Translations under genes and position numbers: made by a program
Sequence record: NC_054914.1
Strand: one strand, 5' to 3'
Source of the DNA: Escherichia phage vB_EcoM-fFiEco06
DNA length: 64,000 nucleotides
Notes under the pieces: generated by a model
Told to the model about the DNA's origin: nothing
Database searches by the model: none
Seen by the model: only the letters and a program-made list of their open reading frames with translations
Shown here: piece by piece, positions 1 through 64,000 of the stretch
Layout: every line of letters starts with the position of its first letter
Position numbering within the stretch: the first letter of the stretch is position 1

Positions 1-1235
1 CTGCATTACTGCCAATTTATCCAGGTGGTGGTACTCGTGCATCTACTGCCAAGGCAGTATTTGGATATGGGCCGCAGACTGACTCACAGTACGCTATTAT
101 AGTTCGTCGAAATGATGCTATTGTTCAAAGCGTTGTTCTTTCAACTAAGTGTGGTGAAAAAGATATTTACGATAGTAACATCTATATCGATGACTTTTTC
201 GCAAAAGGTGGTTCAGAATATATTTTTGCAACTGCACAAAACTGGCCAGAAGGATTCTCTGGAATTTTAACTCTTTCTGGTGGATTATCATCAAATGCTG
301 AAGTTACAGCAGGAGATTTGATGGAAGCTTGGGACTTCTTTGCTGACCGTGAATCTGTTGACGTTCAACTGTTTATTGCGGGTTCTTGTGCCGGTGAATC
401 TTTAGAAACAGCATCTACTGTCCAAAAACACGTCGTTTCAATTGGAGATGCTCGCCAAGATTGCTTAGTATTGTGCTCACCACCGCGTGAAACTGTTGTT
501 GGAATTCCTGTAACTCGTGCAGTAGATAATTTAGTTAACTGGAGAACTGCGGCAGGTTCATATACTGATAATAACTTTAATATTAGTTCAACCTACGCAG
601 CAATTGATGGTAACTACAAATATCAGTATGACAAATATAATGATGTAAATCGTTGGGTTCCATTAGCAGCTGACATTGCTGGTTTATGCGCGAGAACTGA
701 TAACGTTTCTCAGACTTGGATGTCTCCAGCTGGTTATAATCGTGGTCAGATTCTTAACGTTATTAAACTTGCTATTGAAACTCGCCAAGCTCAGCGCGAC
801 CGTTTATATCAAGAAGCTATCAACCCAGTAACTGGTACAGGTGGTGATGGTTACGTATTGTATGGTGATAAAACAGCTACTTCTGTTCCTTCTCCATTTG
901 ATCGTATTAACGTTCGTCGTCTGTTTAATATGTTGAAAACGAATATCGGACGTAGTTCAAAATATCGTTTGTTCGAATTAAACAACGCGTTTACTCGTTC
1001 ATCATTCCGCACAGAAACTGCCCAATACTTACAGGGAATTAAAGCTCTCGGTGGAATTTATGAATATCGTGTAGTTTGCGATACAACAAATAACACTCCG
1101 TCAGTAATTGATAGAAATGAGTTTGTTGCAACATTCTACATTCAACCGGCTCGTAGTATAAATTATATCCAACTTAATTTCGTCGCAACTGCTACTGGTG
1201 CAGATTTTGATGAGTTAACTGGTCTTGCAGGTTAA
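1..1235 (+). CDS. 18: tail sheath protein gp18, C-terminal ~410 codons (5' end upstream of window; frame open from nt 3)
   Basis: Frame open from window edge to TAA 1233-1235; sits directly upstream of 19/20 in conserved T4 order. Confidence 0.85.
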   Translation, partial: ALLPIYPGGGTRASTAKAVFGYGPQTDSQYAIIVRRNDAIVQSVVLSTKCGEKDIYDSNIYIDDFFAKGGSEYIFATAQNWPEGFSGILTLSGGLSSNAEVTAGDLMEAWDFFADRESVDVQLFIAGSCAGESLETASTVQKHVVSIGDARQDCLVLCSPPRETVVGIPVTRAVDNLVNWRTAAGSYTDNNFNISSTYAAIDGNYKYQYDKYNDVNRWVPLAADIAGLCARTDNVSQTWMSPAGYNRGQILNVIKLAIETRQAQRDRLYQEAINPVTGTGGDGYVLYGDKTATSVPSPFDRINVRRLFNMLKTNIGRSSKYRLFELNNAFTRSSFRTETAQYLQGIKALGGIYEYRVVCDTTNNTPSVIDRNEFVATFYIQPARSINYIQLNFVATATGADFDELTGLAG

Positions 1236-1880
1236 TTGATTATGGGGCTTCGGCCCCTATTCTCGAGGAAACAAGTGATTATTTCTAAGTTTGTTACAAT
1301 AAAACCAAGAAATCATTCAAAAATGTGGTCGACAATTCTGGGATATAAAGTATCATATCATGATACAGTATCTGTTCCAATAGAATTAATGCCAAAGAAT
1401 AGTAATAAAATAGTTGACGCTAAATGTGATTTGTGTGGTATTAAATTTAGTAGAAGCATTCAGCTTTTAAATAGAACACCCACGCATGCATGTAGAAAAT
1501 GTAGCATTAAACAAGTTGCTATTAAAAATTCGGAAGTTCAATCTGGAATAAGTAGACCATGGCAAAGAGGTGATAAACATCCTCGATGGACTGGTAAAAG
1601 AAAAGAGTTTGCATTATATGCTAGTAGAGTTCATTCTATAACTAAGTCAGCTAAAATAAGAAAAATCTGGTCAAAATGGCCAAATGCTGATAAAATAGGA
1701 GTGTGTGGTGTAGAAGGTGCTTACCAGCTTGATCATAAGGTATCTATCAAATATGGATTTGATAATTTAATTCCGCCGGAAATTATAGCAAGCGTAAAAA
1801 ATTTAGAAATAATCACTTGGGAATCTAACCGAGAAAAGTCAAAAAGAAATAGCGTAGATCTTTGGGATTTACTAGAATGA
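1236..1880 (+). CDS. HNH-family endonuclease-like protein with N-terminal CxxC...CxxC zinc ribbon; probable free-standing homing endonuclease; start codon uncertain (TTG 1236, ATG 1242, GTG 1272 or ATG 1323)
   Basis: C-terminal motif YQLDHKVSIKYGFDNL...ITWESNREKSKRN (D-H...N...N) and CDLCG...CRKC seen in translation; ORF fills the gene 18/19 gap. Confidence 0.55.
   Translation: MIMGLRPLFSRKQVIISKFVTIKPRNHSKMWSTILGYKVSYHDTVSVPIELMPKNSNKIVDAKCDLCGIKFSRSIQLLNRTPTHACRKCSIKQVAIKNSEVQSGISRPWQRGDKHPRWTGKRKEFALYASRVHSITKSAKIRKIWSKWPNADKIGVCGVEGAYQLDHKVSIKYGFDNLIPPEIIASVKNLEIITWESNREKSKRNSVDLWDLLE
1244..1257 (+). terminator. GGGGC-UUCG-GCCCC tetraloop hairpin immediately after gene 18 stop
   Basis: Perfect 5-bp GC stem with UUCG loop read directly; weak U-tract. 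Confidence 0.6.
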
Positions 1881-1887
1881 TTCTAAA

Positions 1888-1905
1888 GGCCTGTTTCGGC
1901 AGGCC
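1888..1905 (+). terminator. hairpin GGCCTG-(TTTCGG)-CAGGCC downstream of HNH ORF
   Basis: 6-bp stem read directly; followed by AT-rich late promoter region. Confidence 0.45.
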
Positions 1906-1906
1906 A

Positions 1907-1914
1907 TATAAATA
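1907..1914 (+). promoter_or_regulatory. T4-type late promoter TATAAATA (distal copy upstream of gene 19)
   Basis: Exact TATAAATA match. Confidence 0.55.
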
Positions 1915-1965
1915 CACTATATCCTTAATTCTTTAATTCTATATGCCCTAGGTTAAACATAGGGA

Positions 1966-1973
1966 TATAAATA
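1966..1973 (+). promoter_or_regulatory. T4-type late promoter TATAAATA (proximal, 15 nt upstream of gene 19 ATG, SD GAGG)
   Basis: Exact TATAAATA followed by GAGG and ATG 1988. Confidence 0.7.
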
Positions 1974-1987
1974 CTACAGAGGCTAAT

Positions 1988-2479
1988 ATGTTTGTAGATG
2001 ATGTAACACGAGCGTTTGAATCTGGTGATTTTGCTCGACCTAACTTATTCCAAGTAGAAATTTCTTATCTTGGACAAAATTTTACATTCCAATGTAAAGC
2101 CACTGCTTTACCAGCTGGTATTGTAGAAAAAATTCCAGTCGGATTTATGAACCGTAAAATTAACGTAGCAGGCGATCGTACATTCGATGACTGGACTGTT
2201 ACAGTAATGAACGATGAAGCTCATGATGCTCGCCAGAAGTTTGTTGATTGGCAAAGCATTGCTGCTGGTCAAGGAAACGAAATTACTGGTGGAAAACCTG
2301 CAGAGTATAAAAAGAGCGCTATTGTTCGTCAATATGCTCGTGATGCTAAAACAGTAACAAAAGAAATTGAAATTAAAGGTCTGTGGCCTACTAACGTGGG
2401 TGAACTTCAATTAGATTGGGATTCAAACAATGAAATCCAAACCTTTGAAGTAACTCTTGCTCTCGATTATTGGGAATAA
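1988..2479 (+). CDS. 19: tail tube protein gp19 (163 aa)
   Basis: Length and position match T4 gp19; late promoter and RBS upstream. Confidence 0.9.
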   Translation: MFVDDVTRAFESGDFARPNLFQVEISYLGQNFTFQCKATALPAGIVEKIPVGFMNRKINVAGDRTFDDWTVTVMNDEAHDARQKFVDWQSIAAGQGNEITGGKPAEYKKSAIVRQYARDAKTVTKEIEIKGLWPTNVGELQLDWDSNNEIQTFEVTLALDYWE

Positions 2480-2485
2480 AATGAA

Positions 2486-2499
2486 TGGGGAGAAATCCC
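2486..2499 (+). terminator. GGGGA-GAAA-TCCCC hairpin after gene 19 (terminator or mRNA-stability hairpin)
   Basis: Stem-loop read directly; no strong U-tract. Confidence 0.4.
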
Positions 2500-2511
2500 C
2501 ATCCTGCTTAA

Positions 2512-4136
<1,625 letters not shown>

Positions 4137-4137
<1 letters not shown>

Positions 4138-4376
4138 TGGAAGGTTTAATTGAAGCTATTAAATCAAACGACCTCGTAGCCGCTCGTAAATTATTTGCTG
4201 AAGCCATGGCTGCAAGAACGACTGATTTAATTAAAGAAGAAAAAATCGCTATCGCTCGTAATTTCTTAATCGAAGGTGAAGAACCTGATGACGAGGATGA
4301 TGACGAAGACGAAGATAGTGATGATAAAGACGACAAAAAAGACAAAGACTCTGACGAAGACGAGGATGATGAATAA
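4137..4376 (+). CDS. 67: prohead core protein gp67 (acidic C-terminal tail)
   Basis: 79 aa, start overlaps gene 20 stop (TAATG); position and size as T4 gp67. Confidence 0.8.
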
Positions 4377-4801
4377 TGCTTCTGATCCCTGAAACTCATG
4401 AATTAGTTCTCGAGAATGTCGAAGCACTTATTCCTGAAGCACAGGGTCGCTTTGACGAATTGTCTTCTGCTTTAAATAAAGACGATATAAATACAATTGT
4501 CGAGAATATGCTTGATGATGAAACTGATTTAGCGGTTGCATTAGCTTCTATTAATGAAAATATGCCGTTAAATGAATTTATCGTTAAACATGTTTCTGCC
4601 CGTGGTGAAATTACTCGCACTAAAGATCGCAAAACCCGCGAACGTAATGCATTTCAAACTACCGGGTTGTCTAAAGCAAAACGTAGACAAATTGCTCGTA
4701 AAGCTACCAAAACGAAGATTGCCAATCCAGCAGGTCAATCTCGTGCTCAGCGTAAGCGTAAAAAAGCTCTTAAACGCCGTAAAGCATTAGGATTAAGCTA
4801 A
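4376..4801 (+). CDS. 68: prohead core protein gp68
   Basis: 141 aa, basic C-terminus; position between 67 and 21. Confidence 0.8.
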
Positions 4802-5439
4802 TGAATGAACCCCAATTACTAATTGAAACTTGGGGTCAACCTGGCGAAATTATTGATGGCGTACCAATGCTTGAATCTCATGATGGAAAAGACTTAGGTT
4901 TAAAACCGGGTTTATACATCGAAGGAATATTCATGCAAGCGGAAGTTGTCAATAGAAATAAACGTCTTTATCCAAAACGTATATTAGAAAAAGCGGTAAA
5001 AGACTATATTAATGAGCAAGTTTTAACTAAACAAGCTCTCGGAGAATTAAATCATCCTCCACGCGCTAATGTTGACCCGATGCAAGCCGCTATCATTATA
5101 GAAGATATGTGGTGGAAAGGAAATGACGTATACGGACGAGCTCGTGTTATTGAAGGTGACCACGGTCCTGGAGATAAATTAGCAGCTAATATTCGTGCCG
5201 GATGGATTCCAGGAGTTTCTTCTCGTGGATTAGGTTCATTGACTGACACAAATAAAGGTTATCGTATCGTAAACGAAGGATTCAAATTAACTGTAGGTGT
5301 TGATGCAGTATGGGGTCCAAGTGCTCCAGATGCATGGGTAACTCCTAAGGAAATTACCGAATCACAGACGGCTGAAGCCGATACAAGTGCCGATGACGCC
5401 TATATGGCTCTCGCAGAGGCCATGAAAAAAGCGTTATAA
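4801..5439 (+). CDS. 21: prohead core protease gp21
   Basis: 212 aa; length and position match T4 gp21. Confidence 0.9.
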   Translation: MNEPQLLIETWGQPGEIIDGVPMLESHDGKDLGLKPGLYIEGIFMQAEVVNRNKRLYPKRILEKAVKDYINEQVLTKQALGELNHPPRANVDPMQAAIIIEDMWWKGNDVYGRARVIEGDHGPGDKLAANIRAGWIPGVSSRGLGSLTDTNKGYRIVNEGFKLTVGVDAVWGPSAPDAWVTPKEITESQTAEADTSADDAYMALAEAMKKAL

Positions 5440-5442
5440 ATA
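5435..5442 (+). promoter_or_regulatory. late promoter TATAAATA for gene 22
   Basis: Exact match 28 nt upstream of ATG 5470. Confidence 0.65.
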
Positions 5443-5469
5443 TTATTATCTAAACAACAGGACTACAAA

Positions 5470-6279
5470 ATGCTTAAAGAACAACTGATTGCCGAAGCGC
5501 AGAAAATTGATGCTTCCGTTGCTCTTGATAGTATTTTCGAATCAGTTAATATTTCTCCGGAAGCAAAAGAAACTTTCGGCACTGTATTCGAAGCTACCGT
5601 CAAGCAGCACGCCGTTAAATTAGCTGAATCTCATATCGCTAAAATTGCTGAAAAAGCAGAAGAAGAAGTAGAAAAAAATAAAGAAGAAGCAGAAGAAAAA
5701 GCTGAGAAGAAAATCGCTGAGCAAGCTTCTAAATTCCTTGACCATCTTGCAAAAGAATGGCTCACTGAAAATAAATTAGCAGTAGATAAAGGTATCAAAG
5801 CCGAACTGTTTGAATCCATGCTTGGTGGATTGAAAGAGCTCTTCGTTGAACACAACGTTGTTGTTCCAGAAGAATCAGTTGATGTTGTAGCTGAAATGGA
5901 AGAAGAACTGCAAGAACATAAAGAAGAATCAGCTCGTCTGTTCGAAGAACTCAATAAGCGTGACGCATATATCAATTATGTGCAGCGTGAAGTGGCATTG
6001 AGCGAAAGTACTAAAGATCTGACTGAGTCTCAAAAAGAAAAAGTCTCTGCTCTGGTCGAAGGTATGGATTATTCAGATGCATTCTCAAGTAAATTGAGTG
6101 CAATCGTAGAAATGGTGAAGAAATCTAATAAAGATGAAAGCACTATTACTGAGAGTATAAATACTCCTGATACTGAAGCAGCCGGACTGAATTTCGTCAC
6201 TGAAGCTGTAGAAGATAAATCTGCACAAGGTGCAGAAGATATTGTAAGTGTATATGCGAAAGTCGCATCTCGTTTCTAA
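5470..6279 (+). CDS. 22: prohead core scaffold protein gp22
   Basis: 269 aa, Glu/Lys-rich coiled-coil-like protein; position upstream of 23. Confidence 0.85.
   Translation: MLKEQLIAEAQKIDASVALDSIFESVNISPEAKETFGTVFEATVKQHAVKLAESHIAKIAEKAEEEVEKNKEEAEEKAEKKIAEQASKFLDHLAKEWLTENKLAVDKGIKAELFESMLGGLKELFVEHNVVVPEESVDVVAEMEEELQEHKEESARLFEELNKRDAYINYVQREVALSESTKDLTESQKEKVSALVEGMDYSDAFSSKLSAIVEMVKKSNKDESTITESINTPDTEAAGLNFVTEAVEDKSAQGAEDIVSVYAKVASRF
6156..6163 (+). promoter_or_regulatory. late promoter TATAAATA inside 3' end of gene 22, candidate promoter for gene 23
   Basis: Exact TATAAATA ~135 nt upstream of gene 23 ATG. Confidence 0.55.
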
Positions 6280-6297
6280 TTTTAAAGGTTAACACAA

Positions 6298-7863
6298 ATG
6301 ACTATCAAAACTAAAGCTGAACTTTTGAACAAATGGAAGCCATTACTGGAAGGTGAAGGTTTACCGGAAATTGCTAATAGCAAACAAGCGATTATCGCTA
6401 AAATCTTTGAAAACCAGGAAAAAGATTTCCAGACAGCTCCGGAATATAAAGACGAAAAAATTGCTCAGGCATTCGGTTCTTTCTTAACAGAAGCTGAAAT
6501 CGGTGGTGACCACGGTTACAATGCTACCAACATCGCTGCAGGTCAGACTTCTGGAGCAGTAACTCAGATTGGCCCAGCTGTTATGGGTATGGTACGTCGT
6601 GCTATTCCTAACCTGATTGCTTTCGATATTTGTGGTGTTCAGCCAATGAACAGCCCGACTGGCCAGGTATTCGCACTGCGCGCAGTATATGGTAAAGACC
6701 CAATCGCTTCCGGTGCTAAAGAAGCATTCCACCCAATGTATGGTCCAGATGCAATGTTCTCTGGTCAGGGTGCTGCTAAGAAATTCGCTGCTTTGAAAGC
6801 AAGTGATACTCTTGAAGTCGGAACTATTTACACTCACTTCTTCCAGGAAACTGGTACAGTATATCTGCAAGCTACAGCAGCTAAACAAATTGATTCAGGC
6901 GCATCTGACGCAGACAAATTAGATGCTGAAATTAAGAAACAAATGGAAGCTGGTGTACTGGTAGAAATCGCTGAAGGTATGGCTACTTCTATCGCTGAAC
7001 TTCAAGAAGGTTTTAACGGTTCTACCGATAACCCGTGGAATGAAATGGGCTTCCGTATCGATAAACAAGTTATCGAAGCTAAATCTCGTCAGCTGAAAGC
7101 TGCTTACTCTATTGAATTAGCACAAGACCTCCGCGCTGTTCACGGTATGGATGCTGATGCTGAACTGTCTGGTATTCTGGCTACAGAAATTATGCTGGAA
7201 ATCAACCGTGAAGTTGTTGATTGGATTAACTACTCCGCTCAGGTTGGTAAATCTGGTATGACCCTGACTCCGGGTTCTAAAGCTGGTGTATTTGACTTCC
7301 AGGACCCAATCGATATTCGTGGTGCTCGCTGGGCAGGTGAATCCTTTAAAGCTCTGTTGTTCCAGATTGACAAAGAAGCAGTTGAAATTGCTCGTCAGAC
7401 TGGTCGCGGCGAAGGTAACTTCATTATCGCTTCCCGTAACGTAGTTAACGTTCTGGCTTCAGTTGATACCGGCATTTCTTATGCTGCACAAGGTCTGGCT
7501 ACTGGCTTTAACACTGATACTACCAAGTCAGTATTTGCTGGTGTTCTGGGTGGTAAATACCGTGTATATATCGACCAGTATGCTAAACAGGATTATTTCA
7601 CCGTAGGTTATAAAGGTCCGAACGAAATGGATGCTGGTATTTACTATGCTCCATATGTAGCTCTGACTCCGCTGCGTGGTTCTGATCCGAAGAACTTCCA
7701 ACCGGTAATGGGATTCAAAACTCGTTACGGTATCGGTATCAACCCATTTGCAGAATCCGCTGCTCAGGCTCCGGCTTCTCGCATCCAGAGCGGTATGCCT
7801 TCTATTCTGAATAGCCTTGGTAAAAACGCTTACTTTAGACGTGTATATGTTAAAGGTATCTAA
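6298..7863 (+). CDS. 23: major capsid protein gp23 (521 aa precursor)
   Basis: Sequence recognisable as T4 gp23 (MTIKTKAELLNKWKPLLEGEG...); length identical. Confidence 0.97.
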   Translation: MTIKTKAELLNKWKPLLEGEGLPEIANSKQAIIAKIFENQEKDFQTAPEYKDEKIAQAFGSFLTEAEIGGDHGYNATNIAAGQTSGAVTQIGPAVMGMVRRAIPNLIAFDICGVQPMNSPTGQVFALRAVYGKDPIASGAKEAFHPMYGPDAMFSGQGAAKKFAALKASDTLEVGTIYTHFFQETGTVYLQATAAKQIDSGASDADKLDAEIKKQMEAGVLVEIAEGMATSIAELQEGFNGSTDNPWNEMGFRIDKQVIEAKSRQLKAAYSIELAQDLRAVHGMDADAELSGILATEIMLEINREVVDWINYSAQVGKSGMTLTPGSKAGVFDFQDPIDIRGARWAGESFKALLFQIDKEAVEIARQTGRGEGNFIIASRNVVNVLASVDTGISYAAQGLATGFNTDTTKSVFAGVLGGKYRVYIDQYAKQDYFTVGYKGPNEMDAGIYYAPYVALTPLRGSDPKNFQPVMGFKTRYGIGINPFAESAAQAPASRIQSGMPSILNSLGKNAYFRRVYVKGI

Positions 7864-7877
7864 TCTTTGACGATTTA

Positions 7878-7895
7878 AGGGACCTTCGGGTCCCT
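7878..7895 (+). terminator. AGGGACC-UUCG-GGUCCCU hairpin with T-rich tail after gene 23
   Basis: 7-bp stem, UUCG loop, followed by TTAGTTGTTTTT. Confidence 0.75.
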
Positions 7896-7911
7896 TTAGT
7901 TGTTTTTATGG

Positions 7912-7919
7912 TATAAATA
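7912..7919 (+). promoter_or_regulatory. late promoter TATAAATA for gene 24
   Basis: Exact match ~28 nt upstream of ATG 7947. Confidence 0.7.
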
Positions 7920-7946
7920 AATCATATAAACCAAAAGGAAAGCGCA

Positions 7947-9230
7947 ATGGCTAAAATCAACGAACTTCTGCGCGAATCAACCACAACGAATAGCAACTCA
8001 ATCGGTCGCCCAAATCTCGTTGCTTTGACTCGCGCTACCACTAAATTAATATATTCTGACATTGTAGCAACGCAAAGAACTAATCAACCTGTTGCTGCTT
8101 TTTATGGTATCAAATACCTTAACCCGGATAACGAATTTACATTTAAAACTGGTGCTACTTACGCTGGCGAAGCTGGGTATGTAGACCGAGAACAAATCAC
8201 AGAATTAACAGAAGAGTCTAAATTAACTCTCAATAAAGGCGATTTATTCAAATATAATAATATCGTTTATAAAGTATTAGAAGATACACCATTTGCTGAT
8301 ATTGAAGAAAGCGATTTAGAATTAGCTCTTCAGATTGCAATCGTTCTTTTAAAGGTTCGTCTATTTTCTGATGCTGCAGTAACAAGCAAATTTGAAAACT
8401 CTGATAGCGAAATTGCGGATGCTAGATTCCAGATTAATAAATGGCAAACCGCAGTTAAATCTCGTAAACTTAAAACTGGTATCACAGTTGAATTAGCACA
8501 AGATTTAGAAGCAAATGGATTCGATGCTCCTAATTTCTTGGAAGATTTGCTTGCAACTGAAATGGCAGATGAAATCAATAAAGATATTCTGCAGTCTTTG
8601 ATTACAGTGTCAAAACGCTATAAAGTTACAGGAATTACTGATACTGGATTCATTGATTTGAGTTATGCATCTGCACCTGAAGCTGGTCGTTCATTATACC
8701 GAATGGTGTGTGAAATGGTTTCACATATCCAGAAAGAATCAACTTATACAGCAACGTTCTGTGTTGCTTCAGCTCGTGCCGCTGCGATTCTTGCTGCATC
8801 AGGTTGGTTAAAACATAAACCAGAAGATGACAAATATCTTTCACAAAATGCCTACGGGTTCTTAGCTAATGGTTTACCGCTTTATTGCGATACCAACAGT
8901 CCATTAGATTATGTAATCGTTGGCGTAGTAGAAAATATTGGTGAAAAAGAAATTGTTGGATCAATTTTCTATGCTCCGTATACAGAAGGTCTTGACTTAG
9001 ATGACCCTGAACATGTAGGTGCATTTAAAGTTGTAGTTGATCCAGAAAGTTTGCAGCCATCTATCGGTTTATTAGTTAGATATGCTTTATCTGCAAATCC
9101 TTACACTGTAGCAAAAGATGAAAAAGAAGCAAGAGTAATTGATGGTGGAGATATGGATAAAATGGCGGGTCGTTCAGATTTGTCTGTTTTATTAGGTGTT
9201 AAGCTACCAAAAATTATCATTGATGAATAA
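7947..9230 (+). CDS. 24: capsid vertex protein gp24 (427 aa)
   Basis: Length and position match T4 gp24. Confidence 0.9.
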   Translation: MAKINELLRESTTTNSNSIGRPNLVALTRATTKLIYSDIVATQRTNQPVAAFYGIKYLNPDNEFTFKTGATYAGEAGYVDREQITELTEESKLTLNKGDLFKYNNIVYKVLEDTPFADIEESDLELALQIAIVLLKVRLFSDAAVTSKFENSDSEIADARFQINKWQTAVKSRKLKTGITVELAQDLEANGFDAPNFLEDLLATEMADEINKDILQSLITVSKRYKVTGITDTGFIDLSYASAPEAGRSLYRMVCEMVSHIQKESTYTATFCVASARAAAILAASGWLKHKPEDDKYLSQNAYGFLANGLPLYCDTNSPLDYVIVGVVENIGEKEIVGSIFYAPYTEGLDLDDPEHVGAFKVVVDPESLQPSIGLLVRYALSANPYTVAKDEKEARVIDGGDMDKMAGRSDLSVLLGVKLPKIIIDE

Positions 9231-9233
9231 AAC

Positions 9234-9255
9234 AAAGGGACCGAAAGGTCCCTTT
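9234..9255. terminator. bidirectional hairpin AAAGGGACC-GAAA-GGTCCCTTT between convergent genes 24 and rnlB
   Basis: 9-bp stem flanked by A-tract and T-tract. Confidence 0.75.
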
Positions 9256-9259
9256 TTAT

Positions 9260-10264
9260 TTAACTTACCAATTCAATCCAAGCCGGACGAAGTACATCTT
9301 GTACCATTTTAACTAATTCCTTCTTAATCAAAGAAGGATTATCCGCTTGAGTTAGAGTAATACCTTCACGAGAAGTTTCTTCCAAAATATCTTGAACAGT
9401 TAGCCCCATCACCTTTCCAAAATCTTTTGGACCAATTTCACCAATTTTAGAAATAACGTTATTTACTCGGTTCAGTGTAACGTAACAAGCTAAAATTCCA
9501 ACCAATTTGTTATCAGCTTCTGACAGTTCAACTTTAGCTTTAATAGGCTTATCAGACTTTTTCTTTTCACTAAATTTAGAGTTCTTGCATTTGATAGCTA
9601 CGCGATTGCCATTAGGCATCCAAGAAGGATAACAAGGTTTCAATACATATCCTTCAGCGGTAAATACTTCGCCTTTTACTTCAGCATTCCAAACGCATTT
9701 ATTTGCATCAACTAATCCAGCATGGTCTACCGTAAAATTATAATCCTGGACGACAGAATCTAAATCATTTGGCAATTTAATAAGTTCTTCAAATTTACCG
9801 CGACCTAAAAGTGGAGCCATTTTAAATTTAAATGTATTGCAGAATGATTCCATCATATAATCATCGACATAAGTCACATCACCACTTTCTGTAGTAACAA
9901 TAATGTCAAATACATAAAAATCTTTATCGCCATAATCGACATTCTTCTGAATGCCAGATCCAGCGAATTCGCCAAAAACTTGATAAGATACAACCGCTGA
10001 AGTTTCCATAATATCTTGTACTGCTTTAATGGAATCAGAGTAATTCTTCAAAATAATTTCATACCCAAAGAAATCTTCAGCAGGAAGAATAGGACCAGTG
10101 CGTTTAGCGCAAGTTACTTTATCACGCTCAATAATCAATGAGAAATTTGTGCCGTGAATCTTTTCACGAGCTACCCACTCCCCACCAGTCAATCCCAAGC
10201 TATAAAGTTTTTCAATAAATTTAGAGTTGTAATGATTTTCAAGACTGCTATACTTTTTAAACAT
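9260..10264 (-). CDS. rnlB: RNA ligase 2 (334 aa)
   Basis: N-terminus [19 protein letters not shown] and KIHGTN nucleotidyl-transfer lysine motif; length matches T4 Rnl2. Confidence 0.9.
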
Positions 10265-10273
10265 AATTAATCC

Positions 10274-10552
10274 TCAAAATGTAATTTCTAACCAATCACC
10301 ATCACGCTGATCACTATTGACTTTAAAGCTAAATCCTTCTTTTCTCAGCCAATCACCAATTTCTTCAGTAATCAATTTATCGCGAGCAGTACAATAATAA
10401 CTAAAATATGTTTTACCTTGTTCAGCTGCTTTATTAGCAAGTTCCGAAAAATCTTTAATAAAACACTCTAGCTTAAACTGTTTACTTTTAAGTGCTTTTT
10501 CGCGTAATCGATTAGCAAAAGATTCATTTTCATAAAGATCATACTGTTCCAT
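10274..10552 (-). CDS. hypothetical protein (position of T4 24.2)
   Basis: 92-aa ORF in compact co-oriented array. Confidence 0.5.
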   Translation of the reverse strand: MEQYDLYENESFANRLREKALKSKQFKLECFIKDFSELANKAAEQGKTYFSYYCTARDKLITEEIGDWLRKEGFSFKVNSDQRDGDWLEITF

Positions 10553-10754
10553 TTTTCACCTTTTTATTGATATGTCTTTTTCTATAGACAACTTTTTCTC
10601 GAGTTTCAAATTTATTCTTAGCAGTCATAGCTCGAGCCCATAATACAGCCACTTCTTTCGCCTGTAAGTTTAATTCACGAGCAATTTCAATGAATGACTT
10701 TCCAGACTCATGAAGAGTAAACACCACAACCTCAGTTCTCATAATCAATCTCAT
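10539..10754 (-). CDS. hypothetical small protein with possible helix-turn-helix (position of T4 24.3)
   Basis: 71-aa ORF; segment GKSFIEIARELNLQAKEVAVLW looks HTH-like. Confidence 0.45.
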   Translation of the reverse strand: MRLIMRTEVVVFTLHESGKSFIEIARELNLQAKEVAVLWARAMTAKNKFETREKVVYRKRHINKKVKNGTV

Positions 10755-10822
10755 GTTATCGAGTTGATGCCATTATATACATCATTTTCTGAGTATGTTT
10801 TGTGTGCTTTCAAAATGAAGAA

Positions 10823-10836
10823 AGGGGCCGAAGCCC
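10823..10836 (-). terminator. GGGGC-UUCG-GCCCC hairpin plus U-tract downstream of hoc (minus strand)
   Basis: Reverse complement reads GGGGCTTCGGCCCCTTT. Confidence 0.7.
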
Positions 10837-10855
10837 CTTATGATTATGATTATGA

Positions 10856-11986
10856 TTATGGATAGGTATAGATGATACCAGTTTCTAAAGCAGTTTTATG
10901 AATGATGTATCCATTGCGTGATTCTTGAACATCAACTTCTGGATAGTCTTTCATCATCTTCTGAAGAGTGTAACGATGCAGGTAGTATTTACTGTCTGGA
11001 TCTTCAGTTTTCCAATCTTTACCTTCTTCGGTCATTTTTTGGATTTCATCCATAACCCACCAACCGCACCAGATATAAGCTGAAGTACGATGTGGAAGAG
11101 GATGAACATAAGGCAATTCACCTTCTGGTTCTGGAGCAACTTTATCAGTTACCTGAACTTGACCTTCTGCTGTAATAGTTTTGCTATCGTAATCAGTTGC
11201 AGTAACGACAGCAGTAACTTCAATAGTTTGACTTCCAACAGATGAGGTATCGACAGTATATACGTTAGTTGACCCTTCTACAGGAGAAGAATCTTTCTTC
11301 CATGAGTAAGTAATTTGTGCTTCTTCTGGAGCACCCGTAACATTAGCCGTAAATGTAGCCGAAGCATCTTGCTGAACGTTAATAGAAGGAGGAGTCAATG
11401 TAACCTGTAGATTCATTGTTTTCTTATTAACAGTCAATGATACTTCATTAGAAGTAACTTCCTTTTCATTGTAATTTTCTGCAGTTACTTGCGCTACACA
11501 CTTAACTGTTTTAGCTCCAACTGTGGTAGGAGTATAGTTAAATGTAGTAGTAGTTTCTCCATCGACCAGAGAACCGTCAACATACCACTGATACGTAGCA
11601 GACGCTCCTGGTGGCTGTGAATCCAAGGCAGCAGTAAATTGAACTGGGGTTCCAATTACTCCGGCAGCAGGATTAGCAGGAGTTACGGCTAAGGTGGTCG
11701 TTTGTGTCTTATTTTGAACTGTGATAGTTGTAGTAGCTTCTGCTGTTTCAGCATCAGTATCTGGAACTGTATTTGTTGCAACTACTTTAATAGTCTTTTG
11801 TCCAGCAGGTCCTTTTAATACATAATCAAAAGTTGCTTCAGCTCCATCTTGTGGAGCATCATCTACAGTCCAAGCATATGTAATAGTTCCGCCTCCAGTT
11901 TCACCACTGGGTGTAGCAGTAAACTGCTTAGTTTCATCAATAACCCCTGTCGGTGTTTTAGGAGTTATATCAACTGTAAAAGTCAT
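10856..11986 (-). CDS. hoc: highly immunogenic outer capsid protein Hoc (Ig-like domain repeats)
   Basis: 376 aa, Thr/Val-rich repeated Ig-like segments; size and position match T4 Hoc. Confidence 0.85.
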   Translation of the reverse strand: MTFTVDITPKTPTGVIDETKQFTATPSGETGGGTITYAWTVDDAPQDGAEATFDYVLKGPAGQKTIKVVATNTVPDTDAETAEATTTITVQNKTQTTTLAVTPANPAAGVIGTPVQFTAALDSQPPGASATYQWYVDGSLVDGETTTTFNYTPTTVGAKTVKCVAQVTAENYNEKEVTSNEVSLTVNKKTMNLQVTLTPPSINVQQDASATFTANVTGAPEEAQITYSWKKDSSPVEGSTNVYTVDTSSVGSQTIEVTAVVTATDYDSKTITAEGQVQVTDKVAPEPEGELPYVHPLPHRTSAYIWCGWWVMDEIQKMTEEGKDWKTEDPDSKYYLHRYTLQKMMKDYPEVDVQESRNGYIIHKTALETGIIYTYP

Positions 11987-11995
11987 AAGTTATCC

Positions 11996-12676
11996 TTATT
12001 TTAATGTTACGAAAGAAGAGTTGCGTGTTTCACGAATTAAAACTGATCCGTCACGGTTAATGTAATAAATTAAGCTAAATAAAGTTTGGTGTGCTGACGC
12101 ATGTTCAAAACTAGTTGGGTGAGATTTCCAATCAGGAGTTTCAGCAATCCATTGATAAATCCACCAAGGAACAGTACAGAATCCTGGATTTTTTCCAATC
12201 AACTGAAGATTCGGGCTAAAGTTTTCCGGAAGAGTAAATACAGACGGCTTTTCAGATTCAATAATCTCAGCTACAGCCTGTTCAAATTTTTCTTCAACAA
12301 ATGGAGTATCTTCAATCAAAACATCGGTATTTTCAGGAATTTTATCTGTTTCTACTACTTCAATTTTAATGTCAGATTTAACCGGAGAATCAATCAAAAG
12401 TGCTGCTTCTGGATTGACTTCTTCATCGTCATATTTTAACCCCTCTGCAGCATCAGCAGCATCAATTAAGTCTTTAATAGATAACCCATCAGTCTCCGGC
12501 ATAGGTTCACTAGCGAGCTTCTGGAGGGCTTCTTCAATATCAACAACGATATTATCAAAAGATTTATTCTTTTTGACCTTTATACCAAACTGTTCAGCAT
12601 ATTCAGCTAATTTAGCTTTAGCTTCTTTGTTATCATCAAGAGCCTTCAGCTCTGCAATATAATCTTTATCTATCAT
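11996..12676 (-). CDS. inh: inhibitor of prohead protease (Inh)
   Basis: 226 aa; position between hoc and uvsW. Confidence 0.75.
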   Translation of the reverse strand: MIDKDYIAELKALDDNKEAKAKLAEYAEQFGIKVKKNKSFDNIVVDIEEALQKLASEPMPETDGLSIKDLIDAADAAEGLKYDDEEVNPEAALLIDSPVKSDIKIEVVETDKIPENTDVLIEDTPFVEEKFEQAVAEIIESEKPSVFTLPENFSPNLQLIGKNPGFCTVPWWIYQWIAETPDWKSHPTSFEHASAHQTLFSLIYYINRDGSVLIRETRNSSFVTLK

Positions 12677-12689
12677 AATATTTCCTCAG

Positions 12690-12697
12690 TATAAATA
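12690..12697 (+). promoter_or_regulatory. late promoter TATAAATA for uvsW
   Basis: Exact match ~30 nt upstream of ATG 12727. Confidence 0.65.
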
Positions 12698-12726
12698 TAG
12701 ATATATTTATTACATGGTATTTAGAC

Positions 12727-14238
12727 ATGACTGACATTAAAGTACATTTTTATGATTTTAGTCACGTGAGAATTGATTGTGAAGAAAGTACATTTCATGA
12801 ACTCCGTGATTTCTTTAGCTTTGAAGCTGATGGGTATCGTTTTAATCCGAAGTACAAATATGGCCACTGGGATGGACGAATTCGTCTTTTAGATTATAAT
12901 CGCCTTCTTCCATTCGGTTTAGTCGGGCAAATTAAAAAGTTCTGCGATAACTTTGGCTATAAAGCCTGGATTGACCCACAGATTAACGAAAAAGAAGAAT
13001 TATCAAGAAAAGATTTTGATGAATGGCTTTCTAAATTAGAAATCTATTCAGGAAATAAAAGAATTGAACCGCATTGGTATCAAAAAGATGCAGTGTTCGA
13101 AGGATTAGTTAATCGTCGTAGAATTCTTAATCTTCCAACATCCGCAGGTAAATCTTTAATTCAAGCTTTGCTTGCTCGGTATTATTTGGAAAATTATGAA
13201 GGCAAAATTCTTATTATTGTTCCAACAACTGCTCTGACAACTCAGATGGCTGATGACTTTGTTGACTATCGTTTATTCAGTCATGCAATGATAAAGAAAA
13301 TCGGTGGTGGAGCATCAAAAGATGATAAATATAAAAATGATGCACCGGTCGTTGTTGGTACATGGCAAACTGTAGTAAAACAACCGAAAGAATGGTTCTC
13401 ACAGTTTGGAATGATGATGAATGATGAATGTCATCTTGCTACAGGAAAAAGTATTTCATCTATCATATCAGGTTTAAATAACTGCATGTTCAAATTCGGT
13501 TTGTCTGGTTCATTACGTGATGGCAAAGCCAATATCATGCAGTATGTTGGAATGTTCGGTGAAATATTTAAGCCAGTAACGACTTCTAAGTTAATGGAAG
13601 ATGGACAAGTAACTGAGCTAAAAATTAATAGTATTTTTCTTCGCTATCCCGATGAGTTCACTACTAAATTAAAGGGAAAAACTTATCAAGAAGAAATAAA
13701 AATTATTACGGGGCTTAGTAAAAGAAATAAATGGATCGCTAAATTGGCTATTAAGCTTGCACAAAAAGATGAAAACGCTTTTGTCATGTTTAAACATGTA
13801 TCGCATGGTAAAGCTATTTTCGATTTAATTAAAAATGAATACGATAAAGTTTATTACGTATCAGGGGAAGTTGATACCGAAACCCGCAATATAATGAAAA
13901 CCTTAGCTGAAAATGGTAAAGGAATAATTATAGTAGCTAGTTATGGTGTATTTTCTACTGGTATTTCAGTTAAAAATCTGCATCACGTTGTTTTAGCGCA
14001 CGGTGTTAAATCAAAAATCATTGTATTACAAACAATCGGTCGTGTATTACGTAAGCATGGTTCTAAGACAATAGCAACCGTCTGGGACCTCATAGATGAT
14101 TGTGGCGTTAAGCCAAAATCTGCTAATACGAAAAAGAAATACGTTCATTTGAACTATCTTTTAAAACACGGCATTGATCGTATTCAGCGCTACGCAGATG
14201 AAAAATTTAATTACGTAATGAAAACAGTTAATTTATAA
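12727..14238 (+). CDS. uvsW: UvsW SF2 DNA/RNA helicase (503 aa)
   Basis: Walker A LPTSAGKS, DEAH-like MNDECH; length matches T4 UvsW. Confidence 0.9.
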   Translation: MTDIKVHFYDFSHVRIDCEESTFHELRDFFSFEADGYRFNPKYKYGHWDGRIRLLDYNRLLPFGLVGQIKKFCDNFGYKAWIDPQINEKEELSRKDFDEWLSKLEIYSGNKRIEPHWYQKDAVFEGLVNRRRILNLPTSAGKSLIQALLARYYLENYEGKILIIVPTTALTTQMADDFVDYRLFSHAMIKKIGGGASKDDKYKNDAPVVVGTWQTVVKQPKEWFSQFGMMMNDECHLATGKSISSIISGLNNCMFKFGLSGSLRDGKANIMQYVGMFGEIFKPVTTSKLMEDGQVTELKINSIFLRYPDEFTTKLKGKTYQEEIKIITGLSKRNKWIAKLAIKLAQKDENAFVMFKHVSHGKAIFDLIKNEYDKVYYVSGEVDTETRNIMKTLAENGKGIIIVASYGVFSTGISVKNLHHVVLAHGVKSKIIVLQTIGRVLRKHGSKTIATVWDLIDDCGVKPKSANTKKKYVHLNYLLKHGIDRIQRYADEKFNYVMKTVNL

Positions 14239-14250
14239 GGGCTTCGGCCC
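14239..14250 (+). terminator. GGGC-UUCG-GCCC hairpin + UUU directly after uvsW stop
   Basis: Read directly; the downstream GGAG RBS follows the hairpin. Confidence 0.55.
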
Positions 14251-14263
14251 TTTGGAGAAAAAG

Positions 14264-14494
14264 ATGTTACTAGAATTTAAACAATTTCTTTATGAAGCTT
14301 CTATTGATGAATTTATGGGTAAAATTGCCTCTTGTCAAACATTAGAAGGTTTAGAAGAACTTGAAGCTTATTATAAGAAAAGAGTTAAAGAAACTGAATT
14401 AAAAGATACTGATGACATCTCAGTCAGAGATGCTTTGGCAGGAAAAAGAGCTGAATTAGAAGATTCAGACGATGAAGTAGAAGAAAGCTTTTAA
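14264..14494 (+). CDS. uvsW.1: UvsW.1 small acidic protein (76 aa; start ATG 14264 after GGAG)
   Basis: Size matches T4 UvsW.1; RBS spacing 6 nt. Confidence 0.7.
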   Translation: MLLEFKQFLYEASIDEFMGKIASCQTLEGLEELEAYYKKRVKETELKDTDDISVRDALAGKRAELEDSDDEVEESF

Positions 14495-14549
14495 ATTAAA
14501 AAAGGCCCAACCAAAAAGGAAGGGCCAAAACTATAGACTAAAGGTCACA

Positions 14550-14717
14550 CTATAGCAAAAGTTGCGTTTCATTTAATTGTTCTTCCGAACTTTCTGAAAC
14601 TGGTAGTTCTTTAATGTAATTATAGCAAGGCCCAGGATGTACAGGACCTTTGTCTGTTTCAACAACCAATGCAGAATCGATTGGAGTTTTACAGACAACA
14701 CAAATCTTATCTGACAT
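14550..14717 (-). CDS. small Cys-containing protein, 55 aa (position of T4 uvsY.-2); missing from the ORF track because <60 aa
   Basis: Hand translation MSDKICVVCKTPIDSALVVETDKGPVHPGPCYNYIKELPVSESSEEQLNETQLLL; GAGGAG RBS and late promoter upstream. Confidence 0.55.
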   Translation of the reverse strand: MSDKICVVCKTPIDSALVVETDKGPVHPGPCYNYIKELPVSESSEEQLNETQLLL

Positions 14718-14742
14718 GATTGTCTCCTCTGAATTATATATC

Positions 14743-14750
14743 TATTTATA
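14743..14750 (-). promoter_or_regulatory. late promoter TATAAATA (minus strand) upstream of the 55-aa ORF
   Basis: Exact TATTTATA on plus strand, 25 nt from ATG 14717. Confidence 0.5.
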
Positions 14751-14970
14751 CAACTCTCATATGCATATCAATGCCCATATCTTTAGAATAAAAATATTCA
14801 TCAAGATATCCGGCAAATTTTCCTTTAATATAAAGAACATCTTCACCGCACGGGTGGTCGGCCAGGATACGAATATCCTGACGCTTGAGATTATACTTTT
14901 TCATTAAGAATTGAATTTCCGTTTCGAATTCTTCTTCATAATTAAAAGCATCATCAATGCTATATCTCAT
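14746..14970 (-). CDS. hypothetical protein (position of T4 uvsY.-1), 74 aa
   Basis: ORF start overlaps uvsY stop (ATGA-type coupling). Confidence 0.6.
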   Translation of the reverse strand: MRYSIDDAFNYEEEFETEIQFLMKKYNLKRQDIRILADHPCGEDVLYIKGKFAGYLDEYFYSKDMGIDMHMRVV

Positions 14971-15383
14971 TATTTTCCAGCCTCAAATGCTCGCATGTCT
15001 TGAATATGCTTAATAGCAAATCCACGTGATTTAATAGCATCAAGAGCTCCGCTACAGAAATCTAATAAAATCCCCCAATACTGTAACGAGGTATCAACCT
15101 TTAAAACATCCTTATCAGCTGATAGAACTGTCTTCATTTCTGATTTCTCGTAACGATCCATACTAAATTCATCACCATCTCCTCGTCCCGAGTAGTAGTC
15201 TAATTTAGCTTTAAGAGCAACTTTTTTCTGTGCATCAATTCTAAGCATTTCCTTTTTAATACTTGAATGCTTATTAAGCCATTTACTATATAACATCACA
15301 TTATTAGCTGCTTCATACTGTAATTTAGTCGAATCTATAAATACATCTTTCTTCAATTCTTCTTGAAGATCTTCTAATCTCAT
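14970..15383 (-). CDS. uvsY: recombination mediator UvsY (137 aa)
   Basis: Sequence recognisable as T4 UvsY (MRLEDLQEELKKDVFIDSTKLQYEAANN...). Confidence 0.93.
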   Translation of the reverse strand: MRLEDLQEELKKDVFIDSTKLQYEAANNVMLYSKWLNKHSSIKKEMLRIDAQKKVALKAKLDYYSGRGDGDEFSMDRYEKSEMKTVLSADKDVLKVDTSLQYWGILLDFCSGALDAIKSRGFAIKHIQDMRAFEAGK

Positions 15384-15423
15384 ATTGTTCTCTATTCAAT
15401 TGTTATTGGATGGACTTAGATTC

Positions 15424-15452
15424 ATTATACCACGTTTATACGTGAAGCATTA
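15424..15452 (-). promoter_or_regulatory. MotA-dependent middle promoter for uvsY: MotA box TAATGCTTCA (15452-15443), 13-nt spacer, -10 TATAAT (15429-15424)
   Basis: Perfect match to (a/t)3TGCTT(t/c)A with correctly spaced TATAAT, read on minus strand. Confidence 0.7.
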
Positions 15453-15848
15453 TACTCTATTACTGGAAGCCAGTTGTAGTTTTATCTGCTCAATATCATC
15501 AGGGTTATCGATGACTGAAAAGCGTATTTCTACTATCAAAGTATAATCATCATAAACCGGTATTACATTAACTGCTAATTTATCAATACGTGGCTCATAG
15601 TTTCTTACTGCGCTTTCGATATTACGCTCAACCGTGTCAGCAGTAAGAGGAGTCATATTCTCAAAAAGTTGGTCAGATAAATCGCATCCAAATTCAGGGT
15701 CAAACGGTCTTGAACCTTTTCTTGTTGTAATAATTCCTAAAAGACTATTTTTAATTGACCTTAATCCAAGTGATCTTGAAACGTCTTTGTTCCAATCCAT
15801 TTTCATCTCTGGGTCAATATCAGAATAAAGCTTATTAATATTTGCCAT
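15450..15848 (-). CDS. 25: baseplate wedge protein gp25 (132 aa)
   Basis: Length and position match T4 gp25. Confidence 0.9.
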   Translation of the reverse strand: MANINKLYSDIDPEMKMDWNKDVSRSLGLRSIKNSLLGIITTRKGSRPFDPEFGCDLSDQLFENMTPLTADTVERNIESAVRNYEPRIDKLAVNVIPVYDDYTLIVEIRFSVIDNPDDIEQIKLQLASSNRV

Positions 15849-16474
15849 TACAATAGCTCAAAGAATTCTTTGAGTCCTCTTATTACATGAGCGTGAGTTT
15901 TTCCACACTCTGGACATTTAATTGGAACAGCCAAATAAACAGTAGGCTTTAAAAGCATATCTTTTATAGCTACAATATCTGACTCTGCGATGATAGAATA
16001 TAAATCTTCCAGTTCTTTTTCATTTAAGTCTTCAACTGGAATGCTTTCACCGTTAGCATGAATCGTTTCTATACATGATACTATCATGTGGGCTATATTT
16101 TTATCATCAAAAATTTTAGGGTAATGGAATTTAATTTTAATGTCACCCAGTGTATACCAGAGGTCTTCTGGTGCATCTATTTGTGTATGTAATAGATTTA
16201 TATGGGTTGGTATTTCAGTTCCACAGGTGCACTTCCAGGAGTTTTCGTGATTAACTTCTCCAAGAGAATGCGCCCATAAATGAATCAGTAATAGTTCTGA
16301 TTCTTGGCGGTTTAAATCTTTTGCATTTGTACAGTCTTTGATTAGCTTTTTAACAATCTCTTCTACTGAACCATTCTTTTTAGCAGTAATAAGTTCTAGA
16401 TATTCTTTAAGAGTAAATGCGCGACAGTTGATTATTTTAGAACCAACTCTCACATCAAATTTGTATTCATACAT
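15848..16474 (-). CDS. 26: baseplate hub protein gp26 (208 aa)
   Basis: Length/position; divergent from gene 51. Confidence 0.85.
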
Positions 16475-16495
16475 ATTTAGCTCCTTTATTTATCA

Positions 16496-16503
16496 TATTT
16501 ATA
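16496..16503 (-). promoter_or_regulatory. late promoter TATAAATA for gene 26 (minus strand), overlapping the divergent gene 51 promoter
   Basis: Plus-strand TATTTATAAATA contains both orientations. Confidence 0.6.
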
Positions 16504-16507
16504 AATA
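16500..16507 (+). promoter_or_regulatory. late promoter TATAAATA for gene 51
   Basis: Exact match 18 nt upstream of AGGAG-ATG 16525. Confidence 0.65.
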
Positions 16508-16524
16508 GAATAAAAGGAGCATCT

Positions 16525-17277
16525 ATGGCAAACATTATTCGTTGTAAATTACCAGATGGTGTTCATCGTTTTAAACCATTTACGGTAGAAGATTATCGAG
16601 ATTTTTTGTTAGTTCGAAACGATATAGAACATCGGTCACCACAAGAACAAAAAGAAGTAATTGCTGATTTAATTGCTGATTATTTTGGAGACTATCCAAA
16701 GACTTGGCAACCATTTATATTTTTGCAGGTATTTGTAGGTTCAATAGGTAAAACTAAAGTACCGGTCACATTTGTATGTCCAAAATGTAAAAAAGAAAAG
16801 ACAGTTCCATTTGAAATATATCAAAAAGAATTAAAGGAACCTGTTTTTGATGTAGCTAATGTTAAAATTAAATTAAAGTTTCCTTCTGAGTTTTATGAAA
16901 ATAAAGCAAAGATGATTACTGAAAATATTCATTCTGTTCAAGTAGATGAAATATGGTATGATTGGAAGGAAATTAGCGAGTCCAGTCAAATAGAACTAGT
17001 TGACGCCATCGAGATAGAAACATTAGAAAAAATTCTCGATGCAATGAATCCTATTAATTTAACATTGCACATGTCGTGTTGTGATAAGTACATTAAAAAA
17101 TACACTGATATAGTAGATGTGTTTAAGCTATTAGTTAATCCAGATGAGATATTTACTTTTTATCAAATTAATCACACGCTTGTAAAAAGTAATTATAGCT
17201 TAAATTCAATAATGAAAATGATTCCTGCCGAGCGCGGATTCGTATTAAAACTGATTGAGAAGGATAAACATCAATGA
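16525..17277 (+). CDS. 51: baseplate hub assembly catalyst gp51
   Basis: 250 aa; position between 26 and 27. Confidence 0.8.
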
Positions 17278-18446
17278 GTATGTTACAACGTCCTGGATAT
17301 CCAAATCTCAGCGTTAAATTATTTGAGAGTTATGACGCTTGGAGTAATAATAGATTTGTTGAATTAGCTGCTACTATTACCACATTAACTATGCGTGACT
17401 CTCTTTATGGTCGAAATGAAGGAATGCTACAATTTTATGATTCTAAAAACATCCATACAAAAATGGATGGAAATGAAATAATTCAGATTTCTGTAGCTAA
17501 TGCAAATGATATTAATAATGTTAAAACACGAATTTATGGATGTAAGCATTTTTCCGTGTCAGTAGATTCAAAAGGCGATAACATCATTGCTATTGAATTG
17601 GGAACTATTCATTCTATAGAAAATCTTAAATTTGGTAGACCATTTTTCCCTGATGCCGGTGAATCTATAAAAGAAATGCTTGGTGTCATTTATCAAGACC
17701 GTACATTATTAACTCCAGCAATAAATGCTATAAATGCTTATGTTCCTGATATTCCATGGACTAGCACATTTGAAAACTATTTGTCATATGTCAGAGAAGT
17801 TGCTCTAGCTGTAGGAAGTGACAAATTTGTATTTGTATGGCAAGACATCATGGGAGTTAACATGATGGACTATGATATGATGATAAATCAAGAACCATAT
17901 CCAATGATTGTAGGTGAGCCAACTTTAATAGGTCAATTCGTCCAAGAATTGAAATATCCATTAGCATATGATTTTGTTTGGTTGACTAAATCAAACCCGC
18001 ATAAACGTGATCCAATGAAAAATGCTACTATCTATGCTCATTCGTTTTTAGATTCTTCACTGCCAATGATTACTACAGGAAAGGGTGAAAACTCTATTGT
18101 AGTGTCAAGGTCAGGTGCTTATTCTGAAATGACTTATAGAAATGGCTATGAAGAAGCTATTCGTCTTCAAACTATGGCGCAATATGATGGCTATGCTAAA
18201 TGTTCTACTGTCGGTAATTTTAACTTGACTCCTGGTGTTAAAATTATTTTTAATGATAGTAAAAACCAATTTAAAACAGAATTTTACGTTGATGAAGTTA
18301 TCCATGAATTATCAAATAATAATTCAGTAACTCATCTATATATGTTCACTAATGCGACGAAACTGGAAACAATAGACCCAGTTAAGGTTAAAAATGAATT
18401 TAAATCTGATACTACCACTGAAGAAAGTAGTTCTTCCAATAAGTAA
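17274..18446 (+). CDS. 27: baseplate hub protein gp27
   Basis: 390 aa; ATGA overlap with gene 51. Confidence 0.85.
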
Positions 18447-18927
18447 TAAAGAAGTTTCTATTCCTAAGATGGGTCTTAAACATTATAACATTTTAAAAGA
18501 TGTTAAAGGTCCTGATGAAAATTTAAAACTTCTTATTGATTCTATTTGTCCGAATTTATCACCGGCAGAAGTTGATTTCGTTTCCATTCATTTATTGGAA
18601 TTTAATGGAAAGATTAAATCCCGTAAAGAAATAGATGGTTATACTTATGACATTAATGATGTTTATGTGTGCCAAAGATTAGAATTTCAATACCAAGGAA
18701 ATACATTTTATTTTAGACCTCCTGGAAAATTTGAGCAATTTTTGACAGTAAGCGATATGTTATCTAAATGCTTGCTTAAGGTCAATGATGAAGTTAAAGA
18801 AATTAATTTTCTTGAGATGCCAGCATTTGTTTTAAAATGGGCAAATGATATTTCTACAACTTTAGCAATTCCTGGCCCTAATGGTCCAATAACCGGAATT
18901 GGCAATATTATTGGATTATTTGAATGA
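18394..18927 (+). CDS. 28: baseplate hub distal subunit gp28 (177 aa)
   Basis: Length/position; overlaps 3' end of 27. Confidence 0.8.
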
Positions 18928-20696
18928 AAAAGCCACAAGAAATGCAAACGATGCGTAGAAAAGTTATTTCAGATAATAAACCAACACAGGAAGCGGCTAA
19001 ATCCGCTTCTAATACTTTATCTGGTCTTAATGACATTTCTACAAAATTAGATGATGCTCAAGCTGCCTCTGAATTAATAGCTCAGACTGTTGAAGAAAAA
19101 TCAAATGAAATAGTTGGAGCAATTGATAACGTTGAAAGCGCAGTGAGTGATACTACTGCCGGTTCTGAGTTAATTGCCGAGACTGTTGAAATTGGCAATA
19201 ATATCAATAAAGAAATAGGCGAATCACTCGGAAGCAAATTAGATAAATTAACGAGTTTATTAGAACAAAAAATTCAAACAGCTGGAATTCAACAGACTGG
19301 AACGAGTTTAGCAGTAGTCGAAAATGCTATTCCTGTTAAAGTCGTCGAGGATGATACAGCTGAATCTGTGGGTCCTTTATTACCGGCTCCTGAAGCAGTT
19401 AATAATGATCCTGATGCTGATTTTTTCCCTACTCCTCAGCCAATTGAACCAAAACAAGAGTCTCCAGAAGAGAAGCAAAAAAGAGACGCATTTAACTTAA
19501 AATTATCTCAAGCTTTAGATAAATTAACAAAGACAGTTGATTTCGGATTTAAGAAATCTATTTCAATTACTGATAAAATATCTAGCATGCTATTTAAGTA
19601 TACCGTCAGTGCTGCTATTGAAGCTGCTAAAATGGTTGCATTGATAATGGCTGTTGTTATTGGAATAGACCTGCTGATGGTTCATTTTAAATACTGGTCA
19701 GATAAATTTTCAAAAGCCTGGGATTTATTTAGCACTGATTTTAAAACTTTCTCAAGCGAAACAGGAACTTGGGGCCCTTTATTACAAAGCATCTTTGAAT
19801 CTATTGATGAAATTAAAAAGTTCTGGGAAGCTGGAGATTGGGGCGGATTAACAGTAGCTATTGTTGAAGGGCTTGGAAGTGTTCTTTATAATTTAGGAGA
19901 GCTTATTCAATTAGGTATGGCTAAATTATCTGCAGCAATTCTTCGAGTCATTCCTGGCATGAAGGATACTGCTGATGAAGTAGAAGGAAGAGCATTAGAA
20001 AATTTCCAAAATTCTACTGGAGCATCTCTTAATAAAGAAGACCAAGAAAAAGTAGCAAATTATCAAGATAAACGAATGAATGATGATCTTGGCCCAATAG
20101 CAAAAGGATTAGACAAAATTGCGAACTGGAAAACTCGTGCATCTAACTGGATTCGTGGTGTAGATAATAAAGAAGCATTGACTACTGACGAAGAACGTGC
20201 AGCAGAAGAAGAAAAATTAAAACAACTTTCACCGGAAGAAAGAAAAAATGCTTTAATGAAAGCTAATGAAGCTCGTGCTGCGATGATTCGTTTTGAAAAA
20301 TATGCTGATTCAGCTGATATGAGCAAAGACTCGACAGTTAAATCAATTGAAGCTGCTCATGAAGACCTTAAAAAACGAATGAATGATCCGGATTTAAATA
20401 ATTCACCAGCAGTTAAAAAAGAACTTGCTTCTAGATTTGCTAAAATTGATGCCACTTATCAAGAGCTCAAGAAAAATCAACCTGAAGCAAAACCTGAAAC
20501 TTCTGCTAAATCACCAGAAGCAAAACAGGTCCAGGTGATTGAAAAGAACAAAGCACAACAAGCTCCTGTTCAACAAGCATCTCCTTCAATCAATAATACT
20601 AATAATGTTATTAAGAAAAATACTGTCGTTCATAATATGACACCTGTCACAAGCACAACTGCTCCTGGTGTATTTGGTGCGACGGGAGTTAATTAA
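18924..20696 (+). CDS. 29: tail tape-measure / baseplate hub protein gp29 (590 aa)
   Basis: Length matches T4 gp29; internal hydrophobic segment. Confidence 0.85.
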   Translation: MKKPQEMQTMRRKVISDNKPTQEAAKSASNTLSGLNDISTKLDDAQAASELIAQTVEEKSNEIVGAIDNVESAVSDTTAGSELIAETVEIGNNINKEIGESLGSKLDKLTSLLEQKIQTAGIQQTGTSLAVVENAIPVKVVEDDTAESVGPLLPAPEAVNNDPDADFFPTPQPIEPKQESPEEKQKRDAFNLKLSQALDKLTKTVDFGFKKSISITDKISSMLFKYTVSAAIEAAKMVALIMAVVIGIDLLMVHFKYWSDKFSKAWDLFSTDFKTFSSETGTWGPLLQSIFESIDEIKKFWEAGDWGGLTVAIVEGLGSVLYNLGELIQLGMAKLSAAILRVIPGMKDTADEVEGRALENFQNSTGASLNKEDQEKVANYQDKRMNDDLGPIAKGLDKIANWKTRASNWIRGVDNKEALTTDEERAAEEEKLKQLSPEERKNALMKANEARAAMIRFEKYADSADMSKDSTVKSIEAAHEDLKKRMNDPDLNNSPAVKKELASRFAKIDATYQELKKNQPEAKPETSAKSPEAKQVQVIEKNKAQQAPVQQASPSINNTNNVIKKNTVVHNMTPVTSTTAPGVFGATGVN

Positions 20697-20704
20697 GGAA
20701 TAAT

Positions 20705-21799
20705 ATGGCAATTGTTAAAGAAATAACTGCTGATTTAATTAAAAAGTCCGGTGAAACAATTTCAGCCGGACAGAGTACTAAATCAGAAGTAGGAACTAAA
20801 ACATACACAGCCCAGTTTCCAACTGGGCGTGCTAGTGGTAATGACACTACAGGGGACTTCCAGGTAACAGATCTATATAAGAATGGATTATTATTTACTG
20901 CATACAATATGTCATCTAGGGATTCTGGAAGTCTTAGAACGATGAGATCTAACTACTCTTCTTCATCTTCGAGTATTTTACGTACAGCCAGAAACACTAT
21001 CAGTAATACAGTATCAAAACTATCAAATGGACTAATATCAGATAATAATTCAGGAACAATAAGTAAAGTTCCTGTTGCAAATATTCTTTTACCTAGATCT
21101 AAATCTGACGTCGATACGTCATCACATAGATTTAATGATGTTCAAGATAGTCTTATTACAAAAGGTGGAGGTACTGCTACTGGTGTGCTAAGCAATATGG
21201 CTTCAACCGCAGTATTTGGAGCGCTGGAAAGTATAACACAAGGTATAATGGCTGATAATAATGAACAGATTTATACGACAGCCAGAAGCATGTACGGCGG
21301 TGCTGAAAATAGAACTAAAGTGTTCACTTGGGATTTGACTCCGCGCTCAACAGAAGATTTAATGGCTATTATTAATATCTATCAGTATTTTAACTATTTT
21401 TCTTACGGTGAAACTGGTAAATCTCAATATGCTGCTGAAATAAAAGGATATTTAGATGAGTGGTACCGTTCTACTTTTATTGAGCCGTTAACTCCAGAAG
21501 ATGCAGTTAAAAATAAGACGTTATTTGAGAAAATGACATCGAGTTTAACTAACGTTCTTGTAGTTTCAAACCCGACAATTTGGATGGTGAAAAACTTTGG
21601 TGCAACATCTAAGTTTGATGGAAAAACGGAAATATTCGGTCCATGTCAAATCCAGAGTATCAGATTTGATAAAACACCTAATGGTAACTTTAACGGATTA
21701 GCTATTGCTCCAAATCTCCCTAGTACATTTACTCTCGAGATTACTATGAGAGAAATTATCACGTTAAACCGTGCTTCTTTATATGCGGGGACTTTTTAA
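20705..21799 (+). CDS. 48: baseplate tail-tube cap protein gp48 (364 aa)
   Basis: Length/position. Confidence 0.85.
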   Translation: MAIVKEITADLIKKSGETISAGQSTKSEVGTKTYTAQFPTGRASGNDTTGDFQVTDLYKNGLLFTAYNMSSRDSGSLRTMRSNYSSSSSSILRTARNTISNTVSKLSNGLISDNNSGTISKVPVANILLPRSKSDVDTSSHRFNDVQDSLITKGGGTATGVLSNMASTAVFGALESITQGIMADNNEQIYTTARSMYGGAENRTKVFTWDLTPRSTEDLMAIINIYQYFNYFSYGETGKSQYAAEIKGYLDEWYRSTFIEPLTPEDAVKNKTLFEKMTSSLTNVLVVSNPTIWMVKNFGATSKFDGKTEIFGPCQIQSIRFDKTPNGNFNGLAIAPNLPSTFTLEITMREIITLNRASLYAGTF

Positions 21800-22764
21800 T
21801 GTATTCTTTAGAGGAATTTAATAATCAAGCAATAAACGCAGATTTCCAACGTAATAATATGTTCAGCTGTGTTTTTGCTACAACTCCATCAACTAAAAGC
21901 TCTTCGTTGATAAGTTCAATTAGCAACTTTTCTTATAATAACTTGGGCCTAAATTCAGATTGGTTAGGATTAACTCAAGGCGATATTAATCAGGGAATTA
22001 CTACGCTAATTACAGCTGGCACACAAAAACTGATAAGAAAATCAGGGGTTAGTAAATATCTTATTGGTGCCATGAGTCAACGTACAGTTCAAAGTTTATT
22101 AGGCTCATTTACAGTTGGTACATATTTAATTGACTTCTTTAACGTGGCATATAACTCATCTGGATTGATGATATACTCTGTAAAAATGCCAGAGAATAGA
22201 TTATCCTATGAAACTGACTGGAACTATAATTCTCCTAATATTCGTATAACTGGGAGAGAATTAGACCCTTTGGTTATTTCATTCAGAATGGATTCAGAAG
22301 CTTGTAACTATCGTGCAATGCAAGACTGGGTTAACGCTGTTCAAGACCCAGTAACTGGATTGCGTGCTTTGCCGCAAGATGTCGAGGCAGATATTCAGGT
22401 TAATCTTCATTCTCGCAATGGATTACCACATACTGCGGTGATGTTCACTGGATGCATTCCAGTGTCCGTAAGCGCTCCTGAGTTATCATATGATGGAGAT
22501 AACCAAATAACTACATTTGATGTTACTTTTGCGTATAGAGTGATGCAGGCTGGAGCAGTTGATAGACAAGCTGCCCTTGAATGGCTTGAATCTGCTACTA
22601 TAAATGGTATTCAAAGCGTTCTCGGAAATAGTGGAGGTGTTACTGGACTATCTAATTCGCTTTCACGACTTAGTAGATTAGGGGGAACTGCAGGAAGCAT
22701 TTCAAATATTAATACTATGACAGGAATTGTCAATTCGCAGAGTAAAATATTAGGAGCAATATAA
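21799..22764 (+). CDS. 54: baseplate tail-tube initiator gp54
   Basis: 321 aa; position after 48. Confidence 0.85.
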   Translation: MYSLEEFNNQAINADFQRNNMFSCVFATTPSTKSSSLISSISNFSYNNLGLNSDWLGLTQGDINQGITTLITAGTQKLIRKSGVSKYLIGAMSQRTVQSLLGSFTVGTYLIDFFNVAYNSSGLMIYSVKMPENRLSYETDWNYNSPNIRITGRELDPLVISFRMDSEACNYRAMQDWVNAVQDPVTGLRALPQDVEADIQVNLHSRNGLPHTAVMFTGCIPVSVSAPELSYDGDNQITTFDVTFAYRVMQAGAVDRQAALEWLESATINGIQSVLGNSGGVTGLSNSLSRLSRLGGTAGSISNINTMTGIVNSQSKILGAI

Positions 22765-22768
22765 CAAT

Positions 22769-22786
22769 GGGGACCTTTCGGTCCCC
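22769..22786. terminator. bidirectional hairpin GGGGACC-UUUC-GGUCCCC after gene 54 and the convergent small ORF
   Basis: 7-bp GC-rich stem followed by ATATTTTTATTT. Confidence 0.75.
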
Positions 22787-22792
22787 ATATTT

Positions 22793-23083
22793 TTATTTAC
22801 GGAATGAAATGAAAGCAGAAACTGAAGCAACTAAACTGTCTTCAATATAAACTTCAATTTTTACCGGAGCTTCTGACTCAAATTTACCTGTTACTACACC
22901 TTGGAAAATACTTTCAGTCTGTTCTGGCTTTGAAAAATTTTCAGAAGGAAAAATTCCGAACTTTTTATCTGTTCCAAAAATTTTGATAAATTCATCGTAA
23001 ACTGCTTCATTAAAAGCATTATCAGCAGGAATAACTCCTTCAACTACAAGTTCTTGACCTAAAAAGCGCAAAGAAGATTTCAT
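22793..23083 (-). CDS. hypothetical protein, 96 aa (downstream of Alt paralogs; possibly alt.-3-like)
   Basis: ORF in co-oriented array. Confidence 0.45.
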   Translation of the reverse strand: MKSSLRFLGQELVVEGVIPADNAFNEAVYDEFIKIFGTDKKFGIFPSENFSKPEQTESIFQGVVTGKFESEAPVKIEVYIEDSLVASVSAFISFRK

Positions 23084-23143
23084 TTTGTGTTCCTCATGTT
23101 ATGTCAGTAAGACTACTATAACACAACACGAGGGACTTGTAAA

Positions 23144-25201
23144 CTACATTTTGAACTTTTTAGACATTCCGTTGATGTTAACCAAAGAAGTCAAGATTTG
23201 AGAAACTTCATTTTCCTCTTCTTTTGATTCTTCTACAAGGAATTGATTAAATCCAGCCATTGGACGAACTTCACCAGTTTCCATTAGATGGTCTCCATCA
23301 TATACTGATTCTTCTAATTGTTCAGAAGGAGGAACGATTGTACCTTCGATTAGATACTTGTTATAAGCAGTTTCTTTCATAAAGTACGTACTTACTTTAT
23401 TAATCTTCAGTAAAATTCCACGTGGTAGAATAACTTCAGCTTCTGATGGAAATCCTGATAAATGACCTGGAACGATAACTTTGATTCGCTCAGCTCCTTT
23501 AATTACCATACCCACGCTAGTTTCTGCATCTTCATTAGCATATGTAGAATGACTACCCATATGCATCAAATCTTCTGCATCAACGGAACCTTCTCCTTCA
23601 CCAGAAAATACTGCGCCGGAATCATCTAGAGCCATATAGTTTTTACCATGCTCACCGAAGATATTTGGTTTAAGCGATGTGGATACGAAGTTCTTGAAAT
23701 AGAACATTTTATTTTCAATGTTATGACGCAAAGTTTTAAAGGTAACTTCTTGCCCACGGTAAAGTGTAGTTCCTGGAGGAAGAACTGATCCTTTGGCAAA
23801 GGCAGAATCTAACGTCTCGATGTGCTTAATAGCTCGTTCCATGTATTCTTCACGGGTAGAATCTGGTTTACCCAAAAGGAACGAGTTCATTTCAACATAT
23901 GAATCTGCACAATAATCTTCAATTACATCAGATTCAGCCTGAGTCAGTCCTTTTGGAGCTACTTCGGTGCTTGCGTATTCATATGCCTGGGCAGCAGATT
24001 CATTAATCAATTTATAAATGCCATTCATTACAAATTGAATAATAGCTGTCTTTTCATCTGGTGTGGTTTTAGAACCTTTAACTAAATCATTAATAATTTT
24101 CTTAATAACATCAAAGCTATTAGAAATATTAATGTCAGCAAGATCGCTTAAAATTTTATCAGTTTTATAATCAAAGAATTCTTTATTCTTTAAATATTCT
24201 TGAGAACCTTGATATGTTATATCGCTCTGCAACTTGATAGATGGATCACGTAAACGTGCATGGGCCAATGCAATATGATTTCGGAAGCTTTCTAGTTCAT
24301 AATCGCTAGATTTAAAACGAGAAGCACTTCTCATACCACCGATAGCTCCTTTGCTGAAGTTTGAACCAATCTGGATAACGCCAGAGTTCATTGGTCCTTC
24401 TGCTTTATATACCGGAACTTTAGATTCAAACTCTTGATATTTCTTGGCAGCGAAGCTATCACCCTGTAGCGAAGCATCGACAGTAGAATATTGAGCTTGT
24501 GCTGCTAATCGACGACTAATTTTAGTTTTCTGAATAACAGCTTGGTCCGTGCGCTTATCATTTTCTAAAGCAATAGAAGCAGCAACAGCGACAGCTTTAG
24601 GAACAGCATTTCCTGTTTTAACGTCTACATAAACATCACCGACCTTTGATTCAACTTTTGTGAATAACTCAGTTGAAATGGGAGGTACACCTGGAATGTC
24701 TTCTAAATTGGCATTTTTACGGTAAACCATAATATATGCGTACTTTTTATCGTAATCCCAGATTTCCTTTAAAAGAACATATCGACCTGCTCCTTTAGTA
24801 CGTACTAAACGGTCAGCAATAACTTGCATTTGACGAGCTGCGCCATTTGTTTTACTCTTTAGTACACGGAATAAGCACGCGTCAATTTTATACTGCTTCA
24901 TTGTTTGAAGAGCAGTATCAAAAACGGCATTAATGACACCAATTGGATTTCCACCCAAGTTTTTAAGCTTAACTAATGATAGTTTCTCATTAACACCTAT
25001 CATTACGATATGCATCATTTTATCGCCTGGCTTAACGTTTTTATTCGTATCACCACCAGAGGTGTATGTACAAAATCTAAATCCAGGAAGCACGCTTTCT
25101 TCGCCGGCTTGAATAGCAAAAATTTGTGGTATTTTATGCTTAGGATTTAAGTTAACAACCGGCGCCGAAGCGCCGTCAAATAATTCTGTAATAAGTTCCA
25201 T
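23144..25201 (-). CDS. Alt-like ADP-ribosyltransferase paralog (685 aa), R-S-E motifs intact
   Basis: N-terminus MELITELFD shared with the upstream copy; TLYRGQ, NFVSTSL, EAEVILPRG motifs seen. Confidence 0.75.
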   Translation of the reverse strand: MELITELFDGASAPVVNLNPKHKIPQIFAIQAGEESVLPGFRFCTYTSGGDTNKNVKPGDKMMHIVMIGVNEKLSLVKLKNLGGNPIGVINAVFDTALQTMKQYKIDACLFRVLKSKTNGAARQMQVIADRLVRTKGAGRYVLLKEIWDYDKKYAYIMVYRKNANLEDIPGVPPISTELFTKVESKVGDVYVDVKTGNAVPKAVAVAASIALENDKRTDQAVIQKTKISRRLAAQAQYSTVDASLQGDSFAAKKYQEFESKVPVYKAEGPMNSGVIQIGSNFSKGAIGGMRSASRFKSSDYELESFRNHIALAHARLRDPSIKLQSDITYQGSQEYLKNKEFFDYKTDKILSDLADINISNSFDVIKKIINDLVKGSKTTPDEKTAIIQFVMNGIYKLINESAAQAYEYASTEVAPKGLTQAESDVIEDYCADSYVEMNSFLLGKPDSTREEYMERAIKHIETLDSAFAKGSVLPPGTTLYRGQEVTFKTLRHNIENKMFYFKNFVSTSLKPNIFGEHGKNYMALDDSGAVFSGEGEGSVDAEDLMHMGSHSTYANEDAETSVGMVIKGAERIKVIVPGHLSGFPSEAEVILPRGILLKINKVSTYFMKETAYNKYLIEGTIVPPSEQLEESVYDGDHLMETGEVRPMAGFNQFLVEESKEEENEVSQILTSLVNINGMSKKFKM

Positions 25202-25204
25202 GAT

Positions 25205-27259
25205 TTATCCTTGAACGAACTTGTAAGGCATGTTTGCAATATCTATACAAGACGCAATAATTCCAAGAGATGATTCTACTTTCTGTTTAACGTTTGATGA
25301 AACAAATGATGTAAAGTCAACTCTGTCTTCTATTTCAATATCACCTGTCATTGCAACTACTTCGCCGGTTTCCATTAGACGGTCACCGTCATAAATTACC
25401 GATTCGGTGAGTTCTTCTGTGGTCATAACTTCAGCTTGAATAAGCTTGTTGTTAGTTTTAACTGTTCCATCATTGTAAGATGCATCGGTTATTTTATTAA
25501 CTTTGACCATTAATCCACGTGGCAAAATGACTTCCATTTCATTTGAAGGTGCTAAACTTCCACCTGGTAAAACAACATTGACTTTATCAGCCCCAGTAAT
25601 AACCCATCCAATTCCAACTAAATTATCGCTAGAATTTACTAGTCCTTCATCAGTTTTATCAATAGAAACACTTAAACGCTTTTCGTCTGGTAAAACACCC
25701 ACAGATGAATCAGTCATCCAGGTACCAAAAATATTTGGATATAATGATGTTGACACAAAATTTCTAAAATAAAAAACTCGATTTTTTACCAGTGCTTCAT
25801 ATATTGAAGGTAACATTCGTTGTGAACGATACAAAGTAATACCTTTTGGTAATCGTTCACCATTTTTAAAGGCAGAATCTAAATTATCAATAGCTTTTTC
25901 TATATCAGATGCTGTCAAAATACTTGTACGCTCATCTGGATTATATAATCCCAAAAGAGCGTTATTTATGTCTACATATCCTGAACTTACGTATTCACGA
26001 ATTCCGCGTTTTTGTGCCGGTGTGTATTTAGATGAATCTTTATTTTCGACTATAGGATGTAGTGACCATCCAGCGGTAAGAGCATATCCACGCAATTCTC
26101 TTCGAATAATCTTTGTTTTTATTGCATTCCAAGAATTTTGTACTAACTCATTCGCAGCATCTTGATTTAAATGCGAATGCTTGTTAATGTTTCTTTCTAA
26201 CCAAGCACCTTTATATTTTTCTAAAGTATCATCAACTATAGAAGCAATAGTTTCTAAAGTTTTTATTGAAGTAATAGATTCTTTTCGTAATCTTTCTAAA
26301 GCTTTATTTTTTATTTCTGCATTAACATCAGATTCTTTATCTTCAGGAATTATAGAAGCTTCTCTGAATGCCATTCCAGCTGTAACACTACTAAGAGCAT
26401 TCTCTAATGCAAATCCTGAAGTAGAAATAACAGTTAATTCATTAGCGTCAGAAATTAAAGGAGCGTCAGCAGGTTTATTTAATTCTGCTGCTGAAGCCTC
26501 AAATTTTTGAAACATCGGCGTTTCAAATCTAGAAGATTCCAATGATTGACTTTGCGCAATTGCTCTACGGGAAATTTTAACTTTAACGATTACAGCTTGG
26601 TCAGAACGTTTATCATTTTCTTGCGCAATAGATGCTGCAATTGCCTCATTTTTAGTTACTTGAGCTCCAGTATCTTTATTGATATAAACATCACCGACCT
26701 TCGATTCAACTTTAGTAAAGAGCTCAGTACTAATTTCCGGAACTCCCGGAATGTCTTCTAGTGATACATTTTTGCGATGTATAAGAATATATGCATACTT
26801 TTTATCGTAATCCCAGAGTTCCTTAAGAAGGACATATCTGCCACCTGAACGACTACGGATAAGTCTATCAGCAATAACTTGAATTTGTCGAGCTTGACCA
26901 GCGGTTTTAGACTTAAGAATACGAAGCATACAGGCATCAATTTTATACTGACGCATTGTTTGCATCGCAACAGTAAAAACTGAATTGATATAATTAATTG
27001 GGCTTGGACCAAGACCTTTTAATTTAGCAATTGAACCTTTAGCAGTTAATGTAAAAGGAACAATATGCATCATTTTATCGCCCATCTTTAAATCGCGATT
27101 AGTATCACCTCCAGATGTATAGGTACATAAACGAAAGCCTGGTTGTTCAATTGCATCATCAACATGAACTGAAAAAATTTGCGGTATTTTCTTCTTTGGA
27201 TTTAAGTTTGTAATCGGAAGAGTAGTATCTTCGTCAAATAATTCTGTAATAAGTTCCAT
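25205..27259 (-). CDS. alt: ADP-ribosyltransferase Alt (virion-packaged); start taken as second ATG (MELITELFDEDTT...)
   Basis: LYRSQ, FVSTSL, EMEVILPRG (R-S-E ART motifs); late promoter and RBS upstream; ~684 aa. Confidence 0.8.
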   Translation of the reverse strand: MELITELFDEDTTLPITNLNPKKKIPQIFSVHVDDAIEQPGFRLCTYTSGGDTNRDLKMGDKMMHIVPFTLTAKGSIAKLKGLGPSPINYINSVFTVAMQTMRQYKIDACMLRILKSKTAGQARQIQVIADRLIRSRSGGRYVLLKELWDYDKKYAYILIHRKNVSLEDIPGVPEISTELFTKVESKVGDVYINKDTGAQVTKNEAIAASIAQENDKRSDQAVIVKVKISRRAIAQSQSLESSRFETPMFQKFEASAAELNKPADAPLISDANELTVISTSGFALENALSSVTAGMAFREASIIPEDKESDVNAEIKNKALERLRKESITSIKTLETIASIVDDTLEKYKGAWLERNINKHSHLNQDAANELVQNSWNAIKTKIIRRELRGYALTAGWSLHPIVENKDSSKYTPAQKRGIREYVSSGYVDINNALLGLYNPDERTSILTASDIEKAIDNLDSAFKNGERLPKGITLYRSQRMLPSIYEALVKNRVFYFRNFVSTSLYPNIFGTWMTDSSVGVLPDEKRLSVSIDKTDEGLVNSSDNLVGIGWVITGADKVNVVLPGGSLAPSNEMEVILPRGLMVKVNKITDASYNDGTVKTNNKLIQAEVMTTEELTESVIYDGDRLMETGEVVAMTGDIEIEDRVDFTSFVSSNVKQKVESSLGIIASCIDIANMPYKFVQG

Positions 27260-27282
27260 CATAGCCTCTCTAGTGTTTATTC

Positions 27283-27290
27283 TATTTATA
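27283..27290 (-). promoter_or_regulatory. late promoter TATAAATA (minus strand) for alt
   Basis: Plus-strand TATTTATA ~20 nt upstream of GAGAGG-ATG. Confidence 0.6.
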
Positions 27291-27295
27291 AAATT

Positions 27296-27313
27296 AAAGG
27301 CCCGAAGGCCTTT
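27296..27313 (-). terminator. AAAGGCC-CGAA-GGCCTTT hairpin downstream of the 62-aa ORF
   Basis: 7-bp stem read directly; overlaps the ORF stop. Confidence 0.5.
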
Positions 27314-27500
27314 AATAATCTAGTGGTAAGAGAGTACGGTATATTTCAAACTTTGGACCTTTTTCATAGGCATCAAATGTTTCTGTGAATTTATTATAAG
27401 CGTATGCATCTACAAATTCGAGAATGACTTGTGATACAGAAGTAGAAACATCTCCACCTTCTTTTTGAGCAATGACAATTGTTTCTAAGTAAGCTTTCAT
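27312..27500 (-). CDS. hypothetical small protein, 62 aa, between gene 30 and alt
   Basis: Start overlaps ligase stop (ATGA). Confidence 0.4.
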   Translation of the reverse strand: MKAYLETIVIAQKEGGDVSTSVSQVILEFVDAYAYNKFTETFDAYEKGPKFEIYRTLLPLDY

Positions 27501-28960
27501 AAACCAGTTACCTCATGAAAATCACCAAATACATCCTCGAATGTATTAGCTTTAGTTTTATCTTCACGCAAACGAATCGCAATCGGAAGAAATAATTTAA
27601 CGTAATCAGTGCGGCCATCAGATTTTAACCAACCGTTGCATTCGCACTCTAGAATTTTTCCAATATAATAATTTTGGTTTTCCATAATGCGAGTACGGTC
27701 AAGTTCATGCGATTTTACACCGGCTTTATCTTTTAAGCCTGAACCAGCATTTACTTTAATTTTTCCACACTCTGACTCAAGAATAAATCCACCTGCTTTA
27801 GTAGGGTCTTTACGGTGAGGATAAATTCCTACAATTTTTAAATCAACATCAATTACTTCTTTAAATTTATAGAGATTTTTTGAACGAGCATTTTCCCATA
27901 ATCCATCGATATTTTTGAGAATAATACCTTCAAGACCTTGGTCAATATACTTTTTATAAATTACCTTGGCTTCGTCTAGGTTATTTACTACCTGGTTTTC
28001 AATTAAAATTACTTTATCATAGCCTGATGTCATTTGTTCTAGTTTAGAAAAACGTACATCATATTTCAAACGAAATGCAGGAAGACCGTATATTTCTACC
28101 AACGGTACATAATCCCAGACCTGAAACTTCATGCATTGTGCTTCTTTTTCAGAAATGGTTCCCTTTAAAGATTTATTGGCGATGCCATTAGATGCAGTAC
28201 GTGATTCAGCTACTTCGGCGAATTCTTTAGCTTTACTGTTTTCAGGATAAGCATCAAAAAGAAAATCTAGGCCTTCTGGCTCCTTTTCAACTTGCTCATG
28301 GTATACCAATTCGCCATCAATTAACACACCTTCTGGATGAATCTGGCGAGCTTCTGCAGTCATTTTGATTAACTCTTCTTTGAGAAGATCTAATCCTAGA
28401 TATTCATTACCAGCTCGTGATAAAAGACGAACATCATCTAATTCATCACCTCTGACTTCAGCAAAGCACCGAGCTCCATCAGCTTTTAATTGGGCAAAGG
28501 CTGGAAATTTGATATTCTTGCTAATGCCTTTTTCATCATAAGAACTTGCCAGCATTTGAGGTTGTTCAGGAATTAAACCTGGCCAAACTTTGTTTGCAAT
28601 AGATACTGATGCACCGCATTCAAGGTCTCGCATCATCACCCGACGCAAAACTTCAACATCATCTTTTTTACCGTCAGCAATATATCCAGTCAATTCCTCA
28701 ATTGCCGCATTTCCAGTCAATTTCCGAGTAGCTAATGTGAATTCAATGAAGTCAAGCATATCGGTAAGAGTCAACATTCCAAAACTCTGGGTAGCAATAC
28801 CAGGTTTAGGCCATTTCTTGATATAATACTGTAACCCACGAGAATAAGTTAGACGATATACTCGTTTAAGCAATTCATTATCTTTATTCTTTTCAAGAAT
28901 TGCTTGCTTCTGCTTAGTTGAACCAATAGATGCTATTTTGTTCAGAATTTTAAGAATCAT
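27497..28960 (-). CDS. 30: ATP-dependent DNA ligase gp30 (487 aa)
   Basis: Sequence recognisable as T4 DNA ligase (MILKILN...; adenylation lysine in KADGARC). Confidence 0.97.
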   Translation of the reverse strand: MILKILNKIASIGSTKQKQAILEKNKDNELLKRVYRLTYSRGLQYYIKKWPKPGIATQSFGMLTLTDMLDFIEFTLATRKLTGNAAIEELTGYIADGKKDDVEVLRRVMMRDLECGASVSIANKVWPGLIPEQPQMLASSYDEKGISKNIKFPAFAQLKADGARCFAEVRGDELDDVRLLSRAGNEYLGLDLLKEELIKMTAEARQIHPEGVLIDGELVYHEQVEKEPEGLDFLFDAYPENSKAKEFAEVAESRTASNGIANKSLKGTISEKEAQCMKFQVWDYVPLVEIYGLPAFRLKYDVRFSKLEQMTSGYDKVILIENQVVNNLDEAKVIYKKYIDQGLEGIILKNIDGLWENARSKNLYKFKEVIDVDLKIVGIYPHRKDPTKAGGFILESECGKIKVNAGSGLKDKAGVKSHELDRTRIMENQNYYIGKILECECNGWLKSDGRTDYVKLFLPIAIRLREDKTKANTFEDVFGDFHEVTGL

Positions 28961-29226
28961 TGTTCATCCTTTAGAGTTTGGTTTACAGCTCTATTATAAA
29001 TCAATTCATCATTAAGCTCAGTCAAAGACTTGTGGTACGTGGTTCTAACTTTATTTCCTTGCATCCAGTGCTTGACGTAAATGAAACCTTGCTCTACACA
29101 TTTTTTAAAAATTCGTTCGTCTTTTTGAGCTCGGAATTCTGGATTGCATCTAAAAAATTGATTTACGTGACCGTAATCACGTGTAGTATTACCTTCATTT
29201 TCATAAATAGTGTGAACGACAAACAT
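28957..29226 (-). CDS. hypothetical early protein, 89 aa (positional equivalent of T4 30.1)
   Basis: ATGA overlap with gene 30. Confidence 0.5.
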   Translation of the reverse strand: MFVVHTIYENEGNTTRDYGHVNQFFRCNPEFRAQKDERIFKKCVEQGFIYVKHWMQGNKVRTTYHKSLTELNDELIYNRAVNQTLKDEQ

Positions 29227-30062
29227 TAGAATGCTCCTTGAAAAATATTATCACCACTAGTAGGTCTATTATACAAATACTCTATGCCACCGGGTTTAAT
29301 ATAGTTCCATGTCTGAAACGGATGCGTCTGATATGGATGATATAGATTATAAGGATTAAATCCAGGAGTTCTCCAGGTAGTGTTCCAAGGAAAAGAATCG
29401 TTTTTAATCATCTTTTCAATTACATCTTTTATAGCTTTTTCACTATCAAAACTTTCTTTATTTTCATTCGATGGAAAAAGCTTATTCTCTACATCATTCC
29501 ATGTATAAACTCGCTGTGCAGTTTTTGGAATACTGTCACGCTCCCCTCGAGCCATCCAATAAACAGGAACATTTAATATTTCACTCGCATGATCGCAGTG
29601 GTGAGCGAGATCGTCAATATAACAAATTACGTTATATTTCTCTTTTGCCTTTTTGAACAACTCTTCTTTTGAAGAATCATGACCACACATCAATACTTCT
29701 GAGAAGGCACCAGGAAAAAGAGCATTCAAATTAAATTGACGATTCAGCAGAGCGTCAATAGAATCACCCAGTGCTGTAACAGCTACAAAATTATAATCTT
29801 CTTTTAATTTGTTAATTACACACAGGGCATCTTTATATGGAGACAAATAGCGAATAAAATCTGAACGATTATACTTTTCGATTAATTTAACACCAAGTTC
29901 TTCATCGCAATTAAAGAGCTTACCAGGAGAAATAAATTTTTCGTCCTGAATCATTTTTAAAATATGTTCCAACGGAAGATTATATTTTTGGGCAAAATAA
30001 GGAAGGCCCGATTGCCAGCTTAAACACACCCCGTCAATATCAGTCAAAATAGTAGGCTTCAT
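29226..30062 (-). CDS. HAD-superfamily-like hydrolase/phosphatase candidate, 278 aa (position of T4 30.2)
   Basis: N-terminal ILTDIDGV (DxDG[VT]) and later YIDD motif; aromatic/Pro-rich C-terminal tail. Confidence 0.5.
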   Translation of the reverse strand: MKPTILTDIDGVCLSWQSGLPYFAQKYNLPLEHILKMIQDEKFISPGKLFNCDEELGVKLIEKYNRSDFIRYLSPYKDALCVINKLKEDYNFVAVTALGDSIDALLNRQFNLNALFPGAFSEVLMCGHDSSKEELFKKAKEKYNVICYIDDLAHHCDHASEILNVPVYWMARGERDSIPKTAQRVYTWNDVENKLFPSNENKESFDSEKAIKDVIEKMIKNDSFPWNTTWRTPGFNPYNLYHPYQTHPFQTWNYIKPGGIEYLYNRPTSGDNIFQGAF

Positions 30063-30523
30063 AGAGAGTCTCTTAATAGGTTTAACACATCAATAAATTC
30101 AGCTTCGGTTAGTATTGTATCATCTTTTGTTAGACCACTAGCCATGCTATGCTTCAAAATTTTTCCTTTAGAGGCTTGTAAGGCATCACGAAACCCCTTG
30201 TTTTGAATCGCTGCTTCAAAATATGCATTTGTATACAACTCTTTCCATGCTGCAGAGTATCTTGAAAAGGGAATTCCAAGCCAGAAAAGCGTCCCACGGT
30301 CCGCAGCTCTTGCATAAGCTCTTCCACTTTGCTGGGCGGCCAAGCCGGAGAGCCCAAATATACGTTTTTGTTGTTCAACATTTTTCACCTTGCATCCTTG
30401 GAGGAATCCTTCAAGACCTCCGAATTGAATACCATCCATGACGAAAGGCCATTGGGCGAAATTACTTAATGCACACGATGGCCATCTAAAATTGCTTCTA
30501 ATCTCTAACTCAGACATTTTCAA
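30059..30523 (-). CDS. NADAR (YbiA/DUF1768)-like domain protein candidate, 154 aa (position of T4 30.3)
   Basis: Motif ALSNFAQWPF-x2-DG-x-FGGLEGFLQG-x-K resembles the NADAR core as I recall it. Confidence 0.45.
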   Translation of the reverse strand: MKMSELEIRSNFRWPSCALSNFAQWPFVMDGIQFGGLEGFLQGCKVKNVEQQKRIFGLSGLAAQQSGRAYARAADRGTLFWLGIPFSRYSAAWKELYTNAYFEAAIQNKGFRDALQASKGKILKHSMASGLTKDDTILTEAEFIDVLNLLRDSL

Positions 30524-30716
30524 TACTTATAATTTCAACATCAGCCCAATGACCATAGCAAGGAAGACGAAATTCAACTGGCCAGTTAGGGTCCTTTTCT
30601 AATATAATAGACTTAACTTGTGGTTCTTCATGTTCATCAGTATACGGATTTTTATCTGTTACTTTATATGTGACCTTAATGTACTGAATTCCAAAAATCT
30701 TATTAATTATATTCAT
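30510..30716 (-). CDS. hypothetical early protein, 68 aa
   Basis: ORF in overlapping array. Confidence 0.45.
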   Translation of the reverse strand: MNIINKIFGIQYIKVTYKVTDKNPYTDEHEEPQVKSIILEKDPNWPVEFRLPCYGHWADVEIISIENV

Positions 30717-30910
30717 ACTAATTCCTTTAATCCGTAAATAGGAGACAATTCATCACCCATACGAAGGTCTTCATTTCCATCTACCCAGGAAACAATATAA
30801 GCCTCTTTTATTTGAATACCACTCCATTTAAATGGAGGTAGAACCTTAGAAATTAATCCAGGTATACCAACTCCCTTTAATTCAACAGTTTGACCTAAAA
30901 AGAATTTCAT
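30713..30910 (-). CDS. hypothetical early protein, 65 aa
   Basis: ATGA-coupled ORF. Confidence 0.45.
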   Translation of the reverse strand: MKFFLGQTVELKGVGIPGLISKVLPPFKWSGIQIKEAYIVSWVDGNEDLRMGDELSPIYGLKELV

Positions 30911-31197
30911 TAGAACCTCATCTGAAAGCCATGCGATTTAACATTACCGCCGCCAATATCAGAAATATTAATTTCACGCGCAATTGAAGGGTCAATGTCA
31001 ATTTCACGATTGAGTTTAGTGATAGCTAAAGTATCGCGCCCATTTACTGTACGGAACTCTAGAGGACAAACCACATTAACGTAGTTTTTAATCGATTCAC
31101 TGGTAGGTTGCAAATGAGCAGGAAGATCTTTAGGCGCCTTAGAGAAAACTACTTCGCAGAAGTTTTTACGAGTATCAAAATAAGTAGTCATAAACAT
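30910..31197 (-). CDS. hypothetical early protein, 95 aa
   Basis: ORF with GAGG RBS after hairpin. Confidence 0.5.
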   Translation of the reverse strand: MFMTTYFDTRKNFCEVVFSKAPKDLPAHLQPTSESIKNYVNVVCPLEFRTVNGRDTLAITKLNREIDIDPSIAREINISDIGGGNVKSHGFQMRF

Positions 31198-31214
31198 AGT
31201 ATTTTCCTCAGTAA

Positions 31215-31228
31215 GGGGCCGAAGCCCC
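31215..31228 (-). terminator. GGGGC-UUCG-GCCCC hairpin between two early ORFs (stability/processing hairpin or terminator)
   Basis: Same hairpin sequence as the hoc terminator. Confidence 0.4.
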
Positions 31229-31238
31229 TCATTTTATT

Positions 31239-31616
31239 TTAAATATCAAATTCGTTAAGAACTACATCAAAGATTGCTTCAAGATGCTCAGGTTTAGCTC
31301 TGTTACTCAGAATATGACGAATCCAAGTTTTAACCAAAAGCTTGCGATTAGCGCCATTCCAGCAAGGATGAGTCCCTAAATCGCGTTGACGGAAATCATC
31401 ATCCAGAGCGATTTTAAAGTTGGAACCTTCCATTGTGATTGAAACCGTGATACCGTTTTCAAATCGCATATAAACGTAATTAGGAGTCATATACTGTTCA
31501 ATTTCGCATACTGAACCATTTTGATGTTTCCAAAGGCAGATGGTATCAATAGAACCTGTAATACCATTAGAAACATATTTACGTTCAAAGTTAATGTAGT
31601 TCATTTTATTCTCCAA
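31239..31616 (-). CDS. hypothetical early protein, 125 aa
   Basis: ORF preceded by early promoter cassette. Confidence 0.5.
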   Translation of the reverse strand: MENKMNYINFERKYVSNGITGSIDTICLWKHQNGSVCEIEQYMTPNYVYMRFENGITVSITMEGSNFKIALDDDFRQRDLGTHPCWNGANRKLLVKTWIRHILSNRAKPEHLEAIFDVVLNEFDI

Positions 31617-31629
31617 GATGTTTAATTGC

Positions 31630-31669
31630 GGTACAGGTATATAATATCATGTCCTGTACCAAAGTAAAC
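31630..31669 (-). promoter_or_regulatory. early promoter/stem-loop cassette (PeSL-like): -35 GTTTAC (31669-31664), 17-nt spacer, -10 TATTAT (31646-31641), inside inverted repeat GGTACAGG/CCTGTACC
   Basis: Sigma70-like hexamers with 17-nt spacing and 8-bp inverted repeat read directly. Confidence 0.55.
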
Positions 31670-31673
31670 TATT

Positions 31674-32042
31674 TTATGCAACTTTAATCCAATTATCTAA
31701 ATTTAATTCACCTTTGGCTTTCATTTTTTCAATCAAGAGGTCAGCGGTAATACGACCATTTTGATACCACGTAACATCTTCAGAGTAACCAGTTTCTTTA
31801 TCTTCATAAGTCTCACAGCGAATTTTACCAAGAATCAAAGTTTTTAATTCGTATGTATCTCCAGTAAAAAAGTTAGTTAACATTATTTTCCAAGAGAAAT
31901 CATCAGAAGGACCTTCAGGAGTCATACAATCTACAAATTCAAATTGTTCTTTATATAAATGCCACTGAAGTTCTTTAGTTTCGATAGCTTTATAGCCGTC
32001 GTGATCTTTACCTTTGATGTATGAGTTAAGATTGATTTTCAT
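31674..32042 (-). CDS. hypothetical early protein, 122 aa
   Basis: ORF in array. Confidence 0.5.
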   Translation of the reverse strand: MKINLNSYIKGKDHDGYKAIETKELQWHLYKEQFEFVDCMTPEGPSDDFSWKIMLTNFFTGDTYELKTLILGKIRCETYEDKETGYSEDVTWYQNGRITADLLIEKMKAKGELNLDNWIKVA

Positions 32043-32069
32043 TTTATTCTCCTTTGTTTGTGTAAGATA

Positions 32070-32099
32070 ATACTATCACAAAGGAACCATACTGTAAAC
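32070..32099 (-). promoter_or_regulatory. candidate early promoter: -35 GTTTAC (32099-32094), -10 TAGTAT, 18-nt spacer
   Basis: Hexamers read on minus strand; -10 is weak. Confidence 0.35.
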
Positions 32100-32128
32100 A
32101 ACTTTGTGCAATCTTTGGAAAATAAAAA

Positions 32129-32148
32129 AGGACTCCCGAAGGAGTCCT
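32129..32148 (-). terminator. AGGACUCC-UUCG-GGAGUCCU hairpin + U-tract downstream of the lysine-rich ORF
   Basis: 8-bp stem; minus strand reads hairpin then TTTTTATTTTCC. Confidence 0.7.
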
Positions 32149-32152
32149 CAAC

Positions 32153-32329
32153 TTATGCTTTCTGCTTACCAAAACGAGAAGCATCATCTCGAAGAACCGC
32201 ACGTGCTCGGCGCATGATCTTCTCAACAGTTTGATTGATACGAGAGTTCGACCCACGCTTGTAGCCAGCGCGTTTAGAATCACCAACTTTCTTTTCAACT
32301 GCTTTCTTTGCTTTAACTTGTTTTGCCAT
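32153..32329 (-). CDS. small lysine-rich basic protein, 58 aa (MAKQVKAKKAVEKK...; position of T4 30.9)
   Basis: Start chosen at ATG 32329; highly basic composition. Confidence 0.5.
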   Translation of the reverse strand: MAKQVKAKKAVEKKVGDSKRAGYKRGSNSRINQTVEKIMRRARAVLRDDASRFGKQKA

Positions 32330-32574
32330 TATAAATTCTCTTTTAAATGAAAATGCAGGACTTATTGACATTGCCTGCGCAAGCCCTCAAGGGGAACATA
32401 GGTTTTTGGATATTTAACGACCAGGATAACCATAAACCCGTCATCATTCACATTCAAGAGGTACACCGTAAAACTGCCGGGGTCTTAAAACTATAATGAT
32501 TCGCAAATCATTAATCAGACAGTTCGACGGCTCCTCGATTTTAGCTCACACTAAGGCAGTGAATCTCCAATAAA

Positions 32575-32823
32575 TTACTTCAATGTTACCACAAAGTGAC
32601 GAACTGCTTTTCGTGCAGCAGAAGCCAGAGGCTTAGCATATTTAAGTTCATCTTTTTCCTGAAGCTCAGCAGCTAATGCAGTTTGAGCAGGATTCAGATG
32701 TTTGAAATAACGCAGGATTTCAAGAGCTTCGGCTTCAACATCAATAGATGCGCCATAGTTTTCGTGACCATTATTCCATGCGTTTCGTTGCAGTTCAAGA
32801 GCGTGTTGTAATTGTTTAATCAT
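32575..32823 (-). CDS. rIII: lysis-inhibition accessory protein rIII (82 aa)
   Basis: Length and position match T4 rIII. Confidence 0.85.
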   Translation of the reverse strand: MIKQLQHALELQRNAWNNGHENYGASIDVEAEALEILRYFKHLNPAQTALAAELQEKDELKYAKPLASAARKAVRHFVVTLK

Positions 32824-32970
32824 TTAAAAATTCTCGTTAGAGATTAAAACTCGGTAGTCACGTTCTTCTGAATTTCATCTTCTTTCGACAGATCTCTCAG
32901 TTGTAGACTACCACATAGAATTGTTCGGTTAACTTATTATTCCGACACCCAATTCATATTATTATTTATA

Positions 32971-33306
32971 TCACTTATAAAGACACGGAATAGCTTTATA
33001 GTGACAAGTAACGAATTTTTGTTTAATTTCTTTTGGCTGCTTAAGACCCAGAGCTACAAAAGGATGCGGAACATTTCGAATTTGACCAACTGGAAGAGAA
33101 GTCAAATCACCAACTTCGCAGAAACCTTCAGGAACATCAGGACCAACAGAGTGAACTACACACAGTTCAGGAACTTCACCTTGGACACGTTTACCAATAA
33201 TAAGTCCTGATTCTGTAACTTCTTCATCACCGGCTTGTGCAGGTTCAGAAACTAAAATAACATATTCACCGACAGCACGAATTGGTAGCTGTTGTACTTC
33301 AGACAT
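32971..33306 (-). CDS. 31: co-chaperonin gp31 (GroES-like, 111 aa)
   Basis: Sequence recognisable as T4 gp31 ([21 protein letters not shown]...). Confidence 0.92.
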
Positions 33307-33362
33307 CGTTTTTCCTTTTTGTTAACAGATGAATTAATAATAACAAATAGTTCTTAAAGCAT

Positions 33363-33671
33363 TTATTTACCAATAAATTGAAGCAAATGCTCAACTTTCA
33401 TACCATTAACGGAAATCAATTTGTCAATAGAAAAACCTCGCCACGCACCAAGCTCAACATCAAATACTGGAATCATGTCAGTAGATTCTTTCCGAGTAGA
33501 TTCAGTCAATTTGCCAGTTTGCATGGTTGGCATAAAGTCCGCGTCGCGAGTACCTTTCATAACACGAATAGTACCGTCAGACTTTTCAAAAACTACGTTT
33601 GAAACACCCATGGACAATTTAGTTTTCAAAATTTCACGAATTGCTACTTTTTGTTCAGTCGTCAGTTTCAT
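33363..33671 (-). CDS. hypothetical protein, 102 aa (position of T4 31.1)
   Basis: ORF in array. Confidence 0.5.
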   Translation of the reverse strand: MKLTTEQKVAIREILKTKLSMGVSNVVFEKSDGTIRVMKGTRDADFMPTMQTGKLTESTRKESTDMIPVFDVELGAWRGFSIDKLISVNGMKVEHLLQFIGK

Positions 33672-33908
33672 TTATTTACCTATTACAGTTTTAATATGAG
33701 TTGTTCCACGTTCTTTAAGAGTGGAAAGTAATTTTTGGCATTTTTCTAAATCAGATTTCCAACTATATGGTCTATCAATACAAACCCATTCTGACTTATA
33801 ATACTGCTTCCATTTAGAGAAAAAATATTTCTTATACTCTACAGCAAATGAAATATTCTCATTAGAATAAGAACTAATTGCTGTGAGCTGTACCAAACGA
33901 AATTTCAT
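33672..33908 (-). CDS. hypothetical protein, 78 aa (position of T4 31.2)
   Basis: ORF in array. Confidence 0.5.
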   Translation of the reverse strand: MKFRLVQLTAISSYSNENISFAVEYKKYFFSKWKQYYKSEWVCIDRPYSWKSDLEKCQKLLSTLKERGTTHIKTVIGK

Positions 33909-34489
33909 TATTCACCACAGAATTCGTTGATATTTTCCCAGTTTAACTTATTCAAGTTTTTCTTAGGAACATTAAACACTTCAATACCTGCATTTCGCAG
34001 AATATCATCCCAGCCAGGTTTATTTTTATCGTATGTTTCACAATAAACCAGCTTTTTAATTCCAGATTGAGCTATTGCTTTTGCACAATCTGGGCAAGGA
34101 GAAAGTGTTACATACATAGTAGCACCTTCAATTGAAGAACCGTTTCGTGCAGCAAACAAAATCGCATTTAGTTCAGCATGAATTTCATTTTTAGACGACC
34201 ATTCAGAGTGCGCGCTACGATGTTCTTTCGCCAATACAAAACGATCAGTTGAACCAAACGATACACATTCAGGCTTATGACCTTGAATGATAGTATGTTT
34301 AGGTTTATTCAGCAACCAACCTTGCTCAGCAGCATAATCACAACAGTTCACACCACCTGCAGGTGAACCATTATATCCAGTAGAAATAATACGTCCATTC
34401 TTTTCAATTACTGCTCCTACTTTCCAGGAGCAACATTTTGATTCTTGTGATACTAAATATGCAATTTGAAGTACTGTACTCGCTTTCAT
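33908..34489 (-). CDS. cd: dCMP deaminase (193 aa)
   Basis: Zinc-binding deaminase motifs HAELNAI and PCPDCAKAI; length matches T4 Cd. Confidence 0.92.
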   Translation of the reverse strand: MKASTVLQIAYLVSQESKCCSWKVGAVIEKNGRIISTGYNGSPAGGVNCCDYAAEQGWLLNKPKHTIIQGHKPECVSFGSTDRFVLAKEHRSAHSEWSSKNEIHAELNAILFAARNGSSIEGATMYVTLSPCPDCAKAIAQSGIKKLVYCETYDKNKPGWDDILRNAGIEVFNVPKKNLNKLNWENINEFCGE

Positions 34490-34824
34490 TTCATAATCAC
34501 CAGATAAGCAGATTTAGCAGTTTCAACACGATAAATTTCGTGACGAAGTTTAGTTATACTTTTAATAACAGAACTAATTATATTCTGCCCATCTTTAAAG
34601 CGGTTTTTCTTATCAATAAAAATTGCGCCAACCATCTTTTTGTGAAGCTCAACCGGATACTTCGTCACAATAATAGCATCATACACAGAAGGATGAATAC
34701 TATTCACCAAAGTATCATTCATTAAAGTTATTCTAATGAACTTTGCTGTTTCAGAGTCAAGCGCTCTATGATCGCCAGTATCATTTTCAAGACAATTATC
34801 AATTATATCAGTTAAATTCATCAT
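34486..34824 (-). CDS. hypothetical protein, 112 aa (cd.1 position)
   Basis: ATGA-coupled ORF. Confidence 0.5.
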   Translation of the reverse strand: MMNLTDIIDNCLENDTGDHRALDSETAKFIRITLMNDTLVNSIHPSVYDAIIVTKYPVELHKKMVGAIFIDKKNRFKDGQNIISSVIKSITKLRHEIYRVETAKSAYLVIMK

Positions 34825-35057
34825 AGTACGCCATACACCCTTTGTGCTTCAACTAATCCATCAAAATCCAATTTGAGATGTGTTATTTGGTCACCATCAC
34901 CTGGATTCACAATTACTAATACTGAACGAGGAGTTTCGGTAATAACACGAACCGATGTTTCGGGAAATCGTTCAGAAACCTTATTTACTAATTCCTGCGC
35001 AAATAGTTTAACTTTTTCTTGGAATTCTTTAACAGTAATTGGTTTTTCACTTAGCAT
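34821..35057 (-). CDS. hypothetical protein, 78 aa (cd.2 position)
   Basis: ATGA-coupled ORF. Confidence 0.5.
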   Translation of the reverse strand: MLSEKPITVKEFQEKVKLFAQELVNKVSERFPETSVRVITETPRSVLVIVNPGDGDQITHLKLDFDGLVEAQRVYGVL

Positions 35058-35578
35058 GTTGATCCCAGCTCCTTACTTTCAACGTTTTTAACTAATTTGA
35101 CAGAAACTAATTCAGCATCTTGGGTAATCATTACCGGGCCTTCTTCATGCTCTTCAAGATATTCTAGAGCTTTCTTTTTAGCTTCTTCCTTCGTATCAGT
35201 TTGAGCATAGATATAGAACATACAACCAGTAATACCTACTACTTTCCACTTAATTTCTTTATCAGTTTTAATTTCAAATTTACTTACAGAATCATCTTTT
35301 TGAACTTCTTCGAAAAAAGAATATTCTAACATATAAGCAATTGAAAATAACGGGCTAACTTTATAGGATTCACCCATTACATCAACAGCTTTATACCAAC
35401 AATCATCAATTTCGCGTTTAATGCTAATAACATTTTTCGCAGGATCTATTTTTACTTTAAATGAATTTTCCCCAATAAACTGGGCAATTCGTTTATTAGC
35501 CCCGCAAGTTTCATTAAAAATATCTTTATACCCAGTTTTAAAGCGATAAACCTTATCTTCTTCAAACCATTCGCTCAT
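35051..35578 (-). CDS. hypothetical protein, 175 aa (cd.3 position)
   Basis: ORF preceded by promoter cassette. Confidence 0.5.
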   Translation of the reverse strand: MSEWFEEDKVYRFKTGYKDIFNETCGANKRIAQFIGENSFKVKIDPAKNVISIKREIDDCWYKAVDVMGESYKVSPLFSIAYMLEYSFFEEVQKDDSVSKFEIKTDKEIKWKVVGITGCMFYIYAQTDTKEEAKKKALEYLEEHEEGPVMITQDAELVSVKLVKNVESKELGSTC

Positions 35579-35599
35579 TTCAATTTCCTCGTTTGTTTT

Positions 35600-35638
35600 G
35601 GTAGAGCTATAATATCACAACTCTACCGTAAAGTAAAC
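35600..35638 (-). promoter_or_regulatory. early promoter/stem-loop cassette: -35 GTTTAC (35638-35633), 18-nt spacer, -10 TATTAT (35614-35609), inverted repeat GGTAGAG/CTCTACC
   Basis: Same architecture as the 31630-31669 element. Confidence 0.5.
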
Positions 35639-35639
35639 T

Positions 35640-35945
35640 TTAAATTGCTTTGAATTCTGATGTCTGTGATTTAAAGCGAATATCGCCTTTGATGACTAGC
35701 TCAGCATCAAGACCGAATACGACAATGATATGCGCGGAACCTGGATACAACGTGATGGCAACAGAATCCACCTGGTCTGGAAGCAAAGTGTTCAATACAT
35801 GAGTCACTTGAGCATGGATTCGAAGCTCAGCTGCGTTATCAAGTTTTTCAAACATATTATTAGCGATAATTTGGCTAAACACTACTTCTACGATTTTAGA
35901 GTAAGTCGGAAACATATTTACCTCACATAATTTTCTTCGAGCCAA
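35640..35945 (-). CDS. hypothetical protein, 101 aa (cd.4 position)
   Basis: ORF in array. Confidence 0.5.
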   Translation of the reverse strand: MARRKLCEVNMFPTYSKIVEVVFSQIIANNMFEKLDNAAELRIHAQVTHVLNTLLPDQVDSVAITLYPGSAHIIVVFGLDAELVIKGDIRFKSQTSEFKAI

Positions 35946-36110
35946 TCAATAACATCCAAAGCGTTATCAAAAGTTGCGCCATCTACTTTGTCTTCTGTTT
36001 CATAATCAAGAACATCTAGGCCTACTCTTCCGTCAACAATAGGCCATAGACAAAATAGATATTTCTTTTCTTTTTCAATTTTATCACAAAGACGATAAAT
36101 CTTTTCTAGG

Positions 36111-36118
<8 letters not shown>
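35918..36118 (-). CDS. hypothetical protein, 66 aa (cd.5 position)
   Basis: ORF in array. Confidence 0.45.
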
Positions 36119-37526
<1,408 letters not shown>

Positions 37527-37530
<4 letters not shown>

Positions 37531-37757
37531 TTATTTTTCTCAACCAATGATTGAATATAATCATGCAGGTCTTTAGATGCTTTGCCCCACTTATTTTGGT
37601 ATTCATTTTTAAGATTAGCACGTGATTGAGCTAATAAAACATCATTAGTTGGAGGTAAAGATTCTAATCGCTGAATCTGGCGTCCATAAATCATTGCAGC
37701 CATCTCGGATTCATAAATCAATCCTTTGAGATGTTCAAATTGATGCCATGAAATCAT
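37527..37757 (-). CDS. hypothetical protein, 76 aa
   Basis: ATGA-coupled ORF. Confidence 0.45.
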
Positions 37758-38053
37758 TTACATTTATCCTCTTTTAACTCTTGACGATAATAACATATCA
37801 TAGTTTTCTGGTCGTGTACATATCGTTTTACATCATTAAGCCAAATACGAAATTCCTGAGAATCTTCAAATGGCATACCGACCCAAGCTTTACCATCAAT
37901 AACTTTAACTTGCCAAGATAATTTAGCTTCGTCATATGACTTTATTTGTACAGGCCAATTAGGATGAACTGTTTCTTTCTTTACTTCTAGAGGCTTTGTC
38001 GAACAACCAACTAGAAGACCAATAGATAATATTACTGCTGATAGTTTAATCAT
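37754..38053 (-). CDS. outer-membrane spanin (o-spanin) lipoprotein, 99 aa; probably the T4 pseT.2 equivalent
   Basis: Signal peptide with lipobox LLVGC (MIKLSAVILSIGLLVGCS). Confidence 0.7.
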   Translation of the reverse strand: MIKLSAVILSIGLLVGCSTKPLEVKKETVHPNWPVQIKSYDEAKLSWQVKVIDGKAWVGMPFEDSQEFRIWLNDVKRYVHDQKTMICYYRQELKEDKCK

Positions 38054-38403
38054 TTAGAAAGGTCCTGGATGTCTTCTGCGAACTTGTTGAAGGAGTTGTT
38101 GATTTGTTTTTCAACCAATCCTGGCTTACGAGCCACCACATCCGCCTTCTTTGCATCTTTGCGCAGTTTTTCATTTTCACGCTCAATAGCAGCAATCGCC
38201 TCACGATTTTTATTATTCATCGCATCAATATAATTATACTGAATTCGCAAATTATTTAATGCTAAGGCGTTTTCATTGGCCGTTTTTGTAATTTCTACAA
38301 CAGACGTTTCTAATCTTTCAATTTTATTTTTTAAAATTAAAGAAGTTCCGCCTAATGCAATTACAATTAATAGCAAACCTGCTGTCGTATTACTTAATTG
38401 CAT
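38050..38403 (-). CDS. inner-membrane spanin (i-spanin), 117 aa; probably the T4 pseT.3 equivalent
   Basis: N-terminal transmembrane helix (AGLLLIVIALGGTSLIL) then coiled-coil-like periplasmic domain; directly upstream of the lipoprotein gene. Confidence 0.7.
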   Translation of the reverse strand: MQLSNTTAGLLLIVIALGGTSLILKNKIERLETSVVEITKTANENALALNNLRIQYNYIDAMNNKNREAIAAIERENEKLRKDAKKADVVARKPGLVEKQINNSFNKFAEDIQDLSK

Positions 38404-38900
38404 AAAGTTTTAATAACCTCTATAATATCGTCTTGAGAAAGACCGTTAATTAAAATATGATGTTCAGCCGGAGATTTAGAAATTTTAAAGCACGCCGCAA
38501 CATCTTCTGCCATATCCGATGCGCTACGATTTGGATTACTAATTCCAAGACGATGTTTTCCCGTTAAAGGATTAACGATGATATAGCATTTACAGTTGTT
38601 AATATGAACATTAGGTTGAGTCTGATTAATGAACACATCGCAATCATATTTCGCAAGCTGATTTTCTAAAAAGACTTTCATCTCCTCAACCGCATCAGGA
38701 AGCATATCACGGGCTTGCTCAAGACGACGATTTCGATATTCTTTAATGGTCGTTTTCCGCTTGACTTGCTTAGCTAAATCTTTCTTAAGATCGGTGATAT
38801 ATCCAACTCGACGATTTCCTTTAAATACAGAAATCCCATCTGTAGTATCACCGTATGCTTCAACGACCATTTCAGTAGTAATAAGCTGCAAATCCATCAT
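38394..38900 (-). CDS. alc: Alc transcription-termination protein candidate (168 aa)
   Basis: Assigned by size and position next to rnlA. Confidence 0.55.
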   Translation of the reverse strand: MMDLQLITTEMVVEAYGDTTDGISVFKGNRRVGYITDLKKDLAKQVKRKTTIKEYRNRRLEQARDMLPDAVEEMKVFLENQLAKYDCDVFINQTQPNVHINNCKCYIIVNPLTGKHRLGISNPNRSASDMAEDVAACFKISKSPAEHHILINGLSQDDIIEVIKTLCN

Positions 38901-38961
38901 AAAGTCCTCATGTTATGTCAGTAAGACTACTATAACACAACACGAGGGACTTGTAAACAGC

Positions 38962-40549
<1,588 letters not shown>

Positions 40550-40557
40550 AATAAAAT

Positions 40558-40571
40558 GGGCCTTGCGGCCC
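40558..40571 (-). terminator. GGGCC-GCAA-GGCCC hairpin between nrdB stop and denA start
   Basis: 5-bp GC stem read on minus strand, followed by AUUUUAUU. Confidence 0.5.
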
Positions 40572-40576
40572 ACTCC

Positions 40577-41755
40577 TTAAAAGTATTTTTTAAAACTCAT
40601 CATAACTTTATCATCAACATCATTATCAATCTGTGCAACAAGGTAAGATGACAATTCTACTTCTTGTGGCGCAGATTGAACATTATCAGAATTAAGATAT
40701 TCACGAATCCAAGGATATGGATGTTTAACCGGAGCATCGGTAATTGGGCATGGAAGACCACACTGCTTCATACGAGATACAGTTAAGTAATCAATAAAGC
40801 TCCACATGCTATTTGTATTTAATCCAGGAACATCTCCATCTTTAAATAAATGAACTGCCCAATCTTTTTCTTGGCGGTTAACTTCCATGAAAATATCAAC
40901 TGCTTCTTGTTCACACTCTTGAGCAATTTTAACCCATTGATCGCCATCAGTACCAGATTGAAGTTGACGAATAATATATTGGGTGCCTTTAAGGTGAAGC
41001 TGTTCATCGCGTGCAATGAACTTCATAATCTTGGCATTACCTTCCATGATTTCCATGTTCTTATGGAAGTTAAAGGTACATGCAAAAGATACATAAAAAC
41101 GAATAGCTTCCAATGCGTTGATTACATGCAAACAGAGGTAAAGAGATTTCATTAGCTCACGCTTCCAATATGTCTCATGCTCAATAGCATCTTCAATAAC
41201 GTCTTCGTCTGCATTAATTTCTTTTTGGTATTCGATATCAGCTTTAGCGTTTTCCCAATAACGAGTTTTAATCAGAACATCATCATAATAACGTCCAATG
41301 GATTCAGCACGTTTCATAATAGCTTCATCTAATACAATCTCATCAAATACCTTCGATGGATCAGTATAAAGATTTCGCATGATATGAGTATATGAACGAC
41401 TGTGAATAGTTTCACTAAAAGTCCATGTAGCAACCCATGTATCAAGACTTGGGTCTGAAATTAATGACATAAGTACAGCAGACGGCGCACGACCCTGAAT
41501 GCTATCTAAAAGTGATTGATACTTCAGGTTGTTAGTAAAAATATTTTGCTGGTACTGAGGAAGCTTATTAAACTGTGCAGCATCCATCATCAAGTTTACT
41601 TCTTCAGGACGCCAGAAAAATGATAATTGCTTTTCGGTTAAATCTTCAAAAACTTTATGACGTTGAATATCATAACGCGCAATACCAAGACCTGAACCAA
41701 AAAACATAGGTTCTTTTAAAACATCAACTGGATTTGTATTAAAAACTGTGCTCAT
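40577..41755 (-). CDS. nrdB: ribonucleotide reductase small subunit NrdB, uninterrupted
   Basis: Continuous 392-aa ORF recognisable as R2. Confidence 0.9.
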   Translation of the reverse strand: MSTVFNTNPVDVLKEPMFFGSGLGIARYDIQRHKVFEDLTEKQLSFFWRPEEVNLMMDAAQFNKLPQYQQNIFTNNLKYQSLLDSIQGRAPSAVLMSLISDPSLDTWVATWTFSETIHSRSYTHIMRNLYTDPSKVFDEIVLDEAIMKRAESIGRYYDDVLIKTRYWENAKADIEYQKEINADEDVIEDAIEHETYWKRELMKSLYLCLHVINALEAIRFYVSFACTFNFHKNMEIMEGNAKIMKFIARDEQLHLKGTQYIIRQLQSGTDGDQWVKIAQECEQEAVDIFMEVNRQEKDWAVHLFKDGDVPGLNTNSMWSFIDYLTVSRMKQCGLPCPITDAPVKHPYPWIREYLNSDNVQSAPQEVELSSYLVAQIDNDVDDKVMMSFKKYF

Positions 41756-41806
41756 AAATTTTCCGCTTAGTTAATAGTTGGTGACTCGTCCGTGAGTCAA
41801 ATTATA

Positions 41807-44071
41807 TCATAATTTACAGGATGAACAATCTTCAGCTTTTGGAGTTTCTATTTCATAATCATCAGTACCAGAACCATCGCGGGTATTATGATAATAGAAA
41901 TTTTTTCCGCCAAAATACCAAAAATACAAAAGGTCATCAATCATTATTGACATTGGAACCTTGCCTTTAGGGAAGATTTGGGGGTCATAGTATGTATTCG
42001 CCGAAGCTGATTGACAAACCCATTTCAGCATAATAGCTACCTGCGTAAGATAAGGTTTATTACCTTTCTTAGCTAATTTCCATGTATAGTCGTAAAGGTC
42101 TATGTTATGCTCAATATTGGGCACGACTTGATTAAAGGAACCCTCTTTTGATTCTTTAACAGAGACTGGTCCACGTGGAGGCTCGATACCGTTTGTACTG
42201 TTAGAAACTTGGGAAGATGACTCACATGGCATAAGTGCTGATAATGTGCTATTACGGATGCCAAAGAGCTTAAGGTCTTCCCGCAGCGCCGACCAGTCAC
42301 AAACGTATTTTGGAGCTGCGATTTGGTCAATCTTTTTATTGTACCAGTCGATAGGTAATTCGCCTCGAGACCAACGAGTGTCTGAATAATATTCGCAAGG
42401 TCCTTTTTCTTTGGCGAGCTTAATGGATGCTTTAATGAGTCCATACTGTAATCTCTCAAATAGTTCATGTGTTAAATCATTAGCATCTTCATAAGAAGCA
42501 AAGTTACTTGCCAGCCAAGCTGCATAGTTGGTAACACCTACACCGAGGTTACGACGCTTTTTAGCTTTTTCTGCTTCAGGAACTGGATATCCTTGGTAAT
42601 CCAACAGATTATCAAGAGCACGAACTTGAACTTCTGCCAATTCATTAATTTTATCTTGGTCTTGCCAGTCAAAATTATCTAGTACGAATGCAGAGAGAGT
42701 ACACAATCCAATTTCAGCATCAGGACTATTCACATCATTTGTTGGAATAGCAATTTCACAGCACAAGTTACTCTGACGAATAGGTGCCTTTTCACGAATA
42801 AACGGAGTATAGTTATTCGTATTATCAATGAACTGTACATAAATTCTTGCTGTTCCTGAGCGTTCAGTCATGAGCAATTCAAATAGTTCACGGGCTTTAA
42901 TACGCTTTTTACGAATATTAGGGTCTTTTTCTGCTGCTTCGTATAATTCACGGAAACGGTCTTGGTCTTTAAAATAAGAATAATAAAGCTCTCCGCCCAT
43001 TTCATGGGGACTGAACAAAGTAATGTAATCGTTCTTTCCAAAACGTTCCATCATCAAATCATTCAGTTGAACACCATAATCCATATGACGAATGCGGTTT
43101 TCTTCTACGCCTTTGTTATTTTTCAAAACAAGAAGATTTTCAACTTCCAAATGCCAAATAGGATAATAAGCAGTAGCAGCGCCGCCACGAATTCCACCCT
43201 GTGAGCATGATTTAACAGCAGTCTGAAAATGTTTCCAAAAAGGAATAACACCAGTATGGCGTACTTCACCCATGCCAATCTTAGAACCTTCAGCACGAAT
43301 CATACCAACGTTAATACCAATTCCAGCGCGTTTAGAGATATATTCAACAATTGAAGCAGAAGCCTTATTGATAGACTTCAGTGAATCGCCTGCCTCAATA
43401 ACAACGCATGAACTAAACTGCCGAGTTGGAGTACGGCAACCAGCCATAATAGGAGTTGGTAATGAAATCTGTCGAGTAGATACCGCTTCATAAAAACGGA
43501 TAACATGTTTTAATCTATCAACAGGTTCATCTTGATGCAAGGCCATTCCAATAGTCATAAATGCAAACTGTGGAGTTTCATAAATTTGACCAGTGGTTTT
43601 ATCTTTAACTAGATATTTTTCTTTTAATTGCATCGCCCCGGAATAAGTAAATTCCATATCCCGTTCGTGCTTAATTTTTGATTCTAAAAATGTAATTTCT
43701 TCTGCTGAATATTTTGACAACAGTTCAGGGTCGTATTTACCTTCATTTACACAGTAAGAAATATGGTCAATAAATGAACGCGGTTCATACTGCCCATAAA
43801 CATGCTTACGAAGAGCGAACATTAGACAACGTGCAGCTACATATTGATAATCAGGCTCTTCGACCGAAATAGAATTCGCAGCGGCCTTAATGACAATAGT
43901 CTGAATATCATCAGTTGTCATTCCATCACGGAGATAAGATTTAATATTTTCATATAATTCATAAGGATCTACTGATGTTCCCTCAGATGCCCAAGATAAA
44001 ACTTTAATAATTTTTTGCGGGTCAAAGCTCTGAGAAACACCACTACTTTTGATAACATTAATTAATTGCAT
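41807..44071 (-). CDS. nrdA: ribonucleotide reductase large subunit NrdA (754 aa)
   Basis: Length matches T4 NrdA; class I RNR large subunit. Confidence 0.93.
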   Translation of the reverse strand: MQLINVIKSSGVSQSFDPQKIIKVLSWASEGTSVDPYELYENIKSYLRDGMTTDDIQTIVIKAAANSISVEEPDYQYVAARCLMFALRKHVYGQYEPRSFIDHISYCVNEGKYDPELLSKYSAEEITFLESKIKHERDMEFTYSGAMQLKEKYLVKDKTTGQIYETPQFAFMTIGMALHQDEPVDRLKHVIRFYEAVSTRQISLPTPIMAGCRTPTRQFSSCVVIEAGDSLKSINKASASIVEYISKRAGIGINVGMIRAEGSKIGMGEVRHTGVIPFWKHFQTAVKSCSQGGIRGGAATAYYPIWHLEVENLLVLKNNKGVEENRIRHMDYGVQLNDLMMERFGKNDYITLFSPHEMGGELYYSYFKDQDRFRELYEAAEKDPNIRKKRIKARELFELLMTERSGTARIYVQFIDNTNNYTPFIREKAPIRQSNLCCEIAIPTNDVNSPDAEIGLCTLSAFVLDNFDWQDQDKINELAEVQVRALDNLLDYQGYPVPEAEKAKKRRNLGVGVTNYAAWLASNFASYEDANDLTHELFERLQYGLIKASIKLAKEKGPCEYYSDTRWSRGELPIDWYNKKIDQIAAPKYVCDWSALREDLKLFGIRNSTLSALMPCESSSQVSNSTNGIEPPRGPVSVKESKEGSFNQVVPNIEHNIDLYDYTWKLAKKGNKPYLTQVAIMLKWVCQSASANTYYDPQIFPKGKVPMSIMIDDLLYFWYFGGKNFYYHNTRDGSGTDDYEIETPKAEDCSSCKL

Positions 44072-44388
44072 AAGTCCTCAACTTGAAAATCGTCTTTAAA
44101 CAGTCGGTTAACTATATGAGCTATTATATCACCATGACACGGCTTTGGTTTACATGTGCATCCTAGCCTCATTCCACGTAAAGGCTCTAAATGTGCTTTA
44201 GTTATTTCTCCGGATTTAATTCGACGTATAAAATCTTTTTTGAATAATTCAATGGCAGCCTCCCGGCTGCCAGCATCTTTACCGACGTAATTTCCCCAAA
44301 ATGTACCACGGTGAATATTCACATCAAAGTCGGATTTGTATTTATTCACTACCCGACATAGACGGCCCGCGCGGTGATAATTCGGCAT
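44062..44388 (-). CDS. hypothetical protein, 108 aa (nrdA.1 position)
   Basis: ORF overlapping nrdA start. Confidence 0.5.
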
Positions 44389-44605
44389 ATTGTTTTTCCG
44401 TTAAAACAGTAATATCGTAGTAACAGTCAGAAGAAGTTTTAACTGTGGAAATTTTATTATCAAAATACTCACGAGTCATTTTATGAGTATAATATTTTTT
44501 GCCATAAATGATAATAGGCTGATTTGGTCCTGGAACTTCTAACTCACTTGGGTTAGGAAGTGTAAAAAGAACTACACCAGAAGTATCTTTAAATCGTAAA
44601 ATCAT
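44342..44605 (-). CDS. hypothetical protein, 87 aa (nrdA.2 position)
   Basis: ORF in array. Confidence 0.5.
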
Positions 44606-44628
44606 AAATCCTCACAATTAAATTAAAA

Positions 44629-44940
44629 TTACACCGCCATTTTTCCTTTCAAGACGCCGTGGGACTGATAATCTTTGAGAACGAAATCTTTAGGCCTGAG
44701 TTTAAGAATGTATTCCAATTGTTCTTTAGTAGAAAGATAGCGGAATTTATAAGGCAATCCGCCTATTACCAGTTCACAAAGCTCTTTAGGTTCACGACGC
44801 AAAATTTCTTTACATTGTTCTACGTGATTCATATAGATATGAGTATTACCACCGGAAAATATCAAATCTCCCGGAATAAGATTACACATCTTAGCTACAA
44901 TATGAACTAACGTAGCATATGATGCAATATTAAATGGAAG
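44629..44940 (-). CDS. td: thymidylate synthase exon 2 (103 codons, begins LPFNIASYA...)
   Basis: TS C-terminal sequence; exon junction deduced from reading frame. Confidence 0.92.
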   Translation of the reverse strand, partial: LPFNIASYATLVHIVAKMCNLIPGDLIFSGGNTHIYMNHVEQCKEILRREPKELCELVIGGLPYKFRYLSTKEQLEYILKLRPKDFVLKDYQSHGVLKGKMAV

Positions 44941-45956
44941 CATTATGTTCAGATAAGGTCGTTAATCTTACCCCGGAATTATATCCAGCTGCATGTCACC
45001 ATGCAGATCAGACTATATCTCCAACTTGTTAAAGCAAGTTGTCTATCGTTTCGAGTCACTTGACCCTACTCCCCAAAGGGATAGTCGTTAGGCATTTATG
45101 TAGAACCAATTCCATTTATCAGATTTTACACGATAAGTAACTAATCCAGACGAAATTTTAAAATGTCTAGCTGCATCTGCTGCACAATCAAAAATAACCC
45201 CATCACATGAAATCTTTTTAATATTACTAGGCTTTTTACCTTTCATCTTTTCTGATATTTTAGATTTAGTTATGTCTGAATGCTTATGATTAAAGAATGA
45301 ATTATTTTCACCTGAACGATTTCTGCATTTACTACAAGTATAAGCAGAAGTTTGTATGCGAACACCGCACTTACAAAACTTATGGGTTTCTGGATTCAAA
45401 CGCCCGTTTTTACTTCCGGGTTTACTGTAAAGAGCTTTCCGACCATCAGGTCCAAGTTTAAGCATCTTAGCTTTAACAGTTTCAGAACGTTTCTTAATAA
45501 TTTCTTCTTTTAATGGATGCGTAGAACATGTATCACCAAACGTTGCATCAGCAATATTGTATCCATTAATTTTAGAATTAAGCTCTTTAATCCAAAAATT
45601 TTCTCGTTCAATAATCAAATCTTTCTCATATGGAATTTCTTCCAAAATAGAACATTCAAACACATTACCATGTTTGTTAAAAGACCTCTGAAGCTTTATA
45701 GAAGAATGGCATCCTTTTTCTAAATCTTTAAAATGCCTCTTCCATCTCTTTTCAAAATCTTTAGCACTTCCTACATATACTTTATTGTTTAAAGTATTTT
45801 TAATCTGATAAATTCCGCTTTTCATAAATACCTCTTTAAATATAGAAGTATTTATTAAAGGGCAGTCCTACAATTTAGCACGGGATTGTCTACTAGAGAG
45901 GTTCCCCGTTTAGATAGATTACAAGTATAAGTCACCTTATACTCAGGCCTCAATTA
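44941..45956 (-). mobile_element. td group I self-splicing intron (1016 nt) carrying I-TevI
   Basis: Intron 5' sequence TAATTGAGGCCTGAGTATAAGGTGACTTATACTTGTAATC... recognised; length equals T4 td intron. Confidence 0.92.
45088..45825 (-). CDS. I-TevI: GIY-YIG homing endonuclease I-TevI (245 aa), intron-encoded
   Basis: N-terminus MKSGIYQIKNTLNNKVYVGSAKDFEKRWKRH (GIY...YVG) and zinc finger; length matches. Confidence 0.93.
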   Translation of the reverse strand: MKSGIYQIKNTLNNKVYVGSAKDFEKRWKRHFKDLEKGCHSSIKLQRSFNKHGNVFECSILEEIPYEKDLIIERENFWIKELNSKINGYNIADATFGDTCSTHPLKEEIIKKRSETVKAKMLKLGPDGRKALYSKPGSKNGRLNPETHKFCKCGVRIQTSAYTCSKCRNRSGENNSFFNHKHSDITKSKISEKMKGKKPSNIKKISCDGVIFDCAADAARHFKISSGLVTYRVKSDKWNWFYINA

Positions 45957-46504
45957 ACCCAAGAAAACATCTACTGATCGTTGATACCACTGCAAATCCA
46001 AATAGCCATTACGCACATTAAACTGATAGAACATATGACAAGGCGGTAATGCCATCTGCTTGAGTTCAGCTGGATTCCATGCTGAAACAATTTGACGCCT
46101 ATCATTTGGCAATTTTTTAATACGATCAATAACTTCTATAATTTGGTCTACACCACCAAAATCACGCCACTGTTTTCCATAAATTGGACCAAGTTCACCG
46201 CTATGGTATCCTAAATCTTTTGCTTGATTTTCGTAATTTTCATCCCAAACTGTTTTGCCTTGGATTAACGAATCATGTTGAATTAATCGCAAATCATTGA
46301 CATTTGTGCTTCCCGATAAAAACCAAAGCAGCTCAGCAATGCAAGCTTTCCAGGCGAGCTTCTTAGTTGTTACTGCAGGAAAACCTTTAGTTAAATCCCA
46401 GCGTAATTTAGTACCGAACAAAGCAATTGTTCCTGTGCCTGTTCGGTCATCGGTTTCGTAGCCATTTTCCAGGATATCTTTAATTAAAAATTGGTATTGT
46501 TTCA

Positions 46505-46505
<1 letters not shown>
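45957..46505 (-). CDS. td: thymidylate synthase exon 1 (183 codons, MKQYQ...VDVFLG)
   Basis: TS N-terminal sequence; exons 1+2 give 286 aa as in T4. Confidence 0.92.
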
Positions 46506-47534
<1,029 letters not shown>

Positions 47535-47544
47535 ATTATTTTCC

Positions 47545-47787
47545 TTAAACAGACTTTTTCACAATTTTCCAATCAGCTTTAAACTGCTCGACGTCAGAAT
47601 GGTAAATCCAGAATCCTGCGCTTTCACCGTCTTCATAAAGCGGACACCCATCACATTCATCTTCCCATCCCATGCCACGTAAAAGGTGTTCAGCTTTTTC
47701 AACAAGTTCAGAATCTTTACCGATGATATTAAAATACCATTTACCTCTAACTTCTGAATCTTTGATGCTCTGGCGTTGTAATCTCAT
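47545..47787 (-). CDS. hypothetical protein, 80 aa
   Basis: ORF in array. Confidence 0.5.
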   Translation of the reverse strand: MRLQRQSIKDSEVRGKWYFNIIGKDSELVEKAEHLLRGMGWEDECDGCPLYEDGESAGFWIYHSDVEQFKADWKIVKKSV

Positions 47788-47925
47788 TTTATTCTCCTTA
47801 GCAAGCTTTAATCAAAAGATATAAACAGACCAACATAACTGCTGCCATAATATAAGGTGCGAACATTTTCTTTTCTCCATTAGTTTTGATAGGGTAATAG
47901 TATCACACTACTACCCTTCTGTAAA

Positions 47926-48291
47926 CTACTTTTTGAAAGTTTTTCGCAAAAGTTCAATGATTTCATCTACATTGTTTTCGTCAACAATGCAGTGAATTTT
48001 TGTTACGCCAGAAACTTTGTCTTTGACTTCATCTTCTTCAGAAGTCGGTTCTTTATACTCACGAAAACAATGAAATTCGTCTTCACAAACGTTAAAGTAA
48101 AAATGCTTTCCATTTGCGCATTCAATGTGTTTTATTACTCTAAATCCATCAACAAAGAAAGCTTCTTTAACTTCAAACCATCCGCCATTTTCTTGAATAA
48201 TTTTAACTATTGCTGAATTAGAACGTGGGCGATAATTAATAAATGTATCAATAAGTCTTGGAACAAGTTCATACTTTTTACCGATATACAT
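47926..48291 (-). CDS. hypothetical protein, 121 aa
   Basis: ORF with GAGG RBS after hairpin. Confidence 0.5.
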   Translation of the reverse strand: MYIGKKYELVPRLIDTFINYRPRSNSAIVKIIQENGGWFEVKEAFFVDGFRVIKHIECANGKHFYFNVCEDEFHCFREYKEPTSEEDEVKDKVSGVTKIHCIVDENNVDEIIELLRKTFKK

Positions 48292-48312
48292 TATGTTTTC
48301 CTCATTTTAACG

Positions 48313-48329
48313 GGGCTGTAATAGCCCCT
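48313..48329 (-). terminator. GGGGCT-(5 nt)-AGCCCC hairpin between early ORFs
   Basis: 6-bp stem read directly. Confidence 0.4.
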
Positions 48330-48335
48330 TGATAA

Positions 48336-48563
48336 TTATTGTTCAATCAATCCCATGTAAAATTCTGCGTCTTCAGAATCCATACCATCACAATATTCAT
48401 TAGCCATAAAGCGGGTGAGGTCTTCAAGAGGACCTTCAATAACGATTTGAATACTCCAAAACTTAGAATCTTGCACGCTTGTGATACTAAGTTCAGGATA
48501 ACGATTACGAATAATTTCTTCGATATATTCAAAATCAACGATGTCAATATCAACTTTAGCCAT
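48336..48563 (-). CDS. hypothetical acidic protein, 75 aa (start ATG 48563 with GAGGA RBS rather than the upstream in-frame ATG)
   Basis: Strong RBS TTAAAGAGGAAAATAAT-ATG. Confidence 0.5.
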
Positions 48564-48666
48564 ATTATTTTCCTCTTTAATCATCAGCAGTATTGCCGAT
48601 AGTTGTATAGTACCATGGAAGGACAAGGATGTAAACCGTTTTGTGAAAAAATTTTTGAAATAAAAA

Positions 48667-48685
48667 GGGGACCTCTAGGGTCCCC
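48667..48685 (-). terminator. GGGGACC-(5 nt)-GGTCCCC hairpin + U-tract downstream of gene 32
   Basis: 7-bp stem followed by TTTTTA on minus strand. Confidence 0.75.
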
Positions 48686-48707
48686 AATTAATTAGTAATA
48701 TAATCTA

Positions 48708-49616
48708 TTAAAGGTCATTCAAAAGGTCATCTAGGTCCGTGTCATCAGCACTAGATGAACTGCCAGAGCTTGAGCTCATAAAATCATCTTCAGTTTTTGT
48801 ATTGAAGTCATCAACATTGAATGCATCCAAATCATCAGCAACTTTATCAGCTTTCTTAGCAGCAGTTGCAGCAGCACCGCCCATCACAGCAGTTCCCATA
48901 ACTTGACCGAATTTAGTGCTCAGTTCTTCAAACGATTTGAATTTATCTTTAGAAGTCATTTCAGAAAGGTCAACCATTTGTTCGAACAGTTCTTTCTGGA
49001 AAGATTCATCGTCAATGTTTGGAATCGCAGATTGATTCAGGAATTTAGATTCGTCGTAGTTACTAAATCCAGAAACCTGTTTAACTTTCAGTACAAAGTT
49101 AGCACCTTCCCACGGACAAGTTACATCAACCGGAGTTTCACCCATTTCAACATCAACCGCAATCATCGCGTTGATTTTATCCCAGATTTTCTTACCGAAA
49201 CGATATTTAAATACTTTACCTTCATTTTCTGGAGCAGCTGGGTCTTTTACAACAAGAATATTAGCCCAGTAAGAAGTTTTACGTTTAACAAGACTGTACT
49301 CTTTATTGTCAGTGTTGTACAGATCATTTTTACTGATGTACTGACATACTGGACAAGAATCGTAATCACCGTGGGTAGATGAACAGTTTTCAATATACCA
49401 TTTACCATTTTTCTTGAAACCGTGATTTACAAGAATTGCGAACGGTGCTTGTTCATCATTTTTAGACGGAAGAAAACGAATTACTGCTTGACCGTTACCC
49501 GCATTGTCGAGTTTCAGTTTCCACTCGCCTTTATCTTCAGAAGAAAAACCACCTTTATTTCCAGCCAGTTTAGCCATTTGTGCAGCGAGTTCAGCAGTAG
49601 ATTTACGTTTAAACAT
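48708..49616 (-). CDS. 32: single-stranded DNA-binding protein gp32
   Basis: Sequence recognisable as T4 gp32 ([17 protein letters not shown]...; acidic Ser-rich C-terminus). Confidence 0.95.
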
Positions 49617-49682
49617 TTTTATTTCCTTTTTAATTTAATTAACAGTTGGTGCTATGACGATGTATGACCTCATAGCTGGTCA
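49617..49682 (-). promoter_or_regulatory. gene 32 autoregulatory translational operator: A/U-rich leader (UUAAUUAAAUUAAAAAGGAAAUAAAAAUG) preceded by an RNA pseudoknot
   Basis: Minus-strand leader read directly; pseudoknot stems UGACC/GGUCA and GCUAUGA/UCAUAGC. Confidence 0.75.
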
Positions 49683-49699
49683 GTGAGATAATTATAATC

Positions 49700-49707
49700 T
49701 ATTTATA
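49700..49707 (-). promoter_or_regulatory. late promoter TATAAATA (minus strand) upstream of gene 32 leader
   Basis: Exact TATTTATA on plus strand. Confidence 0.55.
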
Positions 49708-49715
49708 ATAAGCAA

Positions 49716-50369
49716 TTAATACTTGCAAGATTTCACAGTTTCAATGAAAACATTTTTAGCTTTCTGTGAATCAATATTTAAAATTTTTCTATAAGCCTTT
49801 AACTTTATAGAATAATTATTCCAGACTAAATTATCAGTCTGTTCATCATGTTTATCAATTATATTTAAAAACGAATCAAGCAAGATAAACGTTTCAAACG
49901 AAATTATATTCGATTGAAGTAGTTTAAAAATATAACTTGATTGAACTTTTGGATTATACTCAAAGATTTCTTTAAAAGCAGAAACTTCAACTTTCTTACT
50001 AAAATAATAAATGTTGCGAATATCTTCTTCAAACTTAAATTTAATTTGCTTTAAGCGTCCGATATATTCACGATAAAACACAAGTGCATCAGCGTCAGAG
50101 ATGTCGCCAATCCAAGCATCCTGGTTAGCAACAAGATTGCTTATAAAGATTAAAGCAAGTTCCTTTAATTTATATTTTTCTGATAACTTCTGGAAAAAAT
50201 ACTTATCCCTTCGCTTTTGATAAGCGGCATCAGACACCCGCATGCACCAATTATACTTAATAACATCATACTTTCCATTCATATGTTGTTTTATCATTAA
50301 GTATAATTTATAAACTGATTTACCATCAATGTATCTTTCACCACCAGCAGGCATGCGGAGTTTAATCAT
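49716..50369 (-). CDS. 59: helicase loader gp59 (217 aa)
   Basis: Sequence recognisable as T4 gp59 (MIKLRMPAGGERYIDGKSVYKLY...). Confidence 0.92.
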   Translation of the reverse strand: MIKLRMPAGGERYIDGKSVYKLYLMIKQHMNGKYDVIKYNWCMRVSDAAYQKRRDKYFFQKLSEKYKLKELALIFISNLVANQDAWIGDISDADALVFYREYIGRLKQIKFKFEEDIRNIYYFSKKVEVSAFKEIFEYNPKVQSSYIFKLLQSNIISFETFILLDSFLNIIDKHDEQTDNLVWNNYSIKLKAYRKILNIDSQKAKNVFIETVKSCKY

Positions 50370-50704
50370 AGTAGAAAATCTAATGTATTAGTTTTTTCAC
50401 AACGAACAACAGAAGGACGTAAAAGATTTTCGTCAATGGCTTCTGACTGAATTTTTTCAATTATACCCGAAGGAATAAATTTAGCAAATTGAGTTTCAGG
50501 AATAGAGTTTTCTTCTAAGAATGCTGTTGTAGCTTCAAGATAACTCATTCCAAACTCTTCTACCATTTTTTCAATAATAAATCCATTTTCTTGACGATCA
50601 AGAAGCTTTGCTATTTCATCCTTTTCTTTCTTGATTGAAAGTTCTTTTTCTGAAAGACCGGTCTCATCGACCGGACGAATGTCATTTAGAGAAAACTGTG
50701 TCAT
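50366..50704 (-). CDS. 33: late transcription co-activator gp33 (112 aa; start ATG 50704)
   Basis: N-terminus MTQFSLNDIRPVDE...; length matches T4 gp33. Confidence 0.85.
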   Translation of the reverse strand: MTQFSLNDIRPVDETGLSEKELSIKKEKDEIAKLLDRQENGFIIEKMVEEFGMSYLEATTAFLEENSIPETQFAKFIPSGIIEKIQSEAIDENLLRPSVVRCEKTNTLDFLL

Positions 50705-50951
50705 AAAGTTCAACTACCTCTTCAGTTTCAGCTTCAAACACATCACGGTTATCTTTATGATACAAAGCTAATAGACGATTAAACATCTTACCATCAACGC
50801 CAAGTTCATCTTTGGCACGAATTCGAATATCTTTAATCAGTTCATTATAACCGGAAATTTTCAGTTTATGATCAGATGCTTCTTTAATAAATTTAGCCAA
50901 GTCTTCGCCATGGATAGCTTCATCAAATTCAACCATTTCTTTTTTAGCCAT
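50682..50951 (-). CDS. dsbA: dsDNA-binding protein DsbA (89 aa)
   Basis: Size/position; overlaps gene 33 start. Confidence 0.75.
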   Translation of the reverse strand: MAKKEMVEFDEAIHGEDLAKFIKEASDHKLKISGYNELIKDIRIRAKDELGVDGKMFNRLLALYHKDNRDVFEAETEEVVELYDTVFSK

Positions 50952-50959
50952 TATTCACC

Positions 50960-51877
50960 TCAAAATTCATTAATGCTATTAGTTAATTTAGAAAGACCCG
51001 CTTTTACAAAATATGAATAAATTTTGCCACGCGGTGGTAATTTATATGAATTATAGTAATTCACAATGTTTGAAGCAATATTATCAGGAATATAATCAAA
51101 ATCAATTAGAACTAAATTTTCTTTATAACGATTATACTCAGATTCTGAGAGAAGCACCTTAGCTTGCTCACGGTCATTAGCAATAGCTTCAACGATTGAA
51201 GTTTTCATTGAAGGAGTTCGTTCACCTTCAACTCTGGTAAACCAAAAGTCAGATCGTACTTTAACTGAAGCAACGTTATCCTTTTTGTCGCCTTTAAGGA
51301 TTTTAGTCATACAGTCAATTTCAGCAGAACCGCTTTTAATTTTAACCCATTTCTTATGCATCGGTGACCATTGCTTAACATTTGGATATTTGTGAAGCTG
51401 TGTAAAGTCACCATCCGACGAAATGATTAAAATCTTGTGTCCTTCTAAAGAGAACTTTTTAACAAGAACAGCAATATGGTCATCTGCTTCATACTTATCA
51501 ATATCCATAACAATGTATGGCATATAAGCTTTCAATTCATCTATAACTTTATGGCTGGATTCAAAATAACCTTCCCAGTCCCAAGTAGATTCTTCTCGTG
51601 CTTTTCCACGGTTTTTCTTATAATAATAAGCAAAATCACGACGCCAGTATCCAGATTTCGCGTTATCAATACACAGCACAATTTTAGTGTATCCAAGCGT
51701 TTTTGCTTTTTTGACATTAAACTTAATTGAGTTCAATATCAAATGACGAACCATTGATAAATTAATTTTTTCTTTATCTGGGAAGTTTACCAGAGCAGTT
51801 GAAAGAGCAATTTGACTAAAGTCAATAAAGCAAATTCCTTCTTTGTAATCTTCATCCAGCATCATTTCTAAATCCAT
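50960..51877 (-). CDS. rnh: RNase H / 5'-3' exonuclease (305 aa; start ATG 51877 with GAGG RBS)
   Basis: N-terminus MDLEMMLDEDYKEGI...; FEN-family acidic residues. Confidence 0.9.
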   Translation of the reverse strand: MDLEMMLDEDYKEGICFIDFSQIALSTALVNFPDKEKINLSMVRHLILNSIKFNVKKAKTLGYTKIVLCIDNAKSGYWRRDFAYYYKKNRGKAREESTWDWEGYFESSHKVIDELKAYMPYIVMDIDKYEADDHIAVLVKKFSLEGHKILIISSDGDFTQLHKYPNVKQWSPMHKKWVKIKSGSAEIDCMTKILKGDKKDNVASVKVRSDFWFTRVEGERTPSMKTSIVEAIANDREQAKVLLSESEYNRYKENLVLIDFDYIPDNIASNIVNYYNSYKLPPRGKIYSYFVKAGLSKLTNSINEF

Positions 51878-51939
51878 ATGAACCTCGTTCAATTAGTGAG
51901 ATTTCTATTATATACTATCTAAATCTTAAAGTAAACAGG

Positions 51940-51947
51940 TATAAATA
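51940..51947 (+). promoter_or_regulatory. late promoter TATAAATA for gene 34
   Basis: Exact match ~35 nt upstream of ATG 51982. Confidence 0.65.
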
Positions 51948-51981
51948 CTTATTATTGAAAACACAATAGGAGCCCGGGAGA

Positions 51982-54900
51982 ATGGCCGAGATTAAAAGAA
52001 AGTTCAGAGCAGAAGATGGTCTGGACGCAGGTGGCGATAAAATAATCAACGTAGCTTTAGCTGATCGTACCGTAGGAACTGACGGTGTTAACGTTGATTA
52101 CTTAATTCAAGAAAACACAGTTCAGCAATATGACCCAACTCGTGGATATTTAAAAGATTTTGTAATCATTTATAATAATCGTTTTTGGGCAGCAACGGAT
52201 AATATTCCAAAACCTGCTGGAAATTTTAATAGAATTCGTTGGAAAGCATTACGTACTGATGCCGTATATACAACCGTATCATCTGGACCATATCAATTAA
52301 AATCCGGAGAAGCAATTTCAGTAGATACATCAGTTGGCAATGACATTGAGTTTACTTTACCACCTTCTCCGCTTGATGGAGAAACCGTAATAATTCAAGA
52401 TATCGGTGGAAAACCTGGCATAAATCAGGTTAAAATAAATTCTTCAAATCAGAGTATTGTCAATTTTAGAGGTGAACAGGTACGTTCAGTTTTAATGACT
52501 CATCCAAAGTCACAGATGGTATTCATTTTTAATAATCGTTTGTGGCAAATGTATATTGCTGATTATAGCAGAGAAGCTGCGATTGTTACTCCATCGACTG
52601 CATATCAAGCACAATCTAATGATTTTATCGTACGTAGATTTACTTCTGCTGCACCAATTAATGTTAAACTTCCGAGATTTGCTAATCATGGCGATATTAT
52701 TAATTTCGTTGATTTAGATAAACTGAATCCACTTTATCATACAATTGTTACTACATACGATGAAACGACTTCAGTACAAGAAGTTGGAACTCATTCCATT
52801 GAAGGCCGTACATCGATTGACGGTTTCTTGATGTTTGACGATAATGAGAAATTGTGGAGATTGTTTGACGGGGATAGTAAAGCACGTTTACGCATTATAA
52901 CAACTAATTCAAATATTCGTCCAAATGAAGAAGTCATGGTATTTGGCGCGAATAATGGAACAACCCAAACAATTGAACTTCAGCTTCCGACTGATATTTC
53001 TGTTGGTGATACTGTTAAAATTTCCATGAATTACATGAGAAAAGGACAAACAGTTAAAATCAAAGCTGCTGGTGAAGATAAAATTGCTTCTTCAGTTCAA
53101 TTGCTGCAATTCCCAAAACGTTCAGAATATCCGCCTGAAGCTGAATGGGTAACAGTTCAAGAATTAGTTTTTAACGGTGAAACTAATTATGTACCAGTTT
53201 TGCAACTTGCTTATATAGAAGATTCTGATGGAAAATACTGGGTTGTACAGCAAAACGTTCCAACAGTTGAAAGAGTCGATTCTTTAAATAATTCTACTAG
53301 AGCAAGATTAGGCGTAATTGCTTTAGCTACACAAGCTCAAGCAAATGCTGATTTAGAAAATTCTCCGCAAAAAGAATTGGCAATTACTCCAGAAACGTTA
53401 GCTAATCGTACTGCTACAGAAACTCGCAGAGGTATTGCAAGAATAGCAACTACTGCTCAAGTGAATCAGAACACCACATTCTCTTTTGCAGATGACCTTA
53501 TCATCACTCCTAAAAAGCTGAATGAAAGAACTGCTACAGAAACTCGCAGAGGTGTCGCTGAAATTGCTACGCAGCAGGAAACTAATACAGGTACTGATGA
53601 TACTACAATCATTACTCCTAAAAAGCTTCAAGCTCGCCAAGGTTCTGAATCATTATCTGGTATTGTAACTTTTGTATCTACCGCAGGAGCTACTCCAGCT
53701 TCTAGTCGTGAATTAAATGGTACGAATGTTTATAATAAAAACACTAATAATTTAGTTGTTTCACCTAAAGCTTTGGATCAGTATAAAGCTACTCCAACGC
53801 AACAAGGCGCAGTAATTTTAGCAGTTGAAAGTGAAGTAATTGCTGGACAAAGCCAAGAAGGATGGGCAAATGCGGTTGTAACGCCAGAAACGTTACATAA
53901 AAAGACATCAACTGATGGAAGAATTGGTTTAATTGAAATTGCTACGCAAAGTGAAGTTAATACAGGAACTGACTATACTCGTGCAGTCACTCCTAAAACT
54001 TTAAATGACCGTAGAGCAACTGAAAGTTTAAGTGGTATAGCTGAAATTGCTACGCAAGTTGAATTCGACGCAGGCGTCGACGATACTCGTATCTCTACAC
54101 CATTAAAAATTAAAACCAGATTTAATAGTACTGATCGTACTTCTGTTGTTGCTCTATCTGGATTAGTTGAATCAGGAACTCTCTGGGACCATTATACCCT
54201 TAATATTCTTGAAGCAAATGAGACACAGCGTGGTACACTTCGTGTAGCTACACAAGTTGAAGCTGCTGCAGGAACATTGGATAATGTTCTAATAACTCCT
54301 AAAAAGCTTTTAGGTACTAAATCTACTGAAGCGCAGGAAGGCGTTATTAAAGTTGCAACTCGGTCTGAAACTGTAGCTGGAACGTCAGCAAATACTGCTG
54401 TATCTCCAAAAAATTTAAAATGGATTGTGCAGAGTGAACCTACTTGGGCAGCGACTACTGCGATAAGAGGTTTTGTTAAAACTTCGTCTGGTTCAATTAC
54501 ATTCGTTGGTAATGATACAGCTGGTTCAACACAGCCATTAGAATCATATGAGAAAAATGGTTATGCAGTATCACCATATGAATTAAATCGCGTATTAGCA
54601 AATTATTTGCCGTTAAAAGCAAAAGCCGTAGATAGTAATTTATTAGATGGTCTAGATTCGCTCCAGTTCATTCGTAGGGACATTGCACAAACAGTTAATG
54701 GTTCACTAACCTTAACCCAACAAACGAATCTGAGTGCCCCTCTTGTATCATCTAGTACTGCTACATTCGGTGGATCAGTTTCAGCAAATAGTACATTAAC
54801 TATTTCTAATACTGGAACGGCAACTCGTCTGATTTTTGAGAAAGGACCTCAAACTGGAACAAACCCGGCTCAAACGATGACAGTCAGAGTGTGGGGAAAT

Positions 54901-55851
54901 CAATTTAGCGGGGAATCAGACACAACACGTTCTACCGTATTTGAAGTTAGTGATGAAACGTCTAGTCATTTTTATTCTCAGCGTAATAAAGCTGGAAATA
55001 TAACATTTAATATCAACGGTACAGTAACACCGATAAATGTTAATGCTTCAGGAACATTGAATGCAAATGGTGTAGCAACATTTGGTAATTCAGTCACTGC
55101 AACTGGTGAAATTATTTCTCGAAGCGCAAATGCTTTCCGTGCTATTAACGGAAATTATGGTTTCATTGTTCGCAATGATGGGTCAGTAACGAATTTTATG
55201 CTTACTGCATCGGGTGATCAAACTGGCGGATTTAATGGATTGCGTCCTTTAGCTATTAATAATGCATCTGGCCAAGTAACGATTGGTGAAAGCTTAATCA
55301 TTGCAAAAGGTGCTACTATAAGTTCGGGTGGTTTGACTGTTAACTCGAGAATTCGTTCTCAGGGTACTAAAACCTCTGATTTATATACCCGTGCGCCAAC
55401 ATCTGATACAGTAGGATTCTGGTCAATCGATATTAATGATTCAGCCACTTATAACCAGTTCCCGGGTTATTTTAAAATGGTTGAAAAAACTAATGAAGTG
55501 ACTGGACTTCCATACTTAGAACGTGGTGAAGAAGTTAAATCTCCTGGTACATTGACTCAGTTTGGTAACACACTTGATTCACTTTACCAAGATTGGATTA
55601 CTTATCCAACGACCCCAGAAGCACGTACCACTCGCTGGACACGTACATGGCAGAAAACCAAAAACTCTTGGTCAAGTTTTGTTCAGGTATTTGACGGAGG
55701 TAACCCTCCTCAACCTTCAGATATAGGAGCGATCCCATCTGATAATGGAATAATAGGTAATCTTACTATTCGCGATTTCTTGCGAATTGGTAATGTTCGC
55801 ATTATTCCTGACCCAGTGAATAAAACTGTTAAATTTGAGTGGATTGAATAA
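51982..55851 (+). CDS. 34: long tail fibre proximal subunit gp34 (1289 aa)
   Basis: Length identical to T4 gp34; internal tandem repeats. Confidence 0.9.
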   Translation: MAEIKRKFRAEDGLDAGGDKIINVALADRTVGTDGVNVDYLIQENTVQQYDPTRGYLKDFVIIYNNRFWAATDNIPKPAGNFNRIRWKALRTDAVYTTVSSGPYQLKSGEAISVDTSVGNDIEFTLPPSPLDGETVIIQDIGGKPGINQVKINSSNQSIVNFRGEQVRSVLMTHPKSQMVFIFNNRLWQMYIADYSREAAIVTPSTAYQAQSNDFIVRRFTSAAPINVKLPRFANHGDIINFVDLDKLNPLYHTIVTTYDETTSVQEVGTHSIEGRTSIDGFLMFDDNEKLWRLFDGDSKARLRIITTNSNIRPNEEVMVFGANNGTTQTIELQLPTDISVGDTVKISMNYMRKGQTVKIKAAGEDKIASSVQLLQFPKRSEYPPEAEWVTVQELVFNGETNYVPVLQLAYIEDSDGKYWVVQQNVPTVERVDSLNNSTRARLGVIALATQAQANADLENSPQKELAITPETLANRTATETRRGIARIATTAQVNQNTTFSFADDLIITPKKLNERTATETRRGVAEIATQQETNTGTDDTTIITPKKLQARQGSESLSGIVTFVSTAGATPASSRELNGTNVYNKNTNNLVVSPKALDQYKATPTQQGAVILAVESEVIAGQSQEGWANAVVTPETLHKKTSTDGRIGLIEIATQSEVNTGTDYTRAVTPKTLNDRRATESLSGIAEIATQVEFDAGVDDTRISTPLKIKTRFNSTDRTSVVALSGLVESGTLWDHYTLNILEANETQRGTLRVATQVEAAAGTLDNVLITPKKLLGTKSTEAQEGVIKVATRSETVAGTSANTAVSPKNLKWIVQSEPTWAATTAIRGFVKTSSGSITFVGNDTAGSTQPLESYEKNGYAVSPYELNRVLANYLPLKAKAVDSNLLDGLDSLQFIRRDIAQTVNGSLTLTQQTNLSAPLVSSSTATFGGSVSANSTLTISNTGTATRLIFEKGPQTGTNPAQTMTVRVWGNQFSGESDTTRSTVFEVSDETSSHFYSQRNKAGNITFNINGTVTPINVNASGTLNANGVATFGNSVTATGEIISRSANAFRAINGNYGFIVRNDGSVTNFMLTASGDQTGGFNGLRPLAINNASGQVTIGESLIIAKGATISSGGLTVNSRIRSQGTKTSDLYTRAPTSDTVGFWSIDINDSATYNQFPGYFKMVEKTNEVTGLPYLERGEEVKSPGTLTQFGNTLDSLYQDWITYPTTPEARTTRWTRTWQKTKNSWSSFVQVFDGGNPPQPSDIGAIPSDNGIIGNLTIRDFLRIGNVRIIPDPVNKTVKFEWIE
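53299..54427 (+). repeat. tandem ~40-residue repeats within gp34 (motif ...TE.RRG.A.IAT..E.N.GTDDT..ITP.KL...), with DNA-level repeats such as ACTGCTACAGAAACTCGCAGAGGT
   Basis: Repeated peptide motif seen at least six times; near-identical 24-nt DNA segment twice. Confidence 0.7.
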
Positions 55852-55859
55852 GAGGTATT

Positions 55860-56975
55860 ATGGAAAAATTTATGGCAGAGTTTGGACAAGGATATGTCCA
55901 AACGCCATTTTTATCGGAAAGCAATTCAGTAAGATATAAAATAAGCATAGCGGGTTCTTGCCCGCTTTCTACTGCGGGGCCATATGTTAAATTTCAGGAT
56001 AATCCCGTTGGAAATCAAACATTTAGTGCAGGTCTTCATTTAAGAGTTTTTGACCCTTCTACAGGAGCATTAGTTGATAGTAAGTCATATGCTTTTTCTA
56101 CTTCAAATAATACTACATCAGCTGCTTTTGTTAGTTTCATGAATTCTTTGTCAAACAATAGACTTGTTGCTATATTAACTAGCGGAAAGGTTAATTTTCC
56201 TCCTGAAGTGGTATCTTGGTTAAGGGGAGCAGGAACTTCAGTTTTTCCATCAGATTCAGTATTGTCAAGATTTGACGTATCATATGCTGCTTTTTATACT
56301 TCTTCTAAAAGAGCTATTGCATTAGAGCATGTTAAACTAAGTAATAGAAAAAGCACAGATGATTATCAAACTATTTTAGATGTTGTATTTGATAGTTTAG
56401 AAGACGTCGGAGCGACAGGATTTCCAAAAAGAACTTATGAAAGTGTCGAGCAATTCATGTCAGCAGTTGGTGGAACTAATAACGAAATTGCGCGATTGCC
56501 AACTTCAGCTGCTATAAGTAAACTTTCTGACTATAATTTAATTCCTGGTGATGTTCTTTATCTTAAAGCACAGTTATATGCTGATGCTGATTTACTTGAT
56601 CTTGGAACTACAAACATATCCATTCGTTTTTATGATGCATCAAATGGATATATTTCCTCGACCCAAGCTGAGTTTACTGGGCAAGCTGGGTCTTGGGAAT
56701 TAAAAGAAGACTATGTAGTTGTTCCAGAAAACGCCGTAGGATTTACGATATATGCGCAAAGAACTGCTCAAGCAGGTCAAGGCGGCATGAGAAATTTAAG
56801 TTTTTCTGAAGTATCAAGAAATGGCGGCATTTCAAAACCTGCCGAATTTGGCGTCAACGGTATTCGCGTTAATTATGTCTGTGAATCGGCTTCACCTCCA
56901 GATATAATGGTACTTCCTACACAAGCCTCTTCTAAAACTGGCAAAGTGTTTGGACAGGAATTTAGAGAAGTTTAA
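55860..56975 (+). CDS. 35: long tail fibre hinge protein gp35
   Basis: 371 aa; position between 34 and 36. Confidence 0.85.
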   Translation: MEKFMAEFGQGYVQTPFLSESNSVRYKISIAGSCPLSTAGPYVKFQDNPVGNQTFSAGLHLRVFDPSTGALVDSKSYAFSTSNNTTSAAFVSFMNSLSNNRLVAILTSGKVNFPPEVVSWLRGAGTSVFPSDSVLSRFDVSYAAFYTSSKRAIALEHVKLSNRKSTDDYQTILDVVFDSLEDVGATGFPKRTYESVEQFMSAVGGTNNEIARLPTSAAISKLSDYNLIPGDVLYLKAQLYADADLLDLGTTNISIRFYDASNGYISSTQAEFTGQAGSWELKEDYVVVPENAVGFTIYAQRTAQAGQGGMRNLSFSEVSRNGGISKPAEFGVNGIRVNYVCESASPPDIMVLPTQASSKTGKVFGQEFREV

Positions 56976-56980
56976 ACTGA

Positions 56981-56998
56981 GGGAGCCTTCGGGTTCCC
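56981..56998 (+). terminator. GGGAGCC-UUCG-GGUUCCC hairpin + U-tract after gene 35
   Basis: 7-bp stem (one G-U pair), UUCG loop, followed by TTTTTC. Confidence 0.7.
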
Positions 56999-57006
56999 TT
57001 TTTCTT

Positions 57007-57014
57007 TATAAATA
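57007..57014 (+). promoter_or_regulatory. late promoter TATAAATA for gene 36
   Basis: Exact match 24 nt upstream of ATG 57038. Confidence 0.7.
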
Positions 57015-57037
57015 ATATTAAAATAAAGGGGCATATA

Positions 57038-57688
57038 ATGGCTGATTTAAAAGTAGGTTCAACTGTGGGTGGATCTGTCATTTGGCATCAAGGAAATTTT
57101 CCATTGAATTCAGCCGGTGACGATGTACTCTACAAATCATTTAAAATATATTCAGAATATAATAAACCGCAGGCAGCTGATAACGATTTCGTTTCTAAAG
57201 CTAATGGTGGTACTTACGCCGGTCCAATTACTATTAATTACGGGGTAAATAGTTATCTTCAATTAAGTAATAATGAAACCCCTATCCGAATTCGTTCTGG
57301 TGGCGGCACTGGTAATACTCTTGTAGTTGGTGGCTCTTCTGGCGGTATTAGTTTTAGACCAGCAGGTAGTGAAATCACTACTGGACAAATTACTATTACG
57401 CCAGAAGGTTTGACAACATTTACCAAAGCTGTAACGGCTCCATCTGTAACTGTTACATCTACTCCTTCCGCAGCATCTGATGTTACTCGCAAAGATTATG
57501 TTGATGGAGCAATAAATACTGTTACAGCAAATGCAAACTCTAGGGTATTACGCTCTGGAGACACTATGACAGGAAATTTAACTGCGCCAAACCTTTTTTC
57601 ACAGAATCCTGCATCTCAACCTTCACACGTTCCACGATTTGACCAAATCGTAATTAAGGATTCTGTTCAAGATTTCGGCTATTATTAA
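57038..57688 (+). CDS. 36: long tail fibre distal connector gp36
   Basis: 216 aa; position. Confidence 0.85.
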
Positions 57689-57696
57689 GAGGACTT

Positions 57697-60681
57697 ATGG
57701 CTACTTTAAAACAAATACAATTTAAAAGAAGCAAAACTGCAGGTCAACGTCCTGCTGCTTCAGTATTAGCCGAAGGTGAATTGGCTATAAACTTAAAAGA
57801 TAAAACAATTTTCACAAAAGATGACTCAGGTAGTGTTATAGAATTAGGTTTAAAATATGGAGGAACAATTGATGGTTCTTTAACTGTTAATGGAAATATA
57901 ATTGGAAATTTAACAGGTAACGCTGCAACTGCAACGAAATTAAAAACAGCACGAAAAATTAATGGTATATCCTTTGATGGGTCAAAAGATATCACGCTAA
58001 CTCCATCTGACATAAATGTCAATAGCACAACGTTTATAAAAAATAATGGCGAATTACCTGTTGATGCTAATTTAGATACGTATGGGCCTGTTGAAGAATG
58101 TCTTGGAGTTTGGTCGAAAGCAACTTCAACCAACGCTCAACCAGCAAATAAATTTCCAGAAGAAAATGCTGTAGGTGTGCTAGAAGTATTTGTGGCCGGT
58201 CAATTTGCTGGTACTCAGAGATATACAACTAGATACGGAAATGTTTATATTCGTTCCTTGACTGCTACATGGAACGGAGTAAATGGTCCGTGGAGTGTGT
58301 GGCGAAATATTCAATCTGGTACTCGTCCACTGTCAACAACAATTGATCTTAATGATCTAGGAGGCGCTGAACACTTTGGTTTGTGGCGAAATAGTTCAAA
58401 TTCCATTGCTACCTTTGACAGAAATTTCCCAGAAGAAGGATCGTCCGCTCAAGGACTTTTAGAAGTATATGAAGGTGGAAACTATTCTCGCACACAGAGA
58501 TATACGACCAGATTTGGTGTTGTTTATACTCGTTGTCTTACTGCTGCGTGGGATGCTTCTGCGCCTAAATGGGGACCTTGGCAACAAGTCGGTAATGTCA
58601 CACCGGCGACTTTCTATGACGGAGATCTGAATGATTTTAAAACTCCTGGGTTATATAATATTTTAGGCACTGATGCCGTTATTAACTGTCCTACCGGTGA
58701 AGGTTTGCCGACTGTTATTGTTGGTTTGCTGGAAGTTAAACAGCGTGCTTCTGGCGGTGCTATTTTCCAAAAATTTACTACTGCCGGAACGGGTGCAACT
58801 ACTCGCGATCGTATTTTTGAGCGTGCATATACTGGTGGTGTGTGGGGTGCATGGAACGAAGTATATACATCTTATTCTCTTCCAATTACTTTGGGTATGG
58901 GTGGTATTAAAGCTCAATTAGCGGAGTTAGATTGGCAAACCTTTGATTTTGTTCCTGGTAGTATGTTTAGCGTTCCTTTGAACAAAATAAAGAACATGCC
59001 AGCAAATATGGATTGGGGGACGATTGACGGAAACCTGGTTATGTTTTCCGTTGGTCCTAGCGAACACACTAGCACAGGGCGTACTGTTCAGGTTTGGCGC
59101 GGTACTGTATCCCAGACAAACTACCGTTATTTTGTCGTTCGTGTGTTCGGTAATTCTGGAAATAGAACTTGCACAGTCCGCCGTGTTGTTCTTGAAGATG
59201 GTCGCCACACATGGACAGCTCAACAAGATTTTAATGGTGCTGTTAACTTCGGTGCTCCTACCAATTTTAACTCTACTGTTAACCTTAATAACACTACCAC
59301 ATTTAAAACAGAAGTTAAATTCCGCTCATCTAATGCATTCCGTATGTATGGCGGAAAATTTGGTACAATTTTCCGTAATGATGGAGAGAGTCTTTATATT
59401 CTTTCCACCGACGAAAATGATCAAGATGGAAACTTTAATACAAATAGACCTTTCCGTTATGAATTAAGAACTGGTGATGTTACTTTGGGTGGTACTAGTG
59501 GTGCTAACGTTTTAAAATTAAAACGCGATTCTCTCACCGCATTTTTTGGTGGTGATATTAATATAAAAGGCTTGATGACTTTTGATGCCGGACGTTTAGG
59601 ATCACGAGATTATTTTAAATTTAACCATTGGGGTGATAGTAATAATGCGCGCGATAACATTATTCAGTTAGAAGACAGCAAAGGCGTTCATTTTTCCACT
59701 GAACGTACTTTAGCGACTGGTGCAATTAAAACTAAATTCTTTGGTGAAGTTGAATCCGAAGGTAGATTGATTATTAAACGTCCGGGTGATTCTATTGTAT
59801 TATCAACAACTGCTGGTAATGCTTTGCATATTCGTGGTGACGTAGACGGGAGTGGTAACTGGTATATTGGTAAGGGTGGTGCTGATAATTCGCTAGCATT
59901 TTATAGCTATGCTACTCAGGCGGCAGTACATATCACAAACAATGGTGAGATTTCGCTAAATCCACAAAATATCGCAATGGTTAACGTTAACCGCGATCGT
60001 GTACACATTAACGGTTCTGGATGGATTGCTAGACAACCGGGTGATTGGGGCAACCAATGGCGAGTAGAAGCTCCATTATTCGTCGATCATGGTTATGTTT
60101 CACAGGATTGTTATTATCCAATTATTAAAGGAAGAAGTGTAATCACCAATCAAGGGTTTGTAACTGCCGTCGATCTTGGTATTCGTCGTGTCCCTAACAA
60201 TTGGGGGCAAGCAATTATTCGTGTTGGATCTGCAGAGGCATCGCCAGCGGCTGGACACCCTAACGCGGTATTTGAATTTCATTACGACGGTACTTTCTAT
60301 TCTCCTGGTAATGGTAACTTTAACGATGTGTATATTCGTTCCGATGGTCGTCTTAAGATTAATAAAAAAGAGCTAGAAAACGGAGCACTTGAAAAAGTAT
60401 GTCGACTGAAAGTTTATATTTACGATAAAGTTAAGTCTATTAAAGACCGTAGTGTTATTAAACGTGAAGTTGGTATTATTGCTCAGGACCTTGAAAAGGA
60501 ATTACCGGAAGCTGTATCTAAAGTTGAAGTTGATGGATCTGATGTTCTGACAATTTCTAACTCTGCTGTGAATGCTCTTTTAATTAAGGCTATTCAGGAA
60601 ATGAGTGAAGAAATTAAAGAATTGAAAACGCCTCTCTTTACTAAAATTGCTCGCAAAATTAGTAAATATTTTAAATTCTAA
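57697..60681 (+). CDS. 37: long tail fibre distal subunit gp37 (994 aa), T2-type with C-terminal intramolecular chaperone-like domain
   Basis: Position/size; N-terminus conserved with T4 gp37; C-terminal SDGRLK motif. Confidence 0.9.
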
Positions 60682-60687
60682 CAACAA

Positions 60688-60702
60688 GGGGGAAATGCCC
60701 CC
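60688..60702 (+). terminator. GGGGG-AAAUG-CCCCC hairpin + UUU after gene 37
   Basis: 5-bp G/C stem read directly. Confidence 0.55.
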
Positions 60703-60716
60703 TTTGGAGTATAATT

Positions 60717-61517
60717 ATGGCAGTAGTTGGTGTTCCTGGTTGGATTGGAAGTTCAGCCGCAAATGAAACAGGACAGCGCTGGATGAGTCAAGCGGCTGGT
60801 CAATTAAGATTGGGTGTTCCTTGCTGGATGAGTCAATTTGCAGGTCGCTCACGAGAAATTATTCACACCCTTGGAGCGGACCATAACTTCAATGGTCAAT
60901 GGTTCCGAGATAGATGTTTTGAGGCAGGTAGTGCACCTATAGTGTTTAATATTACCGGAAATTTGGTATCATATTCTAGAGACGTTCCTTTATTCTTCAT
61001 GTATGGAGATACACCTAATGAATATGTTCAGTTGAATATTGGTGGCGGCGTCCATATGTGGGGTAGAGGTGGACAAGGTGGATGGACCCATTCCGGCGGA
61101 GATGGTAATGGTCAACAAGGTGGTCATTGTATTCAAAATGACATCGGTGGACGATTAAGAATTAATAACGGTGGAGTAATTTGTGGTGGAGGTGGAGGTG
61201 GAGGTGGTATCGCTTATCGTCCTCACTCTGGTGCAAATTGGCAAGATATTGGTGGTGGTGGAGGAAGACCATTTGGCCCAGGAGGAGGCGGAGGTTATTC
61301 CGGCGGCGCAGCTTCTTATGATGGCCCAGGAGGTGGTTATAATTATGGTAATGCTCACTCTGGCCAGGGTGGTGATGCTGGCGCAAATGGACAAAATGCC
61401 TGGTATGATGGCGGTAAAGTTCTAAAAGTTGGAGCTGGTGGCGCTGCCGGATATGCTGTTATAGGATCAGCTCCAACATGGCAAAATGTTGGAGTAATAT
61501 ATGGTCCAAGGGTATAA
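60717..61517 (+). CDS. 38: gp38 receptor-binding adhesin (T2/T6 type, glycine-rich motifs), 266 aa
   Basis: Conserved N-terminal domain followed by Gly-rich motifs and variable segments; between 37 and t. Confidence 0.8.
61035..61451 (+). repeat. glycine-rich motif region of gp38 (GGG.., GGGGGGGG, GGGGG, GGGGG runs separated by variable segments)
   Basis: Poly-Gly runs in translation; GGT/GGA/GGC codon runs in DNA. Confidence 0.8.
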
Positions 61518-61548
61518 TTTTGAATAAATATCCTTAAAAGGAGGGTCT

Positions 61549-62205
61549 ATGGCAGCACCTAGAATATCATTTTCGCCCTCTGATATTCTATTTGGTGTTC
61601 TAGATCGCTTGTTCAAAGATAACGCTACCGGGAAAGTTCTTGCTTCTCGGGTAGCTGTCGTAATTCTTTTGTTTATGATGGCGATTGTTTGGTATAGGGG
61701 AGATAGTTTCTTTGAGTACTATAAGCAATCAAAGTATGAAACATACAGTGAAATTATTGAAAAGGAAAGAAATGCACGCTTTGAATCTGTCGCCCTGGAA
61801 CAACTCCAGATAGTTCACATATCATCTGAGGCAGACTTTAGTGCGGTGTATTCTTTCCGCCCTAAAAACTTAAACTATTTTGTTGATATTATAGCATATG
61901 AAGGAAAATTACCTTCAACAATAAGTGAAAAATCACTTGGAGGATATCCTGTTGATAAAACTATGGATGAATATACAGTTCATTTAAATGGACGTCATTA
62001 TTATTCCGACTCAAAATTTGCTTTTTTACCAACTAAAAAGCCTACTCCCGAAATAAACTACATGTACAGTTGTCCATATTTTAATTTGGATAATATCTAT
62101 GCTGGAACGATAACCATGTACTGGTATAGAAATGATCATATAAGTAATGACCGCCTTGAATCAATATGTGCTCAGGCGGCCAGAATATTAGGAAGGGCTA
62201 AATAA
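61549..62205 (+). CDS. t: holin T (218 aa)
   Basis: Sequence recognisable as T4 T holin (MAAPRISFSPSDILFGVLDRLFKDN...; single TMD, large periplasmic domain). Confidence 0.93.
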   Translation: MAAPRISFSPSDILFGVLDRLFKDNATGKVLASRVAVVILLFMMAIVWYRGDSFFEYYKQSKYETYSEIIEKERNARFESVALEQLQIVHISSEADFSAVYSFRPKNLNYFVDIIAYEGKLPSTISEKSLGGYPVDKTMDEYTVHLNGRHYYSDSKFAFLPTKKPTPEINYMYSCPYFNLDNIYAGTITMYWYRNDHISNDRLESICAQAARILGRAK

Positions 62206-62478
62206 TTATTTGTTCGTATACATTTCTAGATATCGATATACACCCTCAAAACCCTCGTTGAATTCATCGATGAGGGTTTTCTTATCTTCTTGAGTTAATT
62301 CAGAAACAATTTTACGAAATGAATTCTGATTTAACTTTCTACCTTCATGCGTTACTCCAATCTCATTAAGAAATGCAATAAAATTAGCACGATTCTCAAC
62401 AATATCTTCTCTGGAAAATTTAATCAAAATAGATGCAACAGTAATAATTTCACGAACTGTATCAATGTTTTTATTCAT
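62206..62478 (-). CDS. asiA: anti-sigma70 factor AsiA (90 aa)
   Basis: Sequence recognisable as T4 AsiA (MNKNIDTVREIITVASILIKFSRED...). Confidence 0.93.
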   Translation of the reverse strand: MNKNIDTVREIITVASILIKFSREDIVENRANFIAFLNEIGVTHEGRKLNQNSFRKIVSELTQEDKKTLIDEFNEGFEGVYRYLEMYTNK

Positions 62479-62490
62479 TAACTATACCAC

Positions 62491-62643
62491 TCAATTAGTT
62501 GACTTTGTTATAATATCATCAGACGCTTGATTTGTAAACTGGTCTGTGTTATTTTCTTCAAAAATTTTTTCTACGAATTCCTTGAACGACTCGCGTTCCT
62601 GAGCTACATTATGCTCGATTACCTTTTCAAGATTATGACTCAT
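62491..62643 (-). CDS. candidate small ORF, 50 aa (MSHNLEKVIEHNVAQERESFKEF...), ATGA-coupled to upstream arn-like gene; not in ORF track
   Basis: Hand translation; start overlaps upstream stop. Confidence 0.3.
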   Translation of the reverse strand: MSHNLEKVIEHNVAQERESFKEFVEKIFEENNTDQFTNQASDDIITKSTN

Positions 62644-62918
62644 TCGAAATAATCTTCAATTTCGTAATCATAGACATAAATCATTATAGTTTTTAATACA
62701 TCATCAATACTTTTTCCTGGAGCTGGAATTACGTAAAAATATCCTGCTTTTGAGAGGTCTTTATAAGTTCCAATCAAGAAATCATTATTCTCAAGATGTA
62801 ACTCTTCAACTAATTCATTGACAATTGAATGGTATAGGTTTGGTAGAAACTTATATAGCTTTTCTAGAATATCAATTTTGATTGTGTATTGAACCACGGA
62901 CTGAGAATCAATAATCAT
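62640..62918 (-). CDS. arn: acidic 92-aa protein, probable Arn (anti-restriction, McrBC inhibitor)
   Basis: Size equals T4 Arn, acidic composition, position after asiA. Confidence 0.5.
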   Translation of the reverse strand: MIIDSQSVVQYTIKIDILEKLYKFLPNLYHSIVNELVEELHLENNDFLIGTYKDLSKAGYFYVIPAPGKSIDDVLKTIMIYVYDYEIEDYFE

Positions 62919-62995
62919 AGACCTTCCCCTTATGTTTCTGTTTGCGATTAGATTCTTTAAACGCTTTCTTCTTATCCTTATGGACAGAAGCTTTA

Positions 62996-63220
62996 TTAAA
63001 ATTGTGTTTTGCGACTAAATTGTTCATAGTGCTGAATTACCTCTCTCAAACACTTGCATGTGAATGAAAACTTTTTAGCTACACCACATTCAAATATATG
63101 TTCTCTTAAATCACGTGTGTCAGTATATCCCATCTCAACAATAAAATGTCTTATTAGATTTTTATCTTTATCATTGAGAGAATTAAAATAATCGGATTTT
63201 GAATTAATTTCCCTGGCCAA
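62996..63220 (-). CDS. hypothetical protein, 74 aa
   Basis: ORF in early array. Confidence 0.4.
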   Translation of the reverse strand: MAREINSKSDYFNSLNDKDKNLIRHFIVEMGYTDTRDLREHIFECGVAKKFSFTCKCLREVIQHYEQFSRKTQF

Positions 63221-63500
63221 ATTGAATCACCTTCAGTTGACGTTTTAGTTCTTTTATCATTTCTTCGTTCATCGCAATATAAAGATCGCGTAAAGCAGGT
63301 TTTAACATTCCATTTACTGGAGAACTAAATGGACATACATAATCTTTTCCTACGAGCTTTTTGGTGAATTCCATATCACAGAACTGAAATGCCGGTTCAT
63401 TGGCATAAATTCCCCAATTAGTTGACATCATTTTATTGGCATATTCCAACGCCTGGATTTGATTCTTAATTCCATCAATTTGAAACTTTTTAATATTCAT
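63204..63500 (-). CDS. hypothetical protein, 98 aa
   Basis: ORF in early array. Confidence 0.4.
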   Translation of the reverse strand: MNIKKFQIDGIKNQIQALEYANKMMSTNWGIYANEPAFQFCDMEFTKKLVGKDYVCPFSSPVNGMLKPALRDLYIAMNEEMIKELKRQLKVIQFGQGN

Positions 63501-63961
63501 TAGTAAAGGTCCTCAGAGTAAAGTTCTTTTTCACTACCACCGCGTTCAATACGTACTTGTCCGGCGTAAGTTGCAATAATCATTGCTTCTTCACGTGTCC
63601 AGTAATTGCTATACTGATCAATAAACCCTTGGTCATCATCACAAACTTGCTGAGTAACTAATTGGGGTTTAACTGCATCTAAAACTTCTGCCATATCTTT
63701 AGAATAATGACGAGCACCTGGAATAACAAGAGTTCGTCCATCTTTTAATTTAAAACGGTTGGCGGCACAAACAATTCGTCGTTGATACTTTTGGTTTTCA
63801 TCCCAGTATGCGGTCTGCCAACAGATTTCAGGAACTTCTTTTAGAATATCTTCTTCTGTGCATTTATAACCATGCGCTTTAAATTTTTCAACAAGACTTT
63901 CTGGAGTTTCACGACATAAAGGAACATTCAGCATTTTTAAACGATTAATAAATGGGTTCAT
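63500..63961 (-). CDS. hypothetical protein, 153 aa
   Basis: ORF with start overlap to the downstream gene. Confidence 0.45.
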
Positions 63962-64000
63962 TTAAACCATCCTTTAATACGCTGCCACAAAGTTTTCTGT

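Follow-up and report, generated by a model that had tools for sequence, protein, structure and literature searches.

The locus examined here raises the question of whether a T4-like phage encodes both ADP-ribosyltransferases and an enzyme that removes ADP-ribose, and whether these act as one functional unit. In a 64,000-nucleotide stretch of the genome of Escherichia phage vB_EcoM-fFiEco06 (NC_054914.1), herein called the window, two ORFs at 29226–30062 and 30059–30523 lie near two genes for Alt ADP-ribosyltransferases. The initial annotation took their products for a HAD-like and a NADAR-like protein and proposed that they form a writer/eraser neighborhood with Alt. The analysis points, with a probability of roughly 90%, to a different reading: the interval contains the orthologues of T4 30.3 (adfN) and 30.2 (a HAD phosphatase-like protein), and the proximity to alt reflects the gene order of the family—as opposed to a writer/eraser module.

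The source of the window is a Tequatrovirus, meaning a T4-like phage (megablast, 99.9% to a Tequatrovirus), and the gene order across the interval is the same as in the T4 annotation. Both ORFs are real and occupy exactly these coordinates on the minus strand. They belong to the compact run 30.4–30.3–30.2–30.1–30 (DNA ligase), in which stop and start codons overlap and all genes lie on the minus strand. Gene 30.4 (30510–30716, 68 aa, phrog_2042) ends with a stop codon that overlaps the start of 30.3, and the 30.3 stop and the 30.2 start overlap as ATGA. Between 30.2 and the ligase gene lies gene 30.1 (28957–29226, 89 aa, DUF3045; PF11243, E 1.1e-63), followed by gene 30 itself, which encodes the ATP-dependent DNA ligase (27497–28960, PF01068).

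The NADAR-like ORF had been counted as 154 aa. It begins at a mechanically assigned TTG, and the start annotated in T4 corresponds to an ATG at 30517, which gives a gene 30.3 of 152 aa (30059–30517). The two extra codons, TTG AAA (30518–30523, minus strand), are probably untranslated, as judged by the T4 start and by the homologues P0001 and P0003, which are 152 aa long. The protein is identical to T4 gp30.3 in 144 of 152 residues (95%), over the full length and free of gaps and frameshifts; the eight substitutions (K51R, S64A, A67S, A72Q, I83V, A90P, I120V, and M125I) are conservative, and none is catalytic. A second ORF, 30.3′ (30154–30381, minus strand, 75 aa), is found in the ORF list within 30.3 in another frame; the T4 annotation gives it as an internal translation product.

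The NADAR-like motif is present as proposed, apart from its spacing: it reads CALSNFAQWPFVMDGIQFGGLEGFLQGCK, with two residues (IQ) instead of one between DG and FGG. E36 (codon 30410–30412), K43 (30389–30391), and H123 (30149–30151), all encoded on the minus strand, are invariant in the family alignment. The Glu and the Lys are seven residues apart and align to the SEHYFQAQK motif of YbiA, and H123 is positioned in strand 120–124 of the AF2 model. This model (pLDDT 82, pTM 0.81) exhibits the α+β NADAR fold, herein with an intact C-terminal helix (residues 138–151). When compared with the PDB by Foldseek, its top three matches are E. coli YbiA (2b3w, E 5.9e-5, TM 0.61) and the NADAR proteins of G. 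lovleyi (8bat) and P. nicotianae (8bau); only these three reach a probability of at least 0.98, and all others have E > 2. YbiA is, thus, the top structural match.

Support from Pfam came from another model than the one expected. Gp30.3 gives no match to the NADAR model PF08719 even at E <= 1, and instead matches PF08010 (Phage_30_3) with E 3.6e-67 and 224.9 bits versus a cutoff of 36. PF08719 is matched by more distant gp30.3-family members, 8 of 53, below threshold (17–19 bits versus 35.1; best E 1.2e-6). In PDB searches, the single sequence found no match and a family profile was needed; this profile placed YbiA first (E 0.038), as its sole match, with the SNFA-WP...DG...E-x6-K motif aligned. 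Since gp30.3 itself lacks a PF08719 match, its link to NADAR is structural and by profile, not through the PF08719 HMM. Sequence and model together support gp30.3 as an enzyme of NADAR fold in which the catalytic residues are in place. The NADAR assignment of 30.3 and its function are already published.

T4 gp30.3 is AdfN, the anti-DarT factor NADAR (Johannesman et al. 2025, PMC11825919). AdfN strips DarT1-made ADP-ribose from DNA in vitro, T4 requires it for growth on DarTG1 hosts, and E36A, K43A, and truncation of the C terminus impair it; in RB69, loss of the C-terminal helix results in sensitivity to DarTG1 (PMC11825919). T4 gp30.3 is a hydrolase on guanine-ADPr and shows no activity on thymidine-ADPr. 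In the published T4 Tn-seq under DarTG1, 30.3 has a log2FC of -7.25 (q 0). Hence, the window protein would be a stand-alone NADAR-fold N-glycosidase, hydrolyzing the linkage that joins ADP-ribose to guanine N2 in DNA. Upon infection, the host DarTG1 toxin–antitoxin defense would free DarT1, which would ADP-ribosylate guanines of the phage DNA and block its replication; AdfN would then clear the guanine adducts by means of E36, K43, and the clade-specific H123, making replication possible. These steps were demonstrated for T4 gp30.3, and we infer them for the window gene from the 95% identity, the intact catalytic residues, and the C-terminal helix. AdfN does not save uninfected E. coli from DarT1 and rescues non-T-even phages only in part (PMC11825919). 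It reportedly depends on a further T-even factor (PMC11825919).

Compared with T4 AdfN, the window gene has the same position and gene order, the same length, and the same catalytic residues and C-terminal helix, and differs by the eight substitutions. NADARs share a Glu/Lys pair (E43/K50 in PnNADAR, E88/K95 in the E. coli C7 protein, E36/K43 in T4) and fall into clades by the residue of the last strand—His in phage gp30.3/AdfN, Glu in the YbiA family, and Asp in the BC4488 family. The DarG1/DarT1-associated NADAR antitoxins of the BC4488 family (G. lovleyi 8bat, E. coli C7 NADAR) have the same fold and E-x6-K catalytic motif and catalyze the same reaction as T4 gp30.3, guanine-ADPr hydrolysis. 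However, their third catalytic residue is Asp instead of H123, gp30.3 lacks an N-terminal extension and its gene does not adjoin a DarT, and AdfN is no substitute for DarG1 in uninfected cells. YbiA (PF08719), despite being the best structural match, is only 20% identical, carries Glu at the position of His123, and is a housekeeping enzyme tied to the hydrolysis of riboflavin intermediates.

With the eraser in place, the writers remain to be considered. Both are intact: the orthologue of T4 Alt (25205–27262, minus strand, 685 aa; PF03496, E 5.5e-35; best match to T4 alt, score 1473) and a second full-length paralogue (23144–25201, minus strand, 685 aa; PF03496, E 4.4e-20) show the R / STS / ExE motifs of ADP-ribosyltransferases, LYRSQ...FVSTS...EMEVILPRG and LYRGQ...FVSTS...EAEVILPRG, given in this order. 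Where the window has the second paralogue, T4 keeps the remnants alt.-1 and alt.-2 only, both of which match this paralogue better than alt. The two genes lie about 2–2.8 kb and 4–4.9 kb from the 30.3/30.2 ORFs, with the DNA ligase gene, alt.1, and 30.1 in between. The phage does, thus, encode ADP-ribosyltransferases as well as an ADP-ribose-removing enzyme, as had been suspected; that T4-like NADAR genes lie among early genes near ARTs was noted by Iyer et al. 2022.

This vicinity, with two intact transferase genes 2–5 kb away on the same strand, is what favors gp30.3, with or without gp30.2, as a protein that removes or further processes the ADP-ribose groups that Alt places on RNA polymerase alpha and additional host proteins. 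Such a role is nevertheless highly improbable. Demonstrated NADAR activity, that of T4 gp30.3 included, is all on guanine-N2-ADP-ribose in DNA, thymidine-ADPr being no substrate, and the only phenotype of 30.3 is the loss of growth on DarTG1 hosts, where alt insertions are neutral (log2FC -0.01 in the published T4 Tn-seq). The Alt product is packaged in the T4 capsid. A pattern search placed the T4 late-promoter consensus TATAAATA at 27283–27290 (minus strand), some 21 nt ahead of the start codon of alt, and we take this site to be a late promoter on the grounds of established T4 biology; the pattern occurs at 18 sites in the window versus 7.95 expected, as a match to the consensus only. A scan of 27000–33500 for sigma-70 promoters and terminators gave no excess over shuffled sequence. 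The late-promoter motif of alt and the packaging of its product imply a timing and regulation different from those of 30.3, and the alt genes would be late-transcribed separately, giving virion-packaged ADP-ribosyltransferases that lie near 30.3 by family gene order.

Synteny bears this out. Six Straboviridae loci were sampled—T4, Lazarusvirus, Pseudotevenvirus, Jiaodavirus, an Aeromonas phage, and Schizotequatrovirus. The NADAR gene is not near alt in four of the distant Straboviridae loci. In a Jiaodavirus genome, it lies 59 kb from the block of 30.2, ligase, and alt; in the Aeromonas and Vibrio relatives, none lies within 6–8 kb of this block. Both the NADAR–Alt and the NADAR–HAD adjacency are, thus, lost in other Straboviridae, whereas 30.2, ligase, and alt remain together. 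A writer/eraser unit of NADAR and HAD with Alt is not supported: the demonstrated substrate of T4 AdfN is guanine-ADPr DNA made by DarT1 and not the proteins targeted by Alt, alt is neutral in Tn-seq, and the synteny is lost.

The reaction of AdfN on DNA also has to be weighed against the proposal, made from comparative genomics by Iyer et al. 2022, that the main targets of phage NADARs are soluble immune signals derived from ADP-ribose or by-products of RNA repair, and not DNA adducts. Genes for gp30.3-type NADARs lie near RNA ligase genes in phiM12 and CcrColossus, and a NADAR fusion protein treated below (P0134) is encoded next to RtcB. The proposal appears very unlikely in view of the direct biochemistry and genetics of T4 gp30.3, which demonstrate de-ADP-ribosylation of DNA and a DarTG1-specific phenotype.

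Under DarTG1, the T4 Tn-seq found only 30.3 and its upstream neighbor 30.4 significant and conditionally essential, 30.4 being second with a log2FC of -1.79 (adjusted p 0.014); this signal may be a polar effect. Among the sampled loci, no gp30.4 homologue was found beside a NADAR gene outside the T4 locus. With the pairing confined to that locus among the loci sampled, gp30.4 is not retained as a conserved NADAR partner.

The AdfN assignment leaves gp30.2, which is 97% identical to T4 gp30.2. Its 278-aa ORF opens with MKPTILTDIDGV and contains YIDD, in agreement with the HAD-type motif first noticed. All four HAD motifs are kept: motif I as D8-x-D10-G-V (codons 30039–30041 and 30033–30035), motif II as T96, motif III as K132, and motif IV as D150-D151. 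In an alignment of 30 family sequences, with homologues down to 34% identity, D8, D10, G11, K132, D150, and D151 show no variation and T96 almost none. Residues 1–195 (29478–30062, minus strand) form the phosphatase-like domain, a Rossmann-like HAD core predicted with pLDDT > 90, in which the helices of residues 16–72 are inserted after motif I as a helical C1-type cap. Residues 196–278 and the stop codon (29226–29477, minus strand) make up a variable, mostly disordered tail rich in aromatic residues, Pro, and Asn, as seen from pLDDT (< 50 for residues 224–278) and the alignment. The tail varies in length among homologues and ends in G-I-E-Y-L-x-N-[RQ]-P-T, which is common to several genera. 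Sequence motifs and the predicted model, thus, support a HAD-fold phosphatase-like protein.

Assignment to a particular HAD family is less direct. Searches of Pfam and NCBIfam with gp30.2 gave neither PF06941/NT5C nor any other HAD model, even at E <= 1; none of about 220 homologues carries a Pfam domain, and the alignment profile, run against a set of 5.8 billion proteins, found no bridge to any Pfam-annotated HAD family. A single-sequence PDB search reached E about 1 at best, and a family profile was needed. The model matches 102 HAD structures at E <= 1e-3, and among them it is most similar to the 5′(3′)-deoxyribonucleotidases cdN/mdN; these NT5C-like structures stand at the top, with other capped HADs within one Z unit. 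The segment TDIDGVCLSWQSGL of gp30.2 is aligned with VNMDGVLADFESGL of cdN (DxDGVLxxF/WxSGL) in a weak profile match to 2jao (E 0.012); the extended motif I of the NT5C family reads DxDGVLxDF-x-xG. Compared with cdN/mdN (NT5C; 2jao, 2i7d, 1mh9) and the S. epidermidis protein 3bwv, gp30.2 is only 14–20% identical, lacks a PF06941 match, and bears an extra disordered tail of 80 residues. By its motifs and fold, gp30.2 would belong to the HAD superfamily as a Mg-dependent phosphomonoesterase with a helical cap. Its predicted substrate is most likely a nucleotide or another small phospho-ester, in view of the helical cap and of an extended motif I, DxDGVxxxWQSGL, that resembles the one in 5′(3′)-deoxyribonucleotidases. 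Literature searches on gp30.2 returned no relevant paper and no biochemical data. The gene occurs in about 1,450 phage records; a homologue in the unrelated jumbo phage Paride adjoins clamp-loader and polymerase genes.

A conserved neighbor of 30.2 is DNA ligase, with gene 30 immediately following the 30.2 homologue in 6/6 Straboviridae loci sampled, each of another genus. Gp30.2 might, hence, partner the ligase, e.g., as a DNA 3′-phosphatase that heals ends before ligation, in parallel to the HAD domain of Pnkp and RNA ligase; the surroundings in Paride and a weak PHROG match of 30.2 to polynucleotide kinase (E 0.0045) agree with this. We consider this role unlikely. A gene order kept within a single virus family says little about coupling, and T4 ligase is essential whereas T4 30.2 is fully dispensable, with insertions at 72/72 TA sites in the published Tn-seq. 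Furthermore, the best full-length matches of gp30.2 are deoxyribonucleotidases, and its helical C1 cap covers the active site as in HAD phosphatases of small molecules. The T4 Pnkp 3′-phosphatase domain (5uj0, 1ltq), in contrast, has no cap, forms one protein with a kinase, and works on the ends of polynucleotides, with only 126–129 residues aligning to gp30.2.

Alternatively, gp30.2 and gp30.3 could form a two-step pathway, in which an NT5C-like phosphatase takes over from the NADAR glycosidase, its substrate being a nucleotide product that is ADP-ribosylated or derived from ADP-ribose, and gp30.2 is the further T-even factor on which AdfN reportedly depends. The two genes share the ATGA overlap, and the NADAR-first pairing recurs in Acinetobacter phage KARL-1 and, with about 0.9 kb in between, in RB43. 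There are also single polypeptides with an N-terminal gp30.3-type NADAR and a C-terminal NT5C/HAD domain, the order being that of the genes: P0134 (NT5C, E 1.6e-16), P0139 (1.8e-5), and P0248 (weak HAD). The phosphatase domain of P0134 matches the gp30.2 profile across motifs I–II (hhalign E 7e-5, probability 63%), and its gene lies among ARH, NADAR, RtcB, and phosphatase genes. However, in the T4 Tn-seq under DarTG1, 30.2 is neutral (log2FC -0.12, adjusted p 1.0, 71 TA sites), its insertions having no phenotype in LB or M9 either (log2FC -0.10 in minimal medium), and the adjacency is not kept in the Jiaodavirus, Aeromonas, and Vibrio relatives, where 30.2 stays with the ligase. Given the neutrality under DarTG1 and the synteny breaks in other genera, gp30.2 as the missing cofactor of AdfN is not retained as the main reading. 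The fusions make up 3–4 of 53 multidomain proteins among the best 150 family representatives, which have many unrelated partners too, and the gp30.2 HMM does not detect their phosphatase domains directly: run as a family HMM against 147 gp30.3-family representatives, it found no fusions, these being found via Pfam NT5C instead. The complete two-step pathway is, therefore, very unlikely.

The NADAR–NT5C fusions still leave a weak lead for 30.2. With independent fusion proteins of this kind in bacteria and phages, their domain order matching 30.3–30.2, there is a slim chance that gp30.2 is a phage-specific NT5C-like phosphatase functionally tied to NADAR-type ADP-ribose processing. If so, it might dephosphorylate ADP-ribosylated or ADP-ribose-derived nucleotides from the repair or recycling of modified DNA. 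As 30.2 can be dispensed with under DarTG1 in E. coli K-12, such a role would come into play against another defense or in another host.

For orthologues of adfN and 30.2 in family gene order, as favored here, the NADAR gene adds no new biology. As this locus shows, proximity to Alt says little about what a gene does: the enzyme encoded by the phage would erase a DNA mark written by the host and not a protein mark written by the phage. Because vB_EcoM-fFiEco06 carries a full-length adfN allele with intact catalytic residues, it should resist DarTG1-type defense, unlike RB69. Its neighbor 30.2 encodes a well-folded, predicted HAD phosphatase whose active site is complete, and across Straboviridae the gene keeps its place beside DNA ligase. 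With the substrate of gp30.2 assigned, one of the ~100 functional gaps left in T4 would be closed.

The two open reading frames that the initial annotation placed in a possible ADP-ribosylation writer/eraser neighborhood are both present on the minus strand, at 30059-30523 and 29226-30062, and correspond to genes 30.3 (adfN) and 30.2. The first can be read as a 154-aa frame from a TTG at 30523; however, the start annotated in T4 is an ATG two codons on (30517), giving a protein of 152 aa, as in close homologues. The quoted NADAR-like motif is found as well, except that two residues (IQ) instead of one separate DG from FGG. The 278-aa product of 30.2 has the N terminus MKPTILTDIDGV and also contains YIDD. 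On the minus strand the genes follow the T4 order: alt paralogue, alt, alt.1, 30 (DNA ligase), 30.1, 30.2, 30.3, 30.4 ... rIII, 31, cd. Herein, the stop codon of 30.4 (30510-30716, minus) overlaps the adfN start, falling within codons 2-3 of 30.3; 30.3 and 30.2 overlap by ATGA, 30.2 and 30.1 by one base, and 30.1 and 30 by four bases. Over 1.9 kb around the two frames, identity to Escherichia phage vB_EcoM-fHoEco02 is 99.9%, and the segment is matched by 726 phage records, mostly Tequatrovirus. Another frame within adfN retains the 75-aa ORF 30.3' (30154-30381, minus), which is annotated in T4 as an internal translation product. A strong terminator-like hairpin (32128-32149, minus) occurs in the 30.8/30.9 region, on the upstream side of the 30.x genes; its 9-bp stem, GAGGACTCC-TTCG-GGAGTCCTT, is followed by a T-run.

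The assignment of the 30.3 product to the NADAR fold is correct. The protein matches Pfam PF08010 (Phage_30_3; E 3.6e-67) and aligns to T4 gp30.3 with 95% identity and zero gaps. A profile of ten family members searched against the PDB has Escherichia coli YbiA as its top match (E 0.038), with an alignment covering exactly the segment recognized initially, SNFA-WP..DG....E-x6-K. The AlphaFold2 model (pLDDT 82, pTM 0.81) retrieves from the PDB YbiA (E 5.9e-5), a Geobacter lovleyi NADAR, and a Phytophthora NADAR as its top three; beyond these NADAR-type structures, no match falls below E 2. E36, K43, and H123 are invariant in the family alignment. Profile-searching 1.84 billion representatives yields 1,463 gp30.3-family members, and PF08719 (NADAR) is touched, below threshold, by 8 of 53 multidomain members.

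The finding itself is not new, as the protein is already described. Phage NADARs ("gp30.3 proteins") form a clade in which His replaces the third catalytic acid, and the T4 protein hydrolyses guanine-ADPr, not thymidine-ADPr (Schuller et al. 2023; Toxins 2024, PMC11125620). In the methods of the latter, the T4 construct is given as "gp30.3; residues 1-208", more than the 152 residues that T4 gene 30.3 encodes; the construct may carry extra sequence or derive from another phage's protein. Johannesman et al. 2025 (PMC11825919) named gp30.3 AdfN. It strips the ADP-ribose made by DarT1 off DNA, and T4 depends on it for growth on DarTG1 hosts; it is impaired by E36A, K43A, and a 15-residue C-terminal truncation, which is the natural RB69 allele. 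The HIDEN-SEQ preprint confirms the conditional essentiality of 30.3. The allele in the window is full length, keeps all three catalytic residues and, judged from its sequence, very probably encodes a working AdfN. In tblastn, T4, RB33, and vB_EcoM-fFiEco06 align through to the end of the 154-aa query; for many T-even-type records (RB27, RB51, ime09, and others), the alignment covers residues 1-146 only. Hence, AdfN C termini vary among Tequatrovirus lineages, which could matter because full activity needs the C-terminal helix.

In uninfected cells AdfN is no antitoxin, and it has a partial effect for non-T-even phages; a further T-even factor is therefore suspected (PMC11825919). The T4 Tn-seq table of control versus DarTG1 contains exactly two significant genes, 30.3 (log2FC -7.25) and 30.4 (log2FC -1.79, adjusted p 0.014). 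The 30.4 signal may reflect polarity, or 30.4 may itself be the T-even factor needed by AdfN; in the distant phages sampled, no 30.4 homologue stands beside NADAR.

For 30.2, the HAD call also proves right. The 30.2 product shares 97% identity with T4 gp30.2, has no match in Pfam or NCBIfam, and belongs to PHROG 420 (unknown function); it also matches polynucleotide kinase weakly. Roughly 220 homologues share an N-terminal domain of ~195 residues; they come exclusively from T4-like phages or metagenomes, and none has a Pfam domain. Invariant positions in an alignment of 30 homologues are D8, D10, G11, K132, D150, and D151; T96 is almost invariant, and together these residues constitute the four HAD motifs. 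Residues 1-195 are modeled very confidently, and at E <= 1e-3 the model has 102 Foldseek matches among HAD structures; mouse and human 5'(3')-deoxyribonucleotidases rank first, together with a staphylococcal homologue. The family profile aligns to the deoxyribonucleotidase (cdN) 2jao (E 0.012) over the extended motif I, DxDGVLxxF/WxSGL. Together, motifs, model matches, and profile match confirm the fold. The closest subfamily is NT5C-like, with gp30.2 falling outside Pfam NT5C. A literature search returned no paper on gp30.2, which is an uncharacterized member of a known superfamily and of modest novelty. Its C-terminal tail (residues 196-278; 29226-29477, minus) is rich in aromatic residues, Pro, and Asn, predicted disordered, and variable in length. 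Near its end is a short GIEYL-x-N-[RQ]-P-T motif, common to several Tevenvirinae genera and absent from homologues of roughly 200 aa, such as those of Acinetobacter and Serratia phages. The tail looks like a putative docking peptide for a partner.

That gp30.2 is a required partner of AdfN is argued against by genetics and by sampled synteny. In T4, 30.2 is nonessential (72/72 TA sites hit), neutral in minimal medium, and without effect under DarTG1 (log2FC -0.12, adjusted p 1.0). Six Straboviridae genera (loci L001, L002, L003, L008, L009, and L010) all keep a 30.2 homologue just before DNA ligase and alt just after it. Among the loci sampled, T4 and Acinetobacter phage KARL-1 are the only ones where NADAR and 30.2 adjoin; the gap is about 0.9 kb in RB43, the NADAR gene of one Jiaodavirus is 59 kb off, and in the Aeromonas and Vibrio relatives none was found up to 6-8 kb from the block. 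In phiM12 and CcrColossus, NADAR lies near RNA ligase genes without 30.2. Hence, what stays together is the block 30.2-(30.1)-ligase-alt, to which NADAR is a movable addition. The order in the Jiaodavirus locus, 30.6-30.5-30.2-30.1-ligase-alt, gives the impression that 30.4 and 30.3 were inserted or deleted together as a pair.

A few of the top 150 gp30.3-family representatives are fusions of an N-terminal NADAR to a C-terminal NT5C/HAD domain, the same order as 30.3 and 30.2. These are P0134 (NT5C E 1.6e-16), P0139 (NT5C E 1.8e-5; on a bacterial chromosome), P0248 (weak HAD match), and possibly P0247. In hhalign, the phosphatase domain of P0134 matches the gp30.2 profile over motifs I-II (E 7e-5, probability 63%). 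Many unrelated partners are also fused to gp30.3-type NADARs in the same survey. The fusions are a genuine but thin sign that NADARs and NT5C-like phosphatases can cooperate. The P0134 fusion gene, NADAR(gp30.3-type)-NT5C, occupies 6001-6993 of locus L007 (Logan ERR9710099 contig). Its neighbors encode ADP_ribosyl_GH, a 344-aa NADAR protein, a gp30.3 fragment, RtcB RNA ligase, a PTP-NADK-like protein, and LMW phosphatase, an ADP-ribose/RNA-repair style neighborhood.

Both 685-aa Alt-type genes, alt (25205-27262, minus) and its paralogue (23144-25201, minus), match PF03496 and contain the R, STS, and ExE motifs. The paralogue is full length with R/STS/ExE intact; T4 has at this position just two decayed fragments, alt.-1 and alt.-2, whose match to this paralogue is better than to alt. 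The proposed writer/eraser unit with Alt is argued against by several observations. The alt start codon is preceded, at a distance of 21 nt, by a match to the T4 late-promoter consensus, TATAAATA, Alt is packaged in the capsid (T4 annotation; literature), and the 30.x genes are described in the literature as early. Synteny points the same way, and alt insertions are neutral under DarTG1 in the published T4 Tn-seq (log2FC -0.01). The connection of NADAR to Alt is gene order in the T4 genus, nothing more. Neither result that the initial annotation had named as contrary to its proposal, a missing fold match or absent catalytic residues, was obtained. The functional proposal holds in part: the phage does encode an ADP-ribose remover, AdfN, with the published role of an anti-DarTG1 enzyme acting on host-modified DNA.

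What the first reader, a model, noticed from the sequence alone, without database searches (positions are those of the whole stretch)
31630..31669. Early promoter embedded in an inverted repeat (PeSL-like cassette), repeated at 35600-35638
A sigma70-like promoter (GTTTAC, 17-18 nt, TATTAT) lies inside an 8-bp inverted repeat (GGTACAGG...CCTGTACC); a second copy with the same architecture (GGTAGAG...CTCTACC) precedes the cd.3-position ORF. Promoter-early stem-loop cassettes have been proposed to mediate modular shuffling of early genes in T4-type phages, and these junctions flank ORFs that vary between relatives.
Basis: partly seen in the sequence, partly recalled or inferred. Interest (0 to 1): 0.4.

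Follow-up and report, generated by a model that had tools for sequence, protein, structure and literature searches.

The report
T4 early promoters built inside hairpins
Two strong early promoters of a T4-like coliphage each sit inside a short inverted repeat, a known kind of promoter/stem-loop cassette that is identical in phage T4 itself and marks the edges of genes that are swapped or inserted between related phages.

Summary
On the minus strand, GTTTAC-17-TATTAT (31641-31669) and GTTTAC-18-TATTAT (35609-35638) each have the -10 box in the loop of an 8-bp or 7-bp inverted repeat.

The window is Escherichia phage vB_EcoM-fHoEco02, a Tequatrovirus. T4 carries the same cassettes at the same junctions. 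The second is T4's catalogued early promoter Pe133295, whose start falls inside the 3' arm.

This is not chance. Of 39 early-promoter sites in the genome, 7 have a perfect repeat of at least 7 bp around the -10, against about 0.6 expected. Hairpins occur almost only where the -35 abuts the upstream stop codon (17/21 versus 2/18). Stems hold 37 G.U pairs on the sense strand against 4 on the antisense. Distant genera keep a hairpin at the 30.7 promoter with unrelated arms.

The hairpin is therefore selected, probably as RNA, and can form only in read-through transcripts. It lacks a U-tract and does not cover the ribosome-binding site at site 1.

Both junctions border variable genes: the 30.8 allele is replaced, and a 175-aa ORF found in about a third of relatives is inserted.

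This fits the published PeSL concept, so it is a known kind and of modest interest.

The parts
31664..31669 (-). Site 1, -35 hexamer GTTTAC
31653..31660 (-). Site 1, 5' arm GGTACAGG, inside the promoter spacer and upstream of +1
31641..31646 (-). Site 1, -10 hexamer TATTAT in the hairpin loop, preceded by TGn
31630..31637 (-). Site 1, 3' arm CCTGTACC. The predicted +1 (7th nt after the -10) is at 31634, inside this arm.
   Evidence: the +1 geometry is inferred from the T4 Pe133295 naming
31239..31604 (-). Gene 30.7 (Pfam Phage_T4_Gp30_7), the gene served by site 1. Its SD GGAG lies at 31611-31614.
31674..32042 (-). Gene 30.8 (Pfam Phage_30_8). Its stop codon lies 4 nt before the -35. The allele has no blastn similarity to T4's over 31686-32024.
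32070..32149 (-). Other flank of the 30.8 cassette: canonical intrinsic terminator (32128-32149) followed by early promoter GTTTAC-18-TAGTAT (32070-32099)
35633..35638 (-). Site 2, -35 hexamer GTTTAC
35621..35627 (-). Site 2, 5' arm GGTAGAG. As RNA the stem extends inward by 5 more pairs, some of them G.U.
35609..35614 (-). Site 2, -10 hexamer TATTAT, in the loop and inner stem
35600..35606 (-). Site 2, 3' arm CTCTACC. The +1 is at 35602, the base corresponding to T4 coordinate 133295.
35051..35578 (-). HE2_222, a 175-aa ORF of unknown function (phrog_3710, no Pfam hit). Relative to T4 it is inserted exactly between the site-2 leader and the cd.2 start.
35640..35915 (-). Gene cd.3 (DUF7355), the upstream gene. 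Its stop codon abuts the site-2 -35.

Best explanation
Both sites are sigma70-dependent T4-type early promoters. They are orthologues of the T4 promoters in front of 30.7 and of Pe133295 in front of cd.2.

Each promoter is built inside a hairpin. The 5' arm lies in the -35/-10 spacer, the -10 lies in the loop, and the 3' arm spans about -4 to +5. Because transcription from the promoter starts inside the 3' arm, its own mRNA lacks the 5' arm and has an unstructured leader. Only RNA that reads through from the upstream gene can form the hairpin.

The hairpin is therefore a structure specific to read-through transcripts. It is used where the upstream ORF ends right at the -35, leaving no room for a separate terminator.

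Its most likely role is to insulate neighbouring early transcription units. It could do so by pausing or attenuating read-through, or by acting as a 3'-exonuclease barrier for the upstream message. It is not a classical intrinsic terminator.

As a by-product, the conserved promoter/hairpin block is an island of identity between otherwise diverged or unrelated ORFs. Surviving recombination junctions fall at this block, which is the PeSL picture.

Status of each step:
- Shown: the motifs, their excess over chance, the conservation, the association with abutting stop codons, the strand bias, and the homology breakpoints.
- Inferred: the position of the transcript start, the existence of the RNA hairpin in vivo, and its role.
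For: Identity and orthology:
- The window is phage vB_EcoM-fHoEco02.
- T4 has the same cassettes at the same junctions.
- The T4 record names 'early promoter Pe133295 between cd.2 and cd.3'. Coordinate 133295 is the 7th nt after the -10, inside the 3' arm.

Excess over chance:
- 7 of 39 promoters have a perfect inverted repeat of at least 7 bp around the -10, against 0.63 expected.
- 12 of 39 have at least 6 bp, against 2.4 expected. No shuffle out of 1000 reached either count.
- 21 of 39 fold with z < -2.

Context:
- A hairpin is present at 17 of 21 promoters whose -35 lies within 12 nt of the upstream stop.
- It is present at 2 of 18 others (Fisher p = 1.7e-5).
- Promoters preceded by a canonical terminator lack it.

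RNA level:
- The sense fold is more stable than the antisense fold in 25 promoters and less stable in 10 (Wilcoxon p = 6e-4; versus shuffles p = 0.002).
- Strong hairpins hold 37 G.U pairs in sense folds and 4 in antisense folds.
- Variants L007 and Mosigvirus JK36 carry one-sided changes that keep G.U.

Selection on structure rather than sequence:
- The 30.7 promoters of Marfavirus Potts1, Klebsiella phage Roth80, Kanagawavirus IME523 and Mosugukvirus PM2 have hairpins with unrelated arms around the -10.
- These fold at -17.6 to -21.8 kcal/mol, z -3.5 to -5.9.

Leaders:
- The promoters' own leaders are unstructured (-0.3 and -2.6 kcal/mol).
- The read-through RNAs are structured (z -2.3 and -4.1).

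Junctions:
- Homology breaks fall at 31674/31685 and at 32025/32114 in T4 and in 9 of 14 relatives.
- All four combinations of 30.8 allele and leader type exist.
- HE2_222 is inserted right after the site-2 leader and is present in 301 records.
Against: - No transcript data exist for this phage. The start inside the 3' arm is taken from the name of the T4 promoter, not from data I could read.
- No U-tract follows either hairpin, and the terminator scan does not list them, so termination would have to be non-canonical.
- Site 1 folds slightly better as antisense RNA (-15.0 versus -12.3 kcal/mol). The strand bias is therefore a property of the class and is not shown for site 1 alone.
- Two diverged orthologues (Moonvirus KM16, Karamvirus CC31) and Gaprivervirus SP18 at site 2 have no hairpin.
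- In the first 50 kb of PM2 only 2 of 8 strict promoter sites have a strong hairpin, so the rule is not established outside Tequatrovirus.
- G.T pairs are also tolerated in single-stranded DNA, so a role for same-sense ssDNA is not excluded.
Confidence: 0.6

Rival explanations
1. The selected function is at the DNA level. The promoter plus inverted repeat is a PeSL recombination linker, possibly a hairpin or cruciform target for phage recombination nucleases. It mediates excision and insertion of ORF cassettes, and the RNA hairpin is incidental.
For: - Homology breakpoints recur at the edge of site 1 (31674/31685) in T4 and in 9 of 14 relatives.
- All four combinations of upstream allele and downstream leader exist across the 17-nt invariant GTTTACTTTGGTACAGG.
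- HE2_222 is inserted next to site 2.
- Distant homologues of HE2_222 sit at the other junction (30.8/30.7) in IME523 and KM16.
- Mini-circles between PeSLs were shown experimentally in RB49/phi1 (PMC2839356).
Against: - The sense-strand G.U bias (37 versus 4) and the restriction to promoters abutting a stop codon are not predicted by a DNA recombination site.
- Arms differ between promoters, so they offer little homology to each other. Sites 1 and 2 match at 10 of 32 non-hexamer positions.
- The distal end of the HE2_222 insertion, and the whole HE2_227 insertion, lie at gene starts without any promoter or repeat.
- Intergenic breakpoints would be enriched by purifying selection alone.
- Loops of 14-15 nt make cruciform extrusion unlikely (inference).
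Confidence: 0.2
2. The hairpin gates translation, as at T4 genes e, soc, 49 and I-TevI. In read-through RNA it hides the ribosome-binding site of the downstream gene, so only transcripts started at the embedded promoter are translated.
For: [quoted passage not shown]
- At other early promoters of this genome the 3' arm does cover the SD, for example at record positions 164524, 51379, 61084, 7640 and 63696, and at window 32070-32099.
- The predicted unpaired fraction of the initiation region falls from 0.65 in own transcripts to 0.44 in read-through across the 39 promoters.
- At site 2 it falls from 0.74 to 0.42. The MFE fold pairs the SD-AUG spacer with the end of cd.3.
Against: - At both sites the stem ends 12-20 nt before the SD.
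- At site 1 accessibility is unchanged (0.67 versus 0.64).
- The class-wide drop has no length-matched control, and longer RNAs pair more anyway.
Confidence: 0.12
3. The inverted repeat is an operator for a dimeric DNA-binding protein centred on the -10, for example a factor that shuts off early promoters.
For: - The mechanism of early-promoter shut-off is stated to be unknown (PMC2988021).
- The symmetry is centred on the -10.
Against: - Arm sequences differ between promoters and between orthologues. Examples are GGTACAGG, GGTAGAG, AGTTGACAAGATT, GCTGATTGAGT and TTTGTAGGAGAC.
- Arm spacing relative to the -10 varies.
- G.U-type mismatches are tolerated on one strand only.
- Only about half of early promoters have any hairpin.
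Confidence: 0.04
4. The repeat is a chance palindrome or a by-product of the early-promoter consensus.
For: - Site 2 alone has a shuffle p of only 0.035.
- Part of the pairing at some promoters comes from shared class motifs such as GGGTA...TACCC. The re-pairing null of 1.0 is higher than the shuffle null of 0.63.
Against: - 7 observed against 0.6-1.0 expected, and 0 of 1000 shuffles reach the observed count.
- The arms are invariant while the loop and flanks vary among relatives.
- Unrelated arms are retained in other genera.
Confidence: 0.03

Closest known systems
PeSLs (promoter-early stem-loops) of RB49/phi1, and of PST/T4 and nt-1/KVP40 (Arbiol et al. 2010, PMC2839356; Comeau et al. 2014, PMC4122927)
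   Same: [quoted passage not shown]
- Upstream stop codon in an A/T-rich stretch, with the SD and start codon at the 3' end.
- A stem-loop overlapping the -10 is one of the commonest layouts in phi1.
- Located next to ORFs that differ between close relatives.
- G-T pairs are noted in the stems.
   Different: - RB49/phi1 promoters are TTGACA-type with polyG/polyC stems. Here the -35 is GTTTAC and the arms are mixed-sequence and unique to each promoter.
- The PST/T4 PeSLs in the 2014 figure legend have the stem-loop just upstream of the promoter. In these two sites it encloses the -10.
- Terminator activity and mini-circles were shown only for a few phi1/RB49 elements, not for these.
Promoter/stem-loop elements of the T-even internal-protein (IP) loci (Repoila et al. 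1994, as described in PMC2839356)
   Same: - Based on T4-type early promoters, with weaker, more A/T-rich stem-loops of variable size.
- They flank shuffled small genes.
- In this genome the ip5/ip6-region promoters (record 70594-71252) have the same -10-in-loop layout, with 7-11-bp arms.
   Different: They lie at a different locus, outside the window. The sites studied here are in the 30.x and cd regions.
Promoter-embedded inhibitory hairpins of T4 genes e, soc, 49 and I-TevI (reviewed in PMC3014915)
   Same: The promoter lies in the DNA that encodes the 5' strand of an RNA helix. Upstream-initiated transcripts therefore fold, and locally initiated ones do not.
   Different: - Those are late promoters, and their helices sequester the SD/AUG.
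- Here the promoters are early, and the stems stop short of the SD.
Rho-independent (intrinsic) terminators
   Same: A stable hairpin placed a few nucleotides after a stop codon.
   Different: - No U-tract, and loops of 14-15 nt by Watson-Crick pairing alone (at site 2 G.U pairs close the RNA fold to a 4-nt loop).
- Not detected by the terminator scan, which does find the canonical terminator at 32128-32149.

Membership tests
T4-type early promoter | -35 GTTTAC, a 17-18 nt spacer, and a -10 TAnnnT | tested here: met
   Both sites match exactly: GTTTAC, a 17 or 18 nt spacer, TATTAT.
T4-type early promoter | Extended -10 (TGn) and an A/T-rich UP region (PMC2988021) | tested here: met
   The scan reports TG before the second hexamer at both sites. 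The upstream 12 nt are TTGCATAAAATA and AAGCAATTTAAA.
T4-type early promoter | Orthology to a catalogued T4 early promoter | tested here: met
   Site 2 corresponds to T4 Pe133295, named in AF158101. For site 1 the identical cassette is in T4 before 30.7, but I could not read a promoter list to confirm it is catalogued.
T4-type early promoter | Transcript 5' end about 7 nt downstream of the -10, immediately after infection | not testable with these tools
   A T4 dRNA-seq data set exists (GSE255091, bioRxiv 10.1101/2024.04.04.588121). Its TSS table is not in the held supplement.
PeSL | Early promoter and stem-loop combined in one intergenic element, with the stem-loop in one of five positions including overlapping the -10 | tested here: met
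   Definition. The hairpins have the -10 in the loop.
PeSL | Preferential location next to ORFs that differ between close relatives | tested here: met
   The 30.8 allele is replaced and HE2_222 is present or absent. Extra ORFs lie between 30.8 and 30.7 in other genera.
PeSL | The stem-loop acts as a terminator or attenuator of upstream transcription | not testable with these tools
   Shown by lacZ assay for one phi1 element only. Here there is no U-tract. Support is indirect: the hairpins are complementary in distribution to canonical terminators.
PeSL | Recombination between cassettes (mini-circles, chimeric PeSLs) | tested here: inconclusive
   The four-combination pattern and recurrent breakpoints at the cassette edge fit. 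However, promoter-less indel junctions also occur, and the arms are not shared between cassettes.
PeSL, PST/T4 subtype of Comeau 2014 | Stem-loop just upstream of the promoter, often AGNA-loop-TCNT | tested here: not met
   At both sites the stem-loop encloses the -10. The neighbouring element at 32070-32149 does have the upstream layout.
Intrinsic terminator | G+C-rich hairpin with a short loop followed by a U-tract | tested here: not met
   The tails are GCAAUUAA and AAAACAAA. Neither site is listed by the terminator scan.
Promoter-embedded TIR-sequestering hairpin (e, soc, 49, I-TevI type) | SD and/or AUG lie inside the helix formed by upstream-initiated RNA | tested here: not met
   The 3' arms end 12-20 nt before the SD. 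Initiation-region accessibility at site 1 is 0.67 versus 0.64. Site 2 shows a partial drop, 0.74 to 0.42.
Known RNA family (Rfam) | Match to a curated covariance model | tested here: not met
   The only hit in 31000-36500 is a sub-threshold Atu_C8 match over the terminator at 32114-32197.

The most novel reading that the evidence does not exclude
In T4-type phages the stem-loops of PeSL-like cassettes may be selected mainly as RNA rather than as recombination sites.

The proposed rule is this. Whenever an early promoter directly abuts the preceding ORF, it is built inside a hairpin, with the 5' arm in the spacer, the -10 in the loop, and the 3' arm across +1 or across the SD. Read-through and locally initiated mRNAs of the same gene then differ in structure, and so in fate (attenuation, stability or translation).

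This would extend the late-promoter paradigm of e, soc, 49 and I-TevI to about half of all early promoters. It would recast PeSL-associated shuffling as a side effect.
Probability: 0.35. Interest if true: 0.5.

Novelty: new member of a known kind. Interest (0 to 1): 0.3.

Why it matters
For genome annotation, these are ordinary, strong T4 early promoters that should be annotated in front of 30.7 and HE2_222. They also explain the mosaic boundaries of 30.8 and HE2_222.

The wider point is modest but testable. The stem-loop half of PeSL-type cassettes appears to be under selection as a read-through-specific RNA structure at compact gene junctions. That would affect how early operons of T4-like phages are insulated from each other. 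It would also matter for engineering: inserting or deleting genes at these junctions will change both a promoter and a hairpin.

Tried and rejected
- **Invertible-promoter idea.** The T4 record notes that the 14-nt loop of Pe133295 was earlier reported in inverted orientation. I built inverted-loop versions of both cassettes and searched them against the phage collection. No record among 621 and 659 hits exceeded 95% identity, so no natural loop-inversion variant exists.
- **The two sites as sequence repeats of each other.** Rejected: 10 of 32 non-hexamer matches, rank 591 of 741. They are not reported by the repeat finder either.
- **Classical column-wise covariation.** Not applicable. Orthologous hairpins in other genera have different registers and unrelated arms, so I used per-sequence folding z-scores instead.
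- **Mutant T4 clone OL964735 with a truncated cd.3.** The 100-nt deletion is internal to cd.3 and the cassette is intact, so it is uninformative.
- **Rfam.** Nothing relevant.
- **Replication of the class-wide statistics in a distant genome (PM2, first 50 kb).** Only 8 strict promoter sites, which is too few.
- **Published T4 TSS table.** Not in the held supplement. Miller et al. 2003 and the 2014 paper's supplements and figures are not held. I therefore could not check whether these two promoters were listed as PeSLs.
- **Function of the cargo ORFs.** No Pfam hit, and only PHROG families of unknown function.

Full report
**What is there**

The window matches Escherichia phage vB_EcoM-fHoEco02 (MG781191.1, genus Tequatrovirus) at 100% identity over the region. 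All genes around the finding are on the minus strand.

Read on that strand, site 1 is AGTTTAC-TTTGGTACAGGACATGA-TATTAT-ATACCTGTACCGCAATTAAACATCTTGGAGAATAAAATG. Site 2 is AGTTTAC-TTTACGGTAGAGTTGTGA-TATTAT-AGCTCTACCAAAACAAACGAGGAAATTGAAATG.

Both sites also have an extended -10 TGn and an A/T-rich upstream stretch.

Site 1 lies between the stop of 30.8 (4 nt before the -35) and 30.7. Site 2 lies between the stop of cd.3 (abutting the -35) and HE2_222. HE2_222 is a 175-aa ORF that sits between cd.3 and cd.2, not at the cd.3 position.

**Already present in T4**

T4 (AF158101) has the same cassette at both junctions. The site-2 cassette is identical and site 1 differs by one loop base.

The T4 record carries a note at 133300-133313: 'inverted complement of previously reported sequence; corrects the early promoter Pe133295 between cd.2 and cd.3'. 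Those 14 bases are exactly the hairpin loop.

Coordinate 133295 is the A seven bases after the -10, inside the 3' arm CTCT-A-CC. Site 2 is therefore the orthologue of a catalogued T4 early promoter. By the annotators' naming, its transcript starts within the 3' arm. By the same geometry, site 1 starts at window 31634.

**More than chance**

For single sites, shuffling the spacer and the downstream 16 nt reaches the observed arm length in 0.5% (site 1) and 3.5% (site 2) of trials.

I retrieved the whole genome and found 39 GTTTAC-N17/18-TAnnnT sites on the early strand. The counts of perfect inverted repeats enclosing the -10 are:

| Repeat length | Observed | Expected from shuffles |
|---|---|---|
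| At least 7 bp | 7 | 0.63 |
| At least 6 bp | 12 | 2.4 |

None of 1000 shuffles reached either count. Other nulls for the 7-bp threshold gave 1.0 (re-pairing spacers with other promoters' downstream regions), 0-1 (same geometry shifted by 40-100 nt) and about 0.7 (random genome positions).

With RNA folding, 21 of 39 promoters have z < -2. The two sites fold at -12.3 kcal/mol (z -2.8) and -17.2 kcal/mol (z -5.4) as sense RNA.

The two sites are not copies of one another. Outside the hexamers they match at 10 of 32 positions, below the average promoter pair.

**What kind of selection**

Three results point to a structure that acts in sense-strand RNA reading through from upstream.

First, context. 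A hairpin with at least six pairs enclosing the -10 and z < -2 is present at 17 of 21 promoters whose -35 lies within 12 nt of the upstream stop codon. It is present at only 2 of 18 others (Fisher p = 1.7e-5). Promoters preceded by a canonical terminator lack it; window 32128-32149 before the 30.8 promoter is one such terminator.

Second, strand. Sense folds are more stable than antisense folds in 25 promoters and less stable in 10 (Wilcoxon p = 6e-4; against composition-matched shuffles p = 0.002). The 19 strong hairpins contain 37 G.U pairs in the sense fold against 4 in the antisense fold.

Third, phylogeny. Within Tequatrovirus, Mosigvirus and related contigs the site-1 arms are invariant while the loop, leader and upstream gene vary. 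One variant changes C to U and keeps a G.U pair. In four distant phages the promoter in front of 30.7 has a hairpin around its -10 with entirely different arms. These fold at -17.6 to -21.8 kcal/mol, z -3.5 to -5.9. Two other genera have none. Site 2 keeps its hairpin in Mosigvirus through G.U and compensatory-type changes and lacks it in Gaprivervirus.

Different arms at every promoter argue against a sequence-specific protein operator.

**What the hairpin probably does**

The 5' arm is upstream of +1, so only read-through RNA can form it. The promoters' own leaders are essentially unstructured (-0.3 and -2.6 kcal/mol). The read-through RNAs fold around the promoter (z -2.3 and -4.1).

Neither hairpin is followed by a U-tract, and the terminator scan does not pick them up. 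They are therefore not classical intrinsic terminators.

At several other early promoters of this genome the 3' arm covers the Shine-Dalgarno sequence. That resembles the known e/soc/49/I-TevI arrangement (PMC3014915). At the two sites studied here the stems end 12-20 nt before the SD. Predicted accessibility of the initiation region is unchanged at site 1 (0.67 versus 0.64) and only partly reduced at site 2 (0.74 versus 0.42).

My best reading is an insulator at zero-spacer junctions. It would pause or attenuate read-through, or block 3' exonucleases to protect the upstream message. This agrees with the terminator/attenuator role proposed, and tested once, for PeSL stem-loops in phi1 (PMC2839356). 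This step is inference.

**Variable neighbours**

Against T4, homology runs up to window 31685, which is 16 nt upstream of the site-1 -35. It vanishes across the body of 30.8 and resumes at 32025 near the 30.8 start. The replaced gene is still a Phage_30_8 family member, so this is an allelic swap.

The same breakpoints (31674/31685 and 32025/32114) recur in 9 of 14 related contigs. All four combinations of 30.8 allele and downstream leader type occur. Exchanges have therefore happened within or next to the 17-nt invariant block GTTTACTTTGGTACAGG.

HE2_222 (35057-35575) is a clean insertion relative to T4, lying between the site-2 leader and the cd.2 start. It is found in 301 phage records out of roughly 960 that carry the region.

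Distant genera carry one or two extra ORFs of 160-175 aa between 30.8 and 30.7. Some of these are weak homologues of HE2_222.

This fits the PeSL shuffling picture (PMC2839356, PMC4122927). It does not prove that the cassette mediates the events. The distal end of the HE2_222 insertion, and the whole HE2_227 insertion (37211-37523), lie at gene starts with no promoter. Arms are not shared between cassettes.

**Comparison with what is known, and verdict**

The elements meet the sequence definitions of a T4 early promoter and of a PeSL of the subclass whose stem-loop overlaps the -10. They do not match the 'stem-loop just upstream' layout given for PST/T4 PeSLs in the 2014 figure legend, nor an intrinsic terminator, nor a TIR-sequestering hairpin.

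The promoter at site 2 is already catalogued in T4, and the concept is published. The finding is therefore a correct recognition of a known kind of element.

The class-wide association with abutting stop codons and the sense-strand G.U bias are, as far as the papers I could read show, not stated explicitly. They are worth a modest follow-up.

Interest is 0.3.

Noticed in passing
window 23091-23144 and 38905-38958: A perfect 54-nt direct repeat, 15.8 kb apart. Each copy is an early promoter plus leader (GTTTAC-18-TATAGT ... ATGAGGA) on the minus strand, upstream of the alt.-3-like ORF and of alc. Other identical promoter pairs exist elsewhere in the genome: record positions 143917/52821, 51379/25662 and 161332/53301.
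   Followed up: partly
window 32070-32149 (minus strand): A canonical intrinsic terminator (GAGGACTCCTTCGGGAGTCCTT + TTTTATTTT) is directly followed by the early promoter of 30.8. This is the 'stem-loop upstream of promoter' layout. The promoter's own spacer also pairs with the 30.8 SD region in read-through RNA.
   Followed up: partly
window 37210-37530: HE2_227 (106 aa, phrog_2364, unknown function) is an ORF-precise insertion relative to T4 between pseT and pseT.1. It has no promoter or inverted repeat at either end, so it serves as a control showing that indels here do not need a cassette.
   Followed up: partly
window 35051-35578; L039 1840-2382; L025 142-618; L021 642-1130: HE2_222 is weakly homologous to the ORF at the same position in Shigella phage SP18 (42% over 46 aa). 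It is also weakly homologous to extra ORFs at the 30.8/30.7 junction in Enterobacter phage IME523 (26% over 166 aa, E 1e-7) and Salmonella phage KM16. One small protein family therefore sits behind early promoters at both junctions in different phages.
   Followed up: partly
T4 AF158101 133300-133313 (L002 9301-9314): A GenBank note says this 14-nt stretch, exactly the hairpin loop of Pe133295, was previously reported as its inverted complement. No phage record carries an inverted-loop version of either cassette (best identity 92.9-94.2%). This was most likely an old sequencing or cloning artefact at a hairpin, not a natural invertible promoter.
   Followed up: yes
window 31611-31614 (minus strand): The SD of 30.7 is GGAG, the motif cleaved by the T4 RegB endoribonuclease in early mRNAs. 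Cleavage there would leave the site-1 hairpin about 15 nt from the new 3' end of the upstream fragment.
   Followed up: no
record MG781191.1 70594-71252 (outside the window; ip5/ip6 region): Three consecutive early promoters have 7-, 10- and 11-bp perfect arms around the -10. These are the strongest cluster of the motif and correspond to the internal-protein loci where PeSL-like elements were first noted in T-even phages.
   Followed up: partly
window 25005-25162 / 27060-27217, and 53383-54053: There are diverged direct repeats. One is a 158-nt pair (72% identity) in the two adjacent alt-family genes. The other is a 68-nt unit present three times within the long tail fibre gene 34.
   Followed up: no
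L042 (mutant T4 clone T4_3t3, OL964735.1): This laboratory T4 mutant has a 100-nt deletion inside cd.3. The Pe133295 cassette downstream is intact.
   Followed up: yes

Follow-up and report, generated by a model that had tools for sequence, protein, structure and literature searches.

A conserved non-coding gap between rIII and 30.9 in T4-type phages holds an array of structured RNA modules that may mimic bacterial antitoxin RNAs

Results

The rIII–30.9 gap in a T4-type phage

We analyzed a 64,000-nt stretch of DNA from Escherichia phage vB_EcoM-fFiEco06 (NC_054914.1), hereafter referred to as the window. It belongs to a Tequatrovirus genome; identity over the query is 100% with vB_EcoM-fHoEco02, and identity with T4 is 98.8%. 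Every gene of the block of interest is on the minus strand, in the order cd, 31.2, 31.1, 31, rIII and 30.9, and a terminator follows. A first-pass annotation, made from the sequence without database searches, had reported a non-coding gap of 245 bp between a lysine-rich ORF and rIII. Its coordinates are exact, as positions 32330-32574 correspond precisely to the rIII–30.9 intergenic region, which carries no annotation. The T4 counterpart (NC_000866, positions 130541-130784) also has zero annotated features. The product of 30.9 matches only PHROG families of unknown function and has no match in Pfam. In the searchable literature, outside which most subscription journals lie, we found no description of the T4-family gap, of the hairpin family that it shares with bacteria, or of an RNA partner of PD-T4-5. 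The features of the locus are listed in Table 1.

Table 1 Features in and around the rIII–30.9 gap (window coordinates).
Feature	Position	Strand	Description
rIII	32575-32823	minus	Gene flanking the gap
Module 0	32539..32578	minus	One putative diverged ToxI-like unit (~1.2 repeats); overlaps the rIII stop codon; abuts module A
Module A	32452..32538	minus	87-nt structured RNA; the covariance-model match scores 115 bits and is the only one in the 64-kb window
P4 of module A	32495..32512	minus	AT-rich hairpin AAUGAUU-UGCG-AAUCAUU; 8 pairs, 100% paired, 4 compensatory
B1	32400..32446	minus	Hairpin GACGGG/CCUGGUC, conserved loop UUUAUGGUUAU, A-rich tail
B2	32384..32394	minus	Small hairpin CCC-CUUGA-GGG, then conserved GCUUGCG
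GC-rich near-palindrome	32376-32387		GCCTGCGCAAGC
B3	32345..32378	minus	Hairpin GCAGG-CAAUGUCAAUAAGU-CCUGC, then U-rich run; loop includes the complement of TTGACA
TTGACA	32365-32370	plus	Hexamer within the B3 region
Start of 30.9	32329..32342	minus	Shine-Dalgarno-like AAGAG and ATG; 3′ boundary of the non-coding array; T4 30.9 is annotated from the homologous ATG
30.9	32153-32329	minus	Gene flanking the gap
Terminator after 30.9	32149-32128		Strong; nearest real terminator to the gap

The individual motifs described in the first-pass annotation are all present: a plus-strand TTGACA, an AT-rich minus-strand hairpin (AATGATT-TGCG-AATCATT) and a GC-rich palindromic segment. Its statement that neither strand has an ORF holds for conserved ORFs, and fails for short ones. 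The plus strand contains ORFs of 49 and 25 aa, the minus strand contains two of 34 aa, and a 72-aa, upstream-extended form of 30.9, annotated in some records, reaches into the gap. None of these is conserved in frame among relatives, where 1-nt indels and insertions of 43-153 nt break every frame. A 34-aa ORF, for example, meets a stop after 10 codons in SSE1.

The same annotation had offered promoter or terminator signals as one possibility, which our results do not support. A consensus scan of both strands (GC-rich stem followed by a U-run; -35 and -10 hexamers with 16-18 nt spacing) detected no promoter-like or terminator-like site inside the gap. Across positions 31900-33100 it returned two promoter-like and two terminator-like sites, all of them outside the gap and at the frequency found in shuffled sequence. 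The TTGACA hexamer is on the wrong strand for an all-minus gene block and falls in the conserved loop of the B3 hairpin. The gap is neither a promoter spacer nor a terminator spacer.

Folded as a single sequence, the gap is no more stable than expected by chance (z = -1.2 for the minus strand and -0.8 for the plus strand), so the structural signal comes only from comparison with relatives. Searches with the Rfam 15 covariance models, including the abiF motif RF03085, gave no match in the gap at E<=10, and the gaps of five relatives gave none at E<=5; sub-threshold matches (Atu_C8, Phe_leader and Thr_leader) fall on terminators. ARAGORN found no tRNA or tmRNA in the gap loci of three relatives (slur03, IME08 and W70). 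Neither complete E. coli genomes, queried with the gap, nor plasmids, queried with the gap of slur03, yielded a BLAST match. The motifs are too short and split to be caught by BLAST, and bacterial copies were found instead through a covariance model and through proteins. A reading of the UGAUGA and CUGA motifs as a k-turn or C/D box was considered from the sequence and dropped.

Conservation of the gap across Tevenvirinae

We examined phages of the genera Tequatrovirus, Mosigvirus, Dhakavirus, Gaprivervirus, Gelderlandvirus, Jiaodavirus, Kanagawavirus and Karamvirus, and also Cronobacter phage VP8, which is filed in its record under Muldoonvirus. In all Tevenvirinae genera examined, rIII and 30.9 are separated by a gap of 120-400 bp. 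Alignment of 12 gaps on the gene strand revealed long, near-invariant stretches amid 1-nt indels and insertions of 43, ~50 and 153 nt.

The structured segments are far from poorly conserved among relatives. When the same phage pairs were compared (four other genera against the window), modules A and B were each 90-99% identical (the S16 copy of module A in this comparison is truncated), versus 74-85% for rIII and 76-92% for 30.9. The non-coding gap is better conserved than the genes that flank it. Such conservation, combined with frame-breaking indels, argues that the gap is neither a protein gene nor a neutral spacer. The order of the modules is shuffled between genera, being 0-A-B1-B2-B3 in T4, B1-0-C-B2 in pKp20 and B2-B1-0 in VPA32. 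This suggests that the hairpins behave as separate units, not as domains of a single large RNA.

Module A forms a structured RNA encoded by the gene strand

Module A folds into an irregular rod of ~20 bp that resembles RNase III substrates. From its base, it consists of P1 (GAGG/CCUC), a 1x3 internal loop (A/GUA), an invariant G·U, a variable helix P2, a 2x2 loop (CG/UU) and P3, and its apex is a junction bearing the P4 hairpin. P4, the AT-rich hairpin of the first-pass annotation, is missing from the short forms found in S16, WL-3 and bacteria.

We aligned 14 distinct sequences and found that 99.1% of the cells were paired and that 12 of the 26 pairs had changed on both sides, which was equalled in 0/500 shuffles. 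Pairing dropped to 24-63% in controls with slid partners. A second alignment, which was fitted to the covariance model, comprised 23 phage and bacterial sequences with the short forms included; 99.3% of its cells were paired and both-side changes occurred at 13/23 pairs (46 cells, 0/500 shuffles). Compensatory change across relatives, which had been proposed as a check on the idea of a small structured RNA, strongly supports that idea for this 87-nt module with its AT-rich hairpin, and moderately for hairpin B1.

The alignments also identify the strand. P2 opens with a G·U pair in 23/23 sequences, and G·U intermediates occur in L120 (G·U) and L036 (U·G); read on the opposite strand, these would be A·C. 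As G·U pairs are invalid on the opposite strand, the RNA is the sense (gene) strand. Module A is a real structured RNA made from that strand. A covariance model for module A, R1, was built from phage sequences alone, and a scan of the T4 tRNA region with it gave no match.

Modules B1–B3

The stem of B1 is 94.4% paired and contains two compensatory pairs (7 cells), one with A-U/U-A/G-C exchanges and the other with C-G/G-C. Its covariation is 0.338 versus 0.129 in shuffles (0/500). Pairing of the loop sequence GGUU with the downstream AACC could possibly turn B1 into an H-type pseudoknot. The pseudoknot helix covaries in Karamvirus (AGUU/AACU, with 9-bp helices, reached in 14 and 65 of 2000 shuffles), and in the window the second helix was no better than in shuffles. 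Type III antitoxins generally look like an H-type pseudoknot accompanied by an A-stretch (PMC12283969). A preQ1-like riboswitch was dropped as a candidate for B1, as there was no Rfam match.

B2 is conserved in all Tevenvirinae genera examined, and its covariation is uninformative. Mimicry of a CRISPR I-E repeat was dropped for B2, because only GUUCCCC is in common and the stem is too short. Compensatory changes in B3 were seen by eye, in S16 only (CUGG/CCAG for CAGG/CCUG, and A-U for G-C). B3 was not called by the terminator scan, and other hairpins replace it in Jiaodavirus and Kanagawavirus. We found no partner system for B1–B3.

Module 0 resembles a ToxI unit

Over its first ~37 nt, the gap can be aligned with the ToxI repeat of 36 nt (AGGTGATTTGCTACCTTTAAGTGCAGCTAGAAATTC; sequence from PMC8610362). 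At the homologous position, relatives match ToxI closely: 35/38 positions in Mosigvirus mar005 (score 56), 29/30 in Jiaodavirus pKp20 and a score of 42 in PSD2001, each reached in 0/1000 dinucleotide shuffles. The unit in the window matches at 32/39 positions with gaps; its score of 30 is reached in 18/1000 shuffles, and elsewhere in the window tiles score up to 34. As this unit is diverged and marginal when taken alone, its assignment to ToxI rests on the alignment to relatives. Module 0 is probably a diverged ToxI unit, with a resemblance that is clear in relatives and marginal in the window.

Module 0 comprises a single unit and the tail of a preceding one, and no tandem copies were found. 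ToxI arrays in TA loci have 2.8-5.5 tandem repeats. The 3′ end of the module is AAAAU, a ToxN-type AA/AU motif, immediately before module A. No toxN gene is adjacent, the neighbors being rIII and 30.9, which is expected of a mimic and not of a TA locus. Near-perfect single ToxI-like units were also detected in unrelated phage contigs, one of which (L168) carries such a unit followed by a T4-type variant unit. A precedent is the rV5-like phage ΦTE, whose pseudo-ToxI neutralizes ToxN once expanded; the wild type needed >1.5 repeats to escape (Blower et al. 2012, PMC3475682).

Spread and loss of module A among phages

Module A has spread horizontally. Outside the T4 group, we identified it in Vequintavirinae phage W70, in Kuravirus ES17, in the Justusliebigvirus-type phages PD114 and PsgM04F, and in two metagenome contigs, always in the sense of the local genes. 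In the rV5-like phage W70, it lies 13 nt upstream of a tRNA-like sequence and near tRNA-Met and an rnaD homologue. Among Kuravirus sequences, ES17 and related contigs carry it between a small gene and the terminator that precedes the terminase gene, and in the phi92-type phages PsgM04F and L156 it is located between tRNA genes. Module A is often located among tRNA genes or immediately before them, a position from which processing would release the RNA.

The entire T4-type gap is present at 98% identity in PD114 and in an independent metagenome contig (L039), placed between tRNA-Gly and tRNA-Gln. It is followed there by the start of 30.9 fused to the last 27 codons of rIII and by a second copy of the initial 13 nt of the gap. 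From its sequence, this junction looks like the one expected from a tandem duplication or a circle of the locus.

Module A has also been lost. It is deleted in UGKSEcP1 and other phages (only 48% of the query matched), it is down to its lower stems in S16 and WL-3, and short forms that lack the apical insertion occur in some phages too. We interpret the presence/absence and truncation polymorphism, along with the duplication-like junction, as typical of arms-race cargo. A loose IMG/VR pattern, CTGATTA..TATAGTTTTA, returned mostly chance matches, and two tighter IMG/VR patterns for variants outside the T4 group returned nothing or chance coding matches only.

A related hairpin RNA lies beside PD-T4-5-like genes in bacteria

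The first-pass annotation had not foreseen any kinship with RNAs beside bacterial abortive-infection genes. In bacterial genomes, a pattern scan picked out an Arsukibacterium contig of 388 kb, on which module A occurs as two short forms in tandem, preceded by a promoter (TTGCAA-N17-TAGATT) and followed by an intrinsic terminator. The hairpins adjoin a divergent gene whose 264-aa product contains an RNxxxH motif and matches Pfam Abi_2 weakly. We rejected a hix/gix invertase site at this locus, given that its flanks fit the RNA motif and that it is equipped with a promoter and terminator of its own. A put-like antiterminator is conceivable but was dropped, as it would leave the free-standing sRNA genes unexplained.

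The association between this hairpin and the protein is tight. Contigs encoding homologues of the 264-aa protein (42-64% identity) were searched with the phage-derived model, and the hairpin was just upstream on the opposite strand in 5/5; the contig end truncates two of these hairpins, and the other three are complete, at 33-38 bits. Two E. coli ColE1-type plasmids of 3 kb, found via tblastn, also bear the hairpin beside a PD-T4-5-like gene. Such a gene occupies positions 1850-2602 of the 3.1-kb plasmid pSBF22d (NZ_CP067239). The hairpin is divergently upstream of a PD-T4-5-like gene in 8/8 loci, from Arsukibacterium, Aeromonas, Lonepinella, three metagenome contigs and the two E. coli plasmids. 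The adjacent proteins match the PADLOC model of PD-T4-5 with E = 3e-30 to 9e-27, and Pfam Abi_2 weakly. Model R1 scored the complete bacterial copies at 33-43 bits (E 1e-7 to 1e-11), versus 115 bits for the window copy.

The hairpin family is characterized by GAGG/CCUC, the A/GUA internal loop, the invariant G·U, a variable 5-bp P2, CGAA...UUUU and the 3′ flank UWGAAUGU, and module A of the window has all of these. Its lower stem is nearly identical to the bacterial sRNA, and its 45-nt apical insertion is lacking in the bacterial copies. Each complete bacterial locus has a sigma70-type promoter-like sequence and an intrinsic terminator on the strand of the hairpin. In the phage gap, our scan detected neither, no PD-T4-5-like gene is adjacent, and module A is embedded between two cistrons. 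Five bacterial copies were folded, with energies of -12 to -14 kcal/mol for sense and -6 to -11 kcal/mol for antisense; sense was the more stable in 5/5. P2 covaries between the bacterial copies, and the G·U pairs are valid on the sense strand only.

From one bacterial locus to the next, the surrounding genes are unrelated (ThiF+JAB and ThsB-TIR genes, IS66, resolvase, ParA, DUF927 and housekeeping genes), which indicates that the RNA moves together with the protein. The bacterial hairpin loci had no Rfam match at E<=10, the abiF motif RF03085 included. The hairpin thus represents an RNA motif distinct from abiF, and its genomic role is analogous.

PD-T4-5 was described as a plasmid-borne, TA-like abortive-infection gene, selected with T4 and distantly related to AbiF/D, and an RNA partner was not mentioned (Vassallo et al. 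2022, PMC9519451). The C. difficile AbiF protein, an Abi_2 member, has as its RNA antitoxin the upstream ncRNA RCd22, which contains two hairpin motifs (PMC12373285). By analogy, we infer that the bacterial hairpin sRNA is the antitoxin of the PD-T4-5-like protein. A new RNA family with covariation support, common to phages and bacterial defense loci, is established, and this holds even if the decoy role considered below is wrong.

Discussion

We interpret the gap as a source of phage-borne antitoxin-RNA mimics, as in ΦTE pseudo-ToxI, and we lend this account of its function roughly even credence. The RNA of the gap would be made within the rIII–30.9 transcript, which would end at the terminator after 30.9, as an array of small, independently folding modules on the gene strand. 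At least two modules, 0 and A, would be phage copies of RNAs that partner abortive-infection toxins in bacteria. When infection stops host transcription, the labile host antitoxin RNA would decay. The look-alike RNA of the phage would then bind the toxin and keep it inactive, the cell would not commit suicide and the phage cycle would be completed. In this way the phage copies would bind toxins to the benefit of the phage.

Several observations count against mimicry. The array has no promoter or terminator of its own in our scan, the ToxI unit is single and diverged, the bacterial sRNA is oriented divergently, and module A has an apical insertion. Guegler and Laub (2021) reportedly found that E. 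coli ToxIN restricts T4. T4 carries modules 0 and A, yet PD-T4-5 protects against T4 (PMC9519451). As T4 is restricted despite both modules, its copies are at best ineffective against those particular variants. A broader version of mimicry, which we regard as possible but rather doubtful, is that each hairpin or pseudoknot (0, A, B1, B2 and B3, together with modules C and D of relatives) mimics the antitoxin RNA of a separate Abi system. The gap would then be an "RNA antidote island", and PD-T4-5 would be a protein-RNA TA system with an overlooked RNA half.

The modules might instead act in cis, as processing, stability or translation-control signals of the rIII–30.9 transcript. They could provide an entry site for RNase III, RNase E or RegB, a 3′ stabilizer of the rIII mRNA or a translational operator for 30.9, and the likeness of module A to the bacterial sRNA would reflect a shared host factor that binds the hairpin. 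Such a role fits the position of the modules between two co-oriented cistrons without a promoter or terminator of their own, the GGAG (RegB motif) after the rIII stop codon, the rod shape of module A with its resemblance to RNase III substrates, the placement of B3 ~25 nt upstream of the 30.9 start codon, and the persistence of the gap beside 30.9 throughout Tevenvirinae. However, in three other phage groups module A is not accompanied by rIII or 30.9, and it is also found inside tRNA clusters; its bacterial counterpart is a stand-alone sRNA gene, and the module order differs between genera. Many natural phages keep both genes with module A missing or truncated, and a plain nuclease site needs no conserved unpaired nucleotides. 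We consider a cis-acting element unlikely. Still less probable is that module A, with its apical insertion, is a trigger or bait instead of a decoy, displacing the host antitoxin sRNA from a PD-T4-5-like toxin without inhibiting the toxin or being sensed by the defense, and is kept for some other role. This would demand a second function strong enough to account for 90-99% cross-genus identity and horizontal spread, and it sits poorly with the short forms without the apical insertion that phages also have. It would be consistent with the abortion of T4, a module A carrier, by PD-T4-5, with a lower stem near-identical to the bacterial sRNA under a different apex, and with natural T4-type phages in which module A is deleted or truncated, as these could be escapers.

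Two further explanations have little credibility. A DNA-level signal (a promoter of 30.9, a terminator of rIII or a palindrome bound by a protein) was suggested by the plus-strand TTGACA, the B3 hairpin with its U-rich run and the GC-rich near-palindrome. It is very improbable given that the consensus scan was blank in the gap with whole-region counts at shuffle level, that TTGACA is on the non-coding strand, and that the bacterial copies fold more stably in sense than in antisense in all five cases. Strand-specific G·U pairs, asymmetric internal loops and a 45-nt insert in the middle of the "palindrome" indicate an RNA and not a dimer-binding site. A hidden small protein, whether from the 34-aa minus-strand ORF, the 49-aa plus-strand ORF or the long 72-aa form of 30.9, is the explanation to which we give almost no weight: ORFs of 25-49 aa do exist and some records annotate them, but no frame survives the 1-nt indels and the 43-, 50- and 153-nt insertions that separate close relatives, and conservation tracks base pairing without codon periodicity.

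No virulent phage has been studied better than T4, in which this 245-bp stretch is nevertheless unannotated. If antitoxin-RNA mimicry is correct, the gap would represent a second, widespread class of such mimicry, directed against a HEPN toxin of the AbiF/D type and not against ToxN, and PD-T4-5, reported as a single gene, would have a conserved small-RNA partner. It would also explain why a non-coding element is exchanged by unrelated phages and parked in their tRNA clusters. If the antidote-island version also proved true, the orphan modules could be used as probes for further RNA-controlled defense systems.

Among known systems, the T4 species rnaC and rnaD (species 1 and 2) are likewise small non-coding phage RNAs of unknown function beside tRNA genes, and W70 has module A, tRNAs and an rnaD homologue in one cluster. 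They differ from the modules described here in that there is no sequence or covariance-model likeness to modules 0, A or B; BLAST of the T4 rnaC/rnaD region against all gaps matched only the rnaD homologue of W70, and the T4 gap lies 60 kb from the T4 tRNA cluster. In AbiF-RCd22 and the type III TA systems (ToxIN, CptIN, TenpIN and AbiQ), an RNase toxin is neutralized by a structured RNA. The bacterial relatives of module A are similar to these in being one or two tandem hairpins with a terminator, strictly linked to a HEPN gene of the Abi_2/AbiF/D family, and they sit on plasmids and defense islands. However, the bacterial hairpin sRNA is divergent from the toxin gene and not upstream of it in one operon, RF03085 does not match, and the antitoxin role is assigned by analogy. 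The proteins linked to the hairpin match the PADLOC model of PD-T4-5, and those from E. coli are plasmid-borne as reported (PMC9519451). PD-T4-5 itself was published as a single gene without an RNA, whereas the proteins found here are relatives in the family and not necessarily the published allele.

The closest parallel is ΦTE pseudo-ToxI. In both cases, a non-coding intergenic phage sequence resembles the 36-nt ToxI unit, with ~1-1.5 units in the wild type, and the proposed action is the same, namely that an Abi toxin is bound and silenced during infection. ΦTE is also rV5-like, as is the module A carrier W70. In contrast to ΦTE, the T4-family unit is one module of a composite array, is more diverged in the window and shows no multi-repeat expansion. 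Mimicry of an antitoxin by a phage RNA is already known from ΦTE. What is new here is the T4-family locus, the hairpin family that phages have in common with PD-T4-5-like loci, the RNA partner implied for PD-T4-5 and the composite, shuffled array.

Conserved inserts in the rIII-30.9 gap

Two further non-coding modules interrupt the gap in relatives. The first, hairpin D, is a conserved 43-50-nt insert separating RNA modules A and B1, with the loop AAAAGGUUA. It is present in T2-type, Mosigvirus, Dhakavirus and Gaprivervirus phages, and shares a GGUUA loop motif with hairpin B1. In the phi92-type copy, the stem is altered by compensatory changes. Module C, the third conserved non-coding module (~150 nt), is inserted in the gap of some Tequatrovirus, Jiaodavirus and Kanagawavirus phages and had no Rfam match. 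It contains the hairpin CUGA-GAAA-UCAG, which reads UCGA-GAAA-UCGA in slur03. The start of module C in pKp20 looks like a partial second ToxI-like repeat.

In the unannotated gap of phage W70, module A is accompanied by tRNA-Met, by a tRNA-like sequence (GCGCGGG...CCCGCGC) that received no ARAGORN call, and by a homologue of T4 rnaD (species 2 RNA; 89-91% over 44 and 32 nt).

Coordinates of features in the window and in related sequences
Feature	Sequence	Position	Strand	Remark
RegB endoribonuclease motif GGAG	window	32571-32568	-	4 nt past rIII stop codon
30.9, short form (58 aa)	window	ATG at 32329	-	T4 annotation
30.9, long form (72 aa)	window	from 32371	-	annotated in Kha5h, HP3, AR1, others
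Atu_C8 Rfam match	window	32114-32197	-	sub-threshold, 31 bits vs gathering score 50
Module D	L005 (T2), L007 (IME08), L010, L012, L014	gap		between A and B1
Module D	L143 (PsgM04F, phi92-type)	~2135-2185		after module A
Module C	L006 (slur03)	~720-875	-	
Module C	L139 (pKp20)	~670-830		
Module C	L140 (PEi20)	~615-770		
Unannotated gap, 615 bp	L011 (W70)	1134-1748	reverse	
Inserted T4-type gap with fusion ORF	L017 (PD114)	1965-2312		
Inserted T4-type gap with fusion ORF	L039	~8370-8720		
Single ToxI-like unit	L168	1840-1935		
Single ToxI-like unit	L172	2400-2480		
Single ToxI-like unit	L169, L170, L173-L175			

Genes flanking the gap

The GGAG just past rIII falls within the ToxI-like unit (module 0), and the RIII protein has been reported to modulate RegB activation via S1 (PMC9409239). 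At the other end, records for 30.9 (32153-32371, minus strand) differ in where the gene starts, and the longer form would be translated through hairpin B3. The product is small and lysine/arginine-rich and belongs to PHROG 1427 (unknown function); no Pfam family was found for it. The match to Atu_C8, a Rhizobiales sRNA, spans the 3' end of 30.9 and the terminator GAGGACUCCUUCGGGAGUCCUU and is probably mere terminator similarity.

Related elements in other phages and in bacteria

In the phi92-type phages PD114 and L039, the inserted T4-type gap terminates in a 43-aa fusion ORF, in which the 30.9 start codon and its upstream extension are joined to the final 27 codons of rIII. A repeat of TTTATTGGAGATT follows, continuing into tRNA-Gln. 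This arrangement looks like the junction that the T4 locus would show in a tandem duplication or as a circular intermediate.

Arsukibacterium-type contigs (L162-L165, L150) carry the PD-T4-5-like gene and its hairpin sRNA inside a defence island, together with ThiF (E1-like) and JAB genes, two ThsB-type TIR genes, a serine recombinase and an HTH gene paired with an M78 peptidase.

Single, near-perfect ToxI-like units were also found in unrelated IMG/VR phage contigs. They are placed directly 3' of promoter-like sequence or directly 5' of a terminator, suggesting that such pseudo-ToxI units may be common phage cargo.

Follow-up and report, generated by a model that had tools for sequence, protein, structure and literature searches.

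Two adjacent genes in a 64,000-nucleotide stretch of the Escherichia phage vB_EcoM-fFiEco06 genome (NC_054914.1; the whole stretch is referred to here as the window) almost certainly encode the two-component spanin of this T4-like phage (Tequatrovirus), as orthologues of pseT.3 and pseT.2, an assignment to which we give a probability of about 0.96. Such a spanin pair is already known, and the genes analyzed here are not novel: they are a near-identical copy of a validated pair in its textbook location. The value of the analysis lies in the correct annotation of both genes and in the positive control that they provide, namely that a spanin pair can be recognized from a transmembrane domain and a lipobox alone. 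The features of the pair are as follows:

38050..38403, minus strand: i-spanin gene (pseT.3 orthologue), open reading frame of 117 aa
37754..38053, minus strand: o-spanin gene (pseT.2 orthologue), open reading frame for a 99-aa precursor
38050..38053, minus strand: stop/start overlap ATGA of both spanin genes, 4 nt

The gene pair and its T4 orthologues

The original prediction, which was made from the letters of the DNA, described a 117-aa protein with an N-terminal transmembrane domain and a coiled-coil-like region, followed with a 4-nt overlap by a 99-aa lipoprotein. Both frames were found (38403..38050 and 38053..37754), and all the sequence features ascribed to the pair are present, but its location on the minus strand had been left unstated. 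When read on that strand, the stop codon TGA of the i-spanin gene overlaps the start codon ATG of the o-spanin gene within the tetranucleotide ATGA. This overlap represents the ‘separated’ spanin architecture, because a pair overlapping by 8 bp has been counted in that class (Kongari et al., 2018; PMC6139136) and the 4-nt overlap thus qualifies as well. Moreover, it probably allows translational coupling of pseT.3 and pseT.2.

The reading as i-spanin and o-spanin was borne out by amino acid identity to T4 PseT.3 and PseT.2 of 91% (117/117 residues aligned) and 99% (99/99 aligned), respectively, matches to the PHROG lysis families 739 (i-spanin, E = 4.3e-37) and 812 (o-spanin, E = 3.5e-43), both named ‘Rz-like spanin’, and the position in the genome. 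In T4 (NC_000866), pseT.3 (117 aa) and pseT.2 (99 aa), both annotated as ‘Rz-like spanin’, are located between alc and pseT.1, and the pair at 37,754-38,403 occupies the same slot. The separated spanin pair had therefore been recognized rightly, but not the fact that its gene order is the standard one of T4. In common with T4 are the lengths of 117 and 99 aa, the ATGA overlap, the lipobox LVGC, the residues Cys87 and Cys98 of the o-spanin, an i-spanin without cysteine, and the location of the spanin genes apart from t and e. The i-spanin differs from T4 PseT.3 by ten substitutions, nine of which fall within residues 1-36 (N-terminus, transmembrane domain and juxtamembrane region), the remaining one being R92H; in the o-spanin, Ile86 stands against an ambiguous base at that place in the T4 record. 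Many tblastn alignments of Tequatrovirus sequences to the i-spanin begin only at residue 21, which fits a possibly variable membrane anchor; masking of the hydrophobic stretch by the BLAST low-complexity filter could be an alternative cause of these late starts.

Among ‘separated’ two-component spanins, T4 PseT.3/PseT.2 is the paradigm: cloned pseT.3/pseT.2 is as effective as Rz/Rz1 in complementing a lambda Rz-am/Rz1-am lysogen, the PseT.2 variants C87S and C98S as well as the double mutant are all lysis-defective, disulfide-linked PseT.2 dimers are formed only when PseT.3 is present, and the T4 spanin products were detected by antibodies (PMC6139136). By analogy to these orthologues, whose complementation is known, the pair analyzed here would function as a spanin.

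Genomic context and transcription

For the analysis of the surroundings, the annotation of Escherichia phage vB_EcoM-fHoEco02 (MG781191.1, positions 95992-159988, Tequatrovirus) was read onto the window, with which this record is collinear at 99.93-99.95% identity. Further lysis-related genes in the window are:

61549..62205, plus strand: holin gene t, 98.6% identity to T4 T (Pfam Phage_holin_T, E = 1.9e-117)
32575..32823, minus strand: lysis-inhibition accessory gene rIII, annotated at the same coordinates in the fHoEco02 record; open frame of 82 aa

The neighbours on the strand of the pair are cd, cd.1-cd.5, pseT, pseT.1, alc, rnlA, denA, nrdB, nrdA, td, and frd, in accordance with the claim that the pair is embedded among early nucleotide-metabolism genes. 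The distance to the holin gene, put at about 23 kb in the original prediction, was measured as 23,146 nt from the pseT.3 start to t. Likewise, the claim that the window holds no endolysin gene agrees with both searches made: tblastn with T4 lysozyme E yielded no match there (best E = 2.8), and no lysozyme is among the annotated features of the fHoEco02 record across the window's stretch. In T4, e is located at 66.5 kb, outside the region corresponding to the window. The scattered layout of spanin genes, t, and e is the standard and documented T4 arrangement, in which the spanin genes lie away from holin t and endolysin e, unlike in the lambda cassette (PMC6139136). The lysis-timing regulator rIII, located about 5 kb from the spanin genes, had been overlooked in the first reading of the window.

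Several other genes of the window were observed to deviate from T4 or to be of interest in their own right. Between pseT.1 and pseT lies an extra ORF of 106 aa (37210-37530, minus strand), which overlaps its neighbours by 4 nt on both sides, belongs to PHROG 2364 (function unknown), and has no Pfam or NCBIfam match; it is carried by fHoEco02 and absent from T4, in which pseT.1 abuts pseT, and a counterpart of the same length in Yersinia phage vB_YenM_P8 is annotated as ‘thioredoxin’. A 175-aa ORF without Pfam match between cd.2 and cd.3 (35051-35578, minus strand) is an insertion relative to the early region of T4. Furthermore, a 212-aa ORF (1242-1880, plus strand) is present between the genes of gp18 (tail sheath) and gp19 (tail tube); it is annotated as hypothetical in fHoEco02, has no Pfam match, and may represent a mobile or accessory element inserted among the late structural genes. 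The gene directly upstream of t (60717-61517, plus strand) encodes a glycine-rich T2-type gp38 tail-fibre adhesin of 266 aa (Pfam GP38, E = 8e-69), whereas T4 gp38 is an unrelated assembly chaperone of 183 aa; the host-range module is therefore T2-like, while the window otherwise closely resembles T4. The nrdB gene (40577-41755, minus strand) runs without a break, unlike its T4 counterpart, which is joined from two pieces and contains an intron; td (44629-46505, minus strand) has retained its intron along with the homing endonuclease I-TevI (45088-45825). Finally, the minus strand carries at 23143-27258 a tandem pair of genes of the alt family (ADP-ribosyltransferase), each for about 685 aa, the first of which is, according to the collinear record, a fusion-like relative of T4 Alt.-1/Alt.-2.

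The spanin genes are part of a tightly packed chain in the order alc, pseT.3, pseT.2, pseT.1, the 106-aa ORF, pseT, and cd.5, with gaps of -10, -4, -4, -4, -4, and -1 nt, respectively. A consensus scan detected one putative promoter in the 61-nt gap between rnlA and alc, thus heading the chain from alc to cd.5:

38929..38957, minus strand: sigma-70-like promoter match, TTTACA, 17-nt spacer with TG, TATAGT

Since a generic sigma-70 scan of the region yielded 15 sites as compared to 19.3 ± 4.9 in shuffled sequences, i.e., such sites are no commoner than in shuffled sequence, the match is no more than suggestive as a candidate source of spanin transcripts. The T4 late-promoter consensus TATAAATA was not found on the minus strand from 32970 to 49700, a 17-kb early block containing the spanin genes; in the whole window it has 18 matches as compared to 8 expected, mostly ahead of structural genes (e.g., at 1907, 1966, 2527, 6156, 7912, and 51940 on the plus strand). 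Judged from these motifs and the gene order, this suggests that the spanin genes may be transcribed with the early/middle alc-pseT unit. Early expression of spanins fits the model of their action, because spanin complexes are harmless until the cell wall is removed. No data on the timing of pseT.2 and pseT.3 expression were found in the searchable literature.

The tightly overlapped chain of early/middle type, the sigma-70-like match, and the lack of a late consensus over about 11 kb upstream on the strand of the pair also led us to consider that the spanins are made well before holin and endolysin and have a second role prior to lysis, which we regard as improbable. If true, envelope-spanning complexes would be pre-assembled throughout the latent period, prolonged lysis inhibition included, and the pre-lysis role might be, e.g., tethering of the envelope in lysis inhibition or an effect on superinfection. 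Such a role would hold for T4 itself and would not be specific to this window. The analysis gave no support for a second role besides spanin function.

Very improbable, in our estimation, is that membrane protein and lipoprotein serve a different envelope function altogether, such as superinfection exclusion or receptor blocking in the manner of Cor, Llp, or T4 Imm/Sp. Exclusion functions are known for small phage lipoproteins, and both the early/middle-type overlapped chain behind a sigma-70-like match and the lack of a late-promoter consensus nearby on the strand of the pair would suit them. However, the T4 orthologues, which share 91% and 99% of their residues with the pair, restore lysis to the lambda spanin double amber mutant, an ability that is lost when the conserved cysteines carry point mutations (PMC6139136). 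Together with the conserved pairing of the genes and the conserved cysteines, which fit spanin function, these findings led us to reject an exclusion lipoprotein in favour of the spanin assignment.

Protein features and conservation

Hydropathy analysis of the i-spanin confirmed the N-terminal transmembrane domain: the best 19-residue Kyte-Doolittle window comprises residues 6-24 (TTAGLLLIVIALGGTSLIL) with a mean of 2.11, above the usual cut-off of 1.6, and is the only hydrophobic segment of the protein. The i-spanin contains no cysteine. A single-sequence AlphaFold2 model (mean pLDDT 89) places helices at residues 2-91 and 94-116 with a break at P94-G95, and a crude heptad count found hydrophobic residues in 7 of the 8 a/d positions within residues 25-55. 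The charges beside the transmembrane domain (no K/R in the N-terminal flank; three K/R and three D/E in the C-terminal flank, residues 25-39) were uninformative and gave no support for the expected N-in/C-out (type II) topology. Such a topology of the i-spanin would instead follow, by analogy, from the periplasmic interaction of PseT.3 with PseT.2 in T4.

The o-spanin starts with MIKLSAVILSIGLLVGC, which fits a lipobox pattern of the PROSITE type in which Cys17 would be lipidated. The predicted cleavage region is MIKLSAVILSIGLLVG|C17-S18 with the lipobox LVG|C17, so that the lipoprotein with an LVGC lipobox was found as claimed; the mature lipoprotein predicted from the lipobox has 83 aa. The +2 residue is Ser18, and the Asp inner-membrane retention signal is lacking. 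Two further cysteines are present, Cys87 and Cys98. The single-sequence AlphaFold2 model of the o-spanin is of low confidence (pLDDT 51), for which reason only the order of its secondary structure elements, beta-alpha-beta, was used. This order, as well as the helix-hinge-helix model of the i-spanin, agrees with the secondary structure described for T4, i.e., an i-spanin of the order alpha1-short linker-alpha2 and an o-spanin of the order beta-alpha-beta (PMC6139136).

As a control for chance occurrence, the six frames of the whole window were scanned for the lipobox pattern in every frame that begins with Met and has 50 aa or more, and the pattern was fitted by 2 of 473; the second one is an unannotated frame of 51 aa, leaving the o-spanin as the sole match in a real gene. 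Taken together with the evidence from homology, this control places the pair far beyond chance expectation.

The proteins of the pair are widely distributed among phages. A 1.5-kb region around the pair has matches in 504 phage records, nearly all of them of Tequatrovirus and several at 100% identity, and tblastn detected the o-spanin in 1240 and the i-spanin in 526 phage records. Several deposited genomes label one or both spanin genes as ‘hypothetical protein’. Comparison of the loci of seven relatives, namely T4 (Tequatrovirus), Yersinia phage vB_YenM_P8 (unclassified T4-like), a Mosigvirus, Klebsiella phage Mineola (Jiaodavirus), a Serratia Winklervirus, Aeromonas phage Aeh1 (Cinqassovirus), and RB16 (Pseudotevenvirus), revealed that the i-spanin gene comes first and adjoins the o-spanin gene in all seven, which represent six Straboviridae genera and one unclassified phage. 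The proteins are conserved down to 26-38% identity across the six genera. In the alignments of the two proteins with eight relatives, C17, C87, and C98 are invariant in the o-spanins down to 37% identity, and the C-terminal motif KPxLxExxINxS of the i-spanin (KPGLVEKQIN-SF) is kept; the aligned relatives also share the o-spanin core W-V...G..V....S..R.W (W/VGMPFEDSQEFRIW) and the N-terminal hydrophobic stretch of the i-spanin. Conservation of this kind would be expected of a functional pair whose members interact. Scans of both proteins against Pfam and NCBIfam matched no spanin model, and a search of PDB sequences retrieved no solved relative of either protein. The only Pfam match, at 20 bits as compared to a cut-off of 100 bits, was with the crescentin rod domain; it was regarded as a compositional coiled-coil signal and rejected as homology.

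That the two frames are chance reading frames or mis-called genes could be thought of, given the shortness of the genes and the many spurious frames in mechanical ORF lists of AT-rich phage DNA, but this notion has a negligible probability and is refuted by the conservation of both proteins down to 26-38% identity with invariant functional residues, besides the strong PHROG matches, the annotation in hundreds of records, and the detection of the T4 products by antibodies (PMC6139136). An equally negligible probability is assigned to a lipoprotein acting alone as a unimolecular spanin next to an unrelated 117-aa protein: such spanins exist, e.g., gp11 of T1 (PMC6139136), but all o-spanin windows with a Kyte-Doolittle value of at least 1.6 lie within residues 1-22, which means that hydrophobicity of this degree is confined to the signal peptide and that the C-terminal transmembrane domain of the T1 gp11 type is absent, the T4 PseT.2 disulfide dimers require PseT.3 (PMC6139136), and every relative examined carries both spanins.

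Proposed mechanism and comparison with known spanins

For the spanin pair of vB_EcoM-fFiEco06, we propose that the N-terminal transmembrane domain would hold the i-spanin in the inner membrane, with the long helical domain reaching into the periplasm, and that the o-spanin precursor would undergo export, lipidation on Cys17, and cleavage by signal peptidase II. The lipidated o-spanin is located in the inner leaflet of the outer membrane (PMC6139136). Both proteins would then bind each other via their periplasmic domains, with PseT.2 covalently dimerized through Cys87 and Cys98, giving complexes that cross the periplasm through the peptidoglycan mesh; intact murein would restrain these complexes, which would be harmless meanwhile. 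Once holin T has triggered and lysozyme E has broken down the wall, the freed complexes would change their conformation and fuse the inner with the outer membrane, removing the final barrier to virion release. The fusion model and the restraint of spanins by peptidoglycan have been described (PMC6139136). Membrane fusion has been demonstrated directly only for lambda Rz/Rz1. For the pair studied here, we infer the topology, the fusion step, and the expression from the early/middle alc-pseT unit.

Like lambda Rz/Rz1, the pair would combine an outer-membrane lipoprotein with an inner-membrane protein of predicted type II topology whose periplasmic domain is helical; moreover, the T4 pair substitutes for the lambda proteins in lysis and intermolecular disulfides are needed (PMC6139136). 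By contrast, sequence similarity to the lambda proteins is low, the sole link being a weak match of the i-spanin (E = 7.7e-6) to PHROG 214, a second ‘Rz-like spanin’ family, which may include lambda Rz. In lambda, Rz1 lies within Rz in the +1 frame and the spanin genes are part of a late lysis cassette (S R Rz/Rz1), whereas the genes are arranged in tandem here. Rz has two coiled-coil helices and carries cysteines, whereas the i-spanin described here is devoid of cysteine, and Rz1 is proline-rich and unstructured, whereas PseT.2 has a predicted beta-alpha-beta structure with both essential cysteines (PMC6139136). Gp11 of T1 shares with the pair the same last step of lysis and an N-terminal outer-membrane lipoprotein signal (PMC6139136). 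However, T1 gp11 is one polypeptide with a C-terminal transmembrane domain, while the spanin of vB_EcoM-fFiEco06 is made up of two polypeptides, of which the lipoprotein has no such domain.

Follow-up and report, generated by a model that had tools for sequence, protein, structure and literature searches.

The closest described precedents for the element considered here are the split Shine-Dalgarno (SD) sites of T4 genes 38 and 25, in which a hairpin shortens the spacing between the SD and the start codon from 22 to 5 nt and from 27 to 11 nt, respectively (PMC3014915). Mutations that destabilise the hairpin reduce the translation of gene 38 and of gene 25, and the split SD of gene 25 has been confirmed by lacZ fusions together with DMS probing (PMC3014915). 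The gene 25 arrangement is confined to close T-even phages, among which it is conserved, and genes 38 and 25 are the only natural split SD sites cited in this T4 review (PMC3014915). The T4 gene 38 site reads UAA-GGAG-[AGGGGC UUCG GCCCUU]-CUAAAU-AUG, with a linear spacing of 22 nt. We analysed a 64,000-nt stretch of DNA from Escherichia phage vB_EcoM-fFiEco06 (NC_054914.1), the whole of which is referred to below as the window, and its gene 25 split SD (15846-15879, minus strand) provides a reference site outside the denA element. On the minus strand, this site is composed of GAGG at 15879-15876, the 7-bp hairpin CUCAAAG-AAUU-CUUUGAG at 15874-15857, and the ATG at 15848-15846. It reads UAAUAA-GAGG-A-[CUCAAAG AAUU CUUUGAG]-CUAUUGUA-AUG, and its 27-nt linear spacing matches the published value (PMC3014915).

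Our subject is the 27-nt junction between nrdB and denA, which we regard, with moderate confidence, as a split ("accommodated") RBS of the kind known from T4 genes 38 and 25. The gene order on the minus strand of the window is nrdA (44071-41807), nrdB (41755-40577), denA, and rnlA/gene 63. The nrdB reading frame ends ...SFKKYF at a UAA stop codon (40579-40577), and the denA coding sequence (40139-40549, minus strand; 136 aa plus stop) specifies endonuclease II (EndoII), a GIY-YIG enzyme, as seen from its match to PDB 2WSH (E = 6e-88). This order is the same as that of T4, except that the nrdB intron, mobE and nrdB.1 are missing from vB_EcoM-fFiEco06. Escherichia phage vB_EcoM-fHoEco02 matches region 40100-41000 at 100% identity, and several hundred further phage records, mainly of T4-type phages (Tequatrovirus), match it at 97-99%.

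On the minus strand, the junction RNA reads ...UAC UUU UAA GGAG UGGGCC GCAA GGCCCA UUUUAUU AUG AAA GAA, with the nrdB stop codon and the denA ATG (40549-40547), which opens the 136-aa ORF, standing 27 nt apart. The two A's of the nrdB UAA are also the opening bases of the SD-like UAAGGAG. This SD-like sequence (AAGGAG at 40573-40578, with the GGAG core at 40576-40573) directly abuts the hairpin UGGGCC-GCAA-GGCCCA (40557-40572), which is built from a 5' arm (40572-40567), a GCAA loop of the GNRA tetraloop type (40566-40563) and a 3' arm (40562-40557), and which contains six base pairs, five of them G-C and the last a closing U-A. Between the stem and the ATG lies a U-rich 7-nt spacer, UUUUAUU (40550-40556), that holds no SD and may act as a terminator U-tract. 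An earlier note on this DNA had described a GGGCC-GCAA-GGCCC hairpin between the SD and the ATG; it is present at 40572-40557, with the U-A closing pair in addition. The same note placed GGAG 20 nt from the ATG, whereas we measure 23 nt from the last G of GGAG to the A of ATG on the linear RNA, a distance that falls to 7 nt in the window when the hairpin is folded. An SD-AUG spacing of 23 nt on a linear mRNA would be essentially non-functional, given the known optima of SD spacing. The claim that GGAG is the sole SD-like sequence needs a qualification, in that it is the only strong one but a weak AAGG, made of two loop and two stem bases (40561-40564, minus strand), also lies inside the hairpin, 11 nt before the ATG. 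Both sequences have a history, since the 1986 T4 record X04140 marks two possible RBSs for denA, AGGA at the stop codon and AAGG. We considered the latter as the true SD and rejected it: AAGG is half-paired, specific to the GCAA-loop lineage, and missing in relatives that have UUCG loops.

To describe the junction in related phages we used 44 viral contigs obtained from DenA-based searches together with fetched records of named phages, which yielded 23 distinct nrdB-denA junctions. Krischvirus, Nanhuvirus, the Aeromonas phages and contigs L042-L046 served as contrasts only, nrdB being not directly upstream of denA, or the region being unalignable. Wherever nrdB directly precedes denA, the junction follows the same plan, the sole exception being contig L028. 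In the 23 junctions this plan consists of a stop codon, an abutting (A)AGGA/GGAG core, a tetraloop hairpin and the AUG, with the SD core ending no more than 2 nt from the stem or overlapping it by 1 nt. A GG-containing core occupies the SD position in 21 of the 23 distinct junctions, the other two having GAGAGG, and not one of the 23 carries an SD 4-mer between the hairpin and the AUG. The intergenic length is 24-32 nt. Linear SD-AUG spacing is 21-27 nt in all 23 junction types, mostly 22-23 nt, and 22 of them have a collapsed spacing of 5-9 nt; L015, in which the stem is shortened, is the one with 12 nt, and it is also the only junction in which the stem-to-AUG distance, 6-10 nt overall, reaches 10 nt. 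In most cases the loop is C(UUCG)G, with GCAA or GUAA in the T4-type phages, and the stem varies with pairing kept (GGGCC, GGGAC, GGGGC, GGGAGAC, AGGGC and GAGGGC). When the 23 sequences are aligned on a 6-bp helix, 94.9% of the cells are paired and compensatory double changes are seen at four of the six pairs; the 5-nt loop of L024 shifts its register by one column, which was left uncorrected and slightly lowers the paired percentage. The covariation score of 0.462 compares with 0.163 +/- 0.032 for shuffles, none of 500 reaching it, and with at most 0.20 for slid registers. RNAalifold independently finds the identical 6-bp helix and leaves the SD single-stranded. Because conservation is accompanied by covariation in 23 distinct homologous junctions, the arrangement lies beyond chance. 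Named genera with the junction number at least five: Tequatrovirus, Mosigvirus (RB69), Jiaodavirus, Kanagawavirus and Muldoonvirus. These comparisons bear out the earlier proposal that folding would restore a normal SD spacing, at least as a prediction from geometry, since the collapsed distance is 7 nt and the core, the hairpin and the spacing are conserved with compensatory changes. Among the contrasts, Krischvirus has a hairpin followed by an ordinary SD, GAGGAAAGGA, and then denA.

The T4 RefSeq record offers a different start codon for denA. NC_000866 begins the gene at a GTG eight codons ahead of the ATG, to give 144 aa, and the equivalent in-frame GTG in the window (40571-40573, minus strand) overlaps GGAG by one base. 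If the true start were this GTG (40573-40571), the hairpin would lie inside the coding sequence; the frame is indeed open from this codon through to the ATG, and NC_000866 annotates denA in this way. Its overlap with GGAG, however, leaves the GTG with no usable SD upstream. Moreover, an in-frame start upstream of the ATG exists in just 4 of the 23 junction types; the frame from the nrdB stop to the ATG varies among them (0, 1 or 2), and several have stops within it. An alignment of 14 DenA sequences shows no variation at M1 of the 136-aa form, and X04140, RB69, further phage records and the protein that was crystallised (PDB 2WSH) all start at the ATG. We find initiation at the GTG scarcely credible on these grounds and consider that the T4 RefSeq start is probably wrong, the ATG being the real start and the hairpin untranslated. 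A T4 omics paper and the biochemical papers on EndoII address neither the translation start of denA nor a terminator of nrdB.

Folding, which the earlier note had named as a check, supports the hairpin. The 91-nt context has a free energy of -20.2 kcal/mol, compared with -12.55 +/- 2.74 kcal/mol for shuffled sequences (z = -2.79, 1 of 200 as good), and the hairpin, which alone is worth -11.6 kcal/mol, appears in both the MFE and the centroid folds of the single sequence. In these folds GGAG is also paired with the UUUU tail through three G-U pairs and one A-U pair. This adds approximately -4 kcal/mol, the extended helix scoring -15.6 kcal/mol against -11.6 kcal/mol for the unextended one, and the SD of this phage is predicted to be mostly paired (P(unpaired) = 0.26). 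Such pairing might mean that the junction is a negative element, in which GGAG:UUUU hides the SD and represses denA, and in which RegB may also cut GGAG; T4 annotation has RegB cleaving a subset of mRNAs at GGAG, and a motif of this type is present here. The extension, however, consists of G-U and A-U pairs, is not conserved and is missing from the RNAalifold consensus, and the probability that the SD is unpaired ranges from 0.05 to 0.87 among the relatives. On general nearest-neighbour expectation, the pairing of UAAGGAG with the anti-SD should also outcompete GGAG:UUUU. In most genera, finally, GGAG is replaced by GGAA, GGAT, GGAC or GGTA, which argues that cleavage by RegB is not the conserved role of the site. 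We therefore hold repression through this element to be very improbable.

We also considered how often such an arrangement is expected. A blind scan of both strands for an SD 4-mer, a gap of 0-2 nt, a hairpin of at least 5 bp with dG <= -5, a further 5-10 nt and an ATG returns exactly two sites in the window, denA and gene 25, and the result is unchanged when the ORF filter is removed. Shuffled windows contain a mean of 0.67 pattern matches per window, and a match with dG <= -10 is found in 2 of 60 shuffles. A looser scan covered the window together with T4 1-100 kb and T4 157.5-168.9 kb, or about one T4-type genome; the real gene starts that it matches are those of genes 25 and 38 and denA only, the few other matches being to internal or antisense ATGs and GTGs. 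When all strong hairpins of the window are listed, eight besides that of denA lie ahead of a gene start; in each of these cases the SD follows the hairpin, so that the denA hairpin is the sole one listed with the SD before the stem and the AUG a few nucleotides after it. An Rfam E-value scan of 40300-40800 gives only chance matches below threshold, the best of them to L20_leader (22.7 bits, where the gathering score is 58.7).

The hairpin was also proposed to double as the nrdB terminator. Within this lineage the proposal is plausible: U accounts for six of the eight nucleotides that follow the stem, ARNOLD predicts a terminator at the same spot in the 99% identical phage MK373785, and a d'Aubenton-Carafa-type discriminant, the values of which are to be taken as relative only, is +24.7, comparable to those of clear terminators in the window. 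It does not extend to the relatives, in which neither the U-tract nor the discriminant is conserved: there are 2-7 U in the eight nucleotides after the stem, about half of the junction types have a discriminant below zero, and in Muldoonvirus the hairpin is kept with the tail GUAAAGCU/AUAAAGCU, which has 2 U in 8. A consensus terminator scan of the window does not list the denA hairpin, probably because G-T pairs extend the stem into the T run. As to promoters, the stretch from the 3' half of nrdB to denA contains neither a late TATAAATA motif nor a MotA-box middle motif, and its sigma-70-type matches are weak, none exceeding 9/12, and occur at chance frequency. Downstream of the hairpin there is thus nothing that resembles a promoter for denA, and any termination at the hairpin would have to be leaky. 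A MotA-box-like middle promoter, TGCTTCCACATGGAATGTGGTACTAT (40113-40138, minus strand), is located just past the denA stop and before rnlA (gene 63); if it is a promoter, only denA, and not rnlA, depends on read-through of the hairpin. We infer that termination occurs at the hairpin, and termination or protection of the 3' end is likely to be an additional, lineage-dependent role. No Term-seq or 3' RACE data for the hairpin site were found in the literature searched. It may be added that a terminator alone could explain the U-rich tail.

The same features could be read more sparingly, the hairpin being a terminator or 3'-stabiliser only and AAGGA incidental, with denA translated at a low level by SD-independent initiation, through S1 and the AU-rich leader, on read-through RNA. 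A G-C-rich stem with a stable tetraloop followed by UUUUAUU does resemble an intrinsic terminator; C(UUCG)G hairpins are frequent at the ends of T4-type genes, and in Nanhuvirus a similar nrdB-proximal hairpin precedes a different gene. EndoII, moreover, is required in small amounts only, as such an account would have it. What the site has that an intrinsic terminator does not is a start codon 7 nt past the stem, with the sole SD placed before the stem and no promoter for denA downstream, and the relatives keep the hairpin rather than the U-tract. Termination alone would leave unexplained both the conservation of a non-coding GG(A) core and the fixed distance of 21-27 nt, and every other junction in the window at which a gene follows a hairpin carries the SD after the hairpin. 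Because the SD, the hairpin and their geometry are invariant while the U-tract is variable, the conserved function appears to be translation rather than termination, and we judge an exclusively terminating or stabilising hairpin possible but rather unlikely. As a separate observation, purine-rich stretches before G-C-rich stems are common at T4-type terminators, and the SD-like signal could in part be a compositional habit.

The split-site reading implies the following sequence of events, which we propose from the layout of the RNA. As denA has no recognisable promoter of its own, its message would be supplied by transcription running on from nrdB. On linear mRNA the sole good SD, UAAGGAG, would be too distant from the AUG, at 23 nt, and the 16 intervening nucleotides would fold into the very stable tetraloop hairpin. 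Pairing of the 30S subunit with UAAGGAG would then open the weak wobble extension GGAG:UUUU; the subunit would accommodate the hairpin, so that the AUG, located 7 nt beyond the foot of the stem, could reach the P site. We infer that the folded hairpin would in this way enhance initiation on denA. In this lineage, the hairpin and its U-rich tail probably also serve as a leaky intrinsic terminator or as a 3' stabiliser of nrdB mRNA, and leaky termination would hold synthesis of the nuclease low relative to that of NrdB. The literature searched contains no fusion, toeprint, structure-probing or N-terminal sequence data for denA.

A further possibility is that denA is translated by termination and reinitiation, ribosomes that finish nrdB being retained by the SD and reaching the AUG 27 nt further on, with the hairpin shortening the path or blocking back-sliding. 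At every one of the 23 junctions the SD is in contact with the upstream stop codon, as it also is at 37/38 and 26/25. In L028, where the whole junction is lost, the end of nrdB (...KKYL-TGA) overlaps the start of denA (ATGA), and the denA of the Aeromonas phages overlaps an upstream ORF other than nrdB; given that these phages use overlaps, denA can evidently be expressed by coupling without the hairpin. Coupling at an ATGA stop/start overlap has in common with the present junction that denA comes immediately after nrdB, with only the element between them. In the window, however, stop and start are kept apart by 27 nt and by a stable hairpin, so that the simple overlap mechanism is inapplicable. 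A hairpin of -11.6 kcal/mol should hinder a scanning ribosome unless it is refolded, and once refolded it again presents the geometry of a split SD. In addition, the T4 review, as read here, credits the order SD-hairpin-AUG for genes 38 and 25 and makes no mention of upstream translation (PMC3014915). Reinitiation as the main route to denA is consequently quite improbable in our estimation. Returning to the split site, we think that it is likely to interact with the translation of nrdB upstream, because its SD touches the stop codon and a ribosome terminating there would be expected to cover the SD and melt the 5' arm.

Extending this idea, one may speculate that the order stop, SD, tetraloop hairpin, 6-9 nt and AUG is a reusable junction module of T-even phages (37/38, 26/25 and nrdB/denA), in which downstream initiation is set by the state of the upstream ribosome; we consider this generalisation decidedly unlikely. 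Were it true, a ribosome terminating on nrdB would occlude the SD and unwind the 5' arm, and the split site would work only in gaps between ribosomes, with the result that a low and constant EndoII:NrdB ratio would be obtained through "anti-coupling". The hairpin would at the same time trim transcription and protect the 3' end of nrdB, thereby performing three jobs in 27 nt, and the ATGA overlap of L028 would represent another solution to the same dosage problem. Independently of the module, a third natural split SD would make the arrangement a recurrent design rather than a curiosity, and the junction offers a 27-nt test system for how the 30S subunit accommodates a stable hairpin that separates the SD from the P site. 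It also suggests how the phage keeps down the level of a DNA-degrading nuclease in comparison with NrdB, the abundant product of the gene immediately upstream. Genes of this type would be missed, or given a wrong start, by gene finders and RBS models that rely on linear spacing, as has apparently happened to denA in the T4 RefSeq record. The denA case leaves the mechanistic understanding of split SD sites unchanged.

Comparison with the known sites places denA closest to T4 gene 38. The two have in common a UAA, a GGAG following at once, a G-C-rich tetraloop hairpin abutting the SD, a spacer of 6-7 nt and the AUG, and their linear spacings are 22 nt (gene 38) and 23 nt (denA). The C(UUCG)G loop of gene 38 is shared by most denA junctions of other genera, GCAA being the loop here. 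They differ in context, gene 38 belonging to the late tail-fibre pair 37/38 and denA to the prereplicative pair nrdB/denA, and in the tail after the stem, which is U-rich and terminator-like in denA but CUAAAU, with a discriminant of -28.7, in gene 38. Unlike its T4 counterpart, the gene 38 of the present window has a conventional SD and is a different and longer ORF. The "accommodated" RBS of gene 25 (Nivinskas and Malys) likewise has one or more stop codons, an SD (GAGG), a hairpin between SD and start, an 8-nt spacer and the AUG. Its hairpin, however, is A-U-rich and weak (-6.4 kcal/mol, compared with -11.6 kcal/mol for denA), its 27-nt spacing collapses to 9-11 nt, it has no terminator character, and its layout is confined to close T-even phages (PMC3014915), whereas the denA junction occurs in at least five named genera.

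The architecture of genes 38 and 25 supports the reading of the earlier note, namely that denA has a split RBS as in a few T4 genes. As at a split SD, the SD of denA is more than about 15 nt away from the start, there is no usable SD at canonical spacing, a stable hairpin lies wholly between the two, the collapsed distance of 7 nt falls within the known range of 5-11 nt, and the structure is conserved through compensatory changes. Neither PMC3014915 nor the other literature searched mentions denA as a split site, although older sources could do so. What is new here is the identification of denA as a candidate split-SD site, the upstream AGGA having already been flagged as a candidate RBS in the 1986 record X04140. 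Judged by its sequence and predicted fold, denA is likely to be the third example of a split SD, after genes 38 and 25, and the mechanism itself is not new.

The denA start codon annotated in the T4 RefSeq record (NC_000866, position 137951) is a GTG located 8 codons 5' of the ATG (window 40571-40573, minus strand), from which a 144-residue protein would be translated. No SD is present for this GTG at 40571-40573, and the N-terminal extension that it would add is not conserved, being in-frame in 4 of the 23 junction types. Moreover, the 136-residue form is the one used by the original 1986 record, by RB69 and by PDB entry 2WSH. The RefSeq GTG start is probably a mis-annotation.

The 52 nt separating denA from rnlA (gene 63) contain a MotA-box-like middle promoter (TGCTTCCACATGGAATGTGGTACTAT; window 40113-40138, minus strand), which suggests that the nrd transcription unit ends with denA and that rnlA is transcribed from a promoter of its own. 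In the nrdA-nrdB region (window 40577-44071, minus strand), nrdB is uninterrupted (392 residues) and carries neither a group I intron nor I-TevIII. The nrdA-nrdB gap is only 51 nt long, whereas T4 (positions 134000-142000) has mobE and nrdB.1 at this location.

In T4-type sequences, three G-U pairs and one A-U pair can form between the GGAG and the UUUU tail (window 40553-40576, minus strand), giving an extended hairpin of -15.6 kcal/mol. The motif cleaved by RegB is likewise GGAG, as found in the denA SD. Lineage-specific negative control could be added by this pairing or by the RegB motif.

Other arrangements are seen among relatives. The entire nrdB-denA junction is deleted in a natural variant, L028 (IMGVR_UViG_2974786931_000001, 1403-1510), in which the nrdB C-terminus (...SFKKYL-TGA) is followed by neither hairpin nor SD and the TGA overlaps the denA ATG (ATGA), an overlap that would imply direct coupling independent of both elements. 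The hairpin is still present in L024, the nearest relative of this variant by DenA N-terminus. In Krischvirus Ec_Makalu_001 (L047, 1440-1500), a terminator-like hairpin, GGGCGGGA-GAAA-UCCCGCC, lies upstream of denA, with an ordinary SD (GAGGAAAGGA) between the two; judged from sequence, the conventional hairpin-then-SD order is used before denA where, as in this Krischvirus, the upstream neighbor is not nrdB. A related but different case is provided by Cronobacter phage LPCS28 (Nanhuvirus; L048, 1130-1170), where the hairpin AGGGAGC-CUCG-UGCUCCCU lies 3' of the nrdB stop and is followed by UUUCUUUU and then by the ATG that opens an unrelated 98-residue gene. Here the sole SD-like sequence is inside the stem, within the 5' arm.

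As for the T4 split SDs, the ORF in the gene 38 position (start region, window 60685-60720, plus strand) encodes 266 residues (MAVVGVPGW...), differing from the 183-residue T4 gp38 and presumably resembling a T2-type adhesin. Because the SD of this ORF is a conventional GGAG located 7 nt before its start, and a hairpin precedes that SD, the gene 38 split SD is absent from vB_EcoM-fFiEco06. The experimentally validated split SD of gene 25 is present at the gene 26/25 junction (window 15846-15879, minus strand), with GAGG, a 7-bp A-U-rich hairpin and 27-nt spacing, and served as our internal positive control.
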